Positions 1 to 64,000 of a stretch of DNA of 64,000 bases are shown here, in pieces. Both the position numbers and the translations under genes were made by a program. Under the pieces are notes generated by a model. That model ran no database searches and was not told the origin of the DNA. It saw only the letters and a list, made by a program, of their open reading frames with translations. The stretch is from Candidatus Pacearchaeota archaeon (GTDB lineage Archaea; Nanobdellota; Nanobdellia; Pacearchaeales; GW2011-AR1), in NCBI GenBank assembly GCA_017609175.1, contig JAFCEJ010000003.1:77817-141816 (forward strand). Direction: 5' to 3'. Numbering within the stretch: the first letter of the stretch is position 1; the number at the start of each line of letters is the position of its first letter.

Positions 1-1
1 T

Positions 2-1627
2 TCAGCAACAGAAACTTACAAACTAAGTGATGGTTCATATGTGGGTATTAAAGAAATAAATACCCAGGATTATGCTGGTGGAATAAAGCAAGTAGAATTT
101 AGCATTGGTAAAGGAAAGTTAGAATTAACACATGGTTCAGCTGTAGAATTGAATGATAAGACCATTGACGATTTGTATGCCTACATAACTTTAGGTAATA
201 GTGGTTCAAAGAGAACCTTACAAAAGATAGTTATTAGATGGCAAACAGAAGAGGAAACATTTTTGACACCTGAACAAGAATTGTTAATGCCTGGATTTGA
301 AGCAGTTAAATTAACAATGGGTGAAACAACTTTCCCTGCTAAAGAAACTACTACTGTTACTTATTCTGGAGATGAAGTAATTGAAATAAAAACAACCATT
401 AAAGATGGTGAAGTTACAATACCAATATTATATGCAAGCACAGTAGTTGGTGGTAATTTCACTGGAATTGGTAAAGCAGCTGATGAAACATTAGCAACAT
501 CAAATACATCTGAATTGATATATAATGCAACATCAGGTGCAGATGCTGGTTTTGTAGTATCTTGGGCAAATGCAAGAGATAGTGAATCTTATTATCTAAA
601 AGCAACAGTATCAAGGGATTCTACAACATATGTAAACAAGACAACAATTACAAATAAAGTAACAGGTGAAACTGTTTGTAAGGACCTTGACCCTGCTTCA
701 AGCAGTACTTGTACTATAGGAAATGTCATTTTAACAATTAATGATGTTGATTATACATCTGGAGGGGATAGAATCGTTAATATGAGTGTTAACAGCGGAG
801 GTTCGTTCCACGAACTTTATACTGCAGAAGGTTTGAAGATTTACTTGCCTTTTGGTAGTGCGTCAGCAAATACAACTGGAACAACAGAAAAAGGTTGGAT
901 AAGTCTAAACCAAACTGATGCGAATATGTACAGTGCAGGATATGGCCCAACACAATTCACATTGTGGTTCTCAGAAGAAGATAAAAATGGAGATTTGGAC
1001 CAAAAAACATTTAATGTAACTCTAACATCAAGTGGAACAAGCACAAATAGAGTTACAGTAAGTGCTGTACAAGGAGATGGTACTGCTTATGAAACAGCAA
1101 GTAGTTCAAAGATTTGGAGATCTTATGTTGAATCTGAACTTGCTACTAAGATTGACTGGGATAAAACAAATAGTGACCAATATTCTGTAGATTTAGAATA
1201 CCATGGCGGTGAAGTTTATGCAAACTTGTTTGTAACTGCTCCAAGCGTTACAGTTACAACAGGTAGTGAAGGAGTAACTTCATTAGGTGACATTATTGTT
1301 AAAGACACAGAAGTTTCATCTGTACAAGGTAAAAATTTGATTGTTGTAGGTGGAAGTTGTGTTAATAGTGTTGCTGCTAAGTTAATTGGTGGGGCACACT
1401 GTGGTGCTGCATGGGAAGAAGCAACAGGAGTAGGTGCAGGACAATACCTAATCCAAAGCTTTGATAATCCTTATGCAGACGGCGATGAAATTGCTCTATT
1501 AGTTGCAGGATATGAAGCTGCAGACACTGTAAATGCCCAAAAGGCATTATTAGCAAACACAGTCGACACAACTGTTGGTAAGAAATACACTGGTACAACA
1601 TCTGCTGATTTAACAGAAGCAGCATAA
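2..1627 (+). CDS. Cell-surface (S-layer-like) Thr/Ser-rich protein, C-terminal part; 5' end lies outside the window
   Basis: The reading frame is open from nt 2 with no in-frame stop upstream of the GTG at 41. It is Thr/Ser/Asn-rich with repetitive beta-strand-like composition. The C-terminal module is conserved-looking (GGSCVNSVAAKLIGGAHCG...ALLVAGYEAADTVNAQKAL). It has no C-terminal TM. Confidence 0.55.
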   Translation, partial: SATETYKLSDGSYVGIKEINTQDYAGGIKQVEFSIGKGKLELTHGSAVELNDKTIDDLYAYITLGNSGSKRTLQKIVIRWQTEEETFLTPEQELLMPGFEAVKLTMGETTFPAKETTTVTYSGDEVIEIKTTIKDGEVTIPILYASTVVGGNFTGIGKAADETLATSNTSELIYNATSGADAGFVVSWANARDSESYYLKATVSRDSTTYVNKTTITNKVTGETVCKDLDPASSSTCTIGNVILTINDVDYTSGGDRIVNMSVNSGGSFHELYTAEGLKIYLPFGSASANTTGTTEKGWISLNQTDANMYSAGYGPTQFTLWFSEEDKNGDLDQKTFNVTLTSSGTSTNRVTVSAVQGDGTAYETASSSKIWRSYVESELATKIDWDKTNSDQYSVDLEYHGGEVYANLFVTAPSVTVTTGSEGVTSLGDIIVKDTEVSSVQGKNLIVVGGSCVNSVAAKLIGGAHCGAAWEEATGVGAGQYLIQSFDNPYADGDEIALLVAGYEAADTVNAQKALLANTVDTTVGKKYTGTTSADLTEAA

Positions 1628-1640
1628 GTGCAAAACAAAT

Positions 1641-1671
1641 TTTATTTTTTCCCTTTTTCTTTTTTATTTTT
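1641..1671 (+). terminator. T-rich tract (archaeal oligo-T terminator candidate) after the surface protein gene
   Basis: The sequence ttttattttttccctttttcttttttattttt lies immediately 3' of the stop at 1627. Confidence 0.3.
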
Positions 1672-1749
1672 CATATGGCGAGAGCCTTATAGAATAAAGT
1701 TTTTATAGTCTAGTAAAGAAATTTTAATATATTCAACTCTAAAAGAAGT

Positions 1750-2334
1750 ATGAAAATGAGAACTATGAAAAAAATAACTTCAAAACAAGAAAAAAGCAGA
1801 AAAAAGAATCGAAATCAATTAATAGTAGGTTTAATCCTTATTGGGGTTATGTTATTTAGTGTGATAGGATATTCTTTCCAGGGAAGTGGGGGAAATGTTA
1901 ATAAAAAAATAAAATATAATGGTTTTGAATTCATAAAACAAGGAGATTTTTGGGTTTTAAACATTAATAACAATAATTTCGTCTTTAAATACAATCCAGA
2001 AGAAGTAGAAAAAATCAATGAATATCTAACCCCCCTAAATGGGTATTATGACCAACCGCTCTATATTTTTTCAGAAAGTAATGCGGCAGAATTAGAAATT
2101 TATAGAAATCTGAATCTTTTTGTTCAAAGAATTCAAAAGGCGTGTCCTGAAGGAGAGAAAAATTGTGGAGAGAATGACCCCTTTAAAACATGCAAGGATA
2201 ATTTTATTATTATTAAGGAAAGCAATTCTTCAAAAATATATCAGGAAGAAAATTGTGTTTTCATAGAAGGAAAACAAGAAGATTTAGTTAAGCTTTCTGA
2301 TGGATTTTTGTTTAAGATATTTGGCATAAAATAA
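1750..2334 (+). CDS. Membrane-anchored extracellular Cys-containing protein (paralog A)
   Basis: It has a basic N-terminus, one TM helix (LIVGLILIGVMLFSVIGY) and a 4-Cys ectodomain. Its architecture matches the next gene. Confidence 0.5.
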   Translation: MKMRTMKKITSKQEKSRKKNRNQLIVGLILIGVMLFSVIGYSFQGSGGNVNKKIKYNGFEFIKQGDFWVLNINNNNFVFKYNPEEVEKINEYLTPLNGYYDQPLYIFSESNAAELEIYRNLNLFVQRIQKACPEGEKNCGENDPFKTCKDNFIIIKESNSSKIYQEENCVFIEGKQEDLVKLSDGFLFKIFGIK

Positions 2335-2376
2335 CAGAATAATAAACTTTAAAAAAGATTTAGAGGAGATATTAAT

Positions 2377-3030
2377 ATGAAAAAAACAAAAGATAAGGAA
2401 AAACAAATTGAAAATAAAAACGATGATAAAAAACAAAAAGAAATACAAAACCAACAGTTAAAAAGAATATTGATTACAGGTAGTGCAATAATTATTGTCT
2501 TTTTGTTAGGTTTTGCAATTATTAATTCTATACGGCATTTTGAATATAGGGGGCTCAAATTTAATGTTGTAAAAGAGGGTCGTTTAGTGTTTTACAATGT
2601 TGTTTTTCCAATATATTCATCTGTTACAGGAAAGCATGTAGCAGATTATAATATCTATTTAAGAAAAGACCCAAGAAAATTAGAAAAAATTCCTTTTGAT
2701 GGAAAAATGAATTTAGATACTCCGTTAAGAAAAATGGTATTTGAAAGCAAGTATGAAAAAAACTGTGAAGGAGATTTTAATATTGCAATAGCTAATTTTG
2801 TAAAATCATTTGGGTTAATTGGAATCCAAGTGATTAAAGATGAAAATGCTTCGTGCGATTCTTATGGGAGATATATGTATATAGTGTTGCAGGAAGGAAA
2901 TGAAACAAGCATAGAACAATTTGGGCCTGCATGTTATAATATAAATATAAAAGATTGTGAAATATTAGAAGGAACAGAAAGATTTATTGTTGAAGCGTTT
3001 TCAGAATTTGATAATAAGATTTATTATTAA
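2377..3030 (+). CDS. Membrane-anchored extracellular Cys-containing protein (paralog B)
   Basis: It has a Lys-rich N-terminus, one TM helix and a Cys-containing ectodomain. Motifs align with paralog A (YNGFEF/YRGLKF, CPEGEKNC/KNCEGD). Confidence 0.5.
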   Translation: MKKTKDKEKQIENKNDDKKQKEIQNQQLKRILITGSAIIIVFLLGFAIINSIRHFEYRGLKFNVVKEGRLVFYNVVFPIYSSVTGKHVADYNIYLRKDPRKLEKIPFDGKMNLDTPLRKMVFESKYEKNCEGDFNIAIANFVKSFGLIGIQVIKDENASCDSYGRYMYIVLQEGNETSIEQFGPACYNINIKDCEILEGTERFIVEAFSEFDNKIYY

Positions 3031-3031
3031 A

Positions 3032-3514
3032 ATGATTGATTTAAAATTAATTTATGCTATTCTTCTCACCCTTATGCCAGTAACAGAATTAAGGGTTGGG
3101 CTTCCCATGGCCATTACATATGCTATAGAAAATGAAATTCCCATAATCCTTATTTTCTCGACGGTAGTATTATTAAATATACTTATAATTTTTTTTATAT
3201 TTTATTTTTTAGACAATCTTCATGAAGTTTTTATGAATGTTCGAATTTACAAGAAACTTTTTGAAGCTTATTTGAAAAGATTTCAAAAGAGAGTTGATAA
3301 ATTTGAGAAAAAATATGAAACAAGTGGTTTTCTTGCTTTAATGTTATTTGTTGCAATACCTCTTCCAGGAACAGGGGCATGGAGCGGGTGTCTTGTTTCA
3401 TGGTTGTTGGGTTTAGAAAGGAAAAAAAGCATCTTGGCCATAGCTACAGGAATAATAATCGCAGGGATTCTCGTTCTTTTTGGAACATTAGGATTTATTA
3501 ATTTATTTCTTTAA
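3032..3514 (+). CDS. Small multidrug-export-like membrane protein (COG2426 / PF06695-like)
   Basis: It carries the PLPGTGAWSG motif typical of this family and 4 TM segments. The start was moved to the ATG at 3032, directly after the upstream stop; the tracked start at 2987 overlaps the previous gene. Confidence 0.6.
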   Translation: MIDLKLIYAILLTLMPVTELRVGLPMAITYAIENEIPIILIFSTVVLLNILIIFFIFYFLDNLHEVFMNVRIYKKLFEAYLKRFQKRVDKFEKKYETSGFLALMLFVAIPLPGTGAWSGCLVSWLLGLERKKSILAIATGIIIAGILVLFGTLGFINLFL

Positions 3515-4015
3515 ACTCCTAAGATATTTGATATCAGAATAAAAAGGGATTTGTTTTATTTTATATAATCTGACCTCTGCAAACCAGATACCGATAACAA
3601 AAATAGTACTTAATAAATACCAAAATACCTCGTGAGCCAAATCAAAAAAATTAGAACCTGTAAAAAGCAACAGACTTAAGAAAAAAATCCTTAAAACATT
3701 CAAGATTAAAAAAACTATAAAAGACAGAAAAATCAATCTAATCCTTTTTTTGAATTTTATTCCGGGTGTTGATAAATTTAGAATTAATAATAAGTAATAG
3801 GCAGCGCCGGCAATGCAAGAGGGAATCAATTCAATTGAAAAATTGTTAAATGAAACAATATTTCCTGTCAAAGAAGAGTCAAAGAAAATATTTAATAAAG
3901 CATATGTTAGGTAAATCGTTAATGGGGTAAAGACAGAATAAAAGAGAGAAAGGTTCGGTACTGAAACAATTAATAGGATAAAGTATCTAACTAAAATGCT
4001 CTTTGTGTTATTCAT
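3503..4015 (-). CDS. Exosortase/archaeosortase family protein (compact, about 170 aa)
   Basis: It is polytopic with about 5 TM. It has a conserved Cys in IPSCIAGAAYY (compare the CSG motif of exosortases) and an Arg in NVLRIFFLSLL (compare the NALRI motif). It sits adjacent to a surface protein with a C-terminal TM plus basic tail. Confidence 0.55.
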   Translation of the reverse strand: MNNTKSILVRYFILLIVSVPNLSLFYSVFTPLTIYLTYALLNIFFDSSLTGNIVSFNNFSIELIPSCIAGAAYYLLLILNLSTPGIKFKKRIRLIFLSFIVFLILNVLRIFFLSLLLFTGSNFFDLAHEVFWYLLSTIFVIGIWFAEVRLYKIKQIPFYSDIKYLRSLKK

Positions 4016-4063
4016 ATTTTTTGGATGGGAAACCTATTTAAATAATTTAACCTTAAACAGAAC

Positions 4064-4684
4064 ATGAGAAAAAAAGTGTGTGTTTTTTTGGTTATTGCTG
4101 CATTAATATTAATCAGTTTTCAATATGATTATTGGATTGTTAAACAAATTTCTTCGGTAAGGAACGGTTCTTTGGATAATTTTTTTTTAGGAATTACTTT
4201 CATTAGTTCTGAAGTAATAATTTTCCTTTTTTTAACAAGTTTATTTTTGTGGAATGAGAATAAAAGAAAATGGATATTCCCTTTGTGGTTTACATTATTT
4301 GCATCTATGATAACTAGTTTTATTTTGAAATTTTTAATTCAAAGACCAAGACCTTTTCAATTAGGGCTTGTTTCAATAATGCCCATTTTAGAAAGAGCGA
4401 GTTTCTCTACATGGAATTTTTCTTTCCCGTCATTTCAGGCAATGTTTGTTTTTAGTGCTGTTCCTATTTTATCAAAAGAGTTTCCAAGATTAAAAAAATT
4501 TTGGCTTGTTCTAGCCATTTTAATAGGATTTTCAAGAGTTTATTTTGGACTTCATTTTTTAAGTGATGTTCTTACAGGGGGGCTAATAGGATATTTTATT
4601 GGAATTTGGATTATTAAATTAGAAAAAGAAGAAAAATTTGGTGAAGAAATATTGAAAAGATTAATTAAATTTATAAAAAAATAA
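4064..4684 (+). CDS. PAP2 family lipid phosphatase (motif 2 variant)
   Basis: KX6RP motif (KFLIQRPRP) and SRX5HX3D motif (SRVYFGLHFLSD) are present. The PSGH motif is replaced by PSFQ. It has 6 TM. Confidence 0.7.
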   Translation: MRKKVCVFLVIAALILISFQYDYWIVKQISSVRNGSLDNFFLGITFISSEVIIFLFLTSLFLWNENKRKWIFPLWFTLFASMITSFILKFLIQRPRPFQLGLVSIMPILERASFSTWNFSFPSFQAMFVFSAVPILSKEFPRLKKFWLVLAILIGFSRVYFGLHFLSDVLTGGLIGYFIGIWIIKLEKEEKFGEEILKRLIKFIKK

Positions 4685-4691
4685 ATTAAAT

Positions 4692-6362
4692 CTAACTTCT
4701 TGCAACTCTAATTGCTACAATTATTATTATAACGATTAAGATTACATTCAGCAATCCAATTCCCCATAAATACCAGTTATCTTCTGCAATTACAGACCCT
4801 GTAATTTCTGGGAATTCAAATCCAGTTGATTCCTCGACTGTTACTGAAACTGCTTGTCTTAAAGTTTCTTTTTCACTGTCACCAGTCTTTATTTCAATAT
4901 TAAATGTTTTAGAACCTGAAACATCCTTATTTACTTTAAACTTATATATAACTTCTACTGATTCTCCAGCACCTAAAACAACTATTGCAGGATTTATGTC
5001 CTTTAAACTTGCCCAAGATTCATAGCCGCTTGCTTGTAAAGTATAGGTTGCTTCTTCTGTTCCTGTATTTGTAATTGTTGATTTTATTGTAAGTTCTTTG
5101 CCTGCTTTTGCTTCAGATTCTAAGGTTGCAGAAACTGATGCATGAGGCGCAATTTTACAATTTCCTTCTACATTAAGTGGAACAATAAATAATGCTTCGT
5201 CTTCATCATAGTCATTTTCATAAATATCGTTATCTTCGTCATAAACTCTAAATTCAAGGGAATATTTTCCTTCATCAGCATCTTCAGATATTAAAATATT
5301 TGTAGAAAATTCTTCCTTGTCAAATGAATCAATATCTCCGATTTCTACTTTTTGGTTTATGCCTAATTCTTTATTGTAAATCATGATGTAAACATCCTCT
5401 TGATCATCATCACCAATATTCCAAACATCTCCTGCAATTTGCACATCCATACCACATTGAGCTGTTTCTACAATTTTAATATCGTCTAAGATAACAAAAT
5501 CATCTTCAATTTCCATTGTTAATTCTTCAGAATCATATGCACAGATTTCATTATCATCTGCATCTTCTCCAGTAGCCCATACATAAAATTCATAATCCCC
5601 GTCTTCTAATTCATCTATATCATCATCTAATTTAAAAGAAAGCACAATTTCCTTATCAGTCCTTTTCTTTAAGTTAAAATCATTTTCTTCGTCATCAAGA
5701 TACCATTCTCCTGTTGCAGTATTATATATCCCCCATCCAACAATTATATCTTTTATTTTTTCATCCCTGTTATTGTTCTCCACATTTATCTTTACTTCAA
5801 CCTCATCAAAAGGGAACCACTCATTATCTTTTCCAAATCCTTTAATAACTTTAATATCATCTATTTCTATTGATAAATCATTATTTGGATTTCCTGTTGT
5901 CCTACAAGTTAATACTTCCTCTGGCAAGGGGAGTTGAGTTACTGTAATTGATACTGGGATAGTATAAGAATGTATGTTGAGATATTTTCCCACTACTTCT
6001 AATTCTCCAGTATAAGTACAAACATCTTGGGTTTCAGGAATATTAAATGTGACTGTAACAAGACCACTTGTTTCATTTTTTGTTAAACTTGTTGGAGCAC
6101 CAGTAATAGTAAGTTCAGAGTTGAATGATTTTGAACATCCTGTGAGAACGATAGGAGAAGTAAATGCGATTTCGGTAATCTCGTTAATATTGCTTTCTTT
6201 TAGATAAAAAGATAATGTTACTTTAGAACCCTGGTCTGCTGATGCCTTAAGTTCGCTTAATTCAGTATTATTTGCATCAACAAACTTTATGCTAGCACTA
6301 GCCAGTCCGATTGACAAAATTGCTGTCAATAAAAACAATGCAAGTACTTTTGTTTTCATCAT
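4692..6362 (-). CDS. Secreted acidic repeat surface protein with signal peptide and C-terminal TM anchor plus basic tail
   Basis: N-terminal signal peptide MMKTKVLALFLLTAILSIGLASA. Internal D/E-rich repeats and a CARDB/DUF11-like segment are present. The C-terminus is FEFPEITG...LWGIGLLNVILIVIIIIVAIRVARS. Confidence 0.65.
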   Translation of the reverse strand: MMKTKVLALFLLTAILSIGLASASIKFVDANNTELSELKASADQGSKVTLSFYLKESNINEITEIAFTSPIVLTGCSKSFNSELTITGAPTSLTKNETSGLVTVTFNIPETQDVCTYTGELEVVGKYLNIHSYTIPVSITVTQLPLPEEVLTCRTTGNPNNDLSIEIDDIKVIKGFGKDNEWFPFDEVEVKINVENNNRDEKIKDIIVGWGIYNTATGEWYLDDEENDFNLKKRTDKEIVLSFKLDDDIDELEDGDYEFYVWATGEDADDNEICAYDSEELTMEIEDDFVILDDIKIVETAQCGMDVQIAGDVWNIGDDDQEDVYIMIYNKELGINQKVEIGDIDSFDKEEFSTNILISEDADEGKYSLEFRVYDEDNDIYENDYDEDEALFIVPLNVEGNCKIAPHASVSATLESEAKAGKELTIKSTITNTGTEEATYTLQASGYESWASLKDINPAIVVLGAGESVEVIYKFKVNKDVSGSKTFNIEIKTGDSEKETLRQAVSVTVEESTGFEFPEITGSVIAEDNWYLWGIGLLNVILIVIIIIVAIRVARS

Positions 6363-6450
6363 GTTGTAATTCCGGAGTTAATATGGTTTATAAATATTTT
6401 TATGATTCAAAATATATTCATACAAAACATATAATTTGTTTTTCAAAAGA

Positions 6451-6458
6451 TTTAAATA
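6451..6458 (+). promoter_or_regulatory. TATA-box candidate (tttaaata) for the 6536 gene
   Basis: An AT-rich TATA-like octamer lies about 78 nt upstream of the ATG. The predicted TSS falls inside the palindrome at 6479-6512. Confidence 0.25.
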
Positions 6459-6478
6459 TTCTATTTTTTTAATTTTAT

Positions 6479-6512
6479 CGTTGATAAAGATAAGTTATTA
6501 TTCTTATCAACG
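6479..6512. promoter_or_regulatory. 34-nt imperfect palindrome (operator-like or 5'UTR hairpin)
   Basis: CGTTGATAAAGATAAGT|TATTATTCTTATCAACG. The outer 9 bp are perfect and 15 of 17 positions pair. It lies in the divergent intergenic region between 6362(-) and 6536(+), just upstream of the RBS. Confidence 0.4.
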
Positions 6513-6520
6513 AATTGAAA

Positions 6521-6526
6521 GGAGGT
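6521..6526 (+). promoter_or_regulatory. Shine-Dalgarno-like GGAGGT
   Basis: GGAGGT lies 9 nt upstream of the ATG at 6536. Confidence 0.4.
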
Positions 6527-6535
6527 AAAATAAAG

Positions 6536-6922
6536 ATGGCTTTAAAATCTAAGGAAAATACTTTAGGAGCATGGGCTTTTTTAATTGGTGTAGTTTTGGC
6601 AATAATCATTGGACTAAGTACATCATTGATTTCAATTCCTACATTGACAAAATATAGTTCATCAATATATGCGATTCTAACAATATTGGGTATAATTGTT
6701 GGTTTCATGAATGTTACAAGCAAAGATTCTCAAACATTCTTAGTCGCTGGTGCTATATTAGTTATTGTGAGTAAATTTGGAATGGAAAGTGTCACTGGCT
6801 CTTTGATAGGAATTGGTGTAGGAAGTATTGTAACATCAATATTTGGAGCATTGTTAGCATTGTTTGTTCCTGCAACAATAATAGTAGCATTAAAAACAGT
6901 GTTTGGAATTGCTAAGGTTTAA
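6536..6922 (+). CDS. Small polytopic membrane protein
   Basis: It has 4 hydrophobic helices. The start was chosen at the ATG after the SD; the tracked ORF starts 21 nt earlier. Confidence 0.55.
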   Translation: MALKSKENTLGAWAFLIGVVLAIIIGLSTSLISIPTLTKYSSSIYAILTILGIIVGFMNVTSKDSQTFLVAGAILVIVSKFGMESVTGSLIGIGVGSIVTSIFGALLALFVPATIIVALKTVFGIAKV

Positions 6923-6924
6923 TT

Positions 6925-7554
6925 TTATTTTTTTATTTTTATTTTATTTATATTTATTATTCTATTGTCTATCATATCCATTCGCGGACAAGCAGTATTT
7001 ATCCAAGAATTAATATCAAAATTTTCAAATTCAGATATATTTAAATTATTAGCAATAAATAAATATGATTTTTTATCATTTAATTTCTTTTTTAGCTCTA
7101 TTGCGTTTTTGAGATTTTGTTGGCCTGGTTTTGTTGAAATTAAAATTCCTATTTTGTCCGCATTTAAAAATTTTAAATAAGCAACTTTTTGTTTCTTCTC
7201 TAATTTTTGTATATCTTTATTTGAAATTTTATTTAATTTATCTTTTTCTAATATATAAATAGGAAGATTTGTTTCAATGGCTAAAGAAATAGCATGAAAT
7301 CTTCCAGAACCGATTAATAAAATTGCTTGTGTTTGTTTTTGGAATTTTGGATTTGAGCAACCCAACACCTGAATAGTCTTTGTAATATTATGATTTTTAG
7401 AAAGAATTTTTTTTATTTCATTAGCTAGATTTTTGAATTGAACAGAATAAGCAATTGCTATATTTTTTGGAAGTTGCTTTGAAATTTCCAAGATTTTTAA
7501 TTTGTTTGCTTTAAGTTTTTTTTGTGTTGGTATGAATAATGTTTTGATTTGCAT
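6925..7554 (-). CDS. dph2: Diphthamide synthesis Dph2-like protein, apparently lacking the N-terminal domain
   Basis: It has the TACPRMDMID motif and a second Cys motif (LGCSNPKF) about 123 aa upstream. This matches the spacing of Dph2 domains 2 and 3. Only 209 aa are present, against roughly 330 aa for archaeal Dph2. Confidence 0.5.
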   Translation of the reverse strand: MQIKTLFIPTQKKLKANKLKILEISKQLPKNIAIAYSVQFKNLANEIKKILSKNHNITKTIQVLGCSNPKFQKQTQAILLIGSGRFHAISLAIETNLPIYILEKDKLNKISNKDIQKLEKKQKVAYLKFLNADKIGILISTKPGQQNLKNAIELKKKLNDKKSYLFIANNLNISEFENFDINSWINTACPRMDMIDNRIININKIKIKK

Positions 7555-7588
7555 AATTAATTAGAAACAATTAATTATATAAAAGTTA

Positions 7589-7786
7589 TTAATTATTTTG
7601 CTTAATATATTTTAATAATTCAATTATCACCCTATTTTGATAATATAATGAAAGATTCAAATAACCTGAAGCTACATTAAAAAATACCTGGCGATAAATT
7701 GTATCATTTTGTTCTCCTGCCTTAATTTCCTTTTCTGCTTTGCTTCTTAATTCTTCTGCTTTTTTTAAATCGTCTTCAATAGTCAT
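7589..7786 (-). CDS. Hypothetical small protein
   Basis: It is a 65 aa ORF with a charged N-terminus. No recognisable motif was found. Confidence 0.3.
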   Translation of the reverse strand: MTIEDDLKKAEELRSKAEKEIKAGEQNDTIYRQVFFNVASGYLNLSLYYQNRVIIELLKYIKQNN

Positions 7787-7797
7787 CTTATAAAAAT

Positions 7798-8193
7798 TTA
7801 TTCAAACCGGCTTCTTGGTTCATCTTTTGGTTTTGAATCTTCTTTTTGGATTTTTGCGAAAGAGGGTGTTACAATCACAAGATTTTCTCCGAATCCGGCG
7901 ATACTTCCTTCAAGAGCATCTGTTGTTTTCTTAATTTTTGAGATTGCCCTTTTTAATTCAATAGAATCTTTTTGTCTTAAAACTTTTATGTCAATAATTG
8001 CAATAGTGTAACCTTCTCTTAATGCATTTAAAATATCATTAACTTCTTCATAGTTTTTTAGAACAAACAATTTTACAAGAACTTTATTAGATTCTTTTTC
8101 TTCTTGCCCCAAATCAATTTCTATGTATTCTCCATTAAGGTCTTCTTCATTCAATGCGCTTGAAAAACTCTTTTTTATTTTATCAAAAACCAT
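7798..8193 (-). CDS. sepF: Cell division protein SepF homolog
   Basis: It has a SepF/DUF552-like core (ALREGYTIAIIDIKVL...DALEGSIAGFGENLVIVTP). ftsZ lies in the same region. Confidence 0.65.
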   Translation of the reverse strand: MVFDKIKKSFSSALNEEDLNGEYIEIDLGQEEKESNKVLVKLFVLKNYEEVNDILNALREGYTIAIIDIKVLRQKDSIELKRAISKIKKTTDALEGSIAGFGENLVIVTPSFAKIQKEDSKPKDEPRSRFE

Positions 8194-8316
8194 ACTATTA
8201 GATATTTGAAATATTTATAAAGATTTCGGGGTTTTTTTGTATAGTTTGAAAAGAACATTAGAAGATTATAATTAAAAACACATAATAATTTAAATAAAAA
8301 ATAATTTTTCTAAATA

Positions 8317-8655
8317 ATGCGTTTTAAGGAACTTACTGAAAGAACACTTGGGGGGAAATTTGATTCACATTGTACTATTACCTGTGGAAATCTTGTAGAA
8401 GATTTTACACCTTATTATTCTGATAAACCTAAAGAAAATAGATTCTTATTAAATTTTAATGAGAATAGAGATGGTGTTTGGCCAAGTGAAAATGAAAAAT
8501 TAATTCCTTTTGCAAGAACCAGAAAAAGATTGTTTGGTTATGATATTAAAGTTGAAATATTACCCTGTATGATTCCCCAAGCTTTAGAAGCATTAACGTT
8601 TAGTATATATATATTGATGAAAAAAAAGATGAATTTAATCATTCTAAATATTTAA
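8317..8655 (+). CDS. Hypothetical protein
   Basis: It is a 112 aa ORF. No motif was recognised. Confidence 0.4.
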   Translation: MRFKELTERTLGGKFDSHCTITCGNLVEDFTPYYSDKPKENRFLLNFNENRDGVWPSENEKLIPFARTRKRLFGYDIKVEILPCMIPQALEALTFSIYILMKKKMNLIILNI

Positions 8656-8742
8656 GTAATAAGATAAAAGAAAAAATAAAAGAAAAATTAGCAGTTCAAA
8701 AAGAATTGATTAAAATATTAAAAAATTTGAAATAAAAATAAA

Positions 8743-9060
8743 TCATCTTTTTTGTGGACCCATAACATCTTCTCTAAGTTTTTCTATTTTTTCTGTAATC
8801 ATTTTCTCCTGATTTTCTATTGCCTTTGCTCTAAGTTCGAGCATTTTCTTTTTTTCTTCTAATTCTTTCTTAATTTTTGATTTTTCTGTTTTTAGCATTA
8901 ATTGTCCAATCATTTTATAAACATCATCGTTTGATTTTTCCAATTCCTCTAAAGCACCCTGAGTTTCTGCTAATTCTATTTGAAAGGTTTGTTTCTGGAG
9001 AAGAAGATTCTGCAAATTTTGTTCTAAAATCTGCAATTCCTGTATTTTATTTTCATCCAT
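8743..9060 (-). CDS. pfdB: Prefoldin beta subunit
   Basis: It has a coiled-coil, hairpin, coiled-coil pattern with DDVYKMIGQLMLK. It sits downstream of L37ae and rpoP, as in the conserved archaeal operon. Confidence 0.7.
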   Translation of the reverse strand: MDENKIQELQILEQNLQNLLLQKQTFQIELAETQGALEELEKSNDDVYKMIGQLMLKTEKSKIKKELEEKKKMLELRAKAIENQEKMITEKIEKLREDVMGPQKR

Positions 9061-9062
9061 AT

Positions 9063-9200
9063 TTATTTAGCTTTTATTTTTCGAGAATGAGTCCTTGGTT
9101 TGTAAAAAATTTTGCTTCCGCAATTAGGACACACGAATCTCTTTTCAAGAGTTTGATGAGTGATTTTTTTTCCGCATTTAAAGCATTTATATTGTGCCAT
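9063..9200 (-). CDS. rpoP: DNA-directed RNA polymerase subunit P (Rpc10/RpoP)
   Basis: It is a 45 aa Zn-ribbon, MAQYKCFKCGKKITHQTLEKRFVCPNCGSKIFYKPRTHSRKIKAK. It lies between L37ae and pfdB. It is below the ORF-track size cutoff. Confidence 0.7.
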   Translation of the reverse strand: MAQYKCFKCGKKITHQTLEKRFVCPNCGSKIFYKPRTHSRKIKAK

Positions 9201-9237
9201 ATTAACCTGATTTATTTTTTATTTATTAAATTTTGGG

Positions 9238-9456
9238 TTATTCCAAATAATAAGTTCCTCCTGCGAATTTTTTATTGCATTTTGAACATTGCCAAATTCC
9301 TTTTGATAACCTTTTCACCCCGAGTTTTTCGCAAAAAGGACATTTTTGTCTTTTTCTCTGTTTTATTTCAACATTGACAAGTCTATCCCTGATTTTCTTT
9401 CCATATCTTGGACCAAACCGTCCTGCTGATTTTGTTTTTTTTGATTTTCGTGTCAT
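9238..9456 (-). CDS. rpl37ae: 50S ribosomal protein L37Ae (eL43)
   Basis: It has GRFGPRYG and a C4 zinc ribbon (CPFC...CSKC). Confidence 0.85.
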   Translation of the reverse strand: MTRKSKKTKSAGRFGPRYGKKIRDRLVNVEIKQRKRQKCPFCEKLGVKRLSKGIWQCSKCNKKFAGGTYYLE

Positions 9457-9511
9457 TTTAGTATATATAAATCAAAAAGAAGGTTTTAAAATGTTATGCT
9501 TAGAATCAGAA

Positions 9512-9922
9512 CTATCTGAGAGATTCAATATCTCTTTGGAGCTTGTTTGCTAAATTTTTTGCTTGTTGAGATTCCTTTTGCATTTTTTGTGCTTTATTTG
9601 AAAAATATTCTGCAATAATTTCCCTATGGTTCCATATAAATTCTTCATATTTTGAAGCCAAATTACAAGGACAACCATAAACTACTTGTTTCCCATCAAG
9701 ACAACCCCAACCAATAGCAGTTGAATCATAATCTGCAAGATATTTTTTAGGATTTTCTTTTTGTTTTTTTAAAAATTCATCAAGTTCTCCTTCTTCAACG
9801 TCTAAATCAGTATTAGGAGCAAAGTGCATTCTTCCGCATAACTCGCATTAAATAACAGGAGAACCAGCATGGCATATTGCATCCATAAATTCTCTGCTCG
9901 GTGGATTTGGTTTATCTGACAT
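9512..9922 (-). pseudogene. Cys-rich (zinc-binding?) protein interrupted by an in-frame TAA
   Basis: An ATG at 9922 opens MSDKPNPPSREFMDAICHAGSPVI. A TAA follows at 9848-9850. The same frame continues CELCGRMHFAP... through to 9512. Cys/His pairs straddle the stop. Confidence 0.4.
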
Positions 9923-9995
9923 AAAAAATTAAGAGAAAAACTGTTTAAATTATTTTATGTTTTAAAAAAGATATAATAAAAAAGATTTTATAAAA

Positions 9996-10068
9996 TGGGG
10001 TTACCCGGATTTGAACCGGGGTCGTCAGGTCCCAAACCTGAAAGGCTACCAGGCTACCCCATAACCCC
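9996..10068 (-). tRNA. tRNA-Pro (anticodon TGG)
   Basis: Acceptor stem GGGGTTA/TAACCCC. T-arm CCCGG-TTCAAAT-CCGGG. Anticodon stem TCAGG/CCTGA with loop TTTGGGA. It is 73 nt with no encoded CCA and is GC-rich compared with the flanks. Confidence 0.8.
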
Positions 10069-10126
10069 GCTAAGATTATTTTAAATTAAGACAATTATTT
10101 GAGTTATAAAGCATTTATAAAATATT

Positions 10127-10783
10127 TTATTTATTAGCGGGCCCTGGTTTATTTTCAGATTCTTTTCCAGCTGCCGCAGATTTTTCTTTTTTAGCAGCTT
10201 CTGCTTCTTTAACAGACTCTTCCTGTTTCTTAATCTTCTCTTGCTCTGATCGTATCTTTGAGAAATATTTGTCTAATTCTGCTTTCTTTTCTGCAGGAGT
10301 TTCTGTCCTTTCCTCTTGTATCTCTTTATCATATTTTCCCTGTTCAATTTCCTGTTCAATCTCTGTTGCAGGTTTATTTTCAATTAAAATTCCCAAACTA
10401 ACGCAAGTTCCGACGACTGATTTAACCGCAGCTTTTAAATCATTGCAAAGCATATTTGGGAATTTTGTTTTTGCCACAGAAATTATCTGCTCTATTGAAG
10501 CGTTTGCTACTTTTATTTTCTCTTGCTCTCCAGAACCTTTTTCAATTCCTAATTCTTTTTTTAATAATTCTGAGACCGGTGGAGAGAAAACTTTGATTTC
10601 GAATTGTTTTGTTGCTGTATCAACATCCAATTCAACAGGGACCTTTAATCCCTTGAAATCTTTTGTCGCTTCATTGACTTTTGAGATTACTTGCCCCATA
10701 TTAATTCCTGCTGGGCCGAGCTTCTGGCTAAGAGCAGGACCTGGACTCATATTCCCTCCTTCTGCTAAAATTTTAATCTTCAT
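10127..10783 (-). CDS. rpl11: 50S ribosomal protein L11 (uL11) with K/E-rich C-terminal extension
   Basis: N-terminus GGNMSPGPALSQKLGPAGIN. There is a tail of roughly 70 aa rich in E and K. Confidence 0.85.
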   Translation of the reverse strand: MKIKILAEGGNMSPGPALSQKLGPAGINMGQVISKVNEATKDFKGLKVPVELDVDTATKQFEIKVFSPPVSELLKKELGIEKGSGEQEKIKVANASIEQIISVAKTKFPNMLCNDLKAAVKSVVGTCVSLGILIENKPATEIEQEIEQGKYDKEIQEERTETPAEKKAELDKYFSKIRSEQEKIKKQEESVKEAEAAKKEKSAAAGKESENKPGPANK

Positions 10784-10843
10784 TCTTAAAACACCTTCTC
10801 TAATTTCTTGAAATTTAATTTTTTGCTAAATTTGTACTTATGG

Positions 10844-11293
10844 CTAATCATTTTCTTCTTCTCGCCTTATTACACGAATATTATCTAATTTAATTGTGAC
10901 AGGCAATGGAACAACCGCCCCCAATAAACTAACAACTACTTCTTCTTTCTGTTTGTCTATTCTTAAAACTTTTGCTTTTTCTTTTTTGAAAGGCTCTGAA
11001 ATTATTTCAACAATATCCCCTTCTTTAATTGAAATTGATTCTACTGACGGCTCGAGCATATTTTTAACTTCATCGTAGCTTATAGTTTTGCCAATTATCC
11101 CTTTTACATATGGAAGATTAAATGCTGCTTCTTCTGCAGATTCTCTATCTTCTGCTTCTAAAAGAATATAACCTCGTAAACCGTGTGGTCGTGAAACAGA
11201 ATATACATTAAGATTTTTCTTTTGTGCCCTATCCGCTATCATATCGACAGCTTTTTCTTCCTTATTTGTTGTAACCTTAATAATAAAAATCAT
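10844..11293 (-). CDS. spt5: Transcription elongation factor Spt5 (NusG)
   Basis: It has an NGN domain and a KOW domain (GDIVEIISEPFKKEKAKV). It lies between secE and L11. Confidence 0.85.
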   Translation of the reverse strand: MIFIIKVTTNKEEKAVDMIADRAQKKNLNVYSVSRPHGLRGYILLEAEDRESAEEAAFNLPYVKGIIGKTISYDEVKNMLEPSVESISIKEGDIVEIISEPFKKEKAKVLRIDKQKEEVVVSLLGAVVPLPVTIKLDNIRVIRREEEND

Positions 11294-11411
11294 CTTATTT
11301 AGCTCCGTCTATGCCTTAATTATCTAAGGAATAGATATAATTACGTAATAATTAGGGTTTTTAAAGATTTCTTATAGAATTCAATTCTTAAAATTTTATT
11401 GAATAAGATTT

Positions 11412-11597
11412 TTACTTAACAAGGAACTTCATTAAGATAGAAATTAAAAAACCAAGTAAACCGATTATTGCAATTCCAATTGCAGAAACTTTTGCGATTG
11501 TTTCAAATTCTTTTCGTGATGGCTTTTTTAAAATGTGCCAAACCCTTTTACATTTAATAAAAAAGGATTTTGTAAAGATTAATATTTTCTTTACCAT
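11412..11597 (-). CDS. secE: Preprotein translocase subunit SecE (Sec61 gamma)
   Basis: It is 61 aa with a single C-terminal TM. It sits in the conserved position upstream of spt5. Confidence 0.7.
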   Translation of the reverse strand: MVKKILIFTKSFFIKCKRVWHILKKPSRKEFETIAKVSAIGIAIIGLLGFLISILMKFLVK

Positions 11598-11953
11598 ACC
11601 TTAAAAAAAGTATTTGGGTTTTTAAGTTTTGGGTTTAGTGATTCTTCCTCAAGGAATTTTTTTCGTTTTTCGTATCCTTGTTTATCAACATCTCCAAAAT
11701 AATGAAAAATCGAATAATCACCGGTTAATGCAAAGAAATTATCAGAAATGTATTTTAGTTTTCCGTTTGTTTTTACGGATTTTATTGGGGGGTATGACCT
11801 ATTTTTGACTAAAAACTCGTATTCCTGTGAAGAATCTAAAAAAACTTTTACAGGCAACAATTCAGATGAGGAAGGTAATTTAAGAATTATATCTTGTCCT
11901 GTTAATTTTTCTAAATCTTTTGGACCTAATTTAGAAATATAGGGAATTTTCAT
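11591..11953 (-). CDS. Hypothetical protein
   Basis: It is a 120 aa ORF lying between ftsZ and secE. Confidence 0.4.
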   Translation of the reverse strand: MKIPYISKLGPKDLEKLTGQDIILKLPSSSELLPVKVFLDSSQEYEFLVKNRSYPPIKSVKTNGKLKYISDNFFALTGDYSIFHYFGDVDKQGYEKRKKFLEEESLNPKLKNPNTFFKVW

Positions 11954-11954
11954 T

Positions 11955-13067
11955 TTACTCGAAAAATTCTATTCCTAATTCTTCTTCGATTTCTTTTCGC
12001 TTTTTTTCCTCGAGGGTATCGCCTTGCCCAGTAATTTGTGAACTTCTTACACCTGTTACAATTAATAAAACTCTTATTGATTTATCCATATCCGGAGAAA
12101 GTTGGGCACCCCAAATCACTTTTGCATCAGGACTTAATTTATTTCCAATCGTTTCTATTATTGATTTACATTCATCTAAACTCATATCAGGCCCTCCAAT
12201 AATATTCACTAATGCTCCAGTTGCATTTGAGATATCTACATCTAATAAGGGATTCTGGATTGCTTTTTCTACTGCCTCTATTGAACGATTTTGTGTGTCT
12301 GCTTCGCCCATACCAATTAAAGAAACGCCTCCTCCAACCATCACTGCCTTTATATCTGCGAAATCTAAATTTACTAAACCGGATTTAGTTACAAGTTCTG
12401 TTGTTCCCTTAACAGCATTTGTTAAAATTTCATCTGCAATTTTAAATGCTGTCTGTAATGGCAATTCTGGTGCAAGTTCCAATAATTTATCATTTGGTAT
12501 TACAATTAAAGTATCAACAGCTGCTTCTAATTTCTCTAATCCAAGCATTGCATTTTCTATTCTTTTCCTACCTTCTATAGTAAAAGGCAATGTTACAACA
12601 CCAATTGTTAATGCACCTTGTTTTTTTGCTAATTGTGCAATTACTGGCGCGGCACCTGTTCCAGTTCCACCACCCATCCCACATGTAATAAAAACCATAT
12701 CACTCCCAGAAATTTTCTTTTTTATTTCTGATTCGGATTCTCTTGCAGCTTCTTCTCCAATTTTTGGATTGCTTCCTGCCCCTAATCCCTGTGTTAATTC
12801 TCTCCCAATCAAAATTTTCTGGTCTGCATTAGCATATAAAAGGTCCTGAGCATCAGTATTTACTGCTATTAATTCTCCTCCTTTAATCCCGATTTCGCGC
12901 ATTCGGCTTAAAGAATTATTACCACCACCACCCACCCCAATAACCTTAATTTTTGCACTCTGTTTTTTTAAAAGTTCTTCAAGTTCCCTATCTATATTAT
13001 TTACTTCTGCAGATAAGGAACCTGTCTGAGAATCATAAGAGCCGCTGTTTCCATACACCTCGTCCAT
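11955..13067 (-). CDS. ftsZ: Cell division GTPase FtsZ
   Basis: It has the tubulin signature GGGTGTGAAPVIA and the N-terminal GVGGGGNN motif. Confidence 0.95.
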   Translation of the reverse strand: MDEVYGNSGSYDSQTGSLSAEVNNIDRELEELLKKQSAKIKVIGVGGGGNNSLSRMREIGIKGGELIAVNTDAQDLLYANADQKILIGRELTQGLGAGSNPKIGEEAARESESEIKKKISGSDMVFITCGMGGGTGTGAAPVIAQLAKKQGALTIGVVTLPFTIEGRKRIENAMLGLEKLEAAVDTLIVIPNDKLLELAPELPLQTAFKIADEILTNAVKGTTELVTKSGLVNLDFADIKAVMVGGGVSLIGMGEADTQNRSIEAVEKAIQNPLLDVDISNATGALVNIIGGPDMSLDECKSIIETIGNKLSPDAKVIWGAQLSPDMDKSIRVLLIVTGVRSSQITGQGDTLEEKKRKEIEEELGIEFFE

Positions 13068-13106
13068 ATTTGAGAAAGAGTTCGATTGTTTATAAAAATT
13101 ATTGTG

Positions 13107-13787
13107 TTATTTTGAGTGTTTTTGAGTTGATATCTTTGTATTTTCTTTATTAGTTGTTTTTTCTTCTTTAATATTTAATTCTAATCCTAAAATTTCCTTG
13201 AATTTATCTTTAAAAAGGTTCAGAAACTCTCCAAATTTTTTGTCTGTATAAATTATTAGTTTTTTATCTTTAATTTCAAATTTGAATTCTTTTTTTGTAA
13301 AGAATTCTATCAGTGCTTTTGCTTTTTCATTTTTGTCAGTTATTTTTCTGTTGATTCTTAATTTATAGATAACTGTTTTTCCTGCCAGAGGATTATTAAA
13401 ATCAGTTATTACTCTCCCGCCTGAAACTGAAATTACTTTTCCAATTTGCCCATCAAAATTAAATACCATTCCGGGTTGAGGCATTGTTTGTTGTTGTTTA
13501 AAAAGTCTCAGCGGGATTATTTTTATTAAAGAAGGATTTCTTTTCCCAAAAGCTTTTTCAGGTTCTAGTTCAAGCTCATATTGTTTTCCAATTTCTTTTC
13601 CAATTAAAAAATCATCAATCGCTTCAAGAAACATCTTTTCTCCTACACAAAAAACAAAAGGTTTAGGTTCTAAATTTAAATTTGCTTTTTGTAAATCTTG
13701 TTTAATATTTGAATCAAAAATATCTCCTCCCTTTACTCTCCCGGTAAATTCTAATTCAATAAAATCCTTTTTGCTAATTTTTTCCAT
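13107..13787 (-). CDS. FKBP-type peptidyl-prolyl cis-trans isomerase (SlyD-like with IF domain)
   Basis: It has an FKBP core (GDIFDSN...FVFCVGEKMFLEAIDDFLIGKEIG) and a K-rich C-terminus. Confidence 0.8.
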   Translation of the reverse strand: MEKISKKDFIELEFTGRVKGGDIFDSNIKQDLQKANLNLEPKPFVFCVGEKMFLEAIDDFLIGKEIGKQYELELEPEKAFGKRNPSLIKIIPLRLFKQQQTMPQPGMVFNFDGQIGKVISVSGGRVITDFNNPLAGKTVIYKLRINRKITDKNEKAKALIEFFTKKEFKFEIKDKKLIIYTDKKFGEFLNLFKDKFKEILGLELNIKEEKTTNKENTKISTQKHSK

Positions 13788-13837
13788 AAGTTAGTTGGAT
13801 TAAAAATATTTATAAATCTATTTCTTTTGATTTAACT

Positions 13838-14227
13838 ATGGTTTTTAAATTGATTAATGCTACTGAAGCAAAGGTAGGAACAAATATAGTTGTAAACGGA
13901 GTGGCTTGCGTGGTAAAGAAAATGGATGTCAGCAAAACAGGAAAACACGGTCATGCCAAAGTCCGAATTGAAGCTGTTGGAATTCTTGATGGGCAAAAGA
14001 AGATATTTGTAGTTCCTGGTCATGAAAGATTGGAGGTCCCATTAGTTGAAAAAAAGAAAGCGCAAGTTCTTTCACTCGGTGAGAATAATGCAAGCATAAT
14101 GGATTTAGAAAGTTTTGAAACAATTGAGGTCAATATTCCTGAAGACCTAAAAGGAGAAATTGAAGAAAATTCAAATGTAGAATATTGGGATGTTGAAGGA
14201 ACAAGAGTAATTAAGAGGAAATTATAA
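13838..14227 (+). CDS. eif5a: Translation initiation factor 5A (aIF-5A)
   Basis: It has the hypusine loop SKTGKHGHAKV. Confidence 0.9.
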   Translation: MVFKLINATEAKVGTNIVVNGVACVVKKMDVSKTGKHGHAKVRIEAVGILDGQKKIFVVPGHERLEVPLVEKKKAQVLSLGENNASIMDLESFETIEVNIPEDLKGEIEENSNVEYWDVEGTRVIKRKL

Positions 14228-14271
14228 ATGGCATTTACTAAAAATAAATTTGAAAAAGGAAGGATTTGAAT

Positions 14272-14433
14272 ATGGCAAAGATAAAAGAAGCTCAAAACAG
14301 GTTGTTCAAGAATGTTTTTGTTTGCAAAAAATGCAAGAGCAAAATTAGAGCAGACCCTAGAAAAATTATTGAAGGAAAAGTCAAATGCAGAAAATGCAAA
14401 TCAAAGGCATTCAGGCCCTTAAGGAAAAAATAA
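14272..14433 (+). CDS. rpl40e: 50S ribosomal protein L40e (eL40)
   Basis: It is 53 aa, MAKIKEAQNRLFKNVFVCKKCKSKIRADPRKIIEGKVKCRKCKSKAFRPLRKK, with a C4 motif. It is preceded by GGAAGG. It is below the ORF-track cutoff. Confidence 0.7.
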   Translation: MAKIKEAQNRLFKNVFVCKKCKSKIRADPRKIIEGKVKCRKCKSKAFRPLRKK

Positions 14434-14445
14434 TGAGGTGATATT

Positions 14446-15864
14446 ATGAATATTTTTACAATTTTTGATATAGGGTTTTTAATCTTGTTTGGCCTATTTT
14501 TAACTATATTTCTTTATTCTCGACGAAAAAAATTGAAGAGAGAAGGATTATTATATCTATATCGAACAAAATGGGGAATAAAATTAATTAACTATGTTGG
14601 TGAAAAATATAAAAGAACCTTGCATGTTTTGAGTTATATTTCTGTTGGGTTAGGTTATATTCTAATGGCAGTTATGTTATATCTTTTAGGAAAGATTGTT
14701 TATCTTTATATCGCATTTCCGCAGATTGTGAGAACCATTAAAGTTCCGCCGATAATGCCATTAATACCTTATCTTCCTCAAATGTTTAAACTTGATTTTC
14801 TACCACCATTTTATTTTACATATTGGATAATCATTATTGCGATAATTGCAATCACTCATGAATTTGCTCATGGTATTTTTTCTAGATATGCTGGTGTTAA
14901 AGTAAAAGCAACTGGCTTTGGATTTTTAGGTCCGTTTTTAGCGGCATTTGTAGAACCAGATGAAGAACAAATGGAAAAAAAGAGTAAGTTTTCGCAATTA
15001 GCAATTCTTTCTGCAGGAACATTTGCGAATATTTTAACAGCAATTTTCTTTTTGGCAGTTTTATTTATTTTCTTTTCTGTTGCTTTCAGCCCCTCAGGAG
15101 TTATTTTTGATACTTATTCATATTCTGCTGTAGATATTGCAAGCATATCTGCAGTAAATGGGGTTGTTGTTGAAAATCCAACTTATGAAAAAATTTTGAA
15201 TTTGGTTGATGGGAAAAAATTTGATGAAATTGAAACAACCAATGGAAAATATTTTGCAACAAGAGAGGTTTTAGAGCAACAAGAAGATAATGAAAATTTT
15301 TTGATTTTATATGACGATGCTCCTGCAATAAATGCAGAATTAGTCGGAGCAATAACAGAATTAAATGGTGTTAAAATAAAAAATATTGAAAATTTAAAAA
15401 ATGAACTTGAAAAATACTCTCCAGGAGAGAAAGTAATTGTCAAAACAAAAACGAGTAATGGAACTTCTGAATATGAAATCGTTCTTGGAGAACATCCGGA
15501 TAAAGAAAATGTCGCTTGGCTTGGAATTGGATTTTTTGCCCAAGAAAGCAGAGGAGTATTTGGAAAAATATATGATATTTTATCGTCTTTTAAAGAAGAC
15601 CACGTTTACTATGAACCAAAACATGAAACAATGATTTTTATTTATAATTTATTTTGGTGGATTATTCTTATAAGCATAAGTGTTGCGCTTGTCAATATGC
15701 TTCCTGTTGGAATTTTTGATGGTGGAAGAGTCTTTTATCTTACTGTTTTAGCAATTGTTAAAGACGACAAAATAAGAGCAAAAAAAATTGTTTCATTGGT
15801 AAGTAATTTATTTTTATTCATTTTATTAATATTAATGTTCTTTTGGTTCTTTGCGTTTAGATAA
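14446..15864 (+). CDS. Site-2 protease family (M50) membrane metalloprotease with PDZ-like domain
   Basis: It has HEFAHG (HExxH) within a TM region, multiple TM helices and a central soluble domain. Confidence 0.75.
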   Translation: MNIFTIFDIGFLILFGLFLTIFLYSRRKKLKREGLLYLYRTKWGIKLINYVGEKYKRTLHVLSYISVGLGYILMAVMLYLLGKIVYLYIAFPQIVRTIKVPPIMPLIPYLPQMFKLDFLPPFYFTYWIIIIAIIAITHEFAHGIFSRYAGVKVKATGFGFLGPFLAAFVEPDEEQMEKKSKFSQLAILSAGTFANILTAIFFLAVLFIFFSVAFSPSGVIFDTYSYSAVDIASISAVNGVVVENPTYEKILNLVDGKKFDEIETTNGKYFATREVLEQQEDNENFLILYDDAPAINAELVGAITELNGVKIKNIENLKNELEKYSPGEKVIVKTKTSNGTSEYEIVLGEHPDKENVAWLGIGFFAQESRGVFGKIYDILSSFKEDHVYYEPKHETMIFIYNLFWWIILISISVALVNMLPVGIFDGGRVFYLTVLAIVKDDKIRAKKIVSLVSNLFLFILLILMFFWFFAFR

Positions 15865-15956
15865 TTTACCGACGATAAAAATAAATTTTTTAGGGGGAGA
15901 GAAAAGTATTTAAACATAATTATCGTTAAAAGATTAATTAAAAAGAGGTGCTGAAA

Positions 15957-16076
15957 ATGGCTAAGAAAAAAGCTAAGAAAAAGACAAAAAAGAAAGCAGC
16001 AAAAAAGACCAAGAAAAAAACTGCTAAGAAAAAAACAAAGAAAAAGATTTTATTTTTTTATATTTTTGATTTATGA
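15957..16076 (+). CDS. Putative Lys-rich 39-aa peptide
   Basis: MAKKKAKKKTKKKAAKKTKKKTAKKKTKKKILFFYIFDL. A strong SD (AAGAGGTG) lies 7 nt upstream. It could also be spurious. Confidence 0.3.
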   Translation: MAKKKAKKKTKKKAAKKTKKKTAKKKTKKKILFFYIFDL

Positions 16077-16110
16077 AAAGTTTTAAATTCTAATTCTGTT
16101 TTTGGTTTAA

Positions 16111-17079
16111 ATGATTCCAAATAAAATTAAAGAGATTTTAAAGAAACAGCACTATATTGTCGTCGGTGAACATTCGGGCGTCCAGATTTGTAGATGGACA
16201 AAAAAATCCTTGCTTGATGAAGGTGTTTGTTATAAAGAAAAATTCTATGGAATAAAGAGTCATCAATGCTGTCAAATGACTCCTGCAGTAGTATGGTGTC
16301 CGAATAAATGTCTTCATTGCTGGCGGGCAATTGAACTAACATTAGGAGATAAACTAACCGGAAAAATAGACCCCCCAAAAAAGATTGTCGACGAATGCAT
16401 CAAAGCGCAAAGAAAATTGCTTACTGGTTTTAAAAGCAATAAAAAAATTAATATGAAGAAATTCAAAGAAGCGCAAGAGCCTATGCAGTTTGCGATTTCG
16501 CTTTCGGGGGAGCCGATGATTTACAATAAAATTGGAGAATTAATTAAAGAGTTGAAAAAAAGAAAAAAAACGAGTTTTGTTGTTACAAATGGATTATATC
16601 CTAAAAAGATTAAAGAATTAATTGATAAAAACCAATTACCGACACAATTGTATATTTCTGTTAATTCTCCAAATGAGGAGCTTTATAAAAAATTTCACAG
16701 AAGTTCGAAAAAAGATGCTTGGAAAAGGTTGAATAAAAGTTTAGAACTAATATCGACGATAAAGAAAAAAAGAACAGTTGTTAGGATAAATCTTGTAAAA
16801 GATTTAAACATGATTGAACCGGAAAATTATGCGAAGCTTATTAAAAAAGCAAAACCGATGTTTATTGAAATCAAAGGTTTTATGAGTGTGGGTTTCGCAA
16901 GACAAAGACTGGGCTATGAAAAAATGCCGTATCACGAAGATATCATTGGATTCTCAAAAAAGATTTTGAAGGAATTAAGAAGATTAAGATTAAATTACAA
17001 AATTCTTGATGAGCACGAATTTTCAAGAGTTGTTGTTTTGGGAAGAAATAAAAAAGAGTTGAAAATTAAAAAGATTTAG
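16111..17079 (+). CDS. taw1: tRNA 4-demethylwyosine synthase Taw1 (TYW1), radical SAM
   Basis: It has the CPNKCLHC radical SAM motif and N-terminal auxiliary-cluster Cys residues (CRW...C...CC). Its length is about 320 aa. Confidence 0.75.
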   Translation: MIPNKIKEILKKQHYIVVGEHSGVQICRWTKKSLLDEGVCYKEKFYGIKSHQCCQMTPAVVWCPNKCLHCWRAIELTLGDKLTGKIDPPKKIVDECIKAQRKLLTGFKSNKKINMKKFKEAQEPMQFAISLSGEPMIYNKIGELIKELKKRKKTSFVVTNGLYPKKIKELIDKNQLPTQLYISVNSPNEELYKKFHRSSKKDAWKRLNKSLELISTIKKKRTVVRINLVKDLNMIEPENYAKLIKKAKPMFIEIKGFMSVGFARQRLGYEKMPYHEDIIGFSKKILKELRRLRLNYKILDEHEFSRVVVLGRNKKELKIKKI

Positions 17080-17110
17080 AATTTATTGAGATTTATCATT
17101 TTTCTTAATT

Positions 17111-17461
17111 TTATAAAAAAACAACGCCATCTTTTGTTAAAGCAGTAAAACGAACACCTACTGGCATGGATAATAATGAAGAAATTAATGCCATATGCTC
17201 CTTACCATCGCCAGAAGCAATGCTTAAAGCAACTTCAGTGCCATTAATCTTTCCTTTAAGTTTTTGCGAGAATTCATCCTTCAAATCTTTGAGTCTTTTA
17301 TTTAAATCGCATTGAATAAATTCAAATTCATTTGGATGTGAAAATTGTTTTGCAAAATCAGAACCGAGAAGAATGACTTTATCCCATTCACCATGATTCA
17401 ATAAACCAGCAACTTGCGCCCAAGTCCCTTTTCCTGACGATAATAATGCAATTAATTCCAT
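17111..17461 (-). CDS. Hypothetical protein
   Basis: It is a 116 aa ORF in tandem with the next gene. Confidence 0.4.
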   Translation of the reverse strand: MELIALLSSGKGTWAQVAGLLNHGEWDKVILLGSDFAKQFSHPNEFEFIQCDLNKRLKDLKDEFSQKLKGKINGTEVALSIASGDGKEHMALISSLLSMPVGVRFTALTKDGVVFL

Positions 17462-17469
17462 TTTATTTA

Positions 17470-17787
17470 CTAAAAGGTATGCTCCCTTGTTCCAATAGTA
17501 TTAGCTAGAATTGAAATTGGATGGGCGTCAGTTGCAATCCACCCCTGTTGAAGAAGCCAATTCTCATAATCTTCTTTAAGTTTAAATGCCTGGGTTACCC
17601 CGATACTCTGAAAAAAATATTCTTCACCAACTAATAAATTCCCTTTTTTATCTAAATCACATCCATATTCTTCTATTTCTGCTTGACTCCCTGTTAAACA
17701 TTCTATCTCAAAGTCAGAAATTTTTAAAACAATCCCCTTTGCTTTTGGATTATTTTTTTCCTTAACTTGATAATATCTTGCTTCCAT
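17470..17787 (-). CDS. Hypothetical protein
   Basis: It is a 105 aa ORF. Confidence 0.4.
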   Translation of the reverse strand: MEARYYQVKEKNNPKAKGIVLKISDFEIECLTGSQAEIEEYGCDLDKKGNLLVGEEYFFQSIGVTQAFKLKEDYENWLLQQGWIATDAHPISILANTIGTREHTF

Positions 17788-17938
17788 ATATGGAAAAAAT
17801 TCCGAGAGTATTTAAGAATTATTGTAATAATTAGAAAACCAAACCTTTTTAAATTACATTTTTCTCCAAATTTTACCTTTGACTACATCATCAAGAAATA
17901 TTTTCTAGGTTCTTGGTGCATAGGTAGTAGGGCATAAA

Positions 17939-18571
17939 ATGATGGAATTGAAAGAACAATTAAAGAAAGCTTTAGAAGAATTAAGGAAAACTAATAAACG
18001 GAAGTTTATTCAAACAGTTGATTTAATTATAAATTTGCAGAAATTTGATGCTCGAAAAGATTCTGTAAATATTTTTGTTTCTGTGCCGCATAAAATTAAG
18101 GATAAAAAAGTCTGTGCATTTTTGGAGGTTAAAAATAATAATGTTGAAACAATCACAAAAGAAGAATTCAAAAGATATTCTGACAAAAAAGAATTGAAAA
18201 AGTTGGTTAAAAAATTTGATTTTTTTATTTCTCAGGCAAGTCTGATGCCTGCAGTTGCTACTACTTTTGGTAGAGTATTAGGGCCTGCAGGAAAAATGCC
18301 ATCGCCACAATTAGGGATCTTACCAAACCCTGATGAGAAATCTATAAAAGAAATAATACAAAAAATAAACTCTTCTGTAAAAATAAGGACAAAAGAGCCT
18401 AGCATAAAAATTGCTATTGGTAAAGAGAATATGAAAGATGAGGAAATAATTGAGAATATTATAACAGTTTATAATGCTGTTCTTAAGAACCTCCCAAGGA
18501 ATAAAGAGAATATAAAAAATATTGAAATAAAATTCACTATGACTAAACCACAAAAAATAAAATTGAATTAA
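17939..18571 (+). CDS. rpl1: 50S ribosomal protein L1 (uL1)
   Basis: It has an L1 fold signature and forms the L1-L10-L12 operon. Confidence 0.9.
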   Translation: MMELKEQLKKALEELRKTNKRKFIQTVDLIINLQKFDARKDSVNIFVSVPHKIKDKKVCAFLEVKNNNVETITKEEFKRYSDKKELKKLVKKFDFFISQASLMPAVATTFGRVLGPAGKMPSPQLGILPNPDEKSIKEIIQKINSSVKIRTKEPSIKIAIGKENMKDEEIIENIITVYNAVLKNLPRNKENIKNIEIKFTMTKPQKIKLN

Positions 18572-18572
18572 A

Positions 18573-19568
18573 ATGGCTGACAATAAAAGACAAATACCTG
18601 AAAAAAAATTGAAGGCGGTTGAAGAGCTGAAAAACTTACTTAAAACTAAAAAGACAATCTTAATTGCATCTATAAAAAATCTTCCAGCATCTCAATTTCA
18701 GGAAATCGGCAAAAAATTAAGGGGAAAAGCCATTATTAAAGTTCCAAAAAAAAGTATTATAATAAGAGCAATAGATTCTGTTGATGATAACGAGGTTGAA
18801 AAGATTAAAGAAAAAATTGATAGAGATATTGCAATTTTATTTTCTGATTTAGATTGTTTTGAACTAGCTAGCGAGTTAATTAATAATAAAAGTCCTGCAA
18901 AAGCAAAGGCAGGACAAGAAGCTCCAGAAGACATTGTTATAGAAAAGGGGCCAACGGATTTAATGCCTGGTCCTGCAGTAGGTGAATTGGGTGCTTTAGG
19001 AATTCCAATTGCTATTGAGAATGGTAAAATTAGTATTAAGAAAGCAAAAACTATTGTAAAAAAAGGAGAAAAGATTACAGATAGTGCTGCAGATATTATG
19101 AGTAAATTGGATATTAAACCTTTTATGGTTGGTTTTGAGCCAATTATAGCATTTGATACAAAAGAAAATAAATTATATAGTGAGATTAAGATTGATAAAG
19201 AAGGAACTGTAAAAGAATTAAAAACAATGTTTGGAAAAGCATTACCATTTGCTGTTGAAATTGGTTATGTTTGTGAAGATACAATTAAATTTTTGATTAG
19301 TAAGGCAGGAGCTCATGAAAAAGCATTGAATAAATTAATCGGTGAAAAGAAAAAAGAAGATAAGGAAGGAACAAATGAAAGTCATCAAGATAATTTAGAA
19401 AATAAAGAAAGTATCAATGAAAACAAAGAAGAAAAAGAAAATTCTCAATCAGACACACAAAATTTAGAAAATTCTGGTGCCACAGAATCTAAAGAAACCG
19501 TCGTCCCTGCGCACGACGAAACAAAACAAGATTCTGATGGAATTAAATCTGAGGAGGAACAAAAATAA
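18573..19568 (+). CDS. rpl10: 50S ribosomal protein L10 (uL10/P0) with long polar C-terminal tail
   Basis: The N-terminal L10 domain is present. The tail is E/K/N/S-rich and ends ...SEEEQK without the usual GxxLFG terminus. Confidence 0.85.
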
Positions 19569-19569
19569 A

Positions 19570-19869
19570 ATGGAATACGTATATGCAGCACTTTTGTTGC
19601 ATAAGTTAGGCAAAGAAGTGAATGAAGAAAATCTAAAGAAAGTTATTGCAGCTACTGGTGTAGAGACAGATGATTCAAAAATTAAGTCTCTCGTTGCCAG
19701 TTTGAAAGGTGTTGACATTGATAAAGAACTTGAAAGTGCAAGTTTAGTTGCAGCAGCTCCTGCAGGTGAAAGTGCCGCAGAGGGTGCAGCTGAAGAGAAA
19801 AAAGCAGAAAAGCCAAAAGAAGAAAAGAAAGAAGCTGCAGCTGAAGGTTTGTCGGCATTATTTGGTTAA
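19570..19869 (+). CDS. rpl12: 50S ribosomal stalk protein P1 (aL12)
   Basis: [11 protein letters not shown]... with a hinge [18 protein letters not shown] and the terminus GLSALFG. The start was moved from the tracked 19477 to the ATG at 19570. Confidence 0.85.
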
Positions 19870-19957
19870 TTTATTATTTATTATCTGCTGGCAAACCACA
19901 AAATTTTTCTAGTTTGAACAAGAAAATTTAAAAGCAATAAAATATGATAAAAGATAT

Positions 19958-20038
19958 GCCTCCGTCGCATAATGGTAGTGCACCGGCCTTGAGAGCCGGG
20001 CCCTTACGGGCATCCAGGTTCGATTCCTGGCGGGGGCG
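19958..20038 (+). tRNA. tRNA-Ser (anticodon TGA), class II with long variable arm
   Basis: Acceptor GCCTCCG/CGGGGGC. Anticodon stem CCGGC/GCCGG with loop CTTGAGA. Variable arm GCCC-TTAC-GGGC. T-arm CCAGG-TTCGATT-CCTGG. Confidence 0.8.
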
Positions 20039-20075
20039 TTTTAATCATTAAAATTAAAAAGAGGTTTAAAAAAAT

Positions 20076-20660
20076 ATGAGGAAGGAGTTAAGATTACCAA
20101 CAATATTTGTTTATTTATTCTTGATAGGATTATTAATCTATTTTATTTTCTTAAAAAATTACGAGTTTATTAGTTATGCTATTGTAGTTGGTATCCTTTA
20201 TTATGTTATCTTATGTGCAGATGATTATTATAATTTTCCAGCATATTCAATTTGGCTTTTTGGTATTTGGATTGTATCTCATATGTTTGGCGGTTTAATA
20301 TATCTTAAAGAAACAAGACTTTATGATATTGTTTTAATCCCAATTATAAATGGGGGAGGAGAATTAATTATTTTAAAATATGATCAACTTATTCATACAT
20401 ATTGTTATATGGTTTTTGCGATTTTAGTGTATTTTGCAATGAAAAAACATTTTAAAGAAGGTCAAATAAAGGCACTAATATTATTTACAATTCTTGCTAC
20501 AATTGGGATTGGTCTTTTAAATGAAATAATTGAATTTGGGATGGTTATATTTGCTGATGCTGCAGAGGCGGTTGGAGGATATTACAATACCGCATTAGAT
20601 TTGGTTTTTAATCTTCTTGGGGCAATAATTGGTTCAATCCTAGCATGGAAACTTGATTAG
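20076..20660 (+). CDS. Polytopic membrane protein
   Basis: It is 194 aa with 5-6 TM. Confidence 0.5.
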   Translation: MRKELRLPTIFVYLFLIGLLIYFIFLKNYEFISYAIVVGILYYVILCADDYYNFPAYSIWLFGIWIVSHMFGGLIYLKETRLYDIVLIPIINGGGELIILKYDQLIHTYCYMVFAILVYFAMKKHFKEGQIKALILFTILATIGIGLLNEIIEFGMVIFADAAEAVGGYYNTALDLVFNLLGAIIGSILAWKLD

Positions 20661-20664
20661 AATT

Positions 20665-20946
20665 TTATCGGAATAAACTTTCAAACAATTTTTTCCAAAA
20701 AGGTTTCTTTATTGTAATAGGATTATTATGCTCATCAATAATTTCATATCTTATTGTTGGTTTTTCTTTTAATTTAGGGATTTGTTCTGCGAGCTCTTTG
20801 TTTGCAACATCAATTGCTTTTAAGATTAAAGAACGAGAATAACCTTGATTTATCAGAGCCCATTTTAAAGAATCAATAGTATAACCCTTCGAAAGATTTT
20901 TTTTAATATAATCTACAATCTGCCTTAAAGAACCTACTGTCTCCAT
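20665..20946 (-). CDS. Hypothetical protein
   Basis: It is a 93 aa ORF. Confidence 0.35.
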   Translation of the reverse strand: METVGSLRQIVDYIKKNLSKGYTIDSLKWALINQGYSRSLILKAIDVANKELAEQIPKLKEKPTIRYEIIDEHNNPITIKKPFWKKLFESLFR

Positions 20947-21038
20947 AAATTTAGCAAAAAAAAGAGATTTAAATTATTTATTGTCTTAAAATTATATCTT
21001 CTTCAATAATTTTTGGATAAAAAATTTATTTTCTAAAG

Positions 21039-22517
21039 CTATTTTATTTTAATAGGTTTTTCTCTTTGATAAAATGCTACTGCTTGATTTAATCTTGCTC
21101 GACTTTCAGAATAGATTGTAAGAACTTTATCGCCTTTTTTGAGTTTGTCATTAACATGATAATGAAGATACAACCCAGCTGTTTTATCGACAGGACATCC
21201 AGCAATTCTTGCTAGAGAATTTATTTTTTTATTGTTTATTTCTGAAATTTTCCCAGATTTTTTTGCGTGAACACATTTTTTGTATTTTGCTAATTTAATC
21301 TTTTCAAAATTGATATTTCCTTTTTGTATTTTGATTATTTGCTTAAATTTTTCAAAAGCCTTCCCGGAATTAAGGATTTCTCTTGCCAGCTCCCCACCTT
21401 TTCCTTTTTTTGCTTTTCCTGTCATTTCTAAGATTTCTCCTGAAAGAAATATTGACTTTTCTTCTAAATCTTTTGGACCTTGTTTTTGAGGATTCAAAAT
21501 ATTTATTACGTCAATTAATTCTAAAATAGGGCCAACACCATTTCCAATTGGCTGGCGTCCGTCGGTTAAAACAACTTTTAATTTTCTATGAAAATATCTC
21601 CCCAGTTTAGCAAAATCTTTTTTTAATTCCAATGCCCTTTTTTTTCCGACTTTTGCAGATTTTCCATAAGGGATATCAATTAAAATATATTTGCTTCCAA
21701 CTGCGAGTTTTTTTGACATTATTGATGCGAGCAACTGGGATTTTGGGTCTATTTTCAATAATTTTTCAACTTTGATTATTTTACTATCTGCAGGAACCAT
21801 TCCCAACCCCCCTCCCCATACCATACACGCACCTATTTTTTTTACTATTTTTTCTAAATCTTTTGCAGAAAAATCAACTTTTGCTATAGCCTCGATTACA
21901 TCTGCTGTTCCTGCTGCACTTGTTATAGCTCTTGAAGAAGTCTTTGGCATTGTTAATCCTGCAGCAGCGCATATTGAAACAACAATAGGGGTTGTTCGAT
22001 TTCCTGCAACACCCCCAATAGAATGTTTATCTACAACAAATTTATTTCTTAAATGCAATCTGTTCCCTGTTTCAAGAATTGCTTTAGTCAAATAGATAAT
22101 TTCCTTTATGGTCATTCCATATTTATGCATTGCAGAAACAAACATCGCAATCTCTGATTCTGAGATAGCATTATTAACAATATCTTTAATTATTTCTTTA
22201 ATCTCTTTTTCAGAAAGAGTTTTATTATTTAATTTCTTTTTTATAAAAATAAGACTTTTTGGAGGTTCTGTAATATTTACATCCACTTTTTGTCCATCCC
22301 TCAATTTTAACCTTTTTTTTAATTCTGATGAAACTGCAATTTCATTTTTCCCAACCAATGTTCCGATTGTATCAACAACAGTTAATATTTCTCTTGAAGA
22401 TGTTTTAATAGAAATTCTATCTCTTATATGAACACCAAGTTCCCCTGCAATTTCGTGATGCAACATTGCAACAGGCACGCCTGCGTGCCATTTTAGAAGC
22501 TTAACTTTTAACCTCAT
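21039..22517 (-). CDS. deoA: AMP phosphorylase (DeoA/thymidine phosphorylase family with N-terminal extension)
   Basis: It has the pyrimidine-nucleoside phosphorylase core (DKHSIGGVAGNRTTPIV). The extra N-terminal domain of about 85 aa is typical of archaeal AMP phosphorylase. Confidence 0.75.
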   Translation of the reverse strand: MRLKVKLLKWHAGVPVAMLHHEIAGELGVHIRDRISIKTSSREILTVVDTIGTLVGKNEIAVSSELKKRLKLRDGQKVDVNITEPPKSLIFIKKKLNNKTLSEKEIKEIIKDIVNNAISESEIAMFVSAMHKYGMTIKEIIYLTKAILETGNRLHLRNKFVVDKHSIGGVAGNRTTPIVVSICAAAGLTMPKTSSRAITSAAGTADVIEAIAKVDFSAKDLEKIVKKIGACMVWGGGLGMVPADSKIIKVEKLLKIDPKSQLLASIMSKKLAVGSKYILIDIPYGKSAKVGKKRALELKKDFAKLGRYFHRKLKVVLTDGRQPIGNGVGPILELIDVINILNPQKQGPKDLEEKSIFLSGEILEMTGKAKKGKGGELAREILNSGKAFEKFKQIIKIQKGNINFEKIKLAKYKKCVHAKKSGKISEINNKKINSLARIAGCPVDKTAGLYLHYHVNDKLKKGDKVLTIYSESRARLNQAVAFYQREKPIKIK

Positions 22518-22553
22518 TTTATATTATATGAAGAAAGAGATTTTTATATTTAA

Positions 22554-23591
22554 TCATTTAGTCTCTTCCTGAAGAAAAAATCCAGGGGTTTTCTTATTTC
22601 TATACAACTCTAAAATTACCAAAAGATATGCTAAGATAAGAGGCCCGAGAATTAATCCCACAACACCAAAAAAGAACAATCCACTTATCATTCCAATTAA
22701 TACTAATGCAGAATGCATCTTTGTTGCTTTTGATACTATAACCGGCCTAATAAAATTATCCACTGTGTTAGATAACAATCCAAAAATAGTCACACCAAAA
22801 GCAGGAATTGTATTTCCACCCATTAGCAAATAAATTACCACTGGCAACCAAACAATTGTTGTCCCGATTATTGGCATAACTCCTGCTAAAACTGCAAGCA
22901 ATAATAAAAGCAGTGCATTAGGAACACCAAAAATAAAAAATCCTATTCCGGTCAATATACCTTGAATCATACCAATAATAATTTGACCATAAATAACAGA
23001 ACTTGTTATTCCTTTTGTATATTCAAATAATTTCTTTTGAACATCCTTTGAGAATGGAAGTAAACTTTTAACATATTCTACCATCTCTTTCCCATCCCTC
23101 AAAACAAAGAAAAAAGTAAAAGAAACCACTAAAAATTGCAAAAACAATGTTGGAAAATTAATTAATAATTTGGAAAAAGCGTTCATCAACGAACTTGTTA
23201 TTTTAGTTATAAAAGAATGAATAATATTACCCATCTCACTTGAAAATTCTTGTGAAGATAAAAGTGAGGGAAATATTTTTTTAAGAGGGGTTATAAAATC
23301 TAATTGTTGTGATGCAAAATAAATTTTGATAGATTGCTCTATAATGATAGGTGTTAAAAACCAGAAAGGAATTACAATCAACAATATTAGAAAAATACAA
23401 ATTAAAATTGCTGAGATATTTTTAGATTTGGTAGTTTTATAGAGCCGGTTATATATTGGTGTAAAAATATATGCTAAAATAATTCCGACAATTATTGATA
23501 GAAGTATTGGTTTCAAAAGAAAAAAAGTCAGGACTATTAAAGTAGCGAGTATAATCAATGTTGTAACTTTTTTAAAATAAACCTCTTCCAT
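22554..23591 (-). CDS. AI-2E family transporter (UPF0118/PerM-like)
   Basis: It has 8 TM. The family pattern shows a G-rich C-terminal half (LGPLILAYLLVILE). Confidence 0.75.
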   Translation of the reverse strand: MEEVYFKKVTTLIILATLIVLTFFLLKPILLSIIVGIILAYIFTPIYNRLYKTTKSKNISAILICIFLILLIVIPFWFLTPIIIEQSIKIYFASQQLDFITPLKKIFPSLLSSQEFSSEMGNIIHSFITKITSSLMNAFSKLLINFPTLFLQFLVVSFTFFFVLRDGKEMVEYVKSLLPFSKDVQKKLFEYTKGITSSVIYGQIIIGMIQGILTGIGFFIFGVPNALLLLLLAVLAGVMPIIGTTIVWLPVVIYLLMGGNTIPAFGVTIFGLLSNTVDNFIRPVIVSKATKMHSALVLIGMISGLFFFGVVGLILGPLILAYLLVILELYRNKKTPGFFLQEETK

Positions 23592-23689
23592 CTTGAAAAT
23601 TAAATTTAATCACCTCTAAATTAAAAAGAGGTTTAAATTTATAAAGGTTTGTAAGAAAAATTTATAAGGGAAATTTGAGATGATAAGAT

Positions 23690-24403
23690 ATGAATTTTAT
23701 AAAAAAGATTTTTGATGGAGAAATTGGAGAAGATATTCATTTACAATTTCAAAAATTCAGCAAAGGAGAGTTTAGGGACAAAGCATTAATTAAGGCAAAA
23801 AAAACAAAAGAGAAATTTACAATAAATACTTCTGCTGAATTCGCAAATGAAATGGTTAGAAAGGTTGCTGAAAAATTAGGAGAAGATAAAACAAGAATAA
23901 CCGGTGCAATCATCTCTACAAGAAATTTGAAAGAGGAACCGATTTTTCGAGATATCCTAGCCAATTCAGAAGTTAAACAATTTCAGGGAGTAAGAAGATT
24001 CATCATCAATACTGAAATGAGTGGAAAAGACATAATCAAATTCTTAGATGAATGCCCAAAAGCATTTTTTGCATTAAGTTTTGATGCAGGAGATTCCAAA
24101 TTAAAAATCAAACCAAAAGCTCCAAAGTCTGGAAAACCTGGAAAAGGTGATGATAAACCAAAAGTTGATTTTTGCAAACTTATTACAACAGACGCTGGGT
24201 GGGGGAGAAGTTTTGTATTTGAAAAACCAGATTTTGATAATGCTGAAATAAACCATACTTTTCTCATTACAGAACTAATTTATCCTGAAGGTGAGAAGGA
24301 TTTTGCAAGAATTCGGGAACTTGCAAAAAGAAAAGGCAAGATAATCCGAGAAGCTAAAATCGACGGACAAATTATTAAAACTGAAAAGGAATTTGTTGCC
24401 TAA
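23690..24403 (+). CDS. Hypothetical protein
   Basis: It is a 237 aa soluble ORF with a low-complexity K/P/G linker (KPKAPKSGKPGKGDDKPK). Confidence 0.45.
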   Translation: MNFIKKIFDGEIGEDIHLQFQKFSKGEFRDKALIKAKKTKEKFTINTSAEFANEMVRKVAEKLGEDKTRITGAIISTRNLKEEPIFRDILANSEVKQFQGVRRFIINTEMSGKDIIKFLDECPKAFFALSFDAGDSKLKIKPKAPKSGKPGKGDDKPKVDFCKLITTDAGWGRSFVFEKPDFDNAEINHTFLITELIYPEGEKDFARIRELAKRKGKIIREAKIDGQIIKTEKEFVA

Positions 24404-24420
24404 AACACTTTCCGAAACCC

Positions 24421-24428
24421 TTTTAAAT
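24421..24428 (+). promoter_or_regulatory. TATA-box candidate for the ribosomal protein super-operon
   Basis: ttttaaat lies about 65 nt upstream of the L3 start. This is the only sizeable intergenic gap upstream of the operon. Confidence 0.25.
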
Positions 24429-24490
24429 CAAGATTTTCTCCATATTTTATTCCAGAGTAGAAAATAAAATGTTATCCGCTATAATTAGAA

Positions 24491-25429
24491 ATGCCTACGA
24501 AAAGATCGCCAAGAAAAGGAAGTTTGCAGTTTTGGCCAAGAAAAAGGGCCAAGAAGTTTTTGCCTAGAGTAAACTGGGATGCAATTAAATCTAATTCTAA
24601 GAACATTAAAGGTTTTATCTGTTATAAAGCTGGAATGAAATCTGCGATTGTAAAAGATAACACACCCGATTCTATGACAAAAGGAAAAAGAATTGTCGTT
24701 CCTGTAACAATTTTAGAATGTCCGCCTATGAAAATTTTCTCTGTCAGATTTTATAAAAATGGGAAAGTTATGAAAGATATCTTAGCCGAAAATTTAGATA
24801 AAGAACTTAAAAGAAAGGTTAAAATCCCAAAAACAAAGAAAGGAAAATTAGAAGATGTCAAAGAATTTGAAGACATTAAAGTTATATTCTATTCAGTAGT
24901 CAAAAAGAGTAATTTGAAAAAAACTCCTGATTTAAGTGAAATTGGGCTTGTTGGAAGTATCGAAGAGAAATTAAATTGGGTCAAAGAGAATTTGAACAAA
25001 GAAATCTCTGTATTAGATGTTTTTGAAAAAGGACAATTAATTGATTTAAGAGGTTTAACAAAAGGGAAAGGCTTACAGGGCCCTGTTAAAAGATTTGGAA
25101 TAGGGCTTAAAGCCCATAAATCAGAAAAGGGTCAGAGAAGGCCAGGAAGTTTAGGTCCGTGGCACCCTGCCCGTGTTACATTCAGAGCACCGCAAGCAGG
25201 ACAGCTTGGAATGTTCACAAGAGTCGTTTATAATAATAAAATAATAGATATGGGAAAACCAGAAGGAAAATTCAAAAATATAATTAATTTTGGTGATGTC
25301 AAAACAGATTATATAATTGTTAGAGGCTCTGTACAAGGGCCTGCAAAAAGACAATTAATAATTACTGCTCCCCTAAGAGAAACTAAAAGACAGAGTAAGA
25401 AAAATTTTGAATTAATTGAGATCAAATGA
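24491..25429 (+). CDS. rpl3: 50S ribosomal protein L3 (uL3)
   Basis: Its N-terminus is MPTKRSPRKGSLQFWPRKRA. It is the first gene of the operon. Confidence 0.9.
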   Translation: MPTKRSPRKGSLQFWPRKRAKKFLPRVNWDAIKSNSKNIKGFICYKAGMKSAIVKDNTPDSMTKGKRIVVPVTILECPPMKIFSVRFYKNGKVMKDILAENLDKELKRKVKIPKTKKGKLEDVKEFEDIKVIFYSVVKKSNLKKTPDLSEIGLVGSIEEKLNWVKENLNKEISVLDVFEKGQLIDLRGLTKGKGLQGPVKRFGIGLKAHKSEKGQRRPGSLGPWHPARVTFRAPQAGQLGMFTRVVYNNKIIDMGKPEGKFKNIINFGDVKTDYIIVRGSVQGPAKRQLIITAPLRETKRQSKKNFELIEIK

Positions 25430-26220
25430 AAGCAAAAGTATTAGATATAAATGGAAAGAAAGTAAAAGAAATTGAATTGCCTAAATGTTTTTCTGGAAAA
25501 ATTAGAGAAGATTTAATTTTCAAAGTTTTGGAAACACAAAAGACAAAACAACCTTATGCTCCATCTCCTGTTGCAGGAAAACAACATTCTGCCAGTGGAA
25601 AAATAGTTCATAGAAGACATGTTTGGAAATCGAGTTATGGAAGAGGCATGTCAAGAATACCAAGAAAAATGATGTTAAAAAGAGGTTCTCAATTTAATTG
25701 GACTGGAGCAACAGTTCCTTCAGCAGTCGGAGGTAGAAGAGCGCATCCTCCAAAAATCCTTGGAATGATTAATACTAAAAAAATAAATAAAAAAGAAAAA
25801 AAGATTGCAATTATATCTGCATTAAGTGCCACTGTCGACGGAAAATTAATTGCAAAAAGATATAAAAGATTAAAAGACAAAAAAATTGATGGGTTACCTT
25901 TTATTGTTGAAAGTAAATTTACTCGATTGAAAACAAAACAACTTATCGAAAGTTTAAAGAAAATTCTTGGAGATTTATTTGAAATTGCTCTTCAAAAGAA
26001 AAGTGTTAGGGCAGGCAAAGGAAAAGCAAGAGGAAGAAAATACAAAAAGAACGCAGGTGTTTTAATTGTCATTGGAAAAGATGAGAAATTAAAAATAAAG
26101 GGTGTTGAAGTTGTTCAAACAAATTCTCTTGGAGTTGCAGACCTTGCAAAGGGTGAGCCAGGACGATTAACAATTTATACTGAACAAGCAATTAAAGAAT
26201 TAGGAGAAAAATACAAATGA
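25426..26220 (+). CDS. rpl4: 50S ribosomal protein L4 (uL4)
   Basis: Assigned from its position and family pattern. Confidence 0.85.
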   Translation: MKAKVLDINGKKVKEIELPKCFSGKIREDLIFKVLETQKTKQPYAPSPVAGKQHSASGKIVHRRHVWKSSYGRGMSRIPRKMMLKRGSQFNWTGATVPSAVGGRRAHPPKILGMINTKKINKKEKKIAIISALSATVDGKLIAKRYKRLKDKKIDGLPFIVESKFTRLKTKQLIESLKKILGDLFEIALQKKSVRAGKGKARGRKYKKNAGVLIVIGKDEKLKIKGVEVVQTNSLGVADLAKGEPGRLTIYTEQAIKELGEKYK

Positions 26221-26453
26221 AACCGATAGTTACTGAAAAGGCTGTTATGTTGATTGAAACTCAAAATATCTTAGTATTTGAATTAGATAAAAGAATGTCA
26301 AAAACAGAAATTAAAAAAGAAATTGAAGAAATGTTTGAAGTTAAAGTTGATAAAATAAATACTCTAATTAGAAATAACAAAAAATATGCTTATGTAAAAC
26401 TAAAACAAGATTATCCTGCGATTGATGTCGCAACAAAACTTGGGTTAATTTAA
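26217..26453 (+). CDS. rpl23: 50S ribosomal protein L23 (uL23)
   Basis: Assigned from its position and size (78 aa). Confidence 0.85.
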   Translation: MKPIVTEKAVMLIETQNILVFELDKRMSKTEIKKEIEEMFEVKVDKINTLIRNNKKYAYVKLKQDYPAIDVATKLGLI

Positions 26454-26454
26454 A

Positions 26455-27156
26455 ATGGGTAAAAGAATAATTCAACAAGCGCGTGGAAAAGGAAGCCTTA
26501 CTTATAGGGTCAGAAAAAAGGCTTTTGTTTATCAAATGAAATATCCTAAAAATTTGAATGGAGAAGGGGAAGTGATTAAATTATTAAATTCATCTGCACA
26601 TTCTTATCCCATAGCAAAAATTAAATATTCTGGAGGAAGTTTTTATATGCCTGCTTTTGTAGGGATGGCTGAAGGACAGAAAATTGAATTCAATGGAAAT
26701 AAAATTGAATTTGGGAATATAACTGCATTAAAAAATATCCCTGTTAAGACCCAAATCTATAATATTGAATCGCGACCATTTGACGGTGGAAAATTTGTTC
26801 GTTCGGGAGGAAGTTCTGCAACAGTAAGCAGAGTTGTTGGTGAAAGTATTTTTGTTATGATGCCTTCAAAGAAAGAAAAGAAATTTCATCCAGATTGCAG
26901 GGCAACAATAGGCACAATTGCCGGAGCAGGAAGATTAGATAAACCATTTGTTAAAGCAGGAAAAAAATATCATCTTAAAAAAGCTAAAAGTAAATTATGG
27001 CCCCGAACATCTGCAGTAAAGATGAATGCAATTGACCACCCATTTGGTTCTGGTAGGGGAAAGAATCCGAAAAGCAAAATTGCAAAAAGGAATGCGCCTC
27101 CAGGAGCAAAGGTTGGTTTATTAAGGCCAAGAAGAACTGGTAAAAAGAAACGTTAA
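26455..27156 (+). CDS. rpl2: 50S ribosomal protein L2 (uL2)
   Basis: [13 protein letters not shown]... with a basic C-terminus. Confidence 0.9.
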
Positions 27157-27157
27157 A

Positions 27158-27547
27158 ATGACAAAAAAAGAATTTACTTATCGTGGGAAAACATTGGAAG
27201 AATTAAAAAAATTAGATGTCAGAGAATTTGCAAAATTAGTAAGGTCAAGGGAGAGAAGAACAATTCTTAGACAATTCAATGAAATTGAAAGATTTGTAAA
27301 CAGAGCTAAAATAAAATTATCAAGAAATAAACAGATTAAAACCCATTCAAGAGATTTGGTAATTGTTCCTCAAATGGTTGGAATGAAAATTGGAGTTTAT
27401 AATGGTAAAACGTTTGTTCCTGTGGAAATAGTTGGTGAGATGCTTGGACATCGACTCGGAGAATTTGCTCCGTCAAGAGGAAGGGTACAGCATGGTAAGG
27501 CAGGTGTTGGAGCAACAAAAGGAACAAGAGCTAAATCAAAGAAATAA
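27158..27547 (+). CDS. rps19: 30S ribosomal protein S19 (uS19)
   Basis: Assigned from its position and pattern ([13 protein letters not shown]). Confidence 0.85.
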
Positions 27548-27548
27548 A

Positions 27549-28130
27549 ATGGCAAAAACTAATACTGAAAAACCAACAACAAAACAAGAAGCGAAAAAAC
27601 AAGGAGTAGTTAGCACTCCAAAACAAAAAGAAAATAAAATTATTGAAGAAAAAATAAAAAACGAAACTGGAAAAAAAGAAGATACACAAAAACCAAAAGA
27701 AGAATCAAAAAAACCAATCGTAAAAAAACCGATTAAGAAAAAAACAGAAGCGATTGTTAGGGGAAGGAGTTTACCGATTTCAACGAAACATTCAATTGCT
27801 ATTTGCAGATTTATTAAAGGAAAAAAGATTGGGGAGTGTATTAGTTATTTAGAACAAGTAGTAGTTGGAAAAAAAGCAATTCCAATGAAGGGAGAAATTC
27901 CGCATAGAAAAGGAAAAATGATGTCGGGAAGATTTCCAAAAAAAGCTTCTGAACAGTTTATTAAATTATTAAGGAGTTTGGGGGCAAATGCAAATGCTAA
28001 TAACTTAGAAGAGCCGATAATTTCAGAAGCAGTAGCAAATTTTGCTTCAAGACCTTATGGAAGATTTGGACGAACACAAAAGAAAAGAACTCATATTATA
28101 ATTAAATGCCGAGAAAGAAAAGGTAAGTAA
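27549..28130 (+). CDS. rpl22: 50S ribosomal protein L22 (uL22) with Lys-rich N-terminal extension
   Basis: The L22 core starts near residue 65. The start was moved from the tracked 27432 to the ATG at 27549, one nt after the S19 stop. Confidence 0.8.
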   Translation: MAKTNTEKPTTKQEAKKQGVVSTPKQKENKIIEEKIKNETGKKEDTQKPKEESKKPIVKKPIKKKTEAIVRGRSLPISTKHSIAICRFIKGKKIGECISYLEQVVVGKKAIPMKGEIPHRKGKMMSGRFPKKASEQFIKLLRSLGANANANNLEEPIISEAVANFASRPYGRFGRTQKKRTHIIIKCRERKGK

Positions 28131-28131
28131 A

Positions 28132-28830
28132 ATGGAAGAAAGAAAAACAGTTCAACTTAAGAAAGATGAATTTGCTATTCGAGAATATATTAAAAAAACT
28201 CTTGGAAAAGGAAAAGTCAGCAAAGTTAAAATAGAATACACTCCTATCGGAGAAAAGATAATTGTTTCAACAAATAAACCCGGATTAGTTATTGGGAAAA
28301 GAGGAGAAAAAATTGAAGAGTTAACGGGATTTTTGAAAAAACAATTCAAACTTGAAAATCCCCATATTGAAATTGATGAAATAATGCGACCAGAATTTGA
28401 TGCTCAATTAATGGCAGATGAAATTGCCCTTGCATTAGAAAGATTTGGTCCGTTAAGATTTAAGGTTATTGCTTATAGAGCATTACAAAAAATAATGGAT
28501 GCTGGAGCATTGGGAGTAGAAATAAGATTAAGTGGAAAATTGCCTTCAAGTAGAGCAAGAGTTTGGAGATTTGCACAAGGTTATTTAAAGAAAACAGGGC
28601 ATAGCGCAAAGGTTGTTGATAGAGCACAGGCAAGAGCAGAAACAAAACCAGGAACTGTTGGGATAAAAGTTAGCATCCTTGCACCAGATGCACATCTTCA
28701 TGATAAAATAGAAATTAATGAAGAATTGCTAGAGAAACTAAAAAGAAATATGTTAGAATCTGAAGAAAAACCAAAAAAAGCAAGAAAAAAATCAACAAAA
28801 ACTAAAAAAATTAGGGAGAAAGAAAAATGA
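28132..28830 (+). CDS. rps3: 30S ribosomal protein S3 (uS3)
   Basis: KH domain plus S3 C-terminal domain. Confidence 0.9.
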   Translation: MEERKTVQLKKDEFAIREYIKKTLGKGKVSKVKIEYTPIGEKIIVSTNKPGLVIGKRGEKIEELTGFLKKQFKLENPHIEIDEIMRPEFDAQLMADEIALALERFGPLRFKVIAYRALQKIMDAGALGVEIRLSGKLPSSRARVWRFAQGYLKKTGHSAKVVDRAQARAETKPGTVGIKVSILAPDAHLHDKIEINEELLEKLKRNMLESEEKPKKARKKSTKTKKIREKEK

Positions 28831-29027
28831 AAATAAAAGAACTTAGACAAATGAATAAAGAAGATAGAGAAAAGAAACTAAAAGAATTAAAATTAGAATT
28901 AATTAAAGCAAAATCAACTTCAGCCAAAACTGCGAATGCAAAAACAAAACAAATTAAAAAAATTATTGCAAAGATACTTACACTCAACACCACAGAAAAT
29001 GATAAGGAGGTGTTGAAGAAAGAATAA
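28827..29027 (+). CDS. rpl29: 50S ribosomal protein L29 (uL29)
   Basis: It is 66 aa and helical; its position is conserved. Confidence 0.85.
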   Translation: MKIKELRQMNKEDREKKLKELKLELIKAKSTSAKTANAKTKQIKKIIAKILTLNTTENDKEVLKKE

Positions 29028-29327
29028 ATGGAAATATGTCCGAAGTGCGGCCTGCCAAAACAGGCTTGTGTATGTGAACAGATTGTGAAGAGTTCACAGA
29101 GAATAAAAGTGACAGCAGAGAAGCGGAAGTTCGGAAAAATAACAACTCAAATCTCTGGATTTGAGAAAGGGATTGACATAAAAAAAATCGCAAAGGCTTT
29201 GAAAAATGAGCTCGCGTGTGGGGGAACAAATAAAGGCGATACAATCGAACTTCAAGGAGACCACAGAAAAAAAGTGAAACCGATTTTGGTTTCATTAGGA
29301 TTTGACGAAGAATCAATCGAAGACTAA
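29028..29327 (+). CDS. eif1: Translation initiation factor SUI1 (aIF1)
   Basis: It has an N-terminal Zn knuckle (CPKCGLPKQACVC) and a SUI1 fold. Confidence 0.8.
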   Translation: MEICPKCGLPKQACVCEQIVKSSQRIKVTAEKRKFGKITTQISGFEKGIDIKKIAKALKNELACGGTNKGDTIELQGDHRKKVKPILVSLGFDEESIED

Positions 29328-29374
29328 CAAGATTCAAAATCTAAATCACATACGCTAAAAGAGGAGAAAGAAAA

Positions 29375-29740
29375 ATGAAGAAAGAAAAAGCAAGAAAGGA
29401 AAAAATGGAAAAAGAAAAAATAGCTGGAGCTGAAAAAACATGCAATGATGTCAAATGCCATATTCATGGAAAGCTAAAAACAAGAGGAAGAACCTTTGAA
29501 GGAACAGTAATAAAAAAATTCCCAAAAAGAGTTGTAATTGAATTCGAAAGAATGGTTTATATTAGAAAATATGAGAGATATAAAAAATCAAAAACAAAAA
29601 TCCATGCGAGACTTCCTGCTTGTATGGAAGATGAAATTAATGTTGGAGATTATATCAAAGTACAGGAATGCAGACCCCTAAGTAAATTAATTCATTCAGT
29701 AGTTATTGAAAAAATTAAAGAGGGGGGAGAGAAAAAATGA
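29375..29740 (+). CDS. rps17: 30S ribosomal protein S17 (uS17)
   Basis: It has an OB fold, TFEGTVIKKFPKRVVIEFERMVYIRKYERY. Confidence 0.85.
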   Translation: MKKEKARKEKMEKEKIAGAEKTCNDVKCHIHGKLKTRGRTFEGTVIKKFPKRVVIEFERMVYIRKYERYKKSKTKIHARLPACMEDEINVGDYIKVQECRPLSKLIHSVVIEKIKEGGEKK

Positions 29741-30138
29741 AAGCTGTAGGAGCAAAAACAACACGCGGATTGAATTTGGGGGCAACAATGATTGCTGCAG
29801 ATAATAGCGGAGCAAAAATTGTAAAGTTAGTTTCAGTAAAAAAAGGAAAAAGCAAGAAAGGTAGACAGAACTATGCAAAAATTGCGGATTGGGTAAAAGT
29901 GAGTATAAGAAAAGGTGTCCCAGATATGAAAGGAAAGGTTTTTGATGCAGTCATAATCAGACAAAAAAGACCTTACAGAAGATTAAATGGGGAGAGAATT
30001 GCTTTTGAAGATAATGCTGTTGCAATTTTGAAAGATGACAAAGGAAATCCTAAAGGAACTCAAATTAAAGGACCTATTGCAAGGGAGGTTCAGGAGCGAT
30101 GGCCATCTGTGGCTAAAATTGCTTCAATAGTTTATTAA
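29737..30138 (+). CDS. rpl14: 50S ribosomal protein L14 (uL14)
   Basis: ADNSGAK, a typical L14 motif. Confidence 0.9.
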
Positions 30139-30139
30139 A

Positions 30140-30607
30140 ATGAGAAAAAAATTTAGTACAAATTGGAAATCAAGCAAACAACCCAGAAAGCAAAGAAAAT
30201 ATTTAGCAAATGCCCCATTACATATTAGAAAAAAATTTGTTAGCGTGAATCTCTCAAAAGAATTAAGAAAAAAATATGGAAAAAGAAATATTCCGGTTAG
30301 AAAAGGAGATAAAGTAAAAATCATGAGAGGAAAGTTCAAAAATAAAACTGGAAAAGTATTAGAAATTAAATTAAAAACAGGAAAGATTTATGTTGAGGGA
30401 ATTCAAGTCAAGAAGCAAGACGGATCAAAAGTTAATGTTCCATTAAGAAATTCAAATCTACAGATTATTGAATTAAATTTAGAAGATAAAAAAAGGATAA
30501 AAAAACTCGAAGGAAAAGAAGAAAAGAAAGAAGATTTAAAGAAACCAAAGTCAACTTCACAAAAATCAAAATCAACTAAAGAAAAACTTAGGGAGGAAAA
30601 GAAATGA
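30140..30607 (+). CDS. rpl24: 50S ribosomal protein L24 (uL24) with K/E-rich C-terminal extension
   Basis: It has a KOW motif ([19 protein letters not shown]). Confidence 0.85.
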
Positions 30608-31254
30608 AACACCTAAAAAGACAAAAAGTACCAAAAAGCTGGCCAATACCAAGAAAAGGAACAACATTTGTAGTGAAACCCCGAGAAAATTTGAATAAGG
30701 GTATTCCAATTTTAATTATCCTAAGAGACATACTAAGAATTGCTAAAAACAGAAAAGAAGTAAAGAAAATAATTCATGAAAAATCTGTTTTATTAAATGG
30801 GAAAATTGTCAAGGATGAAAAAAATAGTGCAACATTGTTCGATGTAATAACTATTAACTCTCTGAAAAAAAATTATAGGTTAGATTTATCCGAGAAAGGC
30901 AAATTTAAACTTGAAGAAATAAAAGAAACAGAAGCAGGACAGAAAGTTTCAAAGATTATTAATAAAAAAATGTTGAAGAAGAAAAGAATGCAATTAAATT
31001 TAATTGATGGAAGAAACTTCTTATCAGATATAAAATGTAAAACAAATGATTCTGTGATTATCGACCTTAAGAATAAAAAAATAGAAAAGTGTTTACCGTT
31101 GCAAGAAAAGGCAAATGCAATTGTATTTGGTGGGAAACATGCGGGTGCAAGAGGAAAAATCGATAAAATAGATACAAAACACCAAATAGCAAAGTTAGAT
31201 GCTGGCAAAGAGAAAATTAATGTTTTAATTAAACATTTGATGGTGGTGGAATAA
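30604..31254 (+). CDS. rps4e: 30S ribosomal protein S4e (eS4)
   Basis: [19 protein letters not shown]... with a KOW domain. Confidence 0.85.
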
Positions 31255-31764
31255 ATGGCAGAAAGCAAACAAAATCCGATGAGAGAAATAAAAATTGAGA
31301 AAGTCGTTTTTAGTATAGGCGGAACTGGGGAGAATTTAGAAAAAGGTGTTAAATTGTTAGAAAGATTAACAGGAAAAAAACCTGCAAAAATGATGACAAA
31401 GAAAAGAATTCCAACATTAAATGTAAGACCAAAATTAGAAGTAGGAGCGGTTGTTACAATTAGAAAAGATGTGGATGAAATTTTGAAAAAGATGTTAAGT
31501 GCAATTGATAATAAATTAAAGAGAAAACAAATAAGTGAAAATAATTTTTCGTTTGGAATAGAAGAATATATTGAAATCCCTGGTATGGAATATCAAAGAG
31601 ATATTGGAATTATTGGTTTAGATGTTACAGTAGTTTTTAAAAGAACAGGGAAAAGAGTTAAATTGAGGAAAATTAAAAGGGGAAGAATACCTAAAAGACA
31701 ATCAATTTCAAAACAAGAAATAATTAAATTTATGGAGGAAAAATTCAAAACCGAATTTATATAA
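31255..31764 (+). CDS. rpl5: 50S ribosomal protein L5 (uL5)
   Basis: Assigned from its position and pattern. Confidence 0.85.
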   Translation: MAESKQNPMREIKIEKVVFSIGGTGENLEKGVKLLERLTGKKPAKMMTKKRIPTLNVRPKLEVGAVVTIRKDVDEILKKMLSAIDNKLKRKQISENNFSFGIEEYIEIPGMEYQRDIGIIGLDVTVVFKRTGKRVKLRKIKRGRIPKRQSISKQEIIKFMEEKFKTEFI

Positions 31765-31765
31765 A

Positions 31766-31996
31766 ATGACAGCGAGTGATTGGAAAAAAATTTTGAAACA
31801 ATTGAAGAACAAACCTGCAATAAAGGCAAAATTTTTGAAACACAATAAGCCGAAAGAAAGAAAGTTCGGAATAGCTGCAAGAAAATGCGAAAAATGTGGA
31901 AGATTTGGTGCTCACATTAAATCATATGGATTAAATTTATGCCGACATTGCTTCAGAGAAATTGCTGAAGAAATTGGTTTTGAAAAATACAGTTAG
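31766..31996 (+). CDS. rps14: 30S ribosomal protein S14 (uS14, zinc type)
   Basis: It has CEKCGR...CRHC. Confidence 0.8.
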   Translation: MTASDWKKILKQLKNKPAIKAKFLKHNKPKERKFGIAARKCEKCGRFGAHIKSYGLNLCRHCFREIAEEIGFEKYS

Positions 31997-32005
31997 GAGG
32001 ACAAA

Positions 32006-32386
32006 ATGTCACAAGATGTTGTTGCAGATGCATTAAACATGATTAAGAATGCAAAAAAAGCTGGAAAGAAGAATGTAAAAGTCAAAAGAATCTCAAATTT
32101 GTTAATTGAGATTTTGAAAATAATGAAAAACAAAAAGGCAATCAAAACTTACAAAATAAACAGCAAAGAAAAGAGTGTAACTATAACACTTGGAGAGGTT
32201 TTGGAATGCAAGGCTATAAAACCAAGATTCACTGTTAAGAAAACCCAAATTGAAAAATATATGAGAAGATACTTGCCTGCACGAGGAATGGGAACAATAA
32301 TAGTTTCAACAAATAAGGGTTTGATGACCCATAATGAAGCAATAGAAGAAAATATTGGAGGGTGCTTAATTGCATACTTTTACTAA
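32006..32386 (+). CDS. rps8: 30S ribosomal protein S8 (uS8)
   Basis: Assigned from its position and pattern. Confidence 0.85.
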   Translation: MSQDVVADALNMIKNAKKAGKKNVKVKRISNLLIEILKIMKNKKAIKTYKINSKEKSVTITLGEVLECKAIKPRFTVKKTQIEKYMRRYLPARGMGTIIVSTNKGLMTHNEAIEENIGGCLIAYFY

Positions 32387-32928
32387 TGAAACAAGATATT
32401 GAAAAAATCATTGAAATTCCAGAAGGTGTGGAAGTTAGTGTAGATGGAACTGCAATAAATGTTAAAGGCAAGGAGGGGGAAGTTAAAAGAACTTTCAGGA
32501 TCAAGGGAATTAATTTCGAAAAAGGAGAAAAAGAACTAAGATTAATTAGTAAAAAAGCGACAAAGCAGGAAAAGAAAATGATGAATACAATTACAGCACA
32601 CATAAAAAATATGATAAAGGGTGTTGAAGAAAAATTTGAATATAAATTAAAAATCTGTACATCACACTTTCCGATAACTGTTGACTTAAAAGAAAATGAA
32701 GCAATTATCAAAAATTTTCTTGGGGAAAAAATCCCGAGAAAAGTTAGAATTCCTAAAGGAGTTGAAGTTGATATTGGCAAAGAAGAGATAATTGTTAAAT
32801 CAATAAATAAAGAATTAGCAGGGCAGACTGCAGCAAATTTTGAAAAAGCAACTAGGGTAAGATCAAGGGATAGAAGAATCTTCCAAGATGGTATTTTTAT
32901 TATAAATAAATCAGGAAAGGAAATTTAA
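32386..32928 (+). CDS. rpl6: 50S ribosomal protein L6 (uL6)
   Basis: There is a TAATG overlap with the S8 stop. It has a two-repeat L6 fold. The start was moved from the tracked 32362. Confidence 0.85.
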   Translation: MKQDIEKIIEIPEGVEVSVDGTAINVKGKEGEVKRTFRIKGINFEKGEKELRLISKKATKQEKKMMNTITAHIKNMIKGVEEKFEYKLKICTSHFPITVDLKENEAIIKNFLGEKIPRKVRIPKGVEVDIGKEEIIVKSINKELAGQTAANFEKATRVRSRDRRIFQDGIFIINKSGKEI

Positions 32929-32933
32929 ACAAA

Positions 32934-33347
32934 ATGGTAAAGAAATTTTTAAGGCGAGTGTGGGCAAGATATTCAAAATTGGGAAGAAAAAGAAAAAAGA
33001 AACAGAAATGGAAAAGACCCACTGGAAGAGATAATAAAATGAGAGAAAAGAGAAAAGGATATCCAAAAGTTGTTAGTATTGGTTATGGAAAAGAAAAAAA
33101 ATTAAGGGGGACTATTAATGGTAAAAAACCAATTATTGTAAGAAATGTTAAAGAACTTGAAAAAATCGGAAAAGATGAAATTGTTATTATCGGAAATGTT
33201 GGAAAAAAGAAAAAATTAGAAATTGCTAAAAAAATAAATGAAATGAAAATAGAAGTCCATAATTTGAACATAAAAAAATTTTTGAAAAAATATGAGAAAA
33301 AAGAAGAAAATAAGACTATTGAAAAAACAAAGGAGACTAAAAAATGA
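32934..33347 (+). CDS. rpl32e: 50S ribosomal protein L32e (eL32)
   Basis: It has a basic N-terminus and the L32e pattern. Confidence 0.8.
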   Translation: MVKKFLRRVWARYSKLGRKRKKKQKWKRPTGRDNKMREKRKGYPKVVSIGYGKEKKLRGTINGKKPIIVRNVKELEKIGKDEIVIIGNVGKKKKLEIAKKINEMKIEVHNLNIKKFLKKYEKKEENKTIEKTKETKK

Positions 33348-33751
33348 AATTAGATAAAAAAAGAAATCTGGCTGCAAGAACATTGAAGGTTGGGAAAGAA
33401 AGAATCATGTTTGTAATGTCTAGACTAGAAGAGATTAAAGAGGCGATTACAAAACAAGATATTAAGGACTTATATAAAGATGGTGCAATAATTATTAAAG
33501 AAGTTAAAGGAAGAAAGAAAATTGTTAAGAGAAAGAGAAAAAGGGGGCCTGGAAAAATCAAGAAAAAAGTGAATAAAAGGAAACAAGAATATGTTAAAAT
33601 GACCAGAAAATTAAGAGAATATGTTAAAACATTAAAAGAAAAAGGAAAATTATCGAGGGAGGAAATTATTGAAATAAGAAAAAGGATAAGAAATAGAAAA
33701 TTCCATAGTTTAGCAAATTTAAAAGAATATATTGGAGGTTTAAGGAAATGA
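33344..33751 (+). CDS. rpl19e: 50S ribosomal protein L19e (eL19)
   Basis: MKLDKKRNLAARTLKVGKERI. Confidence 0.85.
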   Translation: MKLDKKRNLAARTLKVGKERIMFVMSRLEEIKEAITKQDIKDLYKDGAIIIKEVKGRKKIVKRKRKRGPGKIKKKVNKRKQEYVKMTRKLREYVKTLKEKGKLSREEIIEIRKRIRNRKFHSLANLKEYIGGLRK

Positions 33752-34239
33752 AAGTCCAAAAACGAAGAAGAAGGGAAGCAAAAACAAATTATTCAAAAAG
33801 AATTAAATTACTTAAAGGAAACTCCCCAAGAGTTGTTTTTAGAAAAACAAACAAATATGTAATTGCACAATATGTAACAAGCAAACATGCACAAGATAAA
33901 ATTGAAATGGGAATTAATTCAAAAATTTTATTAAAATACGGTTGGCCAAAACAAGCCGAAGGAGGATTAAAATCAATTCCTGCGTCATATTTGACAGGAT
34001 TATTAATTGGCAAAAAGATTATTGAGAAAAAATTAGAAACTCCGATTATTGATTTTGGAATGATTAGAAATTTGCATAAAACAAAGATTTATGCATTTAT
34101 GAAAGGGTTAATTGATGCTGGAATAAAAATAAAATTCGACGAGAAAAAAGATATTTTTCCTAGCAATGAAAGAATCAAAGGAGAACATTTGAGGAATAAA
34201 ATCCCATTTGAACAAATTAAATCAAAAATAGAAGAATAA
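33748..34239 (+). CDS. rpl18: 50S ribosomal protein L18 (uL18)
   Basis: Assigned from its position and pattern. Confidence 0.85.
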   Translation: MKVQKRRRREAKTNYSKRIKLLKGNSPRVVFRKTNKYVIAQYVTSKHAQDKIEMGINSKILLKYGWPKQAEGGLKSIPASYLTGLLIGKKIIEKKLETPIIDFGMIRNLHKTKIYAFMKGLIDAGIKIKFDEKKDIFPSNERIKGEHLRNKIPFEQIKSKIEE

Positions 34240-34240
34240 A

Positions 34241-34996
34241 ATGACTAAGGAAGAAATAACAAAACAAGAAGAGAAAATTAAAGAAGAGGTTGTAGACGAG
34301 GTAGTTAAAACTCAAAAACAAGAAAGTGGAAGAAAAAAACAAGAAGATAAATTTATTTCTTGGGAACCGAAAACAAAATTAGGAAAAGATGTGAAATCTA
34401 AAAAAATTAAAGATATTGATTATATCTTAGATAATAATTTGAAAATTTTAGAAGAACAGATTGTTGATATGTTGCTTGATGTTAAATCAGATTTATTTTT
34501 GATAGGGCAATCAAAGGGTAAGTTTGGTGGTGGAAAAAGAAGAGCATGGAGGCAAACCCAACGGAAAACAAGAGAAGGAAATGTCCCCACATTCTCTGCT
34601 TTAGCAGTAGTTGGTGATGAAAATGGACATATTGGTATTGGTAGTGGAAAGGCTATGGAAACCTTGCCTGCACGGGATAAAGCAATAAGAAAGGCAAAAT
34701 TGAATATCTTTAAAATCAATCGAGCGTGTGCAGATTTTGATTGTGCTTGTTTAGAACCTCATACAGTTCCGTTTAAAGTTACAGGAAAATCTGGGAGTGT
34801 CAGAGTAACCCTAATTCCTGCACCAATGGGAACTGGATTAGTAGTCGGGAGAGAATTAAAAAAAGTTTTAAGCTTAGCAGGAATTAAAGATGTATATAGT
34901 AGGACTTCTGGAAGAAAACGAACCACTTTCAATTTAATTAAAGCTTGTATTGATGCTTTGAAAAAAACAAACCCCCAGGAAGGTAAAAAAATATGA
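34241..34996 (+). CDS. rps5: 30S ribosomal protein S5 (uS5)
   Basis: It has a dsRBD plus the S5 C-terminal domain (GGGKRRAWRQTQRK...GIGSGKA). Confidence 0.9.
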   Translation: MTKEEITKQEEKIKEEVVDEVVKTQKQESGRKKQEDKFISWEPKTKLGKDVKSKKIKDIDYILDNNLKILEEQIVDMLLDVKSDLFLIGQSKGKFGGGKRRAWRQTQRKTREGNVPTFSALAVVGDENGHIGIGSGKAMETLPARDKAIRKAKLNIFKINRACADFDCACLEPHTVPFKVTGKSGSVRVTLIPAPMGTGLVVGRELKKVLSLAGIKDVYSRTSGRKRTTFNLIKACIDALKKTNPQEGKKI

Positions 34997-35352
34997 TAGC
35001 AATAATAAGAATTCATGGCATGGTAAAAATGAATAAAAAAATAGAGGAAACTCTATATAGATTAAGACTAAGAAAAAAATATGCTTGTGTTGTTTTCCAA
35101 AATCCAACAGAAGAACAAATAGGGATGATAAAAAAAGTAAGAAATTTTGTGGCTTATGGGGAAATTGACGAAGCTACTTATAAAGAACTTGTTGAAAAAA
35201 GAGGAAAAAAAGATGATGGAAAATTAAAACCCTTTTTTAGATTGCATCCGCCAAGAGGGGGAATAGATTCTAAAAAACATTTTGGGGTTGGGAAAGGAGT
35301 TTTAGGAGACAATGGAAAGAAAATAAATGATTTAATTAGGAGGATGTTATAA
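34993..35352 (+). CDS. rpl30: 50S ribosomal protein L30 (uL30)
   Basis: Assigned from its position and pattern. Confidence 0.8.
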   Translation: MIAIIRIHGMVKMNKKIEETLYRLRLRKKYACVVFQNPTEEQIGMIKKVRNFVAYGEIDEATYKELVEKRGKKDDGKLKPFFRLHPPRGGIDSKKHFGVGKGVLGDNGKKINDLIRRML

Positions 35353-35843
35353 TGGCAGTTAAAACTCACAAAACAAAAAAAGCAAAGAAGATGAGAGGAA
35401 GAAATATGGGGACCCATGGATGGGGTGCCCGGAAAAAACATAAAAAATCAGGTCATAAGGGTGGAAAAGGAATGTCTGGAAGTGGGAAAAGAGGAGATCA
35501 GAAAAAGACACTTGTAACAAAAAAATATGGACACAAATATTTCGGAAAGCGAGGTATAACCAGCAAGAAAACTAAAAAAGATAAAAGAAAAAGAATAAAT
35601 TTAAGAGATATTGAATTAAAATTAGAAAAAATTGGAAAGAAAACTACAAAAGGTTATGAAATTGATTTAAAAGATTATAAAATTCTTGGTGAAGGAGAGG
35701 TTAAAAATAAGTTAATTATAAAAGCAAAAGAAGCTTCTAAAAGTGCAATAGAAAAGGTGAAGGAGAAAGGAGGAGAGATTATTTTGCCTACTAAAAATAT
35801 TCAAGAAAAAGGGGAAATAAAAGCTGAAGAGCAAAATGACTGA
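35352..35843 (+). CDS. rpl15: 50S ribosomal protein L15 (uL15)
   Basis: It has a G/K-rich N-terminus (GHKGGKGMSGSGKRG). Confidence 0.85.
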   Translation: MAVKTHKTKKAKKMRGRNMGTHGWGARKKHKKSGHKGGKGMSGSGKRGDQKKTLVTKKYGHKYFGKRGITSKKTKKDKRKRINLRDIELKLEKIGKKTTKGYEIDLKDYKILGEGEVKNKLIIKAKEASKSAIEKVKEKGGEIILPTKNIQEKGEIKAEEQND

Positions 35844-37290
35844 TTTAAGAAACGTTTTCAGCTTCATACCAGAAGTTAGAAAGCCAGATGAGAAAAAACT
35901 TAGTTTTAATACAAAGTTAAAGTGGACTTCAATAGTCCTTGTTGCATTTTTTGTTCTTGCTAATATTACTCTTTATGGTTTAGATAAAAATTTCTTAGCA
36001 CGGTTTGATTTTTTATCGACGGTACTTGCAGCTGATTTTGGAAGTATTATCTCGCTTGGTATTGGACCAATTGTTATGGCTTCAATTATTTTACAATTAT
36101 TGACTGGTGCAGGAATTGTTAATATTGATACAACTACTGTAGAAGGGAAAAGATTTTTTCAAGGAGTTCAAAAATTAATGGTATTCTTTTTTATAGTTTT
36201 TGAAGCACTTGTCTATGTTTTAATGAAAGGGCTTTCAGCAAGTCCTGAATTAGGAGCAATGGGTCCGACGATCTTGATTGTGCAATTAATAATGGGGGGT
36301 CTATTAATTTTTTATATGGATGAGTTATGTCAAAAATGGGGTTTTGGTTCAGGAGTAAGTTTATTTATTGCTGCAGGAGTTTCTAGGAGAATAATTACTG
36401 CAAGTTTTCAATTCATCAATCAGCAAGGCAGAAATTGTCTTCTGGATTTTAAAAATACTGCCTGTCCTGGAAAAGTTTTTGTTTTTATCCAATCTATAAT
36501 TAATAAAGCGCCAATTGAAGCAACATCTGCACTCTCTGCCATTTTGATTACTGTTTTAATTTTCTTATTGGTTGTCTGGGCTCAATCGTTGAAAGTTGAA
36601 ATCCCTTTGTCATTTGGCAGGATTAAAGGCTATGCTGTAAAATGGCCGCTAAGTTTTTTTTATGCTTCTGTTATTCCAGTTATTTTAACTGCCGCATTGA
36701 TTGCGAATATACAGCTATTTGGAGGAATCATTGAAAATGCTGCAATGCCTTGTTTAACTGGTGAAGGCGTTTGTGATGGAATGGCAAGATTTGCATCACA
36801 TTTCACATTTTTAGGGCATTTTGTAGAAGGAAGGGCAGTTTCTGGTTTGGCGTTTTGGATGAGTTCTACTAGATTAGTAGAATTAATTATCCGAGGAGGA
36901 TTTATGTGGAAGTATTTATTGCAGGGCTTGACACATATCCTGTTTTTCGTATTTTTTTCTACAATATTCGCGCTTTTCTGGGTCAAAACTTCTGGAATGG
37001 ATGCAAAAGCCCAAGCACATAATATTATATCTTCAGGTTTACAACTTGCAGGATTTAGGCAAGATGAAAGAGTTTTAGAAAGTATTTTAGATAGATATAT
37101 TATCCCTTTAACAGTAATGGGTGGTGCTGCAATTGGTTTGCTTGCATCAATTACAAATCTTCTTGGGGCATTGGTTTCTGGAACAGCAATTCTTTTAGTA
37201 ATTATGATTATGTTCCAGTTCTACCAAAATATTGTTAAAGACCATGCAATGGATATGAATCCTGCAATGAGGAAATTTATGAGCAACTAA
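35836..37290 (+). CDS. secY: Preprotein translocase subunit SecY
   Basis: It has 10 TM, shows the SecY pattern and is the last gene of the operon. Confidence 0.95.
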   Translation: MTDLRNVFSFIPEVRKPDEKKLSFNTKLKWTSIVLVAFFVLANITLYGLDKNFLARFDFLSTVLAADFGSIISLGIGPIVMASIILQLLTGAGIVNIDTTTVEGKRFFQGVQKLMVFFFIVFEALVYVLMKGLSASPELGAMGPTILIVQLIMGGLLIFYMDELCQKWGFGSGVSLFIAAGVSRRIITASFQFINQQGRNCLLDFKNTACPGKVFVFIQSIINKAPIEATSALSAILITVLIFLLVVWAQSLKVEIPLSFGRIKGYAVKWPLSFFYASVIPVILTAALIANIQLFGGIIENAAMPCLTGEGVCDGMARFASHFTFLGHFVEGRAVSGLAFWMSSTRLVELIIRGGFMWKYLLQGLTHILFFVFFSTIFALFWVKTSGMDAKAQAHNIISSGLQLAGFRQDERVLESILDRYIIPLTVMGGAAIGLLASITNLLGALVSGTAILLVIMIMFQFYQNIVKDHAMDMNPAMRKFMSN

Positions 37291-37330
37291 GAACAACAAA
37301 TCTTAAAAACAATTAACCAGATATTTTTCT

Positions 37331-37708
37331 ATGAAAATTAGAAGAACTATTGAAGAAGTAGTTGAACATGGGGAAAAAATAGTTATTGAAAATATAAAAA
37401 TTGCTGGAAAAGAATACAAATTGAAAATAATGGAAACAAAAGAAGTTAAGAGTTTGTCTTTTCAATTCTTTGATAAAAACTCTAATTTAGATTGTATGGA
37501 AGAATACCCTGAGTTCCAGATAACAATTCATGCAAAAGGAGAAATAGGGTTTATGAGATATTGTCATCGAAACCATGACCATGATGATATTGAAACCTTA
37601 CAGATAAATGAAAAAGGTGAGATTAAATGGAGAAGCAGATACCCTTATAAGGGGGAAGGTTATAAATTTTTTAAAATACTTTTTGGTTCTATAAAGAAAA
37701 ATTATTAA
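37331..37708 (+). CDS. Hypothetical protein
   Basis: It is a 125 aa ORF with a His/Asp-rich patch (HRNHDHDD). It sits where adk usually lies. Confidence 0.4.
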   Translation: MKIRRTIEEVVEHGEKIVIENIKIAGKEYKLKIMETKEVKSLSFQFFDKNSNLDCMEEYPEFQITIHAKGEIGFMRYCHRNHDHDDIETLQINEKGEIKWRSRYPYKGEGYKFFKILFGSIKKNY

Positions 37709-37744
37709 CTGAAACTTTAAAAACCTCTTTTCTTTTTTTTAACC

Positions 37745-38290
37745 ATGGACACACAAGGAAAAGAGGGCAGTTTTATGCCAATTTTTATTGTATTAATGGC
37801 CTCTTTACTCATAGCCATGTTCTGGAATAGTATGCCAATAATAAAAGATAGTGTTCATAAAATATTGGACCCATCTGCAGGAGCACTATTAAATTGGAAT
37901 ATCACTTATGGTATGCTTATAATTATTTCAATTATGAGTTTTATTACGACATTGACCCAGAAATATCTTACCGACCAAAAAACAATGAGAGAATTAAAGG
38001 CAGAACAAAAAAAACTCAATGAAGAGATGAAGAAACTTGAAGTTGGTTCTAAAGAATATAGGGAATTAAGCATGAAATCATTAAAATTTATGGGTCCTAT
38101 GATGAAACTTAGCATGAGGCCTATAGTATTTACAGGTATTCCATTCCTTTTACTTTTTAGGTGGTTTATGGATACATTTACAAAATTAGGCAATCCGACA
38201 TTTTTTGGATTTTTGAACTGGTTTTGGTTTTATTTAATTATGTCTCTTATCATTGGTTCTGTTTTAAGAAAGATTTTGAAGGTTGTATAA
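37745..38290 (+). CDS. DUF106 (EMC3/TMCO1-like) archaeal Oxa1/YidC-type insertase
   Basis: It has 3 TM plus a coiled-coil, the typical DUF106 architecture, and sits in the conserved post-secY position. The start may instead be the internal ATG at 37775. Confidence 0.65.
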   Translation: MDTQGKEGSFMPIFIVLMASLLIAMFWNSMPIIKDSVHKILDPSAGALLNWNITYGMLIIISIMSFITTLTQKYLTDQKTMRELKAEQKKLNEEMKKLEVGSKEYRELSMKSLKFMGPMMKLSMRPIVFTGIPFLLLFRWFMDTFTKLGNPTFFGFLNWFWFYLIMSLIIGSVLRKILKVV

Positions 38291-38348
38291 ACCTTAATCC
38301 CAATAAAAGTAGAGAAAGTTTTAAAAGTGATTTAAGGCTGCTGTTTCT

Positions 38349-38753
38349 ATGGAAATTGATGCAAAACAACAAGAGATTATTTATCAATTAAGTTTATTTG
38401 AACAACAAATGCAACAGATTCGGCAACAGATGCAAACAGTTGAGCAGGGAATTATTGAATTAAAGGATTTAGATAAGGGGCTTGATAATTTGAAAGGGAA
38501 AAAAGATAAAGAAATCCTTGCACAAATTGGAAGAGGAATTTTTGTAAAAGCAAAATTGATTTCTGAAGATTTAACTGTTGATATCGGAGGAAAAAATTTT
38601 ATTGTAAAAAGTATCTCTGAAACAAAAGAAATGATTAATGAACAAATTAATAAATTAGAAGATGTTTATGAACAATTAACAAAAAGTTTGAATGAATTAA
38701 ATATGCAGATGATAAAATTAATTGACGAAGTTCAGAAAGAAAAAACTAACTAA
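38349..38753 (+). CDS. pfdA: Prefoldin alpha subunit
   Basis: It has long coiled-coils flanking two beta hairpins (GRGIFVKAKLI...VDIGGKNFIV). Confidence 0.65.
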   Translation: MEIDAKQQEIIYQLSLFEQQMQQIRQQMQTVEQGIIELKDLDKGLDNLKGKKDKEILAQIGRGIFVKAKLISEDLTVDIGGKNFIVKSISETKEMINEQINKLEDVYEQLTKSLNELNMQMIKLIDEVQKEKTN

Positions 38754-39558
38754 CTTTTTTTAAAAAATCTCTATAACTTAAAACTCCAAGTTCACTAACT
38801 ATTTTTGTAATATATTTTTTATCAACAAATTCAAATGCAGGATTTTTAATCCTAATATTCTTTGGTGCTTTATCCCAGACCTCATTCAGCTTTCTATTTT
38901 CTATTGGAACTCTTCTTTTTGTAAATTTCCATGAATCAGCGACGATATAAACCGGAATTTTATTTTGTTTTGCAATTTGTGCAATTACTTCTGAACCAAC
39001 TTTATTTATTATTCCTTTTCTTAAAAGTGCATCTGCACCAAGAAAAACTTTGTTTGGTTTTTTATTTTTTTGTTCTCCTGATAAAACAATCCCCACTGCA
39101 GAATCAACAAACATAGTAACTTTTATTTTTGCTTGTTTCAATTGTTTTGCGGTTTTCCTCCCCTGATAAAGGGGGCGTGTTTCAGTATTATAAACTTCAA
39201 ATTTTTTTCCTTTCTTTTTTGCATAAATTAAAGCGTTAACAACATTTGTAGAATGACAATGTGTAAAAATTATATCATTCTTTTTAATTAATTTAAATAT
39301 CTGCTTGTTTATTTTTTCCTGAGATTGTTGAAAATGATTCTGAATTTCTTCTACGGATTTTCCTTTTTCAGCTAAATCTAAAACATTTTCTAACATGGGT
39401 TCTGTTGGCCTAAGTGAAAGAAGTTTTTTCTTGGAAACTTTTGTTGGAATTAAAGAATAAGCCTGCAAAGCAGCTTTTGCAATATTTGTAGCTCCCTGTA
39501 TTTTAACATTTTTAATATCTTTTATGATTTTATTGAATCTCTTTTTTTTGTTATGCAT
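38746..39558 (-). CDS. eIF-2B alpha/beta/delta-like family protein (aIF-2BII / possible ribose-1,5-bisphosphate isomerase)
   Basis: It has the family pattern (THCHS...VYNTETRPLYQGR...GADALLRKGIINKVGS), including a conserved Cys and GAD. Confidence 0.65.
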   Translation of the reverse strand: MHNKKKRFNKIIKDIKNVKIQGATNIAKAALQAYSLIPTKVSKKKLLSLRPTEPMLENVLDLAEKGKSVEEIQNHFQQSQEKINKQIFKLIKKNDIIFTHCHSTNVVNALIYAKKKGKKFEVYNTETRPLYQGRKTAKQLKQAKIKVTMFVDSAVGIVLSGEQKNKKPNKVFLGADALLRKGIINKVGSEVIAQIAKQNKIPVYIVADSWKFTKRRVPIENRKLNEVWDKAPKNIRIKNPAFEFVDKKYITKIVSELGVLSYRDFLKKVS

Positions 39559-39611
39559 AATAATAACATTAATTCCCTAACATTTAAAAAATCTCTTTTT
39601 CTTGTATCTCT

Positions 39612-40469
39612 ATGCTTGAGATGCTTTATAATCCAAAATATTCTGAAAAGGGGCCATTCAAGATGTTTTTTATCGGGGTGGTCTACGCGTCGTTATCCCT
39701 GTTGTTAGTACATTGGTTCTTTTCTAAAGACCCTGTACTAGGAGAATATTCTGGATTATTTGTAGTTTTGTTCTGCGTCTTATTTAGTATTTTATTTATG
39801 TATTTTTTAATAAAACAAGAGGAAGAGGAAGACGAGGATGTAACTGGATTTTGGAGTGTATGGAAAGTTCATCGTGATGCGCTTTATGCTTTTATGTGGT
39901 TATTTTTGGGATTTATTATTGCATTTGCATTTTGGTTTATTATTTTGCAAAATTTCAATTTATTTAATATTCAAATTGAAACATATTGTATGATAAATAG
40001 TCCTGGAAATATTGATGATTGTGTCAAAAACTATGATTTTACTGGAAAAGTTGTTGGTGTTGGAGCCATGACAGATAGTGCAAGATTTATCTCGATTCTC
40101 CAGAATAATGTTTATGTAATGATTTTCACATTGGTATTTTCATTGCTTTTTGGGGCAGGGGCAATTTTTATCTTAGCTTGGAATGCGAGTATTATCGGAG
40201 CAGCAATAGCAATATTCTCAAAATACAATATAAGTGAAATCCCAATAGGCATTCTAAGATATATGATTCATGGATTTCCTGAAATCGCAGCATATTTTAT
40301 AACTGCTTTAGCAGGAGGAATTTTTGGTGCAGGAGTAATTAAAAATGGTATCAAAAGCAGAAAATTAATAAGAATTTTAGAAAATTCAGTAATCTTGCTT
40401 TTTATAGCATTGATTATATTAGTAATTGCTGCAATAATAGAAGTTTACATTACACCTGCTTTTTTCTGA
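39612..40469 (+). CDS. Polytopic membrane protein (SpoIIM/DUF95-like)
   Basis: It has 6 TM and a G/A-rich helical region (GAGAIFILAWNASIIGAAIA). Confidence 0.45.
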   Translation: MLEMLYNPKYSEKGPFKMFFIGVVYASLSLLLVHWFFSKDPVLGEYSGLFVVLFCVLFSILFMYFLIKQEEEEDEDVTGFWSVWKVHRDALYAFMWLFLGFIIAFAFWFIILQNFNLFNIQIETYCMINSPGNIDDCVKNYDFTGKVVGVGAMTDSARFISILQNNVYVMIFTLVFSLLFGAGAIFILAWNASIIGAAIAIFSKYNISEIPIGILRYMIHGFPEIAAYFITALAGGIFGAGVIKNGIKSRKLIRILENSVILLFIALIILVIAAIIEVYITPAFF

Positions 40470-40506
40470 TAACAATCTTTAAATATAATTATCTTTTCCT
40501 TAAATC

Positions 40507-40644
40507 ATGAAATTTGTATGCTTAAATTGCAATTACAGGTTTGAATCAGAAACAGAATACACTGGGAAACCGTGTCCTTATTGTGGGAAAAAAGAAGTAA
40601 TTAAAGAGCCGAGTGCAGAAGATTTATTAAAAGGAGTAGAATAA
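40507..40644 (+). CDS. Small zinc-ribbon protein (45 aa)
   Basis: MKFVCLNCNYRFESETEYTGKPCPYCGKKEVIKEPSAEDLLKGVE, with CxxC...CxxC. It lies directly upstream of aglB. It is below the ORF-track cutoff. Confidence 0.45.
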   Translation: MKFVCLNCNYRFESETEYTGKPCPYCGKKEVIKEPSAEDLLKGVE

Positions 40645-40652
40645 TTTCTAAG

Positions 40653-43382
40653 ATGAATGAATTAGATAAAAACGATTTGATAGAAGAAAGAAAAAAGAAA
40701 ATAATTAATCTCTTAAATAAACAAAAAGATTGGGTTTATTATACAATTCTGGGATTTATTGTTTTAGTTTCAATATATATAAGGTCGAGAAATATTTCAA
40801 AATTAAAAGATATTACTACAGGAACTTGGACATTGGGCCCTGACTTAGACCCTTTTTTATTCTTGAGGTGGGCAGAATACATTGTTGAGCATGGAAAATT
40901 AATGGCAATTGATACTATGAGGTATGTCCCATTAGGATTTGATACTGCTTATGAAATGAGATTGCTTCCATATTTAATTGCATGGTTTCATAAATTTCTC
41001 TCATTTTTTTCTTTGAGTGATAGTGTAACATATTCTGCAATAATTTTTCCTGTTTTTATGGCCGGATTAACAGCTATTGCGTTTTTTCTTTTTGCAAGAA
41101 AAATATTTTACAAAGAGGATAGAAAAACGAAAAACATAATTGCTTTAATTGCAACAGGTTTTTTTATTTTAGTACCATCTCTATTGCCAAGAACAATAGC
41201 AGGGATTCCTGAAAAAGAATCTGCTGCTTTCTTTTTTATGTTTATGGCGTTTTATTTCTTTTTAGAAGCATTTACCTCTGAAAAAATGAAAAAAAGTTTA
41301 GTTTTTGGGATTTTAGCTGGAATAACAACAGGATTAATGGCATTGATTTGGGGAGGCGCAACATTTGTTTTTATGAGTATTGGTGGAGCTGTTTTCTTTG
41401 CATTCGTCTTGGGAAAAATAACAACAAAAAGATTTTATTCTTATGGTTTATGGATTTTATTTTTTATGATTCTTATGGTTCCTTTTTCTACAAGATATTC
41501 TTTAATGAATTTGATAACATCAATTAGTACAGGCTTAAATTTTTTGATATTTTTCATAATTTTAACAAATTTCATTTTATTTGAAAAATTAAAATTTAAT
41601 AAAAAAATAAGAATTGATAACATACCAAAACAAATAATTTCAACAGCTATTTCTGTGGTAATTATCCTTATTTTAACTTCAATCTTTTTTGGAATTGGAT
41701 TTAATATAAACCAGTTTAAAGAAATTTTAGAAAGAACCGTTCATCCTCTGAGCACAACAAGATTCGCTCTCACAGTTGCAGAAAACAGGCAACCTTATTT
41801 TGTAAGTGATTGGAAAAATAGCCTTGGCCCAATTGTTTATAATATTCCGTTATTCTTTTGGTTATTTTTTATTGGTTCTATAGCAATGTTTAATCATTTA
41901 ATTAAAAGATTGAGAAAAAAAGAAAAGTTTATCTTAACATTCAGTTATACTGCCTTTTTATTTTGCCTTATATTCAGCAAATATTCTCCAAACAGTATTT
42001 TAAATGGAGAAAGTGGATTGAGCCTATTTGTTTATTTTGGCGGGGTATTATTTTTCATTGGAAGTTTTATATATCTTTATTTTAAAAAATATCATGAAGG
42101 GACTTTTCATAATTTCAAAGAATTTAATTTTTCATATATATTATACTTCACAATTTTAACAATGGCTATTGTAGGTGCGAGGGGGGCGGTAAGATTAATT
42201 ATGGTGTTGGCAGCAATTAGTCCAGTCGCAATTTCTTTTTTATCTGTTAAAATTTCACAAAGAGCAATTAAAGAACAAGAAGAAACAACAAAATTCTTTG
42301 TTAGATTAGCTGCGATAATAATTATCCTCATGGTGGTGCTTACACTCTGGACATATTATAAGCAGGACAGATATACCTCAGAAAATTTCGCTCCGAGTAT
42401 GTATAATATGCAATGGCAAAAAGCAATGAGTTGGGTCAGAGAGAATACTTCAAAGGATGCTGTTTTTGCCCATTGGTGGGATTATGGTTATTGGATCCAA
42501 AGTATTGGTGAAAGAGCAACAATTTTAGATGGAGGAAATGCGATTGTCTATTGGAATTATTTAATGGGAAGGTATGTCCTAACAGGAACAAATGAAAAAG
42601 ATGCATTAGAATTTCTTTATACCCACAATGGAACACATCTTTTAATTGACTCGACAGAACTTGGAAAGTATACTGCCTTTTCAAGCATCGGTTCTGATGA
42701 AAATTATGACAGGTTCTCCTGGATTACTAACTTTTTTATGAATGAGAAACAAACCCGTGAAACAAAGGATGAAATAATATATACTTATTTTGGTGGGGCA
42801 TTAGTTGATGAAGATATAATTTGGAGTGAAAATGGAAAAGACATTTTCCTTCCTGAAAGAAAAGCAAGTGTCGGAGCAATTATTTTAAGAAAAGATAAAA
42901 CAGGAAAAATTCTCCAACCAGAAGCAATTTTTATATACAACAATCAGCAATATAGAATTCCATTAAGATATGCTTATTATAAAAATAAATTATATGACTT
43001 TGGTTCTGGATTAGATGCAGGAATATTTATTTATCCAAAAGCAGATATAACAAGAGACAATAACATAAGAATTAATGAAATAGGTGCGTTGTATTATCTT
43101 AGCAAAAGAACAATTCATTCAAACTTAATTAACCTATATTTATTTGACAAAAAATCAGAATATTTCAAATTAGTCCACACTGAAAGTAATTTAATAGTTG
43201 AAAATCTAAGACAACAAGGACAGGATATGGGAGAATTCATATATTATCAGGGATTTCAGGGGCCGATTAAAATCTGGGAGATAAATTATCCAGAAAACAT
43301 AAAACCAAACCAAGAATATCTTTTGAAAACATATCCAAATAAAAAATTAGAAATTGCAGATAAAAGTAAATACAATAATTAA
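40653..43382 (+). CDS. aglB: Archaeal oligosaccharyltransferase AglB (STT3)
   Basis: It has the WWDYGYWI motif, a 13-TM N-terminal domain and a C-terminal soluble domain. Its length is 909 aa. Confidence 0.95.
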   Translation: MNELDKNDLIEERKKKIINLLNKQKDWVYYTILGFIVLVSIYIRSRNISKLKDITTGTWTLGPDLDPFLFLRWAEYIVEHGKLMAIDTMRYVPLGFDTAYEMRLLPYLIAWFHKFLSFFSLSDSVTYSAIIFPVFMAGLTAIAFFLFARKIFYKEDRKTKNIIALIATGFFILVPSLLPRTIAGIPEKESAAFFFMFMAFYFFLEAFTSEKMKKSLVFGILAGITTGLMALIWGGATFVFMSIGGAVFFAFVLGKITTKRFYSYGLWILFFMILMVPFSTRYSLMNLITSISTGLNFLIFFIILTNFILFEKLKFNKKIRIDNIPKQIISTAISVVIILILTSIFFGIGFNINQFKEILERTVHPLSTTRFALTVAENRQPYFVSDWKNSLGPIVYNIPLFFWLFFIGSIAMFNHLIKRLRKKEKFILTFSYTAFLFCLIFSKYSPNSILNGESGLSLFVYFGGVLFFIGSFIYLYFKKYHEGTFHNFKEFNFSYILYFTILTMAIVGARGAVRLIMVLAAISPVAISFLSVKISQRAIKEQEETTKFFVRLAAIIIILMVVLTLWTYYKQDRYTSENFAPSMYNMQWQKAMSWVRENTSKDAVFAHWWDYGYWIQSIGERATILDGGNAIVYWNYLMGRYVLTGTNEKDALEFLYTHNGTHLLIDSTELGKYTAFSSIGSDENYDRFSWITNFFMNEKQTRETKDEIIYTYFGGALVDEDIIWSENGKDIFLPERKASVGAIILRKDKTGKILQPEAIFIYNNQQYRIPLRYAYYKNKLYDFGSGLDAGIFIYPKADITRDNNIRINEIGALYYLSKRTIHSNLINLYLFDKKSEYFKLVHTESNLIVENLRQQGQDMGEFIYYQGFQGPIKIWEINYPENIKPNQEYLLKTYPNKKLEIADKSKYNN

Positions 43383-43383
43383 A

Positions 43384-44379
43384 ATGGAGAAAATATTATT
43401 AATTCCAATTTTATTAAGTTTTTTTGTAACATTATTTTTCATTCCTGTTTGGATAAAAAGAGCGAAAAAATCTGGAATTATTGGAAAAGATATGAATAAA
43501 CTTTCAAAGAAAGAAATAGCAGAAGCAGGCGGTATTCCAATACTTTTTGCCTTCACCTTGGGGGTATTAACATATATTGCTATAAAAACATTTTATTTTA
43601 AAGCGACAGAAAATTTAATTGAAATTTTTTCTTTATTAAATGTTATTTTAATAATTGGTCTTGTAGGGCTTGTAGATGATATTCTTGGATGGAAAATTGG
43701 ATTGAATAAAAAAATTAGGATTTTCTTTTTATTTTTTGCAGCAATTCCTTTAATGGTAATAAATGCGGGGGAGTCAATGATGATGGGAATTGAATTTGGG
43801 TTATTATATCCCTTACTTTTTATTCCATTGGGGATCATTGGTGCTTCTGCCACATTTAATTTTTTAGCAGGATATAATGGGTTAGAAGCAAGTCAAGGAA
43901 GCTTGATTTTATTTGCATTAGCAATTGTAACATGGTTTACGAATAATGGTTGGTTAAGCATAATTTGTCTAATTATGACTGTTTGTTTAATTGCTTTTTA
44001 CATTTTTAACAAATATCCTGCAAAAGTTTTTCCGGGAGATAGTTTAACATACCCTGTTGGAGCATTAATTGCGACAATAGCAATTTTAGGAAATATTGAA
44101 AAAATTGCTGTTTTCTTTTTTATCCCATATGTTCTTGAAACAGGGTTAAAATTAAGAGGAAATTTAAAAAAACAGAGTTTTGCCAAAATAAATGAAGATG
44201 GGAGCCTGGAAATGCCCCATGAAAAAATATATGGGTTAGAACATTTGGCAATAAAAATTTTAAAAAAAATAAAAAAAGACCATAAGGTTTATGAAAAAGA
44301 TGTGGTTTATTTAATAAATTTGTTTCAAATCCTAATAATAATTGTAGGTTTTTTGATTTTTAGAAATTACTTGTTTTAA
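43384..44379 (+). CDS. aglH: UDP-HexNAc:dolichyl-phosphate HexNAc-1-phosphate transferase (GPT/WecA/MraY family, AglH-like)
   Basis: It has the VDDILGW DDxxG motif and multiple TM. The start was moved to 43384 because the tracked start at 43354 overlaps aglB. Confidence 0.85.
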   Translation: MEKILLIPILLSFFVTLFFIPVWIKRAKKSGIIGKDMNKLSKKEIAEAGGIPILFAFTLGVLTYIAIKTFYFKATENLIEIFSLLNVILIIGLVGLVDDILGWKIGLNKKIRIFFLFFAAIPLMVINAGESMMMGIEFGLLYPLLFIPLGIIGASATFNFLAGYNGLEASQGSLILFALAIVTWFTNNGWLSIICLIMTVCLIAFYIFNKYPAKVFPGDSLTYPVGALIATIAILGNIEKIAVFFFIPYVLETGLKLRGNLKKQSFAKINEDGSLEMPHEKIYGLEHLAIKILKKIKKDHKVYEKDVVYLINLFQILIIIVGFLIFRNYLF

Positions 44380-44380
44380 G

Positions 44381-45610
44381 ATGTTGAAAAAAATATTCTC
44401 GAATGAGTTGTATAAAGGAAGCATAATTTTAATTATTCTGTTAAATTTAGGAAATTTTTTTGGATATCTGTTTCAGTTTACTATGGCCCAACTACTTGGT
44501 CCAATTCTATACGGTGCTTTTGCTGTAGTTACAAATATTATTTTAGTTTTTGGAGTCCCGCTAATATCAATACAAACCATTGTTGCAAAACATACTGCTA
44601 AATTTAATGCCCAAAAAAATATTAGAAAAATAAAGGGACTATTTTTATTCCTCATAAAAAAGGTAATGATTATAGCGATAATTATCTTTTTTATTTTTAG
44701 TCTAATTTCTTTGTTTTTATCAAAATATCTTGGGATTAGTGTAGGTGTGTTAATTCTGACAGGATGTTTTATATTCGGAGGATTTTTACAATCAATTGGA
44801 CTCGGAATATTACAAGGATTAAAAAAGTTTAATGCATTAGGATTTAGTATTTTTGTTAATGGTTTTTTCAAATTTTCAATTGGTGTTTTTCTTGTCCTTT
44901 TAGGTTTGAAAATTTATGGAGCAGTACTTGGTTTTATCTTTGGAATAATAATCTCATTTATAATCGCCCTTTTATTTATAAAAGATGTTTTAAAAGCTAA
45001 AAAAACTGAAGAGAAAATAGATATCTTTATGAAAAATAATAGAATTGATTTTTTTGCGATGTTTATTTTTGTATTTATTTTCAGTTTAGATGTCATTTTT
45101 GCAAAAGCATTTTTCTCTCCAGAAATTGCAGGAAAATATGCCGTAATTTCAATGATCGGAAAGATAATTTTATTTTTTACAATGGCAATAGGAAATGTAA
45201 TGCTTCCTATAAATTCAGAAAAATTTGCAAAAGGACACCAAACAAAAAGAGTTTTTAGAAAATCTGTTTTATTAATTTGTTTAATCTGTGGAATTTCACT
45301 ATTTTTCTTTTTGTTGTTTCCAGAGTTAATTGTGAAAATATTATTCGGGGAGGAGTATATTTCTGGTTCAAATATCCTTCTTTATATCGGCATTGCTTTT
45401 AGCTTTATCTCCCTAATAAATATCTTTTTGCTTCAGATGATTTCTACAGATAAATTCAAAAAAAACCATTTGATTATAATGATTTTGCTTCTTGGATTAC
45501 AAATAATGATTTTTTCAATGTTTCATAAAACTATAGAACAATTTAGTATGGGATTTATGTTCTCCACAATAATAAGCTTTATAGGGGTACTTTTATTGTC
45601 TAAAAAATGA
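44381..45610 (+). CDS. Oligosaccharide flippase (Wzx/MOP superfamily, AglR-like)
   Basis: It has 12 TM and the polysaccharide biosynthesis protein pattern. Confidence 0.7.
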   Translation: MLKKIFSNELYKGSIILIILLNLGNFFGYLFQFTMAQLLGPILYGAFAVVTNIILVFGVPLISIQTIVAKHTAKFNAQKNIRKIKGLFLFLIKKVMIIAIIIFFIFSLISLFLSKYLGISVGVLILTGCFIFGGFLQSIGLGILQGLKKFNALGFSIFVNGFFKFSIGVFLVLLGLKIYGAVLGFIFGIIISFIIALLFIKDVLKAKKTEEKIDIFMKNNRIDFFAMFIFVFIFSLDVIFAKAFFSPEIAGKYAVISMIGKIILFFTMAIGNVMLPINSEKFAKGHQTKRVFRKSVLLICLICGISLFFFLLFPELIVKILFGEEYISGSNILLYIGIAFSFISLINIFLLQMISTDKFKKNHLIIMILLLGLQIMIFSMFHKTIEQFSMGFMFSTIISFIGVLLLSKK

Positions 45611-46317
45611 AACTTTCAATCATAATGCCTATGTATAATTCAAAGGATATACAGACAAATCTGAAAGAGGCAATCAAATCATTAGAAAAAGTAACAAAGG
45701 ATTACGAGATAGTAGTCGTAGATGATGGAAGTGAAAATGGATGTTTTAAAGAAGCTAAAAAATTCAAAAGTAAAAAAGTAAGGGTTGTTGGATATCGTAA
45801 AAATAGGGGCAAGGGAAATGCAATAAAATACGGTTTTAAGTTTACGAGAGGGGATTATATTGCTTTTGTAGATTCTGGAAGGGATTTAAATCCAAAACAA
45901 TTAAAAGATTTTTTAGCAATTATGGAATCTGAAAAAGCAGATATAGTTATTGGAAGTAAAAGGCACCCCAAATCAAAAGTCTATTATCCCATTATAAGAA
46001 GAATTATGAGCAGAACATATCAACTCGTTAATAAGATTTTATTTAATCTAAATGTTAAGGACACTCAGGTTGGGATAAAATTGTTTAAGAGGAATGTTCT
46101 GGAAAAAATTATGCCAAAAATCGTAGTCAAAAAATTCGCATTTGATTTGGAGTTATTAGTTTTAGCAAACAAACATAATTTTAAAATAGTTGAGGCGCCA
46201 ATTGTTATGAATTATAGATTTAAGAGCACTGTAAATATCTCTGCGGTATTTTGGATGTTATGGGATACTGCAGCCATTTTTTATAGATTAAAAATTTTAA
46301 GATACTATGACAGTTAA
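45607..46317 (+). CDS. GT2 glycosyltransferase, dolichyl-phosphate sugar synthase-like (DPM1/AglJ-like)
   Basis: It has an N-terminal GT2 domain with VVVDDGSENG and a short length typical of Dol-P-sugar synthases. Confidence 0.8.
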   Translation: MKLSIIMPMYNSKDIQTNLKEAIKSLEKVTKDYEIVVVDDGSENGCFKEAKKFKSKKVRVVGYRKNRGKGNAIKYGFKFTRGDYIAFVDSGRDLNPKQLKDFLAIMESEKADIVIGSKRHPKSKVYYPIIRRIMSRTYQLVNKILFNLNVKDTQVGIKLFKRNVLEKIMPKIVVKKFAFDLELLVLANKHNFKIVEAPIVMNYRFKSTVNISAVFWMLWDTAAIFYRLKILRYYDS

Positions 46318-47290
46318 ATTTTCAATAATCATACCTGTAAAAGAATTTAATGATTATCTAAAAGAATCTATTCCAATAATTCTTAATTTGAATTATAAAG
46401 ATTATGAAGTGATAATACTTCCTAATAAAAAGCCGCAAAAAATTCCGAGTTATGCAAAAAATAAAAAAATAAAGATTATTGCAACAGGAAAAGTAAGCCC
46501 TGCAATTAAAAGAGATATCGGAGCTAAAAAGGCTAAAGGAAAATATCTTGCTTTCCTAGATGATGATGCATATCCAGAAAAAGATTGGTTAAAAACTGCA
46601 GAAAAAATTTTTGTAGAAAAAAAGGTTTCTGCAATTGGTGGTCCTGCGATCACCCCGAAAAACGATTCTATCTCTCAAAAAGCATCAGGATTATTTTATG
46701 AAACTCTTTTTGGGGGAGGAGGACTTAGTTTTAGATATAAACCAGACAAAAAATCTTTTTATGTTAAAGATTTTCCTTCAGTCAATTTAATTGTTTCAAA
46801 AAAATCTTTTTTTGAAGTTGGAGGATTTGATAACAAATTCTGGCCTGGCGAAGATACCAAATTTTGTTTAGAATTAATAAAAAAAGGACATAAGATTTGG
46901 TATTCTAATAAATTGATAGTTTACCACCATAGAAGAAAGTTGTTCAAACCACATTTAAAACAAATTGCAAATTATGGGAAGCATCGGGGGTATTTTGCAA
47001 AAAAATTTCCTGAAACATCAAGAAAAATAAATTATTTTATACCATCTTTATTTTTTATAGTAAATTTTTTGTTATTAATTGGTTCTTTTTTTAATATAAT
47101 TATCTTAAAAATATGGATTATCTTACTAATAATTTACTTTTCTTTTATTTGTATAGATGTTTTCATAAGAACGCTTGATTTAAGAATAGGAATTTTGACA
47201 ATGATAATTACTTTTTTATCTCATATAACATATGGAATTAAATTTATAGAAGGATTTTTCTCTAAAAAAATAAAAAGCGAATTAAGATGA
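46307..47290 (+). CDS. GT2 glycosyltransferase with C-terminal TM region
   Basis: It has [11 protein letters not shown] and a DDD motif (FLDDDAYPE). Confidence 0.75.
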
Positions 47291-48261
47291 AAAAAATATT
47301 AATAACTGGTGGAGCGGGGTTTATTGGTTCACATTTAGCAAAAGAGCTTTTAGAAAAAGGCTATGAAGTTACTGTAATGGACAACCTTTTTACAGGAAAC
47401 AAATCAAACATTTATGGGCTTTTAGATAATCCACGATTTAGTTTTATACTGCATGACATTACCAAACCATTTTGGGGACAGTTTGATGAGATTTACAATC
47501 TTGCTTGCCCTGCATCGCCAGTTCATTATCAAAAAAATCCTGTTGAAACAATTAAAACATCAATAATGGGAATTATAAATGTATTAGAATTAGGACTAAA
47601 AACCAAAGCAAAAATTTTACATGCATCTACCTCTGAAATTTATGGAGACCCTCTCCAACATCCTCAAAAAGAAAGTTATTGGGGGAATGTTAATCCAATT
47701 GGGATAAGAAGTTGTTATGATGAAGGTAAAAGAGCTTCTGAGACACTTTGTATGGATTATTTAAGAGAATATGATGTAGATGTTAGAATTGTAAGAATTT
47801 TTAATACATATGGTCCAAATATGCATCCAAACGATGGGCGTGTTGTAAGCAATTTCATTATGCAAGCATTAAAAAATCAAGATATCACAATTTATGGTAC
47901 AGGGAACCAAACAAGAAGTTTTCAATATATTGAAGATTTAATAAATATTCTAATAAAATTTATGGAAAAAGAAAAAGAAGAATTATATAATCAATTAAAA
48001 ATCCTTGGACGGGAAAAATTGCCAATTATCAATACAGGGAACCCAAGGGAAGTTACAATAACAGAACTTGCAACAAAAATACTTCAATTAATCCCAGAGA
48101 GCAGGAGTAAAATAATATTTAAGGATTTACCAAAAGATGATCCTAAAAGAAGAAAACCAGACATAACTCTTGCAAAAAATCTTTTTGGATGGGAGCCAAA
48201 GATAGAATTAGAAGAAGGCTTAAAAAATACAATTGAATATTTTAAAAAAACAATAATTTAA
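47287..48261 (+). CDS. uxs: UDP-glucuronate decarboxylase (UDP-xylose synthase, UXS)
   Basis: It matches UXS1 from end to end: [43 protein letters not shown] and [15 protein letters not shown]. Confidence 0.9.
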
Positions 48262-48262
48262 A

Positions 48263-49720
48263 ATGAAAGTTTTCATAAGTTATCCCCCATTAAAATCCGA
48301 GAAAGGAACTGCACAAATAGGACAAAACAGGCAGTTTCAATGGTTTAGCCAGCATTCTGTCATTTATCCAATGGTTCCGGCATATGCAGCGACCCTTTTA
48401 TCCAAAAAAGGTTATGATGTTTTTTGGGATGATGCTATTGCTAAAAAAGAAAGTTATGAGAAATGGATTGGAAGAGTTTCGAGAATAAAGCCAGATGTCA
48501 TTGCAATTGAAACAAAAACGCCTGTCGTTAAAATGCACTGGAAAGTAATCGAAGACATAAAAAAGAAATCGGCAAAAACAAAAATAGTCTTAATGGGAGA
48601 CCATGTAACAGAGTTTCCAAAAGAAAGTTTAGAGAATTCTAAAACCGATTTTGTCATAACAGGGGGGGATTATGATTTTGGATTATTATCAATTTGTGAA
48701 TATTTATCAAAAAACAAAAAACTTGGGAAGGGAATATGGTATAAAAAAAAGAACAAAATAAAAAACACTGGTAAATTTGAATTATCCCATGATTTAAATG
48801 ATTTACCTTTCATTGATAGAGAGTTAACAATGTGGTATCTCTATAAAGAAAATGGAAATTACAAATATTTGCCGGGAACATACATTATTGCAGGAAGAGA
48901 CTGCTGGTGGGGAAAATGTAAATTTTGTTCATGGCCAAATCTTTTTCCAAAATATAGGACAAGAAAACCAGAACTAGTGCTTGAAGAAATTAAATTTCTT
49001 GTGGAGAAATATGGAATAAGAGAGATAATGGATGACACGGGAACATTTCCTGTCGGAGATTGGTTAAAAAAATTCTGTAAATTAATGATTAAGTCTGGAT
49101 TAAATAAAAAAGTAAGAATAAGTTGCAATATGAGATTTGGTGTTTTAAAATTAGAAGACTACAAATTAATGAGAAAAGCAGGATTTAGATTTTTATTATT
49201 TGGTTTAGAATCCGCAAACCAGGAAACCTTAGATAAAATCAACAAAGGAATAAAAGTTAAGGATATTGAAGAGGGTTGTAAATGGGCAAAACAAGCAGGA
49301 TTAAATCCGCATCTAACATGCATGATTGGTTATCCTTGGGAAAATTATGAAATGGCAAAAAGAACTATTGATTTAGCAAAAAAACTTTTTAATAAAGGTT
49401 ATGCAGACACACTTCAAGCAACAATAATAATACCATACCCAAATACTCGGTTATATAAAGAATGCTTAAAAGAAAATTTATTGGAAGTAAAACAGGGTGA
49501 ATGGGAAAAATTTGATATGAGACAAAAGATCATGAAATCTCCCCTTACAGAAGAAGAGATAAAAGAACTTGTTTCTTCATTATATAAATTAGCCTTTAAT
49601 CCTCGATTTATTTTTAAGCAATTCACCCAGATAAGAAATCTTGATGACATGAAGTATATTTTTAGGGCAGCTAAAAAAATATTGGGCAAACATTTAAAAG
49701 ATTTTTCTAATAGGAGATAA
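48263..49720 (+). CDS. B12-binding domain radical SAM protein (class B radical SAM family)
   Basis: It has an N-terminal cobalamin-binding-like Rossmann domain and then CWWGKCKFCSW (CxxxCxxC). Confidence 0.8.
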   Translation: MKVFISYPPLKSEKGTAQIGQNRQFQWFSQHSVIYPMVPAYAATLLSKKGYDVFWDDAIAKKESYEKWIGRVSRIKPDVIAIETKTPVVKMHWKVIEDIKKKSAKTKIVLMGDHVTEFPKESLENSKTDFVITGGDYDFGLLSICEYLSKNKKLGKGIWYKKKNKIKNTGKFELSHDLNDLPFIDRELTMWYLYKENGNYKYLPGTYIIAGRDCWWGKCKFCSWPNLFPKYRTRKPELVLEEIKFLVEKYGIREIMDDTGTFPVGDWLKKFCKLMIKSGLNKKVRISCNMRFGVLKLEDYKLMRKAGFRFLLFGLESANQETLDKINKGIKVKDIEEGCKWAKQAGLNPHLTCMIGYPWENYEMAKRTIDLAKKLFNKGYADTLQATIIIPYPNTRLYKECLKENLLEVKQGEWEKFDMRQKIMKSPLTEEEIKELVSSLYKLAFNPRFIFKQFTQIRNLDDMKYIFRAAKKILGKHLKDFSNRR

Positions 49721-49721
49721 A

Positions 49722-50615
49722 ATGAAAAATCCACTAGTGTCTGTTATTATAACCACAAGAAATGAAGAAAAAAATATTGAAAACTGCTTAAAAAGCGTAA
49801 TATGCCAAACATATAAAAATATTGAAATAATTGTTGTAGATAACAATTCTAAAGATAAAACAAAAGAAATTTCTAAAAAATATACTAAAAAAGTTTTCAA
49901 TAAAGGTCCTGAAAGATCTGCACAGAGAAATTATGGAATAATTAAAAAAGCAAAGGGGAAATTTGTAATATTCCTCGATGCAGATATGATTTTATCCCCC
50001 TCTATAATAGAGAAATGTGTTGAAAAAATGGAAACTGGAAAGTATTCTGCATTACATATTCCAGAAATTGTTTTAGGAAAAGGTTTCTTTAGCTCAGTTA
50101 GAAGATTTGAAAGAAGTTTTTATAATGGAACTGTAATTGATGGGGTAAGGTTTTTGGTAAGAGAAGATTTTGTAAAAGTAGGTGGTTTTGATGAAACAAT
50201 GAGTGGTCCAGAGGATTGGGATTTGGATAAAAGAATAAAACAAATAGGAAAAATTGGTTTATTAAAAGAAAAAGAGGAAAATTTTAATGAGTGGAAATTA
50301 AAGGATTTGGTAATAAAAAAAGGATTAAAACCCGAAAAATATGGGTGTGTTATTTATCACAATGAATCTGAATTTAATTTGAAGAAATATCTTTCAAAAA
50401 AAAGATATTATTCAAAAAGTTTTGATAAATATATTAAAAAATGGGGAGAAAAAGATGAAGATATCAAAAAACAATTTGGAATTTATTATAGATTCTTAGG
50501 GGTTTTTATTGAAAGAGGCAAATGGAAAAAGCTTATTGCTCATCCAGTTTTAACATTTGGTATGTATTACTTAAGAATCCTTGTAGGGATTAATTTTTTG
50601 AAGAGAAAATTATAA
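49722..50615 (+). CDS. GT2 glycosyltransferase
   Basis: It has VSVIITTRNEEKNI and FLDADM. Confidence 0.8.
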   Translation: MKNPLVSVIITTRNEEKNIENCLKSVICQTYKNIEIIVVDNNSKDKTKEISKKYTKKVFNKGPERSAQRNYGIIKKAKGKFVIFLDADMILSPSIIEKCVEKMETGKYSALHIPEIVLGKGFFSSVRRFERSFYNGTVIDGVRFLVREDFVKVGGFDETMSGPEDWDLDKRIKQIGKIGLLKEKEENFNEWKLKDLVIKKGLKPEKYGCVIYHNESEFNLKKYLSKKRYYSKSFDKYIKKWGEKDEDIKKQFGIYYRFLGVFIERGKWKKLIAHPVLTFGMYYLRILVGINFLKRKL

Positions 50616-50624
50616 AAATAAAAA

Positions 50625-51321
50625 ATGGAAGAAGAAAATTTTTCAAAAAAGAATATCTTATATTACCACGAAGATTTTTCCCAATTACTGTTACAGTATT
50701 TATTCTTAAAGAACCCCAAATCTTTTTTGGACGTTGGGGGGGGACGGAGGATTAGTCTATTTCCTAAATAAAAAAGGCTATCTTAAAAACATGGAGGTAT
50801 ATGTAATAGACATCTCTAAACATAGGATCAAACAAATTAAAAGAATAAATCCTTTATTTAAATGCTTTATTAATAATGCCATGGAAATGAAAAACATACA
50901 AACGGGTTCGATAGATTTTTTAGTATCTACACAAGTAATTGAACATGTTAAAGATGACAAAAAGATGGTAAAAGAAATTTCAAGAGTCTTAAAGAAAGAT
51001 GGTATTGCATATATTTCAACTATTTTTAAAAAAAGATATGGATGGTATTTTTACAAAAAAGATGGTAAATGGAGATTACATCCAGAACATGTAAGAGAGT
51101 ATACTTCAGACGACCAACTAATAAATATTTTAAAAGAAGAAAATTTTCAAATTATAGAAAATAAGAAGAATATGCTTTGGTTTCCAATAATAGAGCCGAT
51201 TTTTAGAATATTGAAAGTAAGAAGAGATATTTTTGAAATTAAATTTTTTAGTAAATTAAGAATTTTTAAGATACCGATAATTGGCTATTATGAATGGGAA
51301 TTAGTTATAAAGAAAAAATGA
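50625..51321 (+). pseudogene. Class I SAM-dependent methyltransferase disrupted by a +1 frameshift in a G8 homopolymer
   Basis: An ATG at 50625 opens ...KSFLDVGGG. The G8 run at 50736-50743 shifts the frame and a stop follows at 50769. The downstream ORF 50734-51321 continues DGGLVYFL.... With G7 the two parts fuse into one intact methyltransferase carrying LDVGGGDGG. Confidence 0.6.
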
Positions 51322-51992
51322 AATTTAAAACATCAATAGAACAAAGATTAACTGGAAGGCACAAAGCCTGTTTACTAATAGCAGATTTTAGAAATAAAAG
51401 AATTCTCGATATTGGGTGTGGTTATGGGTGGTTTGAGAAAAAAATAGGGAAAAAATCAAAAGAGATTGTTGGAATTGATTTAAATAAAAAAGATCTGGAA
51501 ATTGCAAAGAGTGAATGTAAAGAAAAGAATTGTTATTTTGAAAGAGGCTCTGCATTAAATTTAAAGAAATTTAAGAAAGATTATTTTGACATAGTTGTAA
51601 TGTTTGATGTAATTGAACATATTCCAAAAAATACTGAAAAAAATGCTTTAAGAGAGATAAAAAAGGTTTTGAAAAAAAGGGGGACTTTGATTATCACCAC
51701 TCCTGCAAATAATTTCTCAAAATTTTTTGACCCGGCATGGTATTTTGGGCATCGGCATTATCACATAAAAAAATTAAAAAAAATGCTCGAAAGTGAGGGA
51801 TTTGTCGTCGATAAAATAGGAATAAAAGGAGGGTTTTGGGAGTTACTTAGCATGACCTTATTTTACCCTTGCAAATGGATTTTTAATTCAGAAATCCCTT
51901 GCAAAAAATGGTTTGATAAAAAAAGAGATGAAGAATATTTAAAAAAGAAAAAAGGGTTTATGACAATATTTATTGTAGGATACAAAAAATAA
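51294..51992 (+). CDS. Class I SAM-dependent methyltransferase
   Basis: It has ILDIGCGYGWF (motif I). The start is either 51294 or 51319. Confidence 0.7.
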   Translation: MGISYKEKMKFKTSIEQRLTGRHKACLLIADFRNKRILDIGCGYGWFEKKIGKKSKEIVGIDLNKKDLEIAKSECKEKNCYFERGSALNLKKFKKDYFDIVVMFDVIEHIPKNTEKNALREIKKVLKKRGTLIITTPANNFSKFFDPAWYFGHRHYHIKKLKKMLESEGFVVDKIGIKGGFWELLSMTLFYPCKWIFNSEIPCKKWFDKKRDEEYLKKKKGFMTIFIVGYKK

Positions 51993-53693
51993 TCATCTTT
52001 TTCGACTTACCAAAAAATTTCCTATCGCTAAATAATCCAGGTTTGTCCCAAGAAAACAATTAATAGCATCCCTCGGAGAATTAACAATCGGTTCTCCTTT
52101 TCTATTGAAACTTGTATTTAAAATTACAGGAATTCCTGTTTCTGACTCAAAAGATTTTATCAATTTCCAATATTTCTCATTAACATCTTTCCTAACTGTT
52201 TGTGGCCTTGTTGTTCCATCTACATGAACCACTGCAGGGATTTCTTTAATTTTTTGTTTGGGAACATCAAAAGAAAGGTTCATAAAAGGAGCATAACAAT
52301 CGTTTATTAAATATTCTTTTCTTGCTTCATCTAACATTGAGGGGCAAAAAGGCCTCCACTCTTCTCTAAACTTTACTGCAATATTAACCCTATCACGAAA
52401 TTTAACATGTCTAGAATCTGCTAAGATGGATCTTGCGCCCAAGGCTCTTGGACCAATTTCTGCCCTACCCTGAAACCACCCAATAACTTTCCCTTTTGTT
52501 AATAGTTCCCCGCATATGCCCGAAATATCATCATATTCACGATATTTTATTTTTTTGTTTTCTTTTATTGTCTTATCTAATTCTTTTTTTAATTCTTCGT
52601 TTGTAAATCCAATTCCAAAATAAACATGTTTCATTTTTTTGAATTTTATCTTGGGTTTTAACTCTTTCTGAATCTGTAATGCAGAACCTAAGGCTAAACC
52701 CCCATCACCACAATGAGGAAAGGGTATAAAATTTATTTCTTCAAAATTATCTCTTATCCTCTTATTTAGTTTTACATTAAGGAAACATCCTCCTGCACCA
52801 ACTAAATTCATATTTCTTGTTTTATTGAGAACATTTGATAACCATTTTAAAATTTGGTCTTCAAAAACTTTCTGTCCTGCTGCAGCAGTATTTTTACTCC
52901 CATATTTATAACTTAAGAATCTAAAATATGCTGCTTCTGCTACAGATCCTCTTAATTGATTATTTATCCACCCCCCGTATAAATTCCAATATCTTCCACT
53001 AAACCCAAGCCCTTTTGCTTTCGGAACAAGTTTATATGCCTCTTTGCTTGCAAATTTTGGATCCCCATATGCTGCTAAGCCCATTACTTTATATTCATCA
53101 TTATAGATAGAGAATCCCAACCCATCTGTAAGAGCTTCATAATAATGGCCCATTGAACCGCTTTCATAAATATTTTTGATTCTCTTTATTCCCTTAGATA
53201 CCGAGTAGTTAACACTTCCAGATAGGCCATTTCCAATACCATCCAATGTAACTATTGTTGCTTTATCAAAACCAGACGTATAAAAAGCTGAAGCGGCATG
53301 AGCCAAATGGTGTTCTACTCCGAGTATTTTTTTTGATTTTACAAAGTGATTAATTTTTGAATAGATATTTCCCTTACCCGCTTCTTTCTTTAAAAGCATT
53401 TTAATCAATTTTAAAATATATTCTGGCCTTCCAATGTTGTCAAAGGCGGTAGCAATCATCCTTCCAATACCATATTTAGAAGGGATTGCAATATAATCAA
53501 CATCCTCTAAAGAAATTCCTTCAAAATCAAGAACAAATTTTGTTGATAATTCTGGAAAATCCATGCCCCAATGTTTTATCCGAGTAAACCGTTCTTCATC
53601 TGCAGCAGCAACTATTTTGCCATCTTTTATTAAAGCGGCTCCTGCATCATGATGGGTATGTAAACCAAGAATGTACATATTAATTACTTTCAA
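51993..53693 (-). CDS. Carbamoyltransferase (NodU/CmcH family)
   Basis: N-terminus MYILGLHTHHDAGAALIKDGKIVAAADEERFTRIKH (Kae1-like fold). Its length is 566 aa. Confidence 0.85.
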   Translation of the reverse strand: MKVINMYILGLHTHHDAGAALIKDGKIVAAADEERFTRIKHWGMDFPELSTKFVLDFEGISLEDVDYIAIPSKYGIGRMIATAFDNIGRPEYILKLIKMLLKKEAGKGNIYSKINHFVKSKKILGVEHHLAHAASAFYTSGFDKATIVTLDGIGNGLSGSVNYSVSKGIKRIKNIYESGSMGHYYEALTDGLGFSIYNDEYKVMGLAAYGDPKFASKEAYKLVPKAKGLGFSGRYWNLYGGWINNQLRGSVAEAAYFRFLSYKYGSKNTAAAGQKVFEDQILKWLSNVLNKTRNMNLVGAGGCFLNVKLNKRIRDNFEEINFIPFPHCGDGGLALGSALQIQKELKPKIKFKKMKHVYFGIGFTNEELKKELDKTIKENKKIKYREYDDISGICGELLTKGKVIGWFQGRAEIGPRALGARSILADSRHVKFRDRVNIAVKFREEWRPFCPSMLDEARKEYLINDCYAPFMNLSFDVPKQKIKEIPAVVHVDGTTRPQTVRKDVNEKYWKLIKSFESETGIPVILNTSFNRKGEPIVNSPRDAINCFLGTNLDYLAIGNFLVSRKR

Positions 53694-53725
53694 TCCTTAT
53701 TTTTAAATTTGTATATTCTAAAAAA

Positions 53726-55273
53726 CTAGTTATTAAATTTATAGATTATAAGTGTTGGTTGCCCATTCCTATAAAATGCTTTTACAAAAGTCAAATTATG
53801 CTGTTGAGGGTAAGTATAAGCCCATTGAGGGGTAAATGCAGGTTCAAATCCATGTATAATAAAATAATGAGGCTTAATTTTTTGAATTTTTTTATCAAAA
53901 AGGGTTTTATTATGGACCCCATTAGGATCTGTTTCATTTCTAACATAAAAATCATAACAACTTCTTTCAGAGTAATATTGCATTTGGACGATTGAAGCAG
54001 TTATAATTTTTGCATCCTTTGGGGTACTTTGTTTTAACCATAAACCTGCATCTTTTAATTCCTGGTAACTTCCAAATTTAGCATCAATAAAATTATTAGA
54101 GGATTTTATCTGAAAAAAAGAAAGAATTACAATAAAAAGAATAATAAATAAAAGAGTTGAGGTTTTTTTATTAAAAAAAGAAGATAATTTTGTTAGAAGA
54201 TAATTAACTCCATATGCAGAAGTTACACTAATAGTTGGAAATAAAATTAAAAGATATCTTGCATCAATATTTTTTATTCCAAAAATAAAATAAGAGACGG
54301 GAATTAATAAATTTAAGAAGATAAAAAGCAAATGATTTCTAGATTTATTTTTTTGTAGAAAAATTAAATCAATATAAAAGAATAACTGCAGAATCAAAAT
54401 AAATCCGATGATGAAAAAGATTATTAAAAAATTATTCAATAAAAGAGGAAGATGAAAAGTGAGGACATTCCATCCAAAAGGGCTTTGTTTAACAGTGGGA
54501 TTTGAACCATGATAAAAACCTAGTGCCGGAAAAATATTTCCGAAATGAGATTGATTAAATAAAAAGAAAGGACTTAAAAAAAGAAGACCCAAGATTATTG
54601 CGATATAAAATTGCTTTTTTCTAAATAAAGACATTCTTTCGGTAATCAACATGTATGTTGCTATGGAAATTAAAATTAAAGCTCCAGTATATCTTGCAAG
54701 AAAAGATAAAATTCCAAAAAAGACTGCAAAATAAAGTCCAAAATTTTTTTGTTTTCCTTCATAATAAATCAAAAAGAAGAAAATAGCTAAGGTTCCAAAA
54801 AAAGTGCTTGGAATATCTGTTAAAAGCCTAAATGAATAAAACACCCAAACCCAATTAAAGGAGAAAATAGAAGTTGAAATTATTGCTATTTTTTTATTAA
54901 AAAGATACTCAGATATTCGGTAAACCAAATAACAAGTTAATATTGACGGGATAAGAAGTGTAAAAAACCGGATTGCTGTTTCACCTAATCCTATTTTAAA
55001 AAATAAACTCCATATAAAAGGGATGAATAATGGTCGCATTAAGATAAAATGTTCCCACCATTCTGGTATTGGTTGATTCAGCCCCCAAACTTTTGCTATA
55101 GCTAAATAATCTCCTTCATCCCACCAAATTGGCTGGTTTCCAAGCTTAAAAAAATAGTAAAGATAAACGAAAATTACAGCAATTCCAAGAAAAACAGATA
55201 TTTGATTATATGGGTCCTTAAGCCAATTTTTTATTTTCTCTTTTTTTTCAAGAATTTTTTCTTCAGATTCCAT
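53726..55273 (-). CDS. GT-C fold glycosyltransferase (ArnT/PMT-like, GT39/GT83-type)
   Basis: It has more than 10 TM, a WWDEGDY motif in the first loop and a C-terminal soluble domain. Confidence 0.6.
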   Translation of the reverse strand: MESEEKILEKKEKIKNWLKDPYNQISVFLGIAVIFVYLYYFFKLGNQPIWWDEGDYLAIAKVWGLNQPIPEWWEHFILMRPLFIPFIWSLFFKIGLGETAIRFFTLLIPSILTCYLVYRISEYLFNKKIAIISTSIFSFNWVWVFYSFRLLTDIPSTFFGTLAIFFFLIYYEGKQKNFGLYFAVFFGILSFLARYTGALILISIATYMLITERMSLFRKKQFYIAIILGLLFLSPFFLFNQSHFGNIFPALGFYHGSNPTVKQSPFGWNVLTFHLPLLLNNFLIIFFIIGFILILQLFFYIDLIFLQKNKSRNHLLFIFLNLLIPVSYFIFGIKNIDARYLLILFPTISVTSAYGVNYLLTKLSSFFNKKTSTLLFIILFIVILSFFQIKSSNNFIDAKFGSYQELKDAGLWLKQSTPKDAKIITASIVQMQYYSERSCYDFYVRNETDPNGVHNKTLFDKKIQKIKPHYFIIHGFEPAFTPQWAYTYPQQHNLTFVKAFYRNGQPTLIIYKFNN

Positions 55274-55299
55274 AATATTAAATAATTTTTAGGTTTTTA

Positions 55300-56172
55300 T
55301 TATTTTGTACTTTCAATTCTTATCCAGATTTTTTTAAATTTCTTTTTTTTCAAATTTATATCCTTAAAAATCAAAAACCACAAATAAACCCTAATTAAAA
55401 TAAGTTCTATTGTCCAAAGAAATTCTTTTATTGTTTTTGGGTAGGACAAAACTTGTAAAATTCCGAGAGACTCTTTTGAAAAAGAACGCATCTCTTTCTT
55501 AGTCCATTTTTTTATTTGGTTATATCCTCCAGCAGAACGTCTTTTTTGATTAATCCAATCCCTAAGAGTTGTTGGAAATTTAACATAAACTTTTGCTTCT
55601 GGGGAATAATCTATTAAATATCCTTTTGAGTAAATCATATGGGAGATTAATCCGTCATCAGAGAGGGTTTCTTCTGGAATCCTTTTAATTATATTTCTTA
55701 TTGCATAAAGATAACCCGAACAATAAAATCTTTTTTTAATTTTTATTGCTTTTTTTCTCCTTTTATCAGCTATATCTGTAAGTAGATGTGACCAATATCC
55801 TAATTTGGTATTCCTATTATTTATAGAAATGGGCCTTCCTGAAACAGCACCAATTTTTTTGTTTTTGAATGGTTTTAATAAATATCTGAGAGCATTTTTA
55901 TCTATAAATACATCTCCGTCAGAAAGAATTAAAATTTCTCCTTTTGCTTTTTTAAAGGCGAGATTTAATGCAGAAGGTTTTCCTTGTCCAGAGTCTTTAA
56001 GTGTTTTAATTTTTGGGTTTTTTTTAGAATATTTTTTTACAATATCTAAGGTTTCTTTATCTGGTGCCAAGACTAAAATTTCATAATCTTTTAAATTATT
56101 TGATAAAAAAGAATCTATTGCCCTACCAATTGTTTTTGATTCCTTATATGCTGTTATTATTATGCTTATCAT
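55300..56172 (-). CDS. GT2 glycosyltransferase
   Basis: It has ISIIITAYKES and SDGD. Confidence 0.8.
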   Translation of the reverse strand: MISIIITAYKESKTIGRAIDSFLSNNLKDYEILVLAPDKETLDIVKKYSKKNPKIKTLKDSGQGKPSALNLAFKKAKGEILILSDGDVFIDKNALRYLLKPFKNKKIGAVSGRPISINNRNTKLGYWSHLLTDIADKRRKKAIKIKKRFYCSGYLYAIRNIIKRIPEETLSDDGLISHMIYSKGYLIDYSPEAKVYVKFPTTLRDWINQKRRSAGGYNQIKKWTKKEMRSFSKESLGILQVLSYPKTIKEFLWTIELILIRVYLWFLIFKDINLKKKKFKKIWIRIESTK

Positions 56173-57272
56173 TTTAATAAATTAATCAATTTTACAGAAA
56201 GTTTACTCCATTTAAAGATTTCTACACTTTTCCTTGCATTTTTTTGGATTTTAACTAATTCTTTATTTGATAAAGAAAATACATAGTCCAGAGTTTTTTT
56301 AAAATCATTCTTATCTCCAACCTTAAACAAAAATCCATTTTCTTTATTTTTAATTATTTCTTTTGCTCCAAGAGTATTAGAAGAAATCACAATTTTCCCT
56401 AAAGCCATTGCTTCAATTAATGCTTGGGGCATAGCTTCTCTTTTACTTGGAAGAACAAAAATATCTGCTTCCTGTAATTTTTTTATCTTTTTGTCTAAAT
56501 CATAGATAGGATTTAAAAATTTAATTTTTCCTGAAGAATATTTTTTTATTTTTTCGTACCCGTTTTCGATAGGACCGATAATTTCAAAAAAAAGATTTTT
56601 TTCATAGTGATTAATTATTTCAATAGGAATTTCAAGATTTTTTATTGGAGCAATTCGTCCTAAAAAAAGGATTTTCCTATTATGAGGGGGTTTAATCGTT
56701 TGTTTAAAAAATTTATCTGGAATCCCATTTGGAATGTATTCTATCTTTTCTTTTAAAGCTCCTAATTTTTTAAGATGTTGTTGTTCCCATTTTGTAATTG
56801 AAATTATTTTTGTAAATTGATTAATTTTTGGTTTTACTTTAAAGAAATAATAGGTTTTTGTCAATATTGAGAGAATAGAATTTCTCTTTACTTCGAAAGG
56901 AGCATGGGGAACAATATAACAAGGAATTTTTAATTTTTGGCATATTTTAAGAACCTTGAAAGAATGGGGATGAAAGAGATGAGTAATTACCCTACTCGGT
57001 TTTAATTTGATAAGTTCTTTTTCAAAATCAAAATAGATTACATTTCTAGAAATAAATTTGCTTATAAAATCCTGGCGTGATTTAAATCTCCTAATTTTTA
57101 TTTCCCCAACGACTTCTTTTTCTTTAGCAATTTTGTTTGTTCCTTTTTCAATATTAGAAGAAAAAACATAGACATCGTGCCCTTTTCTTGCAAGTTGCTC
57201 TGCTTCTTGTTTTACCCTTATCCAAACTCCGCAAATACCTGCTGAAAAGGGGCATAGTTCAAGGATTTTCAT
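56169..57272 (-). CDS. GT4 glycosyltransferase (group 1)
   Basis: It has the C-terminal GT4 signature EAMALGKIVISSNTLGAKEII..ENGFLF. Confidence 0.8.
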   Translation of the reverse strand: MKILELCPFSAGICGVWIRVKQEAEQLARKGHDVYVFSSNIEKGTNKIAKEKEVVGEIKIRRFKSRQDFISKFISRNVIYFDFEKELIKLKPSRVITHLFHPHSFKVLKICQKLKIPCYIVPHAPFEVKRNSILSILTKTYYFFKVKPKINQFTKIISITKWEQQHLKKLGALKEKIEYIPNGIPDKFFKQTIKPPHNRKILFLGRIAPIKNLEIPIEIINHYEKNLFFEIIGPIENGYEKIKKYSSGKIKFLNPIYDLDKKIKKLQEADIFVLPSKREAMPQALIEAMALGKIVISSNTLGAKEIIKNKENGFLFKVGDKNDFKKTLDYVFSLSNKELVKIQKNARKSVEIFKWSKLSVKLINLLK

Positions 57273-57285
57273 TATATTTATAAAA

Positions 57286-58344
57286 GTGGGTGGGATTTTA
57301 AATTTAATGAATCTAAAACATTTAATAAAAGAAGCAAAATATTATAAAAAATTAGATGGAAATTTAAGAAGAATAGGGATAAAATTTATTTTAGCTAAGA
57401 CCCCTTTAAAAAAGTGGGTAAATAGCACAAGTTATATTCTTATTTATAAGAAAAGAATAAAAAAACTATCTAAAAAAATAAGACCAAAATTCCTACAAAT
57501 AGAAAACACCAATATCTGTAATGCTAGGTGTATTATGTGTCCGCATACTTCTATGAAAAGAAAACAAAAAATAATGGACCAAAAAAAGTTTGAAAAAACA
57601 ATTAAGAGAGTCCTTAAAGATTATCCCTCAATAAAAACAATTATAATTACAGGATTTGGAGAACCATTAATAGATAAAGAAATAGTAAAAAAAATAAAAT
57701 TCATAAACAGATTATATCCCAAATTACAAATTGATATTTACACTAATGCTTCTTTATTAGATAAAAAAATAGCTGAAGAACTATTAAAAACAAAATTACA
57801 TAAAATAAATTTTAGTATAAATGGAACAAAGAAAACTTACAAAAAAATGATGGGGCTTAATTACAATAAAACAGTAAAAAATGTTTTAAATTTTATTAAG
57901 AGAAGAAAAGAACTAAAAAAGAAGTGGCCTCTTGTCAACATTTCCCTAATGATTTTAAAGGAAAATGAAAAAGATGTAGAAGAATTTCAAAAATTTTGGA
58001 TAAACAAGGCAGATTCAGTAATGATTTATCCTCCTTCCAACTGGGCGGGAAAACAAAAAATAAACTTTGCTGTTCAAACACCCTTTAAAATAAAAAGATG
58101 GGCATGCAATGCTTTGTGGCAGTACATCACAATAGACGTTGAAGGGAATTTAATAATGTGTTGTAGGGACTATGAATCTAAGATTAAATTAGGAAATATA
58201 TTAAACAAAAATGCTAAAGAAATATTTGAAGGGAAAAAAATAAATGATATACGAAAAAGACAATTAGAAGGAGATTTTTCAATGCCAATATGCAATAGGT
58301 GTGATAATTCATTTGATTCGAGTTTAGGATGGTGGGTAAAATGA
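57286..58344 (+). CDS. Radical SAM / SPASM-domain protein
   Basis: It has CNARCIMC (CxxxCxxC) and a C-terminal Cys cluster (CNALW...MCCRDY...CNRCDN). Confidence 0.8.
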   Translation: MGGILNLMNLKHLIKEAKYYKKLDGNLRRIGIKFILAKTPLKKWVNSTSYILIYKKRIKKLSKKIRPKFLQIENTNICNARCIMCPHTSMKRKQKIMDQKKFEKTIKRVLKDYPSIKTIIITGFGEPLIDKEIVKKIKFINRLYPKLQIDIYTNASLLDKKIAEELLKTKLHKINFSINGTKKTYKKMMGLNYNKTVKNVLNFIKRRKELKKKWPLVNISLMILKENEKDVEEFQKFWINKADSVMIYPPSNWAGKQKINFAVQTPFKIKRWACNALWQYITIDVEGNLIMCCRDYESKIKLGNILNKNAKEIFEGKKINDIRKRQLEGDFSMPICNRCDNSFDSSLGWWVK

Positions 58345-59225
58345 AAAAAGTTTCAATTATAATCCCTACATACAATGGGCTCAAAGTATTAAAAAAATGT
58401 TTGGAATCACTAAAAAAAACAGACTATAAAAACCTAAAAATAATTTTAGTAGATAATGGCTCAAGCGATGGTACTATATCATTCATAAAAAAGAATTATC
58501 CTTCAATAGAAATAATTGCCCTAAACAAAAATTATGGATTTGCGTATGCAGTTAACAAAGGAATTAAAAAAGCCATAAAAGATGGATCAGATTATATTTT
58601 AAGCTTAAATAATGATGTCATTATCCCAAATAAAAATTGGATAAGGGAACTAATAAAAACAGCAGAGAAAGATAATAAAATAGGCATTATTGGAATAAAA
58701 ATTACTTCTAAAAATAAAAGGTTACAGTTTTTATTTTATGGATTAAAAAGCGAGGGGGAGTTGGATAAAGGACAATATGACTTTATTAGGGAAGTTCCTG
58801 CAATAAATGGTGTTGCTATGTTTATAAAAAAAGAAGTAATTAAAAAAGTAGGATTTTTTGATGAAAGATTTTTTTATGGGAGAGATGATCTAGATTATGG
58901 GTTTAGAGCAAGGAAAGCCGGATTTAAGGTAATTTATAATGGAAAAATTAAACTAATCCATTATGGAGGATATTCCTTTAAAATTTCTAAAGGAAAAGAA
59001 AGTTTAAATTTATTCAAAGAAAAAGAAAAAGGTTTGCTCTTATTTAGTTTTAAACACCTAAATTTAAAATCAAAAATTTTGGCGGTATTGAGAGTATTTA
59101 TAGATGTATTTATTTCAAAAGAAAATAATAAAAAAATTTCGATTAAAAATATTCGGTTTAATAAAGATTTTTTAAAAAGATTATATTATGCTTTTTTGTC
59201 TTTTAAAGAAACTATTTTTTCCTAA
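58341..59225 (+). CDS. GT2 glycosyltransferase
   Basis: It has VSIIIPTYNG and VDNGSSDGT. There is an ATGA overlap with the upstream stop. Confidence 0.8.
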   Translation: MKKVSIIIPTYNGLKVLKKCLESLKKTDYKNLKIILVDNGSSDGTISFIKKNYPSIEIIALNKNYGFAYAVNKGIKKAIKDGSDYILSLNNDVIIPNKNWIRELIKTAEKDNKIGIIGIKITSKNKRLQFLFYGLKSEGELDKGQYDFIREVPAINGVAMFIKKEVIKKVGFFDERFFYGRDDLDYGFRARKAGFKVIYNGKIKLIHYGGYSFKISKGKESLNLFKEKEKGLLLFSFKHLNLKSKILAVLRVFIDVFISKENNKKISIKNIRFNKDFLKRLYYAFLSFKETIFS

Positions 59226-59466
59226 AGAAAATGGATGGTTTTTTTATTACGAATGGAATAAATGGGTAAACAGAAGATGCTAAACTCCATTCAATACCCC
59301 ATGTATTTAAACATCCGGGGCATTTTTTTATATCTTGCCTTATTTTTTTTGCGAGAGAAGACTTCCAAATTTTTGTTGGAGAATCTTTCAAGATATTTCC
59401 GGCTACAATATGGGATTTCATAAGACAAGGAGTCACATCACCATTATATCTTAATAAAAAAACTAT
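59212..59466 (-). pseudogene. C-terminal remnant of a second radical SAM/SPASM gene
   Basis: ...YNGDVTPCLMKSHIVAGNIL...IRQDIKKCPGCLNTWG aligns with the C-terminus of the 57286 protein (IDVEGNLIMCCRDYESKIKLGNIL...IRKRQLEGDFSMPICNRC). No radical SAM N-terminal part is present. Confidence 0.5.
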
Positions 59467-59546
59467 TTAAAACAAAACACCGAAATCTAAAATTATCTTT
59501 AATGATTTTAACTAATGCTTCATGATGAAATCCCTCAGGAAATTTC

Positions 59547-59711
59547 CTAATTGCTTTTAATAATTTTTTCTATATCCTCGGTAGAACCATCATCAACTAC
59601 GATAACCTCATAATGCTTATAAGTTTGATTAAATATGGACCTCAACGTATCTGTAAGGGTTTTAGAACAATTTTTTACTGGGATAATAATAGAAAATTGG
59701 ATATTTTTCAT
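59547..59711 (-). pseudogene. N-terminal remnant (54 aa) of a GT2 glycosyltransferase
   Basis: [54 protein letters not shown] then stop. This is a canonical GT2 N-terminus that ends prematurely. Confidence 0.5.
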
Positions 59712-59762
59712 AAGAAGACAAATATATTTAAATTTATAATCTTTGTTATCTTATCTATAAAA

Positions 59763-60614
59763 ATGATAAGCATTATAATCCCCACATATAACGAGGAAAA
59801 AGACATATTAGATTGTTTAAAATCTTTAGAAAGGCAAACCTATAAGAATTTTGAAATAATTATTATTGATGACGGCTCCACGGACGAAACAATAAAGAAG
59901 ATAAGAGAATTCTCTAAAAAAGATAGAAAAATAAGAATATTAAATCAAAAACACAAAGGCCCTGGAGCAGCAAGGAATTTGGGGGCAAAATATGCAAAAG
60001 GGGAAATTCTTATTTTTGTTGATGCAGACATGACTTTTGATAAAGATTATATCAAAAATCTTATAAATCCTCTCGAGAAAAAAGAGATAATTGGAACTAC
60101 TCATGAAACAGAAATTGCAAAGAATATAAAAAACATCTGGAGCAATTGTTGGGGAAGAATAAGGGTTTCTAAAAAAGGTGCTAAAAAAGTTAAAATTTTT
60201 AGGGCAATTAAAAAAGATTTTTTTTTGAAGAGAGGTGGATTTGATCCAAAATATGGTTATGCGGATGATCAAACATTTTGGTTTAAATATAGAATAAAAC
60301 CGATTGTTGCAAAAAATACTATTTGCTATCATAAAAATCCAGAAACACTAAAATCTGTTTATAATCAAAGCAGATGGATTGGATCCTCTTCACTTTCTAG
60401 ATGGCTAAAAATACCAATTATAAACTGGCTCGTTGTGGGGGTCTTATTTGTTATCTCTCCCCCATTAATCATTATCTTAGCAATTAAAAAAACTCTTAAA
60501 ACAAAAAATTATAAAATCTTTTTCCCGTGGATGTTAATCTTTACCACTGTCCGTTATTTTGGAACATTAGCAGGTTACAAAAGAAAAATTTTAAGGGGGA
60601 TAAATTTTAGGTAA
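59763..60614 (+). CDS. GT2 glycosyltransferase with C-terminal TM
   Basis: It has MISIIIPTYNEE, IIIDDGSTDET and VDADM. The start was moved from the tracked 59613 to the ATG at 59763. Confidence 0.8.
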   Translation: MISIIIPTYNEEKDILDCLKSLERQTYKNFEIIIIDDGSTDETIKKIREFSKKDRKIRILNQKHKGPGAARNLGAKYAKGEILIFVDADMTFDKDYIKNLINPLEKKEIIGTTHETEIAKNIKNIWSNCWGRIRVSKKGAKKVKIFRAIKKDFFLKRGGFDPKYGYADDQTFWFKYRIKPIVAKNTICYHKNPETLKSVYNQSRWIGSSSLSRWLKIPIINWLVVGVLFVISPPLIIILAIKKTLKTKNYKIFFPWMLIFTTVRYFGTLAGYKRKILRGINFR

Positions 60615-60669
60615 GATATAAAAAAAGAATAATCCAAACAGATTTAAAGAAAAATTTTAACATAAGAAT

Positions 60670-62187
60670 CTAAAAAGATTTTTCTATTAGAATTTTTAAT
60701 AAATCTAAATCCCCTCTTCTGAGTCCTTTAATCAAAATCAAAATTCCAAGATAAGATCCTGCACCTAGAAGAATATCAATAATCCCATAAAAGATATTCA
60801 TATCCTTAACAAACAAATTATTAAATAAAATTAAGATAAATACCATCAATATTCCTGCAATAAAAGGTTTTAAAAAATCAGAATATATCATCCTTACCCC
60901 AAAAATTTTCTTAGAATTCTTCCATAATCCAATAAAATAAAAGGCCCTGCTTAGAATAGTCGCTATTGCCGCCCCAATAATTGCGAAAAGTAATGAAAAT
61001 CTCATAAGAAAAGATATTAGAATAAAATTTAAGAAAATATTAAGTACAGAACTCAAAATCAAAAATTTTACAAAAAAAGAAGGTTTTTCTTTTGCAGTAA
61101 AAAGACTAGACAAAATATCTGTAATGACTGTTAAAATTATTGCAATAGATAAAATAGAAAGGACTGGCGAAGAAGGCAAATAAGCATAACCGAAAAATGT
61201 TCTAATAATATATTTACTTAAGACTATTAAACCAAAAGATATCGGTATAGAAATCATAAAAGAGTATTTAATTGATTTCAAGAAAATTTGCCTTAATTGC
61301 TTTTTTGTTGTTTGAACAAAAACAGGAAATAAAACATTTGTGAATCCAATTAGAGCCGAAATACTAAAAACTAATCCAAAAGAGGCTCTGTAATAACCAA
61401 CATAAGATGCATCTGGAATAAGTGCTCCAATCATTAAGACATCTATATAACCAAATAACATTGATGAAAGTGCACCAATTGTTAAATAAGCCCTAAATTT
61501 AAATAATTTTTTTCTATCAAAATCAACAACTTCTTTTTTGAATAAAAATCCGTATTTTGATTTTGCAATATAAAGCAAAAACAGAATAATGATAAAAGAG
61601 GCTAATGCATAAACAAGAAATATTAAAGAAACTTTATCAAGAGGGAAAGTTATTTTAAGAACAAATAAGATAAAAAATAGTTTAAGTGATTGATAAATTA
61701 CTTCTTTTATTGCTAAAATTTTGACTTCTTTAAATATATAAAAAAATTGTTGTATAAATGGATCAAGAGAAAAAAACAGGGCATACAATGATGCAGCCAA
61801 TAAAGGAGAAAATAACATAGGTTTTTTAAAAATATAAAATGAAAGGGGGTAAGCCAATAATGCCAAGGATGCCCCAGTTAAAACAGAAAAAAGAATTTTT
61901 CTTTTTAACAAATAATTAAAATATGTAGCTGCTTTTTTCTTATTTTTTTCTTTAATCTCAAAGGCAACATATCTTGCAAAAGAACCACTCAATCCAAAAT
62001 CCATAATTGAAATAAATATCATTGTAATTGACATAACTAGACTGTATATCCCAAATAATTCTGGAAGCAAAAATCTTGCAAGGATAATAGTGAAGATTAA
62101 TGAAGCTCCTCTTTCTATCAACCTAGATAAGAAATTATAAGAAGTATTCTTTACTAAGGAAGTTTTAAGTTTTATACTATCTTTCAT
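60670..62187 (-). CDS. Oligosaccharide flippase (Wzx/MOP superfamily)
   Basis: It is 505 aa with 12-14 TM and the polysaccharide biosynthesis protein pattern. Confidence 0.75.
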   Translation of the reverse strand: MKDSIKLKTSLVKNTSYNFLSRLIERGASLIFTIILARFLLPELFGIYSLVMSITMIFISIMDFGLSGSFARYVAFEIKEKNKKKAATYFNYLLKRKILFSVLTGASLALLAYPLSFYIFKKPMLFSPLLAASLYALFFSLDPFIQQFFYIFKEVKILAIKEVIYQSLKLFFILFVLKITFPLDKVSLIFLVYALASFIIILFLLYIAKSKYGFLFKKEVVDFDRKKLFKFRAYLTIGALSSMLFGYIDVLMIGALIPDASYVGYYRASFGLVFSISALIGFTNVLFPVFVQTTKKQLRQIFLKSIKYSFMISIPISFGLIVLSKYIIRTFFGYAYLPSSPVLSILSIAIILTVITDILSSLFTAKEKPSFFVKFLILSSVLNIFLNFILISFLMRFSLLFAIIGAAIATILSRAFYFIGLWKNSKKIFGVRMIYSDFLKPFIAGILMVFILILFNNLFVKDMNIFYGIIDILLGAGSYLGILILIKGLRRGDLDLLKILIEKSF

Positions 62188-62255
62188 AAACAGATAAAAA
62201 GAAAGAGATTTTTAAATTTGATTAGTTTTATAAACTTTCTTTTTTAATTAAAAGA

Positions 62256-64000
62256 ATGGAGGAGATTAAGGAAGAGGGATTCTTTTTCAAAATTTTTGAC
62301 AAGATTTTAGATTACGTAATATCTTTAAAAGAAAATAAAACACACCTTTATCTTTGGATTATTGTCTTAATAGGACTTATCCTAAGGATTATTGCGATGA
62401 TAAATATTTCCTGGGATGGAGATTCCCCCCATTATATGATTCATGCTATTAACTTTACAAAATCAGGGTTATTAACATCATGGAATCAATCCGCAGGATT
62501 ATGGTATTTTTTAACAAGTATCATGTATTCTATTTTTGGATTTAGTTATATTACTGCAAGAATTCTAACTCTATTCGTAAGCACATTAACTATAATTGCA
62601 ATATTTTTATTTACAAAAGAATTTTTTAAAAATGAAAAAGCTGCACTAATTTCTGCTATGTTCTTTGCATTCTATTCTGGAAGCATTAAAATGACTATTG
62701 CATTTATGCATGCGATGGTTTTATTGTTGTTAATTATGGGGATGTATTACCTCTTAAAAGCAGAAAGAACAAACAAGAACCGATATTACCTCATTGCGTT
62801 CCTATATTTCGGGGTTTCTCAAATGTTAAAAGCATACACGGTTTTATTTTGTCCAGGAATTGTTTTGTTTATGATAGGGAATAAAATCATTATTGAAAAA
62901 AAAGATTATAGAGAAGTTATTAAAGACAAATTGCTCTGGAAAAGAATTTTTCTTTTTGGAGTTATAATGATTTTATCTTTTTCTCCAATAGCCATCTATA
63001 ATTATCTCCTTTACAAATACAATGGGCATGCAGATATGCAATTTACAAGAATGTTTGGACTTTATAATGAAAAGGCTGACAGGTTATTCTCATGGGATCC
63101 GGGGTACCACCAATCATTTAACCCCCTTAAACTATTTTGGAAAGGAAACTATGCAAATACACCTGATATAATTACCCTCATTTCATATTTTTTTGCGCTT
63201 GCCCCATTCATAACAATCCTATTCTTTTTCTCATTAATTTATTCTATTAAAAATATTCAGAAAAATCCCCTAATAAAAAAGTATCTTTTATATTGGGTTT
63301 TAGTATTATTGTTCCCCATGTTTTATCTCATATCAGTATTAACGCTTCCAAAGCAAATAATATTTTTCCCGGCATTTTTTATCCCATTAATATCCTATTC
63401 TCTTTTTAAGGATATAAGAATTACAAGAAAAAAATTTATTGGACTATTAATTATTTTCCTATTCTTTTGCTTATTTGCCCTTTCAATAACTTATAGGGTT
63501 CATGAGAATTTCTATTATAAAAAACCCAACATTCAATTATTTGATGTAGGAAAAAATATCCAAGAAAATAGCCTAGTTATTCAGGACCCAAGAATCTATG
63601 GGGGGTATGTTCTCTTATCTTTTTTTAAGGCCCCTATAATAACTCCCTATGAATTTCAGGAAATTATGAATTTAAATCAAAACCTTAGTGATCAAATATG
63701 GATTGATTTATACTTCATAAGAAAAATAGAAGATAAGGAATCTTCTCTAGAATTAGAAAATTATTTCAACGTATTAGAAAATCAAACAGAGGTAGTTAAA
63801 ATAATTTATGATAAAGATTTAGAGGTCCATTATTTAGAGAATGAAAATATTAGTAAAGGGACAATGAAATACACCCTTAAAGATCCTGTCCAATTTAATT
63901 TAGGCTATTGGAAATTTTATAACCCTTTTATAAGCCATCCAAAAGAAATTCCAGTATATAAAATTCATAAAACACAAATATCGTTTAGCAAATCATTGTT
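62256..64000 (+). CDS. Large polytopic membrane protein, GT-C-like glycosyltransferase candidate; 3' end outside the window
   Basis: The ORF runs from the ATG at 62256 to the window end with no stop in my reading. It has an N-terminal multi-TM domain with WDGDSPHY in the first loop and a soluble C-terminal region. It is not in the ORF track, probably because there is no stop inside the window. Confidence 0.5.
   Translation, partial: MEEIKEEGFFFKIFDKILDYVISLKENKTHLYLWIIVLIGLILRIIAMINISWDGDSPHYMIHAINFTKSGLLTSWNQSAGLWYFLTSIMYSIFGFSYITARILTLFVSTLTIIAIFLFTKEFFKNEKAALISAMFFAFYSGSIKMTIAFMHAMVLLLLIMGMYYLLKAERTNKNRYYLIAFLYFGVSQMLKAYTVLFCPGIVLFMIGNKIIIEKKDYREVIKDKLLWKRIFLFGVIMILSFSPIAIYNYLLYKYNGHADMQFTRMFGLYNEKADRLFSWDPGYHQSFNPLKLFWKGNYANTPDIITLISYFFALAPFITILFFFSLIYSIKNIQKNPLIKKYLLYWVLVLLFPMFYLISVLTLPKQIIFFPAFFIPLISYSLFKDIRITRKKFIGLLIIFLFFCLFALSITYRVHENFYYKKPNIQLFDVGKNIQENSLVIQDPRIYGGYVLLSFFKAPIITPYEFQEIMNLNQNLSDQIWIDLYFIRKIEDKESSLELENYFNVLENQTEVVKIIYDKDLEVHYLENENISKGTMKYTLKDPVQFNLGYWKFYNPFISHPKEIPVYKIHKTQISFSKSL

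Follow-up and report, generated by a model that had tools for sequence, protein, structure and literature searches.

A probable dedicated archaeosortase system in a Pacearchaeota-type DPANN archaeon: a pacearchaeosortase encoded close to its one predicted surface-protein substrate

Positions 3503 to 6362 of the window (the whole 64-kb stretch of DNA analysed here), from a DPANN archaeon of Pacearchaeota type, very probably encode a dedicated archaeosortase system composed of a pacearchaeosortase and its one predicted surface-protein substrate. The finding is not new, as the enzyme/substrate pair is already curated by NCBI as NF033505 and NF033506; in the literature library searched, no publication on pacearchaeosortase NF033505 or PACE-CTERM-PROT NF033506 was found. 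The three open reading frames were verified at the coordinates and on the strands listed below. The start of the sortase gene and the stop of the surface-protein gene are 676 nt apart, and the space is occupied by a PAP2 gene, in agreement with the spacing of about 700 bp and the intervening PAP2 phosphatase of the original prediction. The features of this locus are:

3503..4015, minus strand: pacearchaeosortase, 170 aa, predicted intramembrane cysteine protease or transpeptidase of the exosortase/archaeosortase family (NF033505, TIGR04178)
3815..3817, minus strand: codon of Cys67, at the outward end of helix 65-82 and predicted to be the catalytic nucleophile (invariant 26/26; codon verified)
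3689..3691, minus strand: codon of Arg109, conserved Arg of the N-x-x-R motif, in helix 88-119 (invariant)
3632..3634, minus strand: codon of His128, which completes the Cys/Arg/His triad inferred for the family (invariant)
4064..4684, plus strand: PAP2-family membrane phosphatase, 206 aa, on the opposite strand between substrate and sortase (PF01569)
4328-4354, plus strand: PAP2 C1 motif, KxxxxxxRP, intact (K89...R96 P97), conserved in the PAP2 sequences compared
4427-4438, plus strand: PAP2 C2 motif, PSFQ in place of PSGH (His replaced by Gln)
4532-4567, plus strand: PAP2 C3 motif, SRxxxxxHxxxD, intact (S157 R158...H164...D168), conserved in the PAP2 sequences compared
4692..6362, minus strand: PACE-CTERM protein, 556 aa, putative S-layer/surface protein and predicted sole substrate (NF033506)
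6294..6362, minus strand: Sec-type signal peptide of the substrate, MMKTKVLALFLLTAILSIGLASA, with an inferred cleavage site (hydrophobic segment 7-25; sequence verified)
4695..4805, minus strand: sorting signal, aa 520-556, made of ITG, a linker, NWYLWGIGLLN, a hydrophobic helix and an RVARS tail (tail HMM)

The 170-aa protein scored 215.1 bits against the NCBIfam HMM NF033505 ("pacearchaeosortase", cut-off 80), with residues 6-165 aligned to profile positions 3-162 of 167, and 31.5 bits against the exosortase/archaeosortase signature TIGR04178 (cut-off 23), which covered residues 68-147. For enzyme and substrate alike, the margins over the NCBIfam cut-offs (215 vs 80 bits and 414 vs 110 bits, respectively) rule out chance matches. 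The sortase has 1120 homologues, several of them carrying the NCBI name pacearchaeosortase, and is present in 373 species genomes; the closest other sortase is 69% identical to that of the window. Cys67, Arg109 and His128 were invariant in all 26 aligned family members, which are 56-69% identical to the query, and Cys/Arg/His, nearly invariant in the exosortase/archaeosortase family, is its inferred catalytic triad (bioRxiv 10.1101/2023.06.07.544157). The protein was polytopic by hydropathy and in an AlphaFold2 model (pLDDT 79.7). The compact, polytopic archaeosortase-like protein with Cys and Arg signature positions originally proposed here is thus borne out, both by these analyses and by the family HMMs.

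The membrane topology was predicted from charge distribution and the modelled helices. In the sortase family, the N-tail carries 3.85 K/R residues per sequence, loop 83-93 carries 4.92 and the C-tail 7.38, while loops 46-64 and 120-127 are acidic. Together with the AlphaFold2 helices, this positive-inside pattern fits four membrane passes with both ends inside, an arrangement in which the catalytic Cys, Arg and His would face outward. However, the 35-residue uncharged first helix (helix 3-45) may cross the membrane twice, in which case the predicted topology would be inverted.

The 556-aa protein matched NF033506 ("PACE-CTERM-PROT, putative S-layer protein") with 414.2 bits (cut-off 110), its residues 156-555 corresponding to profile positions 218-626 of 627 and its N-terminal ~155 residues not being covered by the match. 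It is acidic (110 D/E vs 42 K/R), and the closest other substrate is 58-60% identical to it. The AlphaFold2 model (pLDDT 86.3) consists of four beta-sandwich domains (residues 25-142, 163-283, 290-399 and 408-510), a disordered linker (511-529) and a terminal helix (530-555). When this model was compared with the PDB using Foldseek, only generic Ig-domain arrays were obtained, and the protein is considered here no more than a putative S-layer protein.

The C-terminus of the substrate is a hydrophobic helix, residues 530-555 by hydropathy and in the model, followed by R-V-A-R-S, confirming the TM helix and basic tail originally noticed at the end of an acidic surface protein. The conserved signature comprises (G)ITG, a short linker, N-W-Y-L-W-G-I-G-x-L-N entering the TM helix, and R/K residues at the end; in the window protein, the helical part extends to residue 551 before RVARS. 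Conservation reaches at least 91% at each of N529, W533, I535, G536, N539, L542 and I546, N539 being a polar residue inside the helix. All 43 tail homologues contain a strongly hydrophobic 17-mer and carry 2-5 K/R among their last 8 residues. In intramembrane sorting enzymes, the substrate motif abuts the TM (bioRxiv 10.1101/2023.06.07.544157). No PGF motif was found in the substrate. A PEF-CTERM-type signal was rejected: the PEF-like motif of the original prediction, FEFPE, is located in the disordered linker, 10 residues ahead of the helix, and homologues do not conserve it, Pro518 being present in 16% of them and the Glu519 column being a gap in 49%.

Enzyme and substrate genes are paired across genomes. 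In 74 of 80 related genome loci, across sortases of 48-67% identity, the substrate gene lay on the same strand as the sortase gene and within about 6 kb of it. A tail HMM gave 81.9 bits with the window substrate and 9.7 bits with the runner-up in the 64-kb window, where the match was not C-terminal; no second tail-bearing ORF was found among the window ORFs, and each related locus contains exactly one tail-bearing protein. This single bearer per locus and per window points to a dedicated one-enzyme/one-substrate system, and dedicated one-to-one systems with adjacent genes are a recognised category (bioRxiv 10.1101/2023.06.07.544157). It had been proposed that the absence of other proteins with the signal would speak against sorting; this reasoning is invalid, because a single bearer is what a one-to-one system predicts. 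The notion of a compact dedicated cassette made of a sortase and a substrate with a tripartite C-terminal signal is supported by the scores against NF033505, TIGR04178 and NF033506, by the invariant Cys, Arg and His and by the adjacency in 74 of the 80 loci.

The window pair does not differ in substance from the curated NF033505/NF033506 pair: both proteins are far above the cut-offs, their close homologues bear these names and the adjacency of the genes fits a dedicated pair. A more distant comparison is provided by ArtA of Haloferax volcanii, which cleaves PGF-CTERM substrates and is needed for lipid attachment; Cys173, its active-site residue, is critical, as are Arg214 and Arg253, and the mechanism proposed for it passes through a thioester intermediate that archaetidylethanolamine would resolve (PMC7157517, PMC9263693). 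The two enzymes have the TIGR04178 superfamily signature in common, and their substrates the tripartite C-terminal signal with a motif abutting the TM, the window protein being, as for ArtA, a candidate S-layer substrate. The Cys-Arg distance is 42 residues in the window sortase and 41 in ArtA (Cys173-Arg214, PMC9263693), a spacing which makes Arg109 the likely counterpart of Arg214. In contrast, the window sortase has 170 aa compared with about 300 aa for ArtA (artA is 912 bp, PMC7157517), the signature is NWYLWGIGxLN instead of PGF, and one substrate is encoded next door whereas H. volcanii has nine dispersed substrates (PMC6098224). The lineages also differ, DPANN here and Euryarchaeota for ArtA, and lipid attachment is established for ArtA while the window pair is known from sequence and models. 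The ArtA model gave no match with the window sortase listed at E <= 1. ArtE (TIGR04124), ArtD (TIGR04175) and XrtH (TIGR04177) are compact too, with profiles of 150-160 residues that align over nearly the full length of the protein; as the window sortase scored far below their cut-offs (ArtE 41.5/95, XrtH 25.1/86 and ArtD 17.2/125 bits), pacearchaeosortase forms a separate subfamily.

The sortase/substrate pair is located within a larger conserved surface-protein cluster, which includes:

2..1627, plus strand: S-layer-like protein, C-terminal ~541 aa of ~800 aa, truncated by the window start (PF05124 S_layer_C)
1750..2334, plus strand: conserved protein of 194 aa with a single membrane anchor at the N-terminus (67/80 loci)
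2377..3030, plus strand: conserved 217-aa protein with a Lys-rich N-terminus and one membrane anchor (71/80 loci)
2987..3514, plus strand: membrane protein of the Sm_multidrug_ex family, 175 aa, variable as a neighbour (PF06695, 111 bits; 25/80 loci)
6515..6922, plus strand: small conserved membrane protein of 135 aa, polytopic, with a gene divergent from that of the substrate (55/80 loci)

The S-layer-like protein, present in 60 of the 80 loci and devoid of a C-terminal TM, scored 29.4 bits against PF05124 (cut-off 23.9). Its frame is open from nt 2, and 12 listed homologues measure 783-857 aa from stop to stop; the two whose N-terminal sequence is shown begin with stretches that resemble signal peptides. 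Neither the 194-aa nor the 217-aa protein gave a match above threshold in Pfam or NCBIfam, and no paralogy was detectable between them. The Sm_multidrug_ex gene is convergent with the sortase gene, their 3' ends overlapping by 12 nt. The 135-aa protein, 43-79% identical across the loci that encode it, also had no family match in Pfam or NCBIfam. A large anchorless surface protein (S_layer_C, ~800 aa) encoded with a C-terminally anchored beta-sandwich protein recalls SlaA and SlaB of Sulfolobales, and the window cluster may resemble a canopy-plus-stalk, two-component S-layer. However, no match to SlaA or SlaB was found, by sequence or by fold, and Sulfolobales are without archaeosortases, SlaB keeping its TM (PMC6098224).

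The PAP2 protein scored 75.3 bits against PF01569 (Pfam gathering score 27.2). Its best NCBIfam similarities were to undecaprenyl-diphosphatases, below cut-off for the undecaprenyl-diphosphate phosphatase equivalogs (41.9/250 bits for NF047884 SepP and 38.1/229 bits for NF008813). PF01569 membership and intact C1 and C3 motifs are common to this protein and to the YbjG/PgpB/BcrC-type and SepP polyprenyl-diphosphate phosphatases, from which it differs by the PSFQ sequence of C2 and by its confinement, among the best 80 of 473 relatives, to the space between sortase and substrate. When the window sequence was compared with 41 sequences from related loci, the C2 His position was Q in 22 of the 42, H in at least 12, R in 2 and D in 2; since Gln takes the place of this His in the window protein and in roughly half of its relatives, ordinary phosphatase chemistry is not assured. 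The gene was found between sortase and substrate in 37 of 74 loci, with constant position and orientation wherever present in the loci compared, and in loci that lack it the sortase and substrate genes were usually 43-800 nt apart. PAP2 is hence a clade-specific optional accessory and not the core of the cassette, whereas the original prediction counted it in the minimal cassette. Most likely, it would be an outward-facing polyprenyl- or lipid-diphosphate phosphatase serving envelope biogenesis and not a required sorting step.

We propose that the 556-aa protein would be exported via its Sec signal peptide and initially tethered to the membrane through its C-terminal helix, its four beta-sandwich domains lying outside the cell. 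The sortase, with four membrane passes, both ends in the cytoplasm and Cys67, Arg109 and His128 toward the outer face, would recognise, inside the membrane, NWYLWGIGxLN together with the conserved side of the helix. Cys67 would attack the substrate near the signature, the C-terminal helix would be removed, and the acyl-enzyme may be resolved by a membrane lipid amine to give a covalently lipid-anchored surface protein. Cleavage, its site, the lipid acceptor and the attachment are extrapolated by analogy from Haloferax ArtA, a distant paralogue. Among the ORFs of the 64-kb window that were scanned, none was a lipid-headgroup gene of the PssA/PssD type, and an ethanolamine-lipid acceptor is therefore unsupported here.

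If the sortase were an endopeptidase only, the surface protein would be released or trimmed with no lipid added, and its retention at the surface would depend on contacts with other proteins, such as the ~800-aa S-layer-like protein of the cluster or the two small proteins with membrane anchors. This is compatible with the presence of other conserved envelope proteins in the cluster and with the absence of PssA/PssD-type genes among the scanned ORFs, although the scan for these genes covered 64 kb of the genome only, and DPANN archaea are generally thought to be limited in lipid synthesis; moreover, one-step transpeptidation by archaeosortases is unsettled even for ArtA (bioRxiv 10.1101/2023.06.07.544157). 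Nevertheless, the Cys/Arg/His set common to transpeptidating sortases is invariant here, and cleavage and lipidation are coupled in ArtA, the one homologue studied (PMC7157517, PMC6098224), making endopeptidase activity alone distinctly unlikely. It is far less probable still that the C-terminal helix is a permanent anchor, the 170-aa neighbour not being its processor and their adjacency being coincidental. Permanent C-terminal TM anchors do occur in archaeal S-layers, as in Sulfolobus SlaB, and a fraction of the Haloferax SLG may stay TM-anchored (PMC6098224), but such an anchor would not need seven positions, N529, W533, G536 and N539 among them, to be conserved as they are, nor would it account for the maintenance of adjacency across sortases of 48-67% identity, for an enzyme that keeps its invariant catalytic set, or for the curation of the two families as a pair by NCBI.

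Sorting followed by lipid attachment, with PAP2 as an optional accessory, remains our preferred reading. Alternatively, PAP2 might be a true component of the pathway, preparing or recycling the lipid that the sortase attaches; it could, for instance, trim a diphosphate lipid or a phospholipid scavenged from a host, at the outer face. Three genes would in that case make up the cassette, much as artA, pssA and pssD cluster in Methanosarcina, and lipid-headgroup genes syntenic with artA are needed for anchoring (PMC7157517). Among the best 80 of 473 metagenome relatives of PAP2, the sortase was alongside in 66/66 loci with room and the substrate on the other side in 53/56, so that this clade is seen only inside the cassette, always in the same position and orientation, and relaxation of C2 while C1 and C3 are invariant hints at a non-standard chemistry. 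However, the half of the sortase/substrate loci without PAP2 indicate that the sorting system works without it, and since the whole region is highly syntenic, its constant position may reflect shared ancestry and not function. Its nearest named relatives are the undecaprenyl-diphosphatases, and AglB and a GT4 phosphosugar transferase encoded in the window provide an independent need for a dolichyl-diphosphate phosphatase. A role of PAP2 in sorting or lipid anchoring, as raised in the original prediction, is considered unlikely, although its close positional link with the sortase leaves it a candidate.

It could be, improbable as we judge it, that PAP2 with its relaxed C2 motif is an unrecognised helper of archaeosortase anchoring and that the locus is a complete and portable two-component S-layer assembly island. 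If so, the lipid acceptor might be provided or regenerated by PAP2 on the outer side of the membrane, in a DPANN lineage probably unable to make lipids of its own, and this S-layer island for ultrasmall archaea would include the ~800-aa S_layer_C protein and the two unassigned membrane-anchored proteins.

All three genes of the original prediction were recovered in the ORF list:

3503-4015, - strand: sortase, 170 aa
4064-4684, + strand: PAP2-family membrane protein, 206 aa
4692-6362, - strand: substrate, which carries the sorting signal, 556 aa

The archaeosortase identity proposed for the 170-aa protein was decided by the HMM search: it matched NF033505 "pacearchaeosortase" with 215.1 bits (cut-off 80) and also passed the superfamily signature TIGR04178 (31.5, cut-off 23). 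Its scores against ArtE, ArtD, XrtH, heimdallarchaeosortase and others were far under the NCBIfam cut-offs, which places it in a subfamily of its own. A search of the protein database gave 1120 homologues (E <= 1e-3), several of which bear the NCBI name pacearchaeosortase and come from MAGs labelled Pacearchaeota, archaeon or Thorarchaeota; the Thorarchaeota MAGs concerned are probably mis-binned. The 556-aa protein matched NF033506 "PACE-CTERM-PROT, putative S-layer protein" with 414.2 bits (cut-off 110). The overall call, an archaeosortase-like enzyme with a sorting-signal substrate, was correct, both proteins being members of curated NCBI families.

The G+C content of the window (about 29%) and its translations, which include archaeal FtsZ, L11, Spt5 and SecE-type proteins (read directly), L1, L10 and AglB/STT3, indicate that the host is a low-GC archaeon. 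Gene packing around the sortase is very tight. The start codons of the sortase and PAP2 genes are divergent and 48 nt apart, the stop codons of the convergent PAP2 and substrate genes are 7 nt apart (4685-4691), and the 3' ends of the sortase gene and a convergent Sm_multidrug_ex gene share 12 nt (3503-3514). Where PAP2 is present, simple co-transcription of sortase and substrate is impossible.

Cys67, Arg109 and His128 of the sortase were invariant in an alignment of 26 sequences (56-69% identity to the query), and a Cys/Arg/His set has been inferred to act as the triad of catalytic residues throughout the superfamily (bioRxiv 10.1101/2023.06.07.544157). In Haloferax ArtA, mutagenesis has shown Cys173, Arg214 and Arg253 to be critical (PMC9263693). 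The Cys-to-Arg spacing is 42 residues in the sortase and 41 in ArtA, and this spacing, taken without an alignment to ArtA, suggests that the Cys and Arg of the two enzymes correspond. Hydropathy indicated several hydrophobic segments in the 170-aa protein. An AlphaFold2 model built with the family alignment (A1) was moderately confident (pLDDT 79.7, pTM 0.70) and contained the following elements:

Residues 3-45: helix
Residues 48-62: small three-stranded sheet
Residues 65-82: helix, with Cys67 at its start
Residues 88-119: helix, with Arg109 inside
Residues 124-150: helix, with His128 at its start
Residues 157-169: C-terminal helix

Across the family, the N-tail, loop 83-93 and the C-tail carry 3.85, 4.92 and 7.38 K/R per sequence, respectively, with acidic loops at 46-64 and 120-127. 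Under the positive-inside rule, such a charge distribution points to four membrane passes with both termini inside and the catalytic residues toward the outer face, the side on which the tail of a Sec-exported substrate would lie. A hairpin in place of a single pass is conceivable for the first helix, which is 35 residues long. No relative of the sortase was found in the PDB by sequence, nor by fold with E <= 0.001. Outside the catalytic signature, an I-P-x-Y-S-D motif (I156, P157, Y159, S160, D161) is invariant in the family alignment; it lies in the predicted cytoplasmic tail (residues 156-170, 3503-3550), and a partner could dock there.

The substrate has an N-terminal signal peptide and is acidic in composition (110 D/E vs 42 K/R). 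Its C-terminal end is, as predicted, a strongly hydrophobic stretch with R-V-A-R-S after it. The tail was analysed with the substrate homologues from 72 related loci and 43 more from the protein database, and is built as follows:

(G)-I-T-G: 51-72% conservation
Spacer: 6-9 variable residues after ITG
Signature: N529 (91%), W530, Y531, L532, W533 (91%), G534, I535 (95%), G536 (93%), x, L538, N539 (95%)
Hydrophobic helix: L542 (98%) and I546 (100%) conserved
Terminus: R/K-x-x-R/K-K

The "PEF-like motif" FEFPE that had been noted upstream of the helix was not conserved (Pro518 was found in 16% of homologues), which rules out a PEF-like signal. In an AlphaFold2 model of the substrate (pLDDT 86.3), four beta-sandwich domains (25-142, 163-283, 290-399 and 408-510) are followed by a disordered linker, residues 511-529, that holds ITG, and by a helix, 530-555, that starts at the WYLW signature. 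With the boundary between linker and helix at WYLW, the signature abuts the transmembrane segment without a spacer; likewise, the motif abuts the transmembrane segment in PGF-CTERM and PEP-CTERM signals, which are cut by membrane-embedded enzymes (bioRxiv 10.1101/2023.06.07.544157). The highly conserved N539 (window 4746-4748) is a polar residue inside the transmembrane helix. N539, L542 and I546 are spaced i, i+3, i+7, which suggests that one face of the helix is read inside the membrane. Foldseek comparison of the substrate model with the PDB gave generic Ig-domain arrays only (HYDIN/CFAP65, alpha-2-macroglobulin), none of the 50 matches listed being described as an S-layer protein.

A profile of the tail, run over all six-frame ORFs of the window, retrieved the 556-aa protein alone (81.9 bits); the next match scored 9.7 bits and was not C-terminal. 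A scan of genome contigs with the profile of alignment A1 found a sortase relative in 373 species genomes. In a comparison of 80 loci centred on sortase homologues, each extending 6 kb to either side (the window itself spans 64 kb), exactly one tail-bearing protein was present in 74, always upstream of the sortase and on the same strand; the six loci that lacked one include several short or cut-off contigs (among them L003, L019, L030 and L066). Such a pattern fits a dedicated one-to-one system of sortase and substrate, which the literature recognises as a category (bioRxiv 10.1101/2023.06.07.544157). The original prediction had held that a lack of other proteins with the same signal would count against it; as a single substrate is what a one-to-one system leads one to expect, this reasoning does not apply to the window or to the 74 loci. 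A complete archaeal cassette of sortase and substrate was also present on contigs labelled 'Patescibacteria group bacterium' (L053, JAHYJW010000002.1) and 'uncultured Vicingus sp.' (L074, CAYRAD010000265.1), and some homologous proteins carry the label Thorarchaeota or Heimdallarchaeota (P0034 and P0196 are further entries of this kind). Errors of binning or taxonomy in public MAGs are the probable source of these labels.

Family membership, the invariant Cys/Arg/His, the tripartite signal and one-to-one adjacency are established for the pair. By analogy with ArtA (PMC7157517, PMC6098224), the substrate would be exported by Sec and held transiently by its transmembrane segment, Cys67 would attack it close to the signature, the helix would be removed, and the protein would be transferred to a membrane lipid amine. 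No Pfam match to PssA/PssD-type genes was obtained among the window ORFs scanned, so that any lipid acceptor here is only putative. Even for ArtA, one-step transpeptidation by archaeosortases is a candidate mechanism (bioRxiv 10.1101/2023.06.07.544157). Some 10 kb away from the sortase gene, the window encodes a further intramembrane protease, a membrane metalloprotease of the M50 site-2-protease family (14446-15864, + strand; PF02163, 87.7 bits).

The 206-aa protein is a PAP2 protein, as had been called (PF01569, 75 bits); its closest named relatives are undecaprenyl-diphosphatases, far under whose cut-offs it scores. Its C1 and C3 motifs are intact and are conserved in the PAP2 sequences compared. 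The C2 motif (residues 122-125, 4427-4438) reads PSFQ vs PSGH, the catalytic His being replaced by Gln. Among 42 PAP2 sequences (that of the window and 41 from related loci), this position was Q in 22, H in at least 12, R in 2 and D in 2; PSFQ may reflect altered chemistry or a relaxed requirement.

PAP2 was found between substrate and sortase in 37 of the 74 two-gene loci, in each case on the strand opposite to theirs; the remaining 37 loci mostly have a gap of 43-800 nt between substrate and sortase. A scan of metagenomes with the PAP2 alignment gave 473 relatives. Among the best 80 of these, 66/66 loci with enough room had the sortase as the direct neighbour, and 53/56 had the substrate on the other side. 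The close relatives examined therefore sit only within cassettes, yet half of the cassettes lack the gene. PAP2 is a clade-specific accessory and not a core component.

The window also encodes a large N-glycosylation or surface-glycan cluster (40653-64000), which contains many GT2/GT1 enzymes and methyltransferases in addition to the following:

40653-43382: AglB/STT3
43354-44379: GT4 MraY/WecA-type phosphosugar transferase
44381-45610 and 60670-62187: two Polysacc_synt flippase-like proteins
48263-49720: B12-radical SAM protein
51993-53693: carbamoyltransferase
53726-55273 and 62226-63998: two PMT_2 proteins
57286-58344: SPASM radical SAM protein

A pathway with AglB and a GT4 transferase implies a dolichyl-diphosphate carrier that needs dephosphorylation outside the cell. 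As both AglB/STT3 and GT4 are encoded in the window, carrier recycling, one of the two roles originally suggested for PAP2, is the most economical guess. An explanation of PAP2 by glycosylation directed at the substrate itself is not supported, since the substrate is not rich in N-glycosylation sequons (2 observed vs 4.9 ± 2.1 expected). The whole cassette region is, moreover, highly syntenic in related loci. A glycosylation role and a lipid-anchoring role, the latter also suggested originally, are candidate readings.

The pair is embedded in a wider cluster. In a conserved arrangement among the 80 loci, + strand genes converge on the 3' end of the sortase gene, and one further gene lies beyond the substrate gene, divergent from it:

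2-1627, + strand: S-layer-like protein (PF05124 S_layer_C, 29.4 bits vs 23.9); 60/80 loci
1750-2334, + strand: 194-aa protein with a single N-terminal membrane anchor, without Pfam or NCBIfam family; 67/80 loci
2377-3030, + strand: 217-aa protein with a single N-terminal membrane anchor, without Pfam or NCBIfam family; 71/80 loci
+ strand, overlapping the sortase 3' end: Sm_multidrug_ex protein, an optional member; 25/80 loci
6515-6922, + strand: small polytopic membrane protein of 135 aa, without family, beyond the substrate gene; 55/80 loci (43-79% identity)

The S-layer-like protein appears in the ORF list as 41-1627; its reading frame is already open at nt 2 and runs off the start of the window, and 12 homologues among the matches listed measure 783-857 aa from stop to stop, so that the listed ORF is the C-terminal part (about 541 of about 800 aa) of a longer protein. 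In two of these homologues, the N-terminal sequence resembles a signal peptide. The protein has eight N-x-S/T sequons and no C-terminal transmembrane segment. Paralogy of the 194-aa and 217-aa proteins was not detectable (E = 0.22); they may be unrecognised envelope-assembly factors. One may speculate that the large unanchored S_layer_C protein and the sortase-processed beta-sandwich protein form a two-component envelope.

NCBIfam models already cover both families, that of the sortase and that of the substrate, as well as their pairing, homologues are so annotated by NCBI, and the exact proteins of the window are already in NCBI/JGI. In the literature searched, we found no mention of pacearchaeosortase or PACE-CTERM and no relevant paper on DPANN archaeosortases. 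Reviews still assign archaeosortases to Euryarchaeota, or to halophiles and methanogens (PMC6098224; bioRxiv 10.1101/2023.06.07.544157), and a metaproteogenomic paper on Pacearchaeota leaves S-layers and sortases unmentioned. With models in NCBIfam and no paper found on the family, the system is catalogued but essentially unstudied.

The main value of the result is that such systems can be recognised from raw sequence by a first-stage reader. To our knowledge, studies of archaeosortases have so far been confined to Haloferax, and envelope construction in DPANN archaea has yet to be described in print. For reconstitution or structural studies, hardly any available archaeosortase system could be simpler than this one, in which an enzyme of 170 aa has its one substrate encoded beside it. 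Two observations may go beyond the family names: PAP2 as a clade-specific accessory, present in half of the cassettes and, among the relatives examined, within the cassette when present; and the conserved cluster around the pair, which includes a second S-layer-like protein.

What the first reader, a model, noticed from the sequence alone, without database searches (positions are those of the whole stretch)
48263..49720. Cobalamin-binding radical SAM enzyme inside the glycan cluster of a likely cofactor-auxotrophic archaeon
A class-B-type radical SAM (B12-binding domain plus CWWGKCKFCSW) sits between UXS and a GT2. Such enzymes typically methylate unactivated carbons. Here that predicts a C-methylated or otherwise radical-modified sugar. 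It also implies cobalamin uptake, since small DPANN-like genomes rarely encode B12 synthesis.
Basis: partly seen in the sequence, partly recalled or inferred. Interest (0 to 1): 0.55.

Follow-up and report, generated by a model that had tools for sequence, protein, structure and literature searches.

The report
B12-type radical SAM glycan-tailoring enzyme
The gene is a real cobalamin-type radical SAM enzyme inside an archaeal protein-glycosylation cluster, and it belongs to a large, very conserved, uncharacterised family that travels with the same glycosyltransferase genes in hundreds of archaea and bacteria; its chemistry is still unknown.

Summary
ORF 48263-49720 (+) encodes a 485-aa soluble protein with an N-terminal Rossmann domain of the cobalamin-binding type and a radical SAM barrel. 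A confident AlphaFold model matches TsrM, OxsB, TokK, CysS, MgmA and also AprD4. The motif CWWGKCKFCSW is present, but its spacing is CX4CX2C rather than the canonical CX3CX2C, and it is invariant in the family. The upstream gene is a true UDP-xylose synthase and the downstream gene is a GT2.

The gene is not a DPANN oddity. Relatives at 50% identity or more occur in over 568 species genomes of both domains. A membrane GT2 lies directly upstream in 64 of 73 informative loci. The usual arrangement is a flippase-GT2-GT2-rSAM-GT2 cassette.

The closest curated family is HpnJ, a sugar ring-contraction enzyme, but the score is far below its cut-off. C-methylation is therefore only the leading guess; rearrangement or AprD4-like dehydration remain open.

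Cobalamin binding is supported by fold and conservation but is not shown. DxHxxG is absent, but it is not a valid test for this enzyme class. Cobalamin uptake cannot be assessed from 64 kb, and no cobalamin genes or riboswitch were found. Overall this is an uncharacterised variant of a known enzyme class, of moderate interest.

The parts
48263..49720 (+). Class-B-type (cobalamin-binding-domain) radical SAM enzyme, 485 aa, soluble
   Evidence: Pfam PF04055 and PF02310. NCBIfam HpnJ is the best hit at 169.6 bits, below its cut-off. AF2 model has pLDDT 88.9 and pTM 0.89. Foldseek matches AprD4, TsrM, MgmA, CysS, OxsB and TokK. No TM segment.
48263..48772 (+). N-terminal five-stranded Rossmann domain plus beta-hairpin (residues 1-170), the presumed cobalamin-binding domain
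   Evidence: Model strands are at 2-7, 52-57, 79-84, 107-112 and 130-132, with a hairpin at 158-168. This matches the class-1 topology described in PMC13331322. 34% of its columns are >=95% conserved, against 36% in the rSAM core, and the most conserved segments are the loops after strands 1, 3 and 4.
48902..48934 (+). [4Fe-4S] cluster motif C214-W-W-G-K-C219-K-F-C222-S-W (CX4CX2C)
   Evidence: The three Cys are invariant in 120 homologues. More distant relatives at 31-33% identity carry the canonical RGCPxxCxFC.
46307..47290 (+). Membrane-anchored GT2 (327 aa), the conserved partner of the rSAM
   Evidence: Pfam GT2. C-terminal hydrophobic helices at 240-303. AF2 model pLDDT 93.5 with an interface helix and three C-terminal helices. 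A homologue ends within 500 bp upstream of the rSAM, on the same strand, in 64 of 73 loci.
45607..46317 (+). Soluble GT2 (236 aa) resembling the catalytic domain of polyprenyl-phosphate sugar synthases
   Evidence: PDB best hit is Pyrococcus dolichol-P-mannose synthase at 1.5e-15 over residues 1-208. NCBIfam best hits are PpgS, AglJ and ArnC. Found in 52-57 of 83 loci.
44381..45610 (+). Wzx/MOP-type flippase
   Evidence: Pfam Polysacc_synt. 12-13 hydrophobic segments. Found in 35-39 of 83 loci.
47287..48261 (+). UDP-glucuronate decarboxylase (UDP-xylose synthase)
   Evidence: 360 bits, E 1e-106, to human UXS1. UXS-like genes at >=45% identity occur in 14 of 83 related loci.
49722..50615 (+). 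Soluble GT2 (297 aa), a frequent downstream partner
   Evidence: Pfam GT2. A homologue at >=40% identity starts within 500 bp downstream in 17 of 72 loci, and one is present in 33-37 loci overall.
40653..43382 (+). AglB/STT3 oligosaccharyltransferase, first gene of the tightly packed + strand array
   Evidence: Pfam STT3 and STT3-PglB_core.
43354..44379 (+). Glycos_transf_4 (MraY/AglH-like) polyprenyl-phosphate sugar-1-phosphate transferase, the initiating enzyme
   Evidence: Pfam PF00953 at 3.4e-29. Multiple TM segments.
50734..51992 (+). Two class-I SAM methyltransferases (50734-51321 and 51294-51992)
   Evidence: Pfam Methyltransf_11/23/25.
51993..57272 (-). Divergent arm of the cluster: NodU-like carbamoyltransferase, PMT_2 GT-C, GT2 and GT1
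   Evidence: Pfam. NCBIfam NodU at 135 bits.
57286..62187 (.). Further cluster genes: rSAM-SPASM protein (57286-58344 +), two GT2 (58329-59225 + and 59613-60614 +), and a second MOP flippase (60670-62187 -)
   Evidence: Pfam.

Best explanation
The gene encodes a functional class-B radical SAM enzyme: an N-terminal Rossmann domain of the cobalamin-binding type, a SAM-cleaving [4Fe-4S] barrel with an unusual CX4CX2C motif, and a helical C-terminus. It belongs to a large, uncharacterised and extremely conserved subfamily on the edge of the HpnJ/BchE-like clade.

It is the signature gene of a horizontally mobile glycan cassette. The core of the cassette is MOP flippase, DPMS-like GT2, membrane GT2, rSAM and GT2. 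Often it also carries UXS and an AftD-like or PMT_2-type GT-C. In this archaeon the cassette is embedded in the AglB-dependent glycosylation operon.

Inferred mechanism: the reduced cluster cleaves SAM, and the 5'-deoxyadenosyl radical abstracts a hydrogen from an unactivated carbon of the sugar handled by the adjacent membrane GT2. That sugar is either the GT2's nucleotide-activated donor or its lipid-linked product. Cobalamin then completes the reaction.

My estimates for the outcome, as shares of all possibilities, are:
- C-methylation through methylcobalamin, about 0.45.
- HpnJ/OxsB-type skeletal rearrangement, about 0.3.
- Anything else, the remainder.

Shown here: architecture, motif, conservation, cassette linkage. 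Inferred: substrate class, cobalamin use, reaction type.
For: Architecture:
- Pfam.
- Full-length NCBIfam alignments to HpnJ, BchE, PhpK and the ladderane rSAM.
- AF2 model at pLDDT 88.9.
- Foldseek TM 0.6-0.7 to TsrM, OxsB, TokK, CysS and MgmA.

N-terminal domain:
- It is as conserved as the catalytic core. The most conserved parts are the loops after strands 1, 3 and 4, where cobalamin sits in solved enzymes (PMC13331322).

Cluster cysteines:
- Invariant.

Cassette:
- The membrane GT2 is directly upstream in 64 of 73 loci.
- De novo clustering across 83 loci recovers GT2_327 (68), GT2_236 (52), SDR (44), GT2_297 (37) and Wzx (35).
- The same order is seen in Nitrospinota, Methanoperedens and other MAGs.
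- AftD-like GT-C proteins occur in about 23 loci.

The window's operon is tightly packed, with 1-nt gaps.

Precedents for class-B or related rSAMs acting on sugars, including lipid-linked ones: HpnJ, MoeK5, GenK, OxsB and Cds (PMC9204698; PMC13459092).
Against: - No member of the subfamily has been characterised, and I found no paper on it.
- The Pfam B12-binding score of the window protein is marginally under threshold.
- The best structural hit, AprD4, does not bind cobalamin (PMC12931638).
- The curated families with the highest scores are non-methylases.
- The fold of the partner GT2 did not single out polyprenyl-phosphate glycosyltransferases such as GtrB, DPMS or ArnC. The lipid-linked versus nucleotide-sugar question therefore stays open.
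- The family is common in CPR and DPANN lineages, which from general knowledge lack cobalamin synthesis.
Confidence: 0.6

Rival explanations
1. A non-methylating rearrangement enzyme of the HpnJ, Cds or OxsB type. Hydrogen abstraction from the sugar ring would be followed by ring opening and re-closure. The product would be a ring-contracted, carbocyclic or branched sugar that the downstream GT2 or a GT-C then incorporates.
For: HpnJ is by far the best curated match, at 169.6 bits over the full length, and BchE is second. Intermediate relatives score up to 381 bits on the HpnJ model. HpnJ works after a GT2 (HpnI) on a lipid-linked hexosamine, and the archaeal rSAM Cds is proposed to contract a lipid-linked hexose (PMC13459092). 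Non-methylating cobalamin rSAMs all form or rearrange rings (PMC13598231).
Against: The score is far below the HpnJ cut-off of 577.6. The HMM library lacks models for the sugar methylases MoeK5, GenK and Fom3, and in similarity networks these co-cluster with HpnJ (PMC9204698). HpnJ chemistry itself rests on genetics only. Most characterised class-B enzymes are methylases.
Confidence: 0.27
2. A cobalamin-independent, AprD4-like radical dehydratase. The Rossmann domain would be structural only, and the enzyme would remove a hydroxyl from a sugar diol. A neighbouring SDR would then reduce the product to a deoxysugar.
For: AprD4 is the top Foldseek hit (E 2e-20, TM 0.68-0.75). It also appears in sequence and profile searches of the PDB. 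AprD4 lacks cobalamin despite sharing this architecture (PMC12931638). SDR genes are frequent neighbours, in 44 of 83 loci. This reading would also explain the family's abundance in cofactor-poor CPR and DPANN genomes.
Against: The AprD4 HMM gives only 27.9 bits and covers only residues 271-433. TsrM, OxsB, TokK and CysS score almost as well structurally. The N-terminal domain is as conserved as the catalytic core, including the loops that contact cobalamin in solved enzymes. The adjacent SDR is an orthodox UXS, not an AprD3-like reductase.
Confidence: 0.08
3. The enzyme does not act on a sugar at all. Instead it modifies the polyprenol or dolichol carrier, a membrane lipid or a protein, and it is only co-located with glycosylation genes.
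For: Many relatives in the HpnJ/BchE-like clade act on lipids or tetrapyrroles, for example the ladderane rSAM and BchE. The partner GT2 is membrane-anchored.
Against: The pairing with one GT2 family is near-obligate, at 64 of 73 loci. The genes are embedded between glycosyltransferases and a flippase in hosts that use different carrier lipids in the two domains. No lipid-synthesis genes recur in the neighbourhoods.
Confidence: 0.05

Closest known systems
HpnJ (TIGR03471), hopanoid-associated B12-binding radical SAM protein
   Same: Same length and three-part architecture. It gives a full-length HMM alignment (residues 32-474) and is the best curated match. It acts downstream of a GT2 (HpnI) on a membrane-bound sugar (PMC13459092).
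   Different: The score is 169.6 against a cut-off of 577.6. There are no hopanoid genes and the host is an archaeon. The cluster motif is CX4CX2C, whereas HpnJ/BchE-like relatives have CPxxCxFC. The context is a flippase/GT2 glycan cassette.
Cobalamin-dependent radical SAM sugar C-methylases (GenK, GenD1, MoeK5, Fms7)
   Same: Class-B architecture, tailoring of unactivated sugar carbons, and, from my own knowledge, a lipid-linked saccharide substrate in the case of MoeK5. In similarity networks MoeK5 and Fom3 co-localise with HpnJ (PMC9204698).
   Different: Those enzymes belong to antibiotic pathways of actinomycetes. Methyl transfer is not shown for this family.
AprD4, radical SAM 1,2-diol dehydratase of apramycin biosynthesis (PDB 6FD2)
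   Same: It is the best structural match of the model. It acts on a sugar and has a Rossmann-like N-terminal domain followed by an rSAM barrel.
   Different: AprD4 binds no cobalamin (PMC12931638). Sequence similarity is confined to the C-terminal half of the barrel. The N-terminal domain here is highly conserved.
Structurally characterised class-1 cobalamin radical SAM enzymes (OxsB, TsrM, TokK, CysS, MgmA/QCMT)
   Same: A five-stranded Rossmann fold with a following hairpin, an rSAM barrel and a helical C-terminal domain. Foldseek E-values range from 1e-12 to 4e-19. No DxHxxG, as in all of them.
   Different: Only 12-20% identity. The substrates are different. The residue under the cobalt could not be assigned; the loop after strand 3 reads E83-T84-K85-T86-P87, not the Asn, Arg or Trp of OxsB, TsrM and TokK.

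Membership tests
Radical SAM superfamily | Three-cysteine motif for the SAM-binding [4Fe-4S] cluster in a partial TIM barrel | tested here: met
   PF04055 at E 5.4e-21. C214, C219 and C222 are invariant. A barrel is predicted. The spacing is the non-canonical CX4CX2C; queuine lyase 6P78 shows a similar CIWGKCSFC.
Class B (cobalamin-dependent) radical SAM enzymes | N-terminal Rossmann-type cobalamin-binding domain preceding the rSAM domain | tested here: met
   PF02310 scores 31.7 bits against a gathering score of 32.1, so it is marginal; most homologues are annotated with PF02310. The model has a five-stranded Rossmann fold plus hairpin. There are full-length Foldseek matches to TsrM, OxsB, TokK, CysS and MgmA.
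Class B (cobalamin-dependent) radical SAM enzymes | Actual binding and use of cobalamin | not testable with these tools
   Support is indirect only: the N-terminal domain is as conserved as the core. AprD4 shows that this architecture can exist without cobalamin.
   No D.H..G string in the protein. This is not a defining feature: solved members are base-off and His-off (PMC12931638; PMC13331322).
HpnJ (TIGR03471) | Score at or above the curated cut-off of 577.6 bits | tested here: not met
   169.6 bits.
HpnJ (TIGR03471) | Hopanoid biosynthesis gene context (hpnI, hpnK, shc) | tested here: not met
   The neighbours are AglB, a flippase, GT2s and UXS, and the host is archaeal.
BchE (TIGR02026) | Score at or above the curated cut-off of 481 bits | tested here: not met
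   110.7 bits.
AprD4 family diol-dehydratase (NF033070) | Score at or above the curated cut-off of 500 bits | tested here: not met
   27.9 bits over residues 271-433 only, despite being the top structural hit.
Cobalamin-dependent radical SAM C-methyltransferases | Methyl transfer from SAM through methylcobalamin to a carbon radical, yielding both SAH and 5'-deoxyadenosine | not testable with these tools
   I know of no sequence signature that separates methylases from non-methylases.
GT2-rSAM glycan cassette (defined here) | A GT2_327-type membrane GT2 immediately upstream on the same strand | tested here: met
   The window has this GT2 at 46307-47290, with UXS inserted between it and the rSAM. 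It is adjacent in 64 of 73 other loci.

The most novel reading that the evidence does not exclude
The family may catalyse a cobalamin-dependent, non-methylating carbon-skeleton rearrangement of a sugar, such as a ring contraction to a carbocyclic or branched sugar. The substrate would be a nucleotide- or polyprenol-linked sugar. The result would be an undescribed monosaccharide in the surface glycans of hundreds of uncultured archaea and bacteria, including CPR and DPANN cells that would have to scavenge cobalamin just to build their envelope. The trait would be carried by a cassette that moves freely between the two domains.
Probability: 0.25. Interest if true: 0.75.

Novelty: new variant of a known kind. 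Interest (0 to 1): 0.5.

Why it matters
Cobalamin-type radical SAM enzymes number more than 220,000 (PMC12931638), but only a few dozen have known reactions, and almost all of those come from antibiotic or cofactor pathways.

This subfamily differs in several ways:
- It is tied to cell-surface glycan assembly.
- It is conserved at 50% identity or more across both domains.
- It has one fixed glycosyltransferase partner.
- It occurs in at least one cultured organism with a complete genome, Methanocaldococcus indicus SL43.

That makes it a well-defined target for finding a new sugar modification. It also allows a test of whether minimal-genome symbionts depend on scavenged cobalamin for envelope synthesis. 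For annotation, the HpnJ, BchE and 'YgiQ' labels attached to these genes are not reliable.

Tried and rejected
1. DxHxxG as a test of B12 binding. The motif is absent, but I rejected it as a criterion because solved class-B enzymes are His-off.

3. Finding the source contig. Taxonomy rests on archaeal marker genes and the names attached to the closest homologues.

4. Finding a bona fide HpnJ among distant representatives. None reached the cut-off, and cluster names were uninformative.

5. Testing whether the partner GT2 is a polyprenyl-phosphate glycosyltransferase. Foldseek gave generic GT-A hits (WrtF, TarP, RmlT, BcsA, HAS) and not GtrB, DPMS or ArnC. The result is inconclusive.

6. Fusion (Rosetta-stone) proteins. 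The long homologues turned out to carry inteins and are not fusions.

7. Plasmid and phage carriage. There was only a distant Lawsonia plasmid hit at 28% identity, and no phage hit.

8. Literature. I found no paper on a B12-type rSAM in archaeal N-glycosylation or polysaccharide cassettes. The calditol synthase paper is not held.

9. Cobalamin genes and riboswitch in the window. None appeared among about 55 ORFs scanned with Pfam or in Rfam. The ORFs of the putative ribosomal-protein block at about 26-37 kb and several small ORFs were not scanned.
Full report
**1. The observation**

An ATG-to-TAA ORF occupies exactly 48263..49720 on the + strand and encodes 485 residues.

- Pfam finds Radical_SAM at E 5.4e-21 over residues 211-372.
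- Pfam finds B12-binding at 31.7 bits over residues 40-134, a hair under the 32.1 gathering score. Most homologues carry PF02310 in their precomputed annotation.
- The quoted CWWGKCKFCSW is residues 214-224.
- The upstream gene (47287..48261) is a true UDP-xylose synthase: 360 bits, E 1e-106, full length to human UXS1.
- The downstream gene (49722..50615) is a GT2.
- Both junctions leave a single nucleotide between stop and start.

One correction is needed: the cysteine spacing is C214-x4-C219-x2-C222, not the canonical CX3CX2C.

**2. The setting**

The window is archaeal. The evidence is a wyosine-forming rSAM, ribosomal L10P with its insertion domain, a diphthamide synthesis protein, an S-layer-like protein, IF5A, prefoldin and AglB/STT3. 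G+C is about 29%. The closest homologues that carry a name are from Nanoarchaeota, Woesearchaeota and Pacearchaeota, so a DPANN affiliation is plausible but not proven.

The rSAM lies inside a run of overlapping or abutting + strand genes:

| Position | Gene |
|---|---|
| 40653 | AglB |
| 43354 | MraY/AglH-type initiating transferase |
| 44381 | Wzx-type flippase |
| 45607 | GT2 of 236 aa |
| 46307 | GT2 of 327 aa |
| 47287 | UXS |
| 48263 | the rSAM |
| 49722 | GT2 of 297 aa |
| 50734 and 51294 | two SAM methyltransferases, the first after a 118-nt gap |

A divergent arm follows on the - strand: a NodU-like carbamoyltransferase, a PMT_2 GT-C, a GT2 and a GT1. After that come an rSAM-SPASM protein, two more GT2s and a second flippase, up to 62187.

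**3. The protein**

With a 60-sequence alignment, AlphaFold2 gives a confident model (pLDDT 88.9, pTM 0.89). Only the cofactor-less cluster loop at residues 216-228 is uncertain. The model has three parts:

- A five-stranded Rossmann domain (strands at 2-7, 52-57, 79-84, 107-112 and 130-132) followed by a beta-hairpin at 158-168.
- An rSAM barrel.
- A helical C-terminus.

This is the topology described for class-1 cobalamin-dependent rSAM enzymes (PMC13331322).

Foldseek against the PDB returns AprD4 (2e-20), TsrM (4e-19), MgmA/QCMT, CysS, OxsB and TokK, with TM-scores of 0.6-0.7, and then MiaB.

NCBIfam aligns the whole protein to HpnJ (169.6 bits, cut-off 577.6), BchE (110.7), PhpK (90) and the ladderane rSAM (81.7). 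AprD4 gets only 27.9 bits, over the C-terminal half of the barrel.

The protein is therefore a class-B-type enzyme. It is a member of none of the curated families.

**4. Does it bind cobalamin?**

All solved cobalamin-dependent rSAM enzymes bind the cofactor base-off and His-off, with a residue from the loop after strand 3 lying under the cobalt (PMC12931638; PMC13331322). The motif is indeed absent here.

More informative is the conservation of the N-terminal domain. 34% of its columns are at least 95% conserved, against 36% for the rSAM core. The most conserved segments are the long loop after strand 1 (QNRQFQWF...YP), the loop after strand 3 (E83-T84-K85-T86-P87) and the loop after strand 4 (G112-D113-H114-V-T). 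That edge of the sheet is where the corrin sits in solved enzymes. This argues for a ligand-binding domain rather than a vestigial one.

It is not proof. AprD4, the best structural hit, has a remotely Rossmann-like domain and binds no cobalamin (PMC12931638). I could not superpose structures residue by residue.

**5. The family**

The word-indexed search found 6424 hits at E <= 1e-5 among 8000 candidates. The best 120 are all at least 56% identical to the query and about 480-500 aa long.

The exhaustive search of 50%-identity representatives found 879 clusters at E <= 1e-30. The family proper collapses into only a few clusters, so it is tight.

Of the best 80, by my count of record titles, about 25 are archaeal and about 55 are bacterial.

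- Archaeal: Woesearchaeota, Micrarchaeia, Bathyarchaeia, Halobacteriota, Nitrososphaerota and the cultured Methanocaldococcus indicus SL43.
- Bacterial: Nitrospinota, Dehalococcoidales, Omnitrophota, Planctomycetes, Thermodesulfobacteriota, Spirochaetes, Lachnospiraceae, and CPR groups such as Saccharibacteria and Berkelbacteria.

Mean identity between domains (55.5%) is almost the same as within them (58-60%). This indicates repeated inter-domain transfer and strong constraint.

The CX4CX2C motif preceded by RD marks the family. Relatives at 31-33% identity, which score higher on the HpnJ and BchE models, have the canonical RGCPxxCxFC. Some intermediates have longer inserts or no cysteines at all.

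**6. The cassette**

This is the most informative result. Precomputed annotation of loci from Nitrospinota, Methanoperedens and another MAG shows the same order: flippase, GT2, GT2, rSAM.

I searched 83 fetched loci with the window's neighbours by tblastn:

- A homologue of the 327-aa GT2 ends within 500 bp upstream of the rSAM, on the same strand, in 64 of the 73 loci that have enough upstream sequence. Five more have it further upstream.
- The 236-aa GT2 is present in 57 loci.
- The flippase is present in 39 loci.
- The 297-aa GT2 is present in 33 loci. A homologue of at least 40% identity starts within 500 bp downstream in 17 of 72.
- A UXS-like gene at 45% identity or more is present in 14 loci.

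De novo clustering of 906 neighbouring ORFs gave the same partners and no other universal one. Seventeen loci hold a second B12-type rSAM paralogue.

A family of large membrane proteins, roughly 700-2000 aa, recurs in about 23 loci. One member hits GT-C_AftD and others carry carbohydrate-binding modules. The window instead has a PMT_2-type GT-C.

In M. indicus an IS240-type transposase abuts the GT2-rSAM pair.

**7. The partners**

- The 236-aa GT2 resembles the catalytic domain of Pyrococcus dolichol-phosphate-mannose synthase (E 1.5e-15). Its best curated families are polyprenyl-phosphate sugar synthases: PpgS, AglJ and ArnC. It has no membrane segment.
- The 327-aa partner is itself a large, constant-length family. 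Its model (pLDDT 93.5) shows a GT-A domain, an amphipathic helix rich in invariant His and Arg, and three C-terminal helices.
- Foldseek on that model gave only generic GT2 hits: WrtF, TarP, RmlT, hyaluronan synthase and cellulose synthase. Its acceptor is probably membrane-bound, but it cannot be called a polyprenyl-phosphate glycosyltransferase.

**8. How it most likely works**

Shown:

- A conserved rSAM core with an intact cluster motif.
- A conserved Rossmann domain of the cobalamin-binding type.
- Near-obligate linkage to one membrane GT2 within a flippase-containing glycan cassette.

Inferred:

- The enzyme abstracts a hydrogen from an unactivated carbon of the sugar that this GT2 handles, and cobalamin completes the reaction.

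Two substrate models fit:

- A nucleotide-activated sugar that only the cognate GT2 can then transfer. This suits the fact that the rSAM (50% identity or more) is more conserved than its GT2 partner (35-51%), and that the hosts use different carrier lipids.
- The lipid-linked product of the GT2, modified before flipping. This has precedent in HpnI/HpnJ, where HpnJ acts on a hopanoid-linked hexosamine made by the GT2 HpnI (PMC13459092). From my own knowledge MoeK5 also acts on a lipid-linked saccharide; PMC9204698 records only that it co-localises with HpnJ in similarity networks.

For the reaction type I estimate:

- C-methylation, about 0.45. This is the dominant chemistry of the class.
- HpnJ/OxsB/Cds-type rearrangement, about 0.3. 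HpnJ and BchE are the nearest curated families, and all known non-methylating members form or rearrange rings (PMC13598231).
- AprD4-like cobalamin-independent dehydration, about 0.08.
- Something else, the remainder.

**9. Cobalamin uptake**

About 55 ORFs of the window were scanned with Pfam. None is a corrinoid transporter, adenosyltransferase or biosynthetic enzyme. Rfam finds only two tRNAs. The ORFs of the putative ribosomal-protein block at about 26-37 kb and several small ORFs were not scanned.

A 64-kb window cannot settle a genome-wide question. The family's frequency in CPR and DPANN genomes cuts both ways. It may mean widespread scavenging, or it may hint that cobalamin is not needed.

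**10. Comparison with the known, and verdict**

The gene works like a class-B radical SAM sugar-tailoring enzyme. It fails the membership tests for HpnJ, BchE and AprD4. I found no literature on this subfamily or on B12-type rSAMs in archaeal N-glycosylation or polysaccharide cassettes.

I rate it a new variant of a known kind, for three reasons:

- It is an uncharacterised subfamily.
- It has its own cluster motif.
- It has a fixed, cross-domain gene cassette.

Interest is moderate (0.5). It is not surprising in kind, but it is a clean, widespread and experimentally approachable target for discovering a new sugar modification.

Noticed in passing
Not in the window; homologues P0121, P0122, P0125, P0126, P0127, P0154, P0225: Several family members carry inteins (Intein_splicing, LAGLIDADG_3 and Hint domains) inserted at the Fe-S cluster cysteines. 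In P0122 the insertion is before the first Cys (GRD|CFPAGT...VHN|CWW). In P0121, P0126, P0127, P0125 and P0225 it follows C..C.F, so the third cluster Cys would be the +1 residue.
   Followed up: partly
window 57286-58344 (+): A second radical SAM enzyme, of the SPASM/twitch type, sits in the same glycan cluster. Its best NCBIfam hits are tungsten-cofactor maturase-like and spiro-SPASM. The Nitrospinota loci L001-L004 and L012 also hold an rSAM-SPASM gene a few kb downstream of the B12-type rSAM.
   Followed up: partly
17 of 83 related loci, e.g. L005:14905-16290, L006:16545-18122, L085:14914-16356, L026 (three copies): Many glycan loci contain a second or third paralogous B12-binding radical SAM gene. 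Multiple radical tailoring steps in surface-glycan clusters therefore seem common.
   Followed up: no
About 23 related loci, e.g. L034:14480-17401, L078:9772-12975, L011:16882-21438, L001:20104 onward: A family of very large membrane proteins (700-2000 aa) recurs near the cassette. They have an N-terminal multi-TM domain, and one member hits GT-C_AftD. They carry C-terminal carbohydrate-binding modules (CBM_4_9, CBM_35, CBM_11). Most have no Pfam hit. The window has no homologue and carries a PMT_2 GT-C instead.
   Followed up: partly
L034:8348-8989 (Methanocaldococcus indicus SL43, NZ_CP186926.1): A DDE transposase of the IS240 type lies immediately upstream of the GT2-rSAM pair in a cultured methanogen. 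This is consistent with mobility of the cassette.
   Followed up: no
Representatives P0129, P0136, P0139, P0145, P0157 and P0130, P0134, P0135, P0140, P0153: Relatives at 40-44% identity have expanded cluster motifs, such as RDCWYRHEGGCTFC (CX7CX2C) or longer. Some lack the cysteines altogether and may be pseudo-enzymes or sequencing artefacts.
   Followed up: partly
window 50734-51321 (+): The first of the two methyltransferase ORFs starts at a TTG and aligns to methyltransferase models only from about profile position 6-31 onward. Its N-terminus looks truncated. It may be a decaying duplicate of the gene that follows.
   Followed up: no
window 51993-53693 (-): A NodU/CmcH-type carbamoyltransferase lies in the archaeal glycosylation cluster. 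This predicts O-carbamoylated sugars in the glycan.
   Followed up: no
L025:7214-9235 and L051:12954-14915: In these loci the GT2_297-type glycosyltransferase is part of a longer ORF of 654-674 aa. In L025 the extra part resembles the window's GT1 (24% identity). This links these two steps of the pathway.
   Followed up: no
window 4064-4684 (+) and 41-1627 (+): A PAP2-family phosphatase, possibly a polyprenyl-diphosphate phosphatase, and an S-layer-like protein, a possible glycosylation target, lie elsewhere in the window.
   Followed up: no

Follow-up and report, generated by a model that had tools for sequence, protein, structure and literature searches.

The 64-kb stretch of DNA analysed here (the window, 64,000 nt) comes from an uncultivated DPANN archaeon (Pacearchaeota/Nanoarchaeota-like) and holds an archaeal surface-glycan island with AglB/STT3, eight glycosyltransferases and flippases, together with an archaeal SecY. 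In particular, domain matches across the window identify six family-2 glycosyltransferases (GT2) as well as GT4, Glycos_transf_4, flippase, PMT_2, carbamoyltransferase and B12-radical SAM (B12-rSAM) genes. One part of this island contains an intact rSAM/SPASM gene and two intact GT2 genes (GT2a and GT2b) on the plus strand and, between GT2a and GT2b, two gene fragments on the minus strand (Table 1). The original prediction placed open reading frames at 57286-58344 (+), 58341-59225 (+), 59547-59711 (-) and 59212-59466 (-) and a GT2 start at 59763, all of which are correct, and both fragments are real gene remnants whose domain matches are far beyond chance. The first fragment, the GT2x stub, matches positions 1-47 of Pfam Glycos_transf_2 (PF00535; E = 3e-15), and the second, a raw 84-aa stop-free stretch, matches Pfam SPASM (PF13186; E = 2.4e-9), each above its gathering score.

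Table 1. Coordinates of the intact genes, gene remnants and predicted regulatory features, numbered from the first nucleotide of the window.
Feature	Position	Strand	Description
Radical SAM/SPASM gene, intact	57286-58344	+	Pfam Radical_SAM 5e-21, SPASM 1e-11; probable start ATG 57307
GT2a, intact	58341-59225	+	Pfam 2.9e-28; convergent on remnant
rSAMx remnant, downstream segment	59212-59457	-	LLRYNGDVTPCL...CPGCLNTWGIEWS...FRKK + stop; residues ~263-346, extreme C-terminus
Frameshift site	59456-59462		A7 (plus) / T7 (minus) homopolymer; 2 nt short or 1 nt long relative to NSFFLLRY
rSAMx remnant, upstream segment	59456-59569	-	KKLLKAIRKFPEGFHHEALVKIIKDNFRFRCFVLNSFF; residues ~225-266 of ~346-aa relatives; no start codon
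Putative deletion junction zone	59553-59572	-	GT2 homology ends, rSAMx homology begins
GT2x stub	59571-59711	-	First ~47 codons of a family-2 glycosyltransferase, ...VVDDGSTED; GT2-like residues possibly to codon 52 (59556)
Divergent spacer	59712-59762		51 nt; palindromic TATA core TTATAA at 59734-59739
GT2b, intact	59763-60614	+	Pfam 1.5e-39; promoter spacer common to GT2b and stub

The intact flanking genes have clear orthologues at other loci. The rSAM gene is 60-61% identical to orthologues in two of them (L002 and L004), each divergent from an upstream GT4 gene, and GT2a has an orthologue in L004 (8261-9217). GT2b is a widely conserved Pacearchaeota/Nanoarchaeota GT2 with 2073 homologues at E <= 1e-30, the best of which are 60-66% identical and 274-293 aa long (leaving out the source's own call, P0083, at 100%), and the N-terminal alignment of its orthologues favours a start at 59763 over one at 59613. 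A repeat search also detects a 49-nt similarity between the 5′ ends of GT2b and of another GT2 gene of the window (55300-56172).

The stub encodes 54 aa up to a stop codon at 59547-59549. It contains the N-terminal nucleotide-sugar-binding beta-strand and the DDGS motif (SIIIPVKN and VVDDGSTED) and lacks the DXD/catalytic part (PF00535 positions ~48-168); rSAM-derived sequence lies downstream of it. The original prediction aligned the stub with an intact copy in the same locus, which does not hold in any specific sense. The stub is 63% identical to P0002, 56% to GT2b and 42% to GT2a (BLASTP for GT2a and GT2b) and matches six GT2 genes of the window at 38-50% (tblastn); being nearer to GT2b than to GT2a, its resemblance to the latter reflects generic GT2 N-terminal conservation. 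GT2a, at only 42% identity, is by this comparison judged not to be the stub's parent. An inverted duplication of the 5′ end of GT2b was also considered as its source and rejected: the amino acid identity is 56% over 45 residues and the DNA identity only 72% over 53 nt (E = 0.1), which is not distinguishable from generic GT2 conservation.

For the SPASM fragment, the relevant family lies outside this locus. Word-indexed searches with short fragments yielded almost nothing, and an exhaustive HMMER search was used here; its 80 hits identify the fragment as the C-terminus of 330-360-aa rSAM/SPASM proteins, whose full-length members align with it at their own C-termini. Six full-length relatives each produce two collinear minus-strand tblastn HSPs in adjacent frames, with residues ~225-266 at 59569-59453 and residues ~263-346 at 59460-59218. 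The downstream HSPs have E-values from 1e-22 to 1e-28, the upstream ones, found for all six, from 2e-6 to 9e-3 (701-nt search space), and the upstream segment also matches 'EDLILSIKKFPDSIYHRFVIKSLKYKYKFKC*AMNTFF' in locus L007. The two fragments are therefore not separated by 80 bp as supposed: the rSAM remnant (rSAMx) runs on upstream in another frame and occupies 59569-59212 on the minus strand, comprising the last ~120 codons with one frameshift. Residues 1-224 of the six relatives have no match in 59100-59800; across the full window their only counterpart is the distant intact rSAM. The 64 kb contain neither of the missing parts, namely the first ~225 rSAM codons and the GT2 catalytic part.

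Apart from its truncation, the rSAMx remnant is well preserved. The codons for NSFF end at 59456 and those for LLRY begin at 59457 in the next frame; correcting this frameshift yields a complete SPASM domain (profile positions 1-66 of 67, E = 1.4e-10) and no Radical_SAM domain (Pfam). Of 23 family-consensus residues, the remnant retains 21, along with all four family-invariant cysteines; its mean identity to the family is 34% compared to 32% between members, and it has no in-frame stop over 120 codons in a region of 26-30% GC. Its own stop codon falls within the convergent GT2a gene, 14 nt from the 3′ end. The reading frame is nevertheless interrupted at the T7 run, and the radical SAM core (PF04055), including CX3CX2C, is wholly missing. 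Neither the stub nor the remnant is predicted to be capable of catalysis, because the former lacks the DXD/acceptor part and the latter the radical SAM core.

The parent of the remnant belongs to a ~346-aa radical SAM/SPASM-twitch family (PF04055 + PF13186) with the C-terminal motif F.C...NGDv.PC...GN...C.GCLN.W..WS, which the remnant matches, although unlike the family it has lost the entire radical SAM core and is frameshifted. The family reaches no NCBIfam curated cut-off, and NCBIfam assigns rSAMx to no named family. The remnant is 44-59% identical to the family over the C-terminal segment, and 44-55% to six relatives (P0005, P0006, P0008, P0009, P0015 and P0019). These rSAMx relatives occur in glycan operons directly after glycosyltransferases; for example, the gene order is GT4-rSAMx-B12 rSAM in L008 and STT3...GT2-GT4-rSAMx-methyltransferase in L011, where the GT2 genes upstream of rSAMx have no special similarity to the stub.

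These relationships bear on the proposal that the fragments are a decayed duplicate of the adjacent rSAM-SPASM and GT2a cassette that arose when paralogous cassettes recombined. The fragments and their intact neighbours do share the same two Pfam domain families, the stub has its 42% identity to the GT2a N-terminus, and the remnant gives a weak alignment with the homologous part of the intact rSAM C-terminus. However, that alignment is not significant by BLASTP or tblastn; its Smith-Waterman score, computed with the frameshift-corrected remnant, is 49 (z = 2.4) and is equalled by 19 of 500 shuffles, whereas true relatives have z > 50, and the intact rSAM is itself only 21-26% (about 23%) identical to the family that the remnant so clearly matches. 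A decayed copy could not converge on another family and keep 21 of 23 of its consensus residues. Further, blastn finds no nucleotide similarity between 59200-59762 and the intact genes, the stub is nearer to GT2b and other GT2s than to GT2a, and the remnants read GT2 to rSAM on the minus strand while the intact genes read rSAM to GT2 on the plus strand, which is neither a tandem nor an inverted arrangement (an inverted copy would read rSAM to GT2 on the minus strand). A duplicate of the neighbouring cassette is thus extremely unlikely, and these alignments indicate that the SPASM remnant has another parent than the intact rSAM.

Instead, the minus-strand region 59212-59711 is probably a unitary pseudogene scar, created by one deletion in a minus-strand GT2-...-rSAM operon. 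The ancestral operon would have started at the promoter common with GT2b and encoded GT2x first and a ~346-aa rSAMx last, with perhaps one further gene in between; one deletion would have taken codon ~48-53 of GT2x through codon ~225 of rSAMx, joining the remnants out of frame, and a homopolymer slip or sequencing error in the T7 run would account for the one frameshift. The deletion would measure at least ~1.2 kb; with an intervening GT4 gene, as in L011, it would reach ~2.6 kb. Full-length homologues exist elsewhere, and the remnants are collinear with their ends and lack the interior. Of the original prediction, the deletion scar is supported, because a GT2 5′ stub runs straight into the 3′ third of an rSAM gene of like orientation and no other part of the window contains what the two have lost; the duplicated, paralogous cassettes are not, because the parent is of a different rSAM subfamily, DNA similarity is lacking and the gene order does not fit. 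The search for a closely related genome with GT2x and rSAMx intact yielded none: at the loci with rSAM orthologues (L002 and L004) or GT2b orthologues (L012-L014), synteny is not conserved, the best flanking-gene orthologues are only 60-66% identical and the neighbours differ. Consequently, we infer the ancestral state, the single event, the deletion's size and its recency from the sequence of this locus; the absence of any further decay in the remnant suggests that the deletion is young, although such near-perfect conservation would also be compatible with a retained function or with a strain-level polymorphism of very recent origin.

At the junction, the Pfam GT2 alignment extends to codon 53 (59553), the HSPs of six rSAMx relatives start at 59566-59569, and over the ~15 nt in which both readings are plausible there may be microhomology. 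Stub and remnant could have been brought together by two or more independent events, whether separate truncations or replacement by horizontally acquired DNA, as glycan islands are mosaic (gene content is different in each of L002, L004, L012 and L013). But the remnants abut directly on the same strand, separated by nothing foreign and by no more than the ambiguous ~15 nt, which makes one deletion the most parsimonious explanation and several events very unlikely.

The same junction might also be an assembly artefact, in which two strain variants or loci were joined in AT-rich low-complexity sequence, the frameshift is a homopolymer error, and the real genome has either intact genes or no such genes here. 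The contig is indeed metagenome-derived; P0001 and P0083 are each recorded on only two contigs (P0001 from JGI; P0083 from JGI and NCBI), probably of the same assembly; the junction is A/T-rich and of low complexity, and the frameshift falls within a 7-nt homopolymer. Yet the remnants lie on one strand in the order expected of an internal operon deletion, GC content is uniform across the junction (0.26-0.30), and a repeat search around it finds only AT-rich low-complexity matches, none of them able to cause a collapse. Moreover, stub and GT2b flank a promoter region of canonical layout, and the tight packing of the remnant's 3′ end against GT2a is what a genuine compact genome would show. Overall, an artefact is unlikely, and a genuine deletion is the preferred reading.

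The start codons of the stub and GT2b are divergent and 52 nt apart, in agreement with the divergent GT2 starts about 50 bp apart of the original prediction; the antisense overlap it added would exist only with the over-long GT2b start at 59613, which is not favoured. The spacer between them is predicted to be a shared bidirectional, leaderless promoter. In particular, the centre of its TTATAA core lies 0.5 nt off the midpoint, at distances of 25.5 nt to the start of the stub and 26.5 nt to that of GT2b, and genes of the window have a T-rich (-29 to -27) plus A-rich (-26 to -22) signal, counted from the ATG. The same central hexamer occurs in three other divergent intact pairs (4015/4064, 13787/13838 and 39558/39612), with start spacings of 49, 51 and 54 nt and a chance expectation of ~0.9% per pair. 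A crude TATA weight matrix gives the stub's promoter register a score of 3.46 (top 2.4% of positions) and GT2b's strict register -1.38. BRE elements are not recognisable in the AT-rich spacer beyond an A-rich position at -32, and a scan for sigma-70 promoters and terminators, irrelevant to an archaeon, stays at chance level. By its geometry, the divergent layout is best described as a normal archaeal shared-TATA bidirectional promoter, and the scar is probably still transcribed, because the stub's start and first ~47 codons survive beside a promoter that serves GT2b. More broadly, sequence geometry suggests that leaderless mRNAs are in use in this genome, along with shared-TATA bidirectional promoters whose starts are 49-54 nt apart.

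The fragments might alternatively have kept a function, as a promoter-proximal micro-ORF, as an antisense or convergent transcript that modulates GT2b or GT2a, or as a stand-alone Fe-S (twitch) mini-protein toggled by T7 slippage. The good TATA register upstream of the stub, a transcript that would meet GT2a head-on at its 3′ end, and decay limited to one frameshift in a slippage-prone homopolymer are all compatible with this; recency, however, explains the lack of decay equally well, and the three reading frames cannot be read as a single protein. A homologue search finds no conserved short relatives of the stub, and no homologue with the same truncated architecture as the remnant exists among 1.84 billion representatives. 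An 86-aa look-alike (P0004) was examined as a conserved mini-protein and rejected: on its 579-bp contig the gene is full-length but carries an in-frame TAG in the place of a Tyr codon, and the 86 aa are only its tail. A retained function is accordingly very improbable. It is highly improbable that the scar is an active element through which the glycan island is regulated or phase-varied. In that reading, the shared-TATA promoter would fire into the stub and remnant, producing a transcript convergent on the GT2a 3′ end or a micro-protein, and T7 slippage might toggle a twitch-type Fe-S mini-domain.

As a deletion scar, the fragment pair is an ordinary pseudogene of a kind already known, and its significance beyond annotation is small. 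Two likely database mis-annotations are corrected, namely a GT2 called 50 codons too long and a 69-aa "protein" that is in fact a pseudogene tail. GT2x and an rSAM sugar- or cofactor-modifying enzyme would have been lost recently from the surface-glycan island of this DPANN archaeon, which fits a rapid turnover of cell-surface glycan loci.

Deletion pseudogenes occur in variable surface-polysaccharide loci, both in bacterial O-antigen/capsule clusters and in archaeal agl N-glycosylation islands. The scar resembles them in that truncated glycosyltransferase or sugar-modifying genes lie among intact ones in a mosaic, fast-rearranging locus, recognisable domain ends are kept, and gene content varies between neighbouring genomes; it differs from them in its DPANN host and in the lack of a visible IS element or repeat at the junction. 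The promoter layout, which may be more useful than the scar, likewise has known counterparts. In archaeal shared-TATA bidirectional promoters, transcription start sites are spaced 49-52 bp around one TATA box, as found in P. furiosus (PMC6640164) and in T. kodakarensis and H. volcanii (bioRxiv 10.1101/2020.01.31.928960). The spacer between the stub and GT2b has the same single symmetric TATA box midway and about the same spacing, although here the spacing is between start codons, assuming leaderless mRNAs, rather than between mapped transcription start sites, and one of the two partners is a dead gene. This promoter layout, known until now from maps in Thermococcales and haloarchaea, would thereby extend to a DPANN archaeon.

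The 57-60 kb region carries a radical SAM/SPASM gene (intact rSAM), GT2a and GT2b on the plus strand and two minus-strand fragments, the GT2x stub and the SPASM fragment, a layout in which the ORF map and the raw sequence bear out the original prediction. The Pfam matches of both fragments exceed the gathering scores, and the fragments are genuine domain pieces rather than chance ORFs.

Gene features at 57-60 kb and divergent start-codon pairs elsewhere in the window
Feature	Coordinates	Strand	Evidence or remark
Radical SAM/SPASM gene (intact rSAM)	57286-58344	+	ORF map, raw sequence, Pfam; probable ATG 57307
GT2a	58341-59225	+	ORF map, raw sequence, Pfam
GT2x stub, 54-aa ORF	59547-59711	-	Glycos_transf_2 positions 1-47, E=3e-15 (Pfam)
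SPASM fragment, 84 aa, stop-free	59212-59466	-	SPASM, E=2.4e-9 (Pfam)
GT2b	starts 59763	+	ORF map, raw sequence, Pfam
Divergent pair	4015/4064		49 nt; TTTAAA or TTATAA <=0.5 nt from midpoint; genes intact
Divergent pair	13787/13838		51 nt; TTTAAA or TTATAA <=0.5 nt from midpoint; genes intact
Divergent pair	39558/39612		54 nt; TTTAAA or TTATAA <=0.5 nt from midpoint; genes intact

The fragments had been interpreted as copies of the intact neighbours, left by duplication and recombination between paralogous cassettes, but alignments, family identity and gene order all contradict this. In particular, the SPASM fragment yields only spurious 4-7-residue matches to the intact rSAM (BLASTP) and no match at 58100-58344 in a tblastn search of the whole window. 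After frameshift correction, the Smith-Waterman alignment of the remnant to the intact rSAM lies at the homologous position with a score of 49 (z=2.4, equalled by 19 of 500 shuffles), compared to z>50 against its real relatives. The GT2x stub is 42% identical to GT2a, 56% to GT2b and 38-50% to six GT2 genes of the window (tblastn), a likeness that is generic GT2 N-terminal conservation; the DNA of 59200-59762 has only AT-rich low-complexity matches in the window (blastn). Moreover, the intact cassette runs rSAM to GT2 on the plus strand, whereas the remnants run GT2 to rSAM on the minus strand; tandem duplication should leave a plus-strand copy, and inversion a minus-strand copy in the order rSAM to GT2, so that duplication fits neither geometry and is rejected.

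Searched exhaustively with HMMER, 1.84 billion representatives yielded 80 matches to the SPASM fragment. The full-length matches (330-360 aa; database proteins P0005, P0006, P0008, P0009, P0015, P0019 and others) carry Radical_SAM and SPASM domains (Pfam), and the fragment aligns at the extreme C-terminus of each, for example at residues 265-346 of 350, with 42-55% identity. These relatives share 37-44% identity with one another and 21-26% with the intact rSAM, and none reaches a curated NCBIfam cut-off, leaving the family without a name. Judged by sequence, the parent gene, rSAMx, is a radical SAM/SPASM gene of another family than the intact one beside it. The unnamed ~346-aa family (four-Cys, twitch-like) recurs in glycan operons. 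At locus L008 (1320-2354, P0006), its gene overlaps the 3' end of the preceding GT4 by 4 nt and a B12-radical SAM gene is next; at locus L011 (6001-7053, P0005), a methyltransferase gene comes after it. The family may be an uncharacterised sugar-modifying enzyme.

For six full-length relatives, tblastn gives two collinear HSPs each in adjacent frames, with residues ~225-266 falling on 59569-59453 and residues ~263-346 on 59460-59218. Further, the in-frame reading of L007, a 579-bp contig encoding the closest relative (P0004), has the extra upstream sequence "EDLILSIKKFPDSIYHRFVIKSLKYKYKFKC*AMNTFFLLRYKGDV", which is matched by "KKLLKAIRKFPEGFHHEALVKIIKDNFRFRCFVLNSFF" in another minus-strand frame of the window. 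The rSAMx remnant thus covers 59569-59212 and comprises the final ~120 codons out of ~346, more than originally predicted, with one frameshift within the A7/T7 run at 59456-59462. Once corrected, it contains a complete SPASM domain and no radical-SAM core (Pfam), and residues 1-224 of the relatives find nothing in the 64-kb window except a distant match to the intact rSAM. P0004 itself is 59% identical to the remnant, and its contig (L007 1-579, ENA contig k141_88772) has an in-frame TAG (200-202) at the family's conserved Tyr (KFKC*AMNTFFLLR), and gene calling breaks the gene into ORFs of 66 and 86 aa; the TAG may stem from nonsense mutation, sequencing error or recoding.

GT2 homology extends from 59711 as far as codon ~47-53 (59571-59553) and rSAMx homology starts at 59569, so that the two remnants abut with an overlap zone, readable both ways, of at most ~15 nt, possibly a microhomology. 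Both are on the same strand, GT2 preceding rSAM and the two mutually out of frame, as a deletion within a co-directional operon would typically leave them; with the interior absent from the window, the deletion originally proposed was right. It would have removed ~190-280 GT2 codons and 225 rSAM codons, a minimum of ~1.2 kb. As rSAMx relatives directly follow GT4 in L008 and in L011, where the order is STT3 ... GT2-GT4-rSAMx-methyltransferase, a GT2x-GT4-rSAMx ancestor with a ~2.6-kb deletion is plausible, if unproven.

Of 23 positions with at least 70% conservation among 35 family members, the remnant keeps 21, all four Cys among them, and replaces the other two conservatively (L to I, A to V). 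On average it is 34% identical to members, on a par with the 32% between members over the same columns, and it has no in-frame stop across 120 codons at a GC of 26-30%. This near-absence of decay indicates that the deletion is recent or a polymorphism at strain level, or at worst that it is an assembly artefact (a mis-join or homopolymer error). P0001 and P0083, the latter the database call of GT2b, are recorded on two contigs only, probably one assembly held in JGI and NCBI, as an artefact would allow; a mis-join is opposed by the uniform composition across the region, a blastn and repeat search that found no long repeats, and the coherent operon geometry. Overall, the scar is most probably a young deletion pseudogene, real but ordinary, in which a GT2 5' stub is fused to the 3' third of an unrelated radical SAM/SPASM gene within a variable glycan island. 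In JGI sample 3300047160, a 2346-bp contig holds a 58-aa GT2 N-terminal ORF (gene 969-1145, P0003) mid-contig in unrelated surroundings, followed by a ~320-nt gap; such short GT2 5' stubs may be common.

The window's archaeal-type SecY and STT3/AglB oligosaccharyltransferase mark it as archaeal, and the flanking genes have their orthologues in Nanoarchaeota/Pacearchaeota MAGs. Its 40.6-64 kb portion is a surface-glycan island with AglB, a Glycos_transf_4 phosphotransferase, two flippase-like proteins, six GT2, one GT4, an epimerase/dehydratase, a B12-radical SAM, methyltransferases, a carbamoyltransferase and two PMT_2 membrane transferases. The orthologous loci L002 and L004 each contain the rSAM (60-61% identical) with a GT4 placed divergently upstream of it, and in L004 the GT2 beside this GT4 is retained as well; beyond this the loci differ, and the genes around GT2b orthologues at 64% identity are unrelated. 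Surface-glycan islands are mosaic and fast-evolving, and a deletion scar in one is therefore expected. A methyltransferase ORF at 50734-51321 (+) has a TTG start at its SAM-binding glycine motif (LFWTLGGDGG), and the 117 nt 5' of it (region 50617-51321) are in frame, with a stop but no ATG; it adjoins an intact paralogous methyltransferase (51294-51992) and may be a second 5'-degraded gene of the island. At 62256-64000 (+), an ORF of at least 581 codons (PMT_2, E=3e-12), missing from the ORF list because it runs past the window end, is a second membrane glycosyltransferase besides 53726-55273.

The predicted divergent GT2 start ~50 bp from GT2b is real, the two ATGs (59711 and 59763) being 52 nt apart, but its antisense overlap holds only if GT2b starts at 59613, as in P0083 (333 aa, NCBI and JGI), and vanishes with the orthologue-supported start. 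The next-best GT2b homologues (60-66% identical; 54-66% among the matches listed) have lengths of 258-294 aa, and their alignment begins with MISIIIPTYNEEK at 59763, as it does for the orthologues of 274-293 aa; the P0083 start is evidently ~50 codons too early, and GT2b is better annotated as 59763-60614 (+) than as 59613-60614. The 5' ends of GT2b and of the GT2 at 55300-56172 (-) form a 49-nt inverted repeat, 78% complementary and 3.6 kb apart (56134-56182 versus 59753-59801), and both proteins start MISIII; the repeat may be conserved N-terminal coding, or could be an inversion substrate.

Upstream of the ATG, 74 window ORFs are T-rich at -29 to -27 and A-rich at -26 to -22, with no clear Shine-Dalgarno signal. 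The T-rich/A-rich signal sits where archaeal TATA boxes usually lie relative to start codons, which indicates mostly leaderless mRNAs. Between the GT2x stub and GT2b starts, a palindromic TTATAA (59734-59739) is centred 0.5 nt off the midpoint, and the three intact divergent pairs of the table are built alike; such a central hexamer has a ~0.9% chance in a random span. The four pairs and the window-wide signal suggest that this DPANN archaeon has shared-TATA bidirectional promoters. Together with a spacing like that of mapped promoters, the central TTATAA indicates that the divergent start preserves the promoter setting, original and canonical, of GT2x, and we infer that the stub's 5' end may have been spared because its loss would damage the GT2b promoter. 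In experimentally mapped bidirectional promoters, whose TSSs lie on either side of a single TATA box, the TSS spacing is 49 bp in P. furiosus (PMC6640164) and for the most part 52 bp in T. kodakarensis (bioRxiv 10.1101/2020.01.31.928960), and the window's start-codon spacings of 49-54 nt, known here from sequence geometry, match these archaeal TSS spacings.
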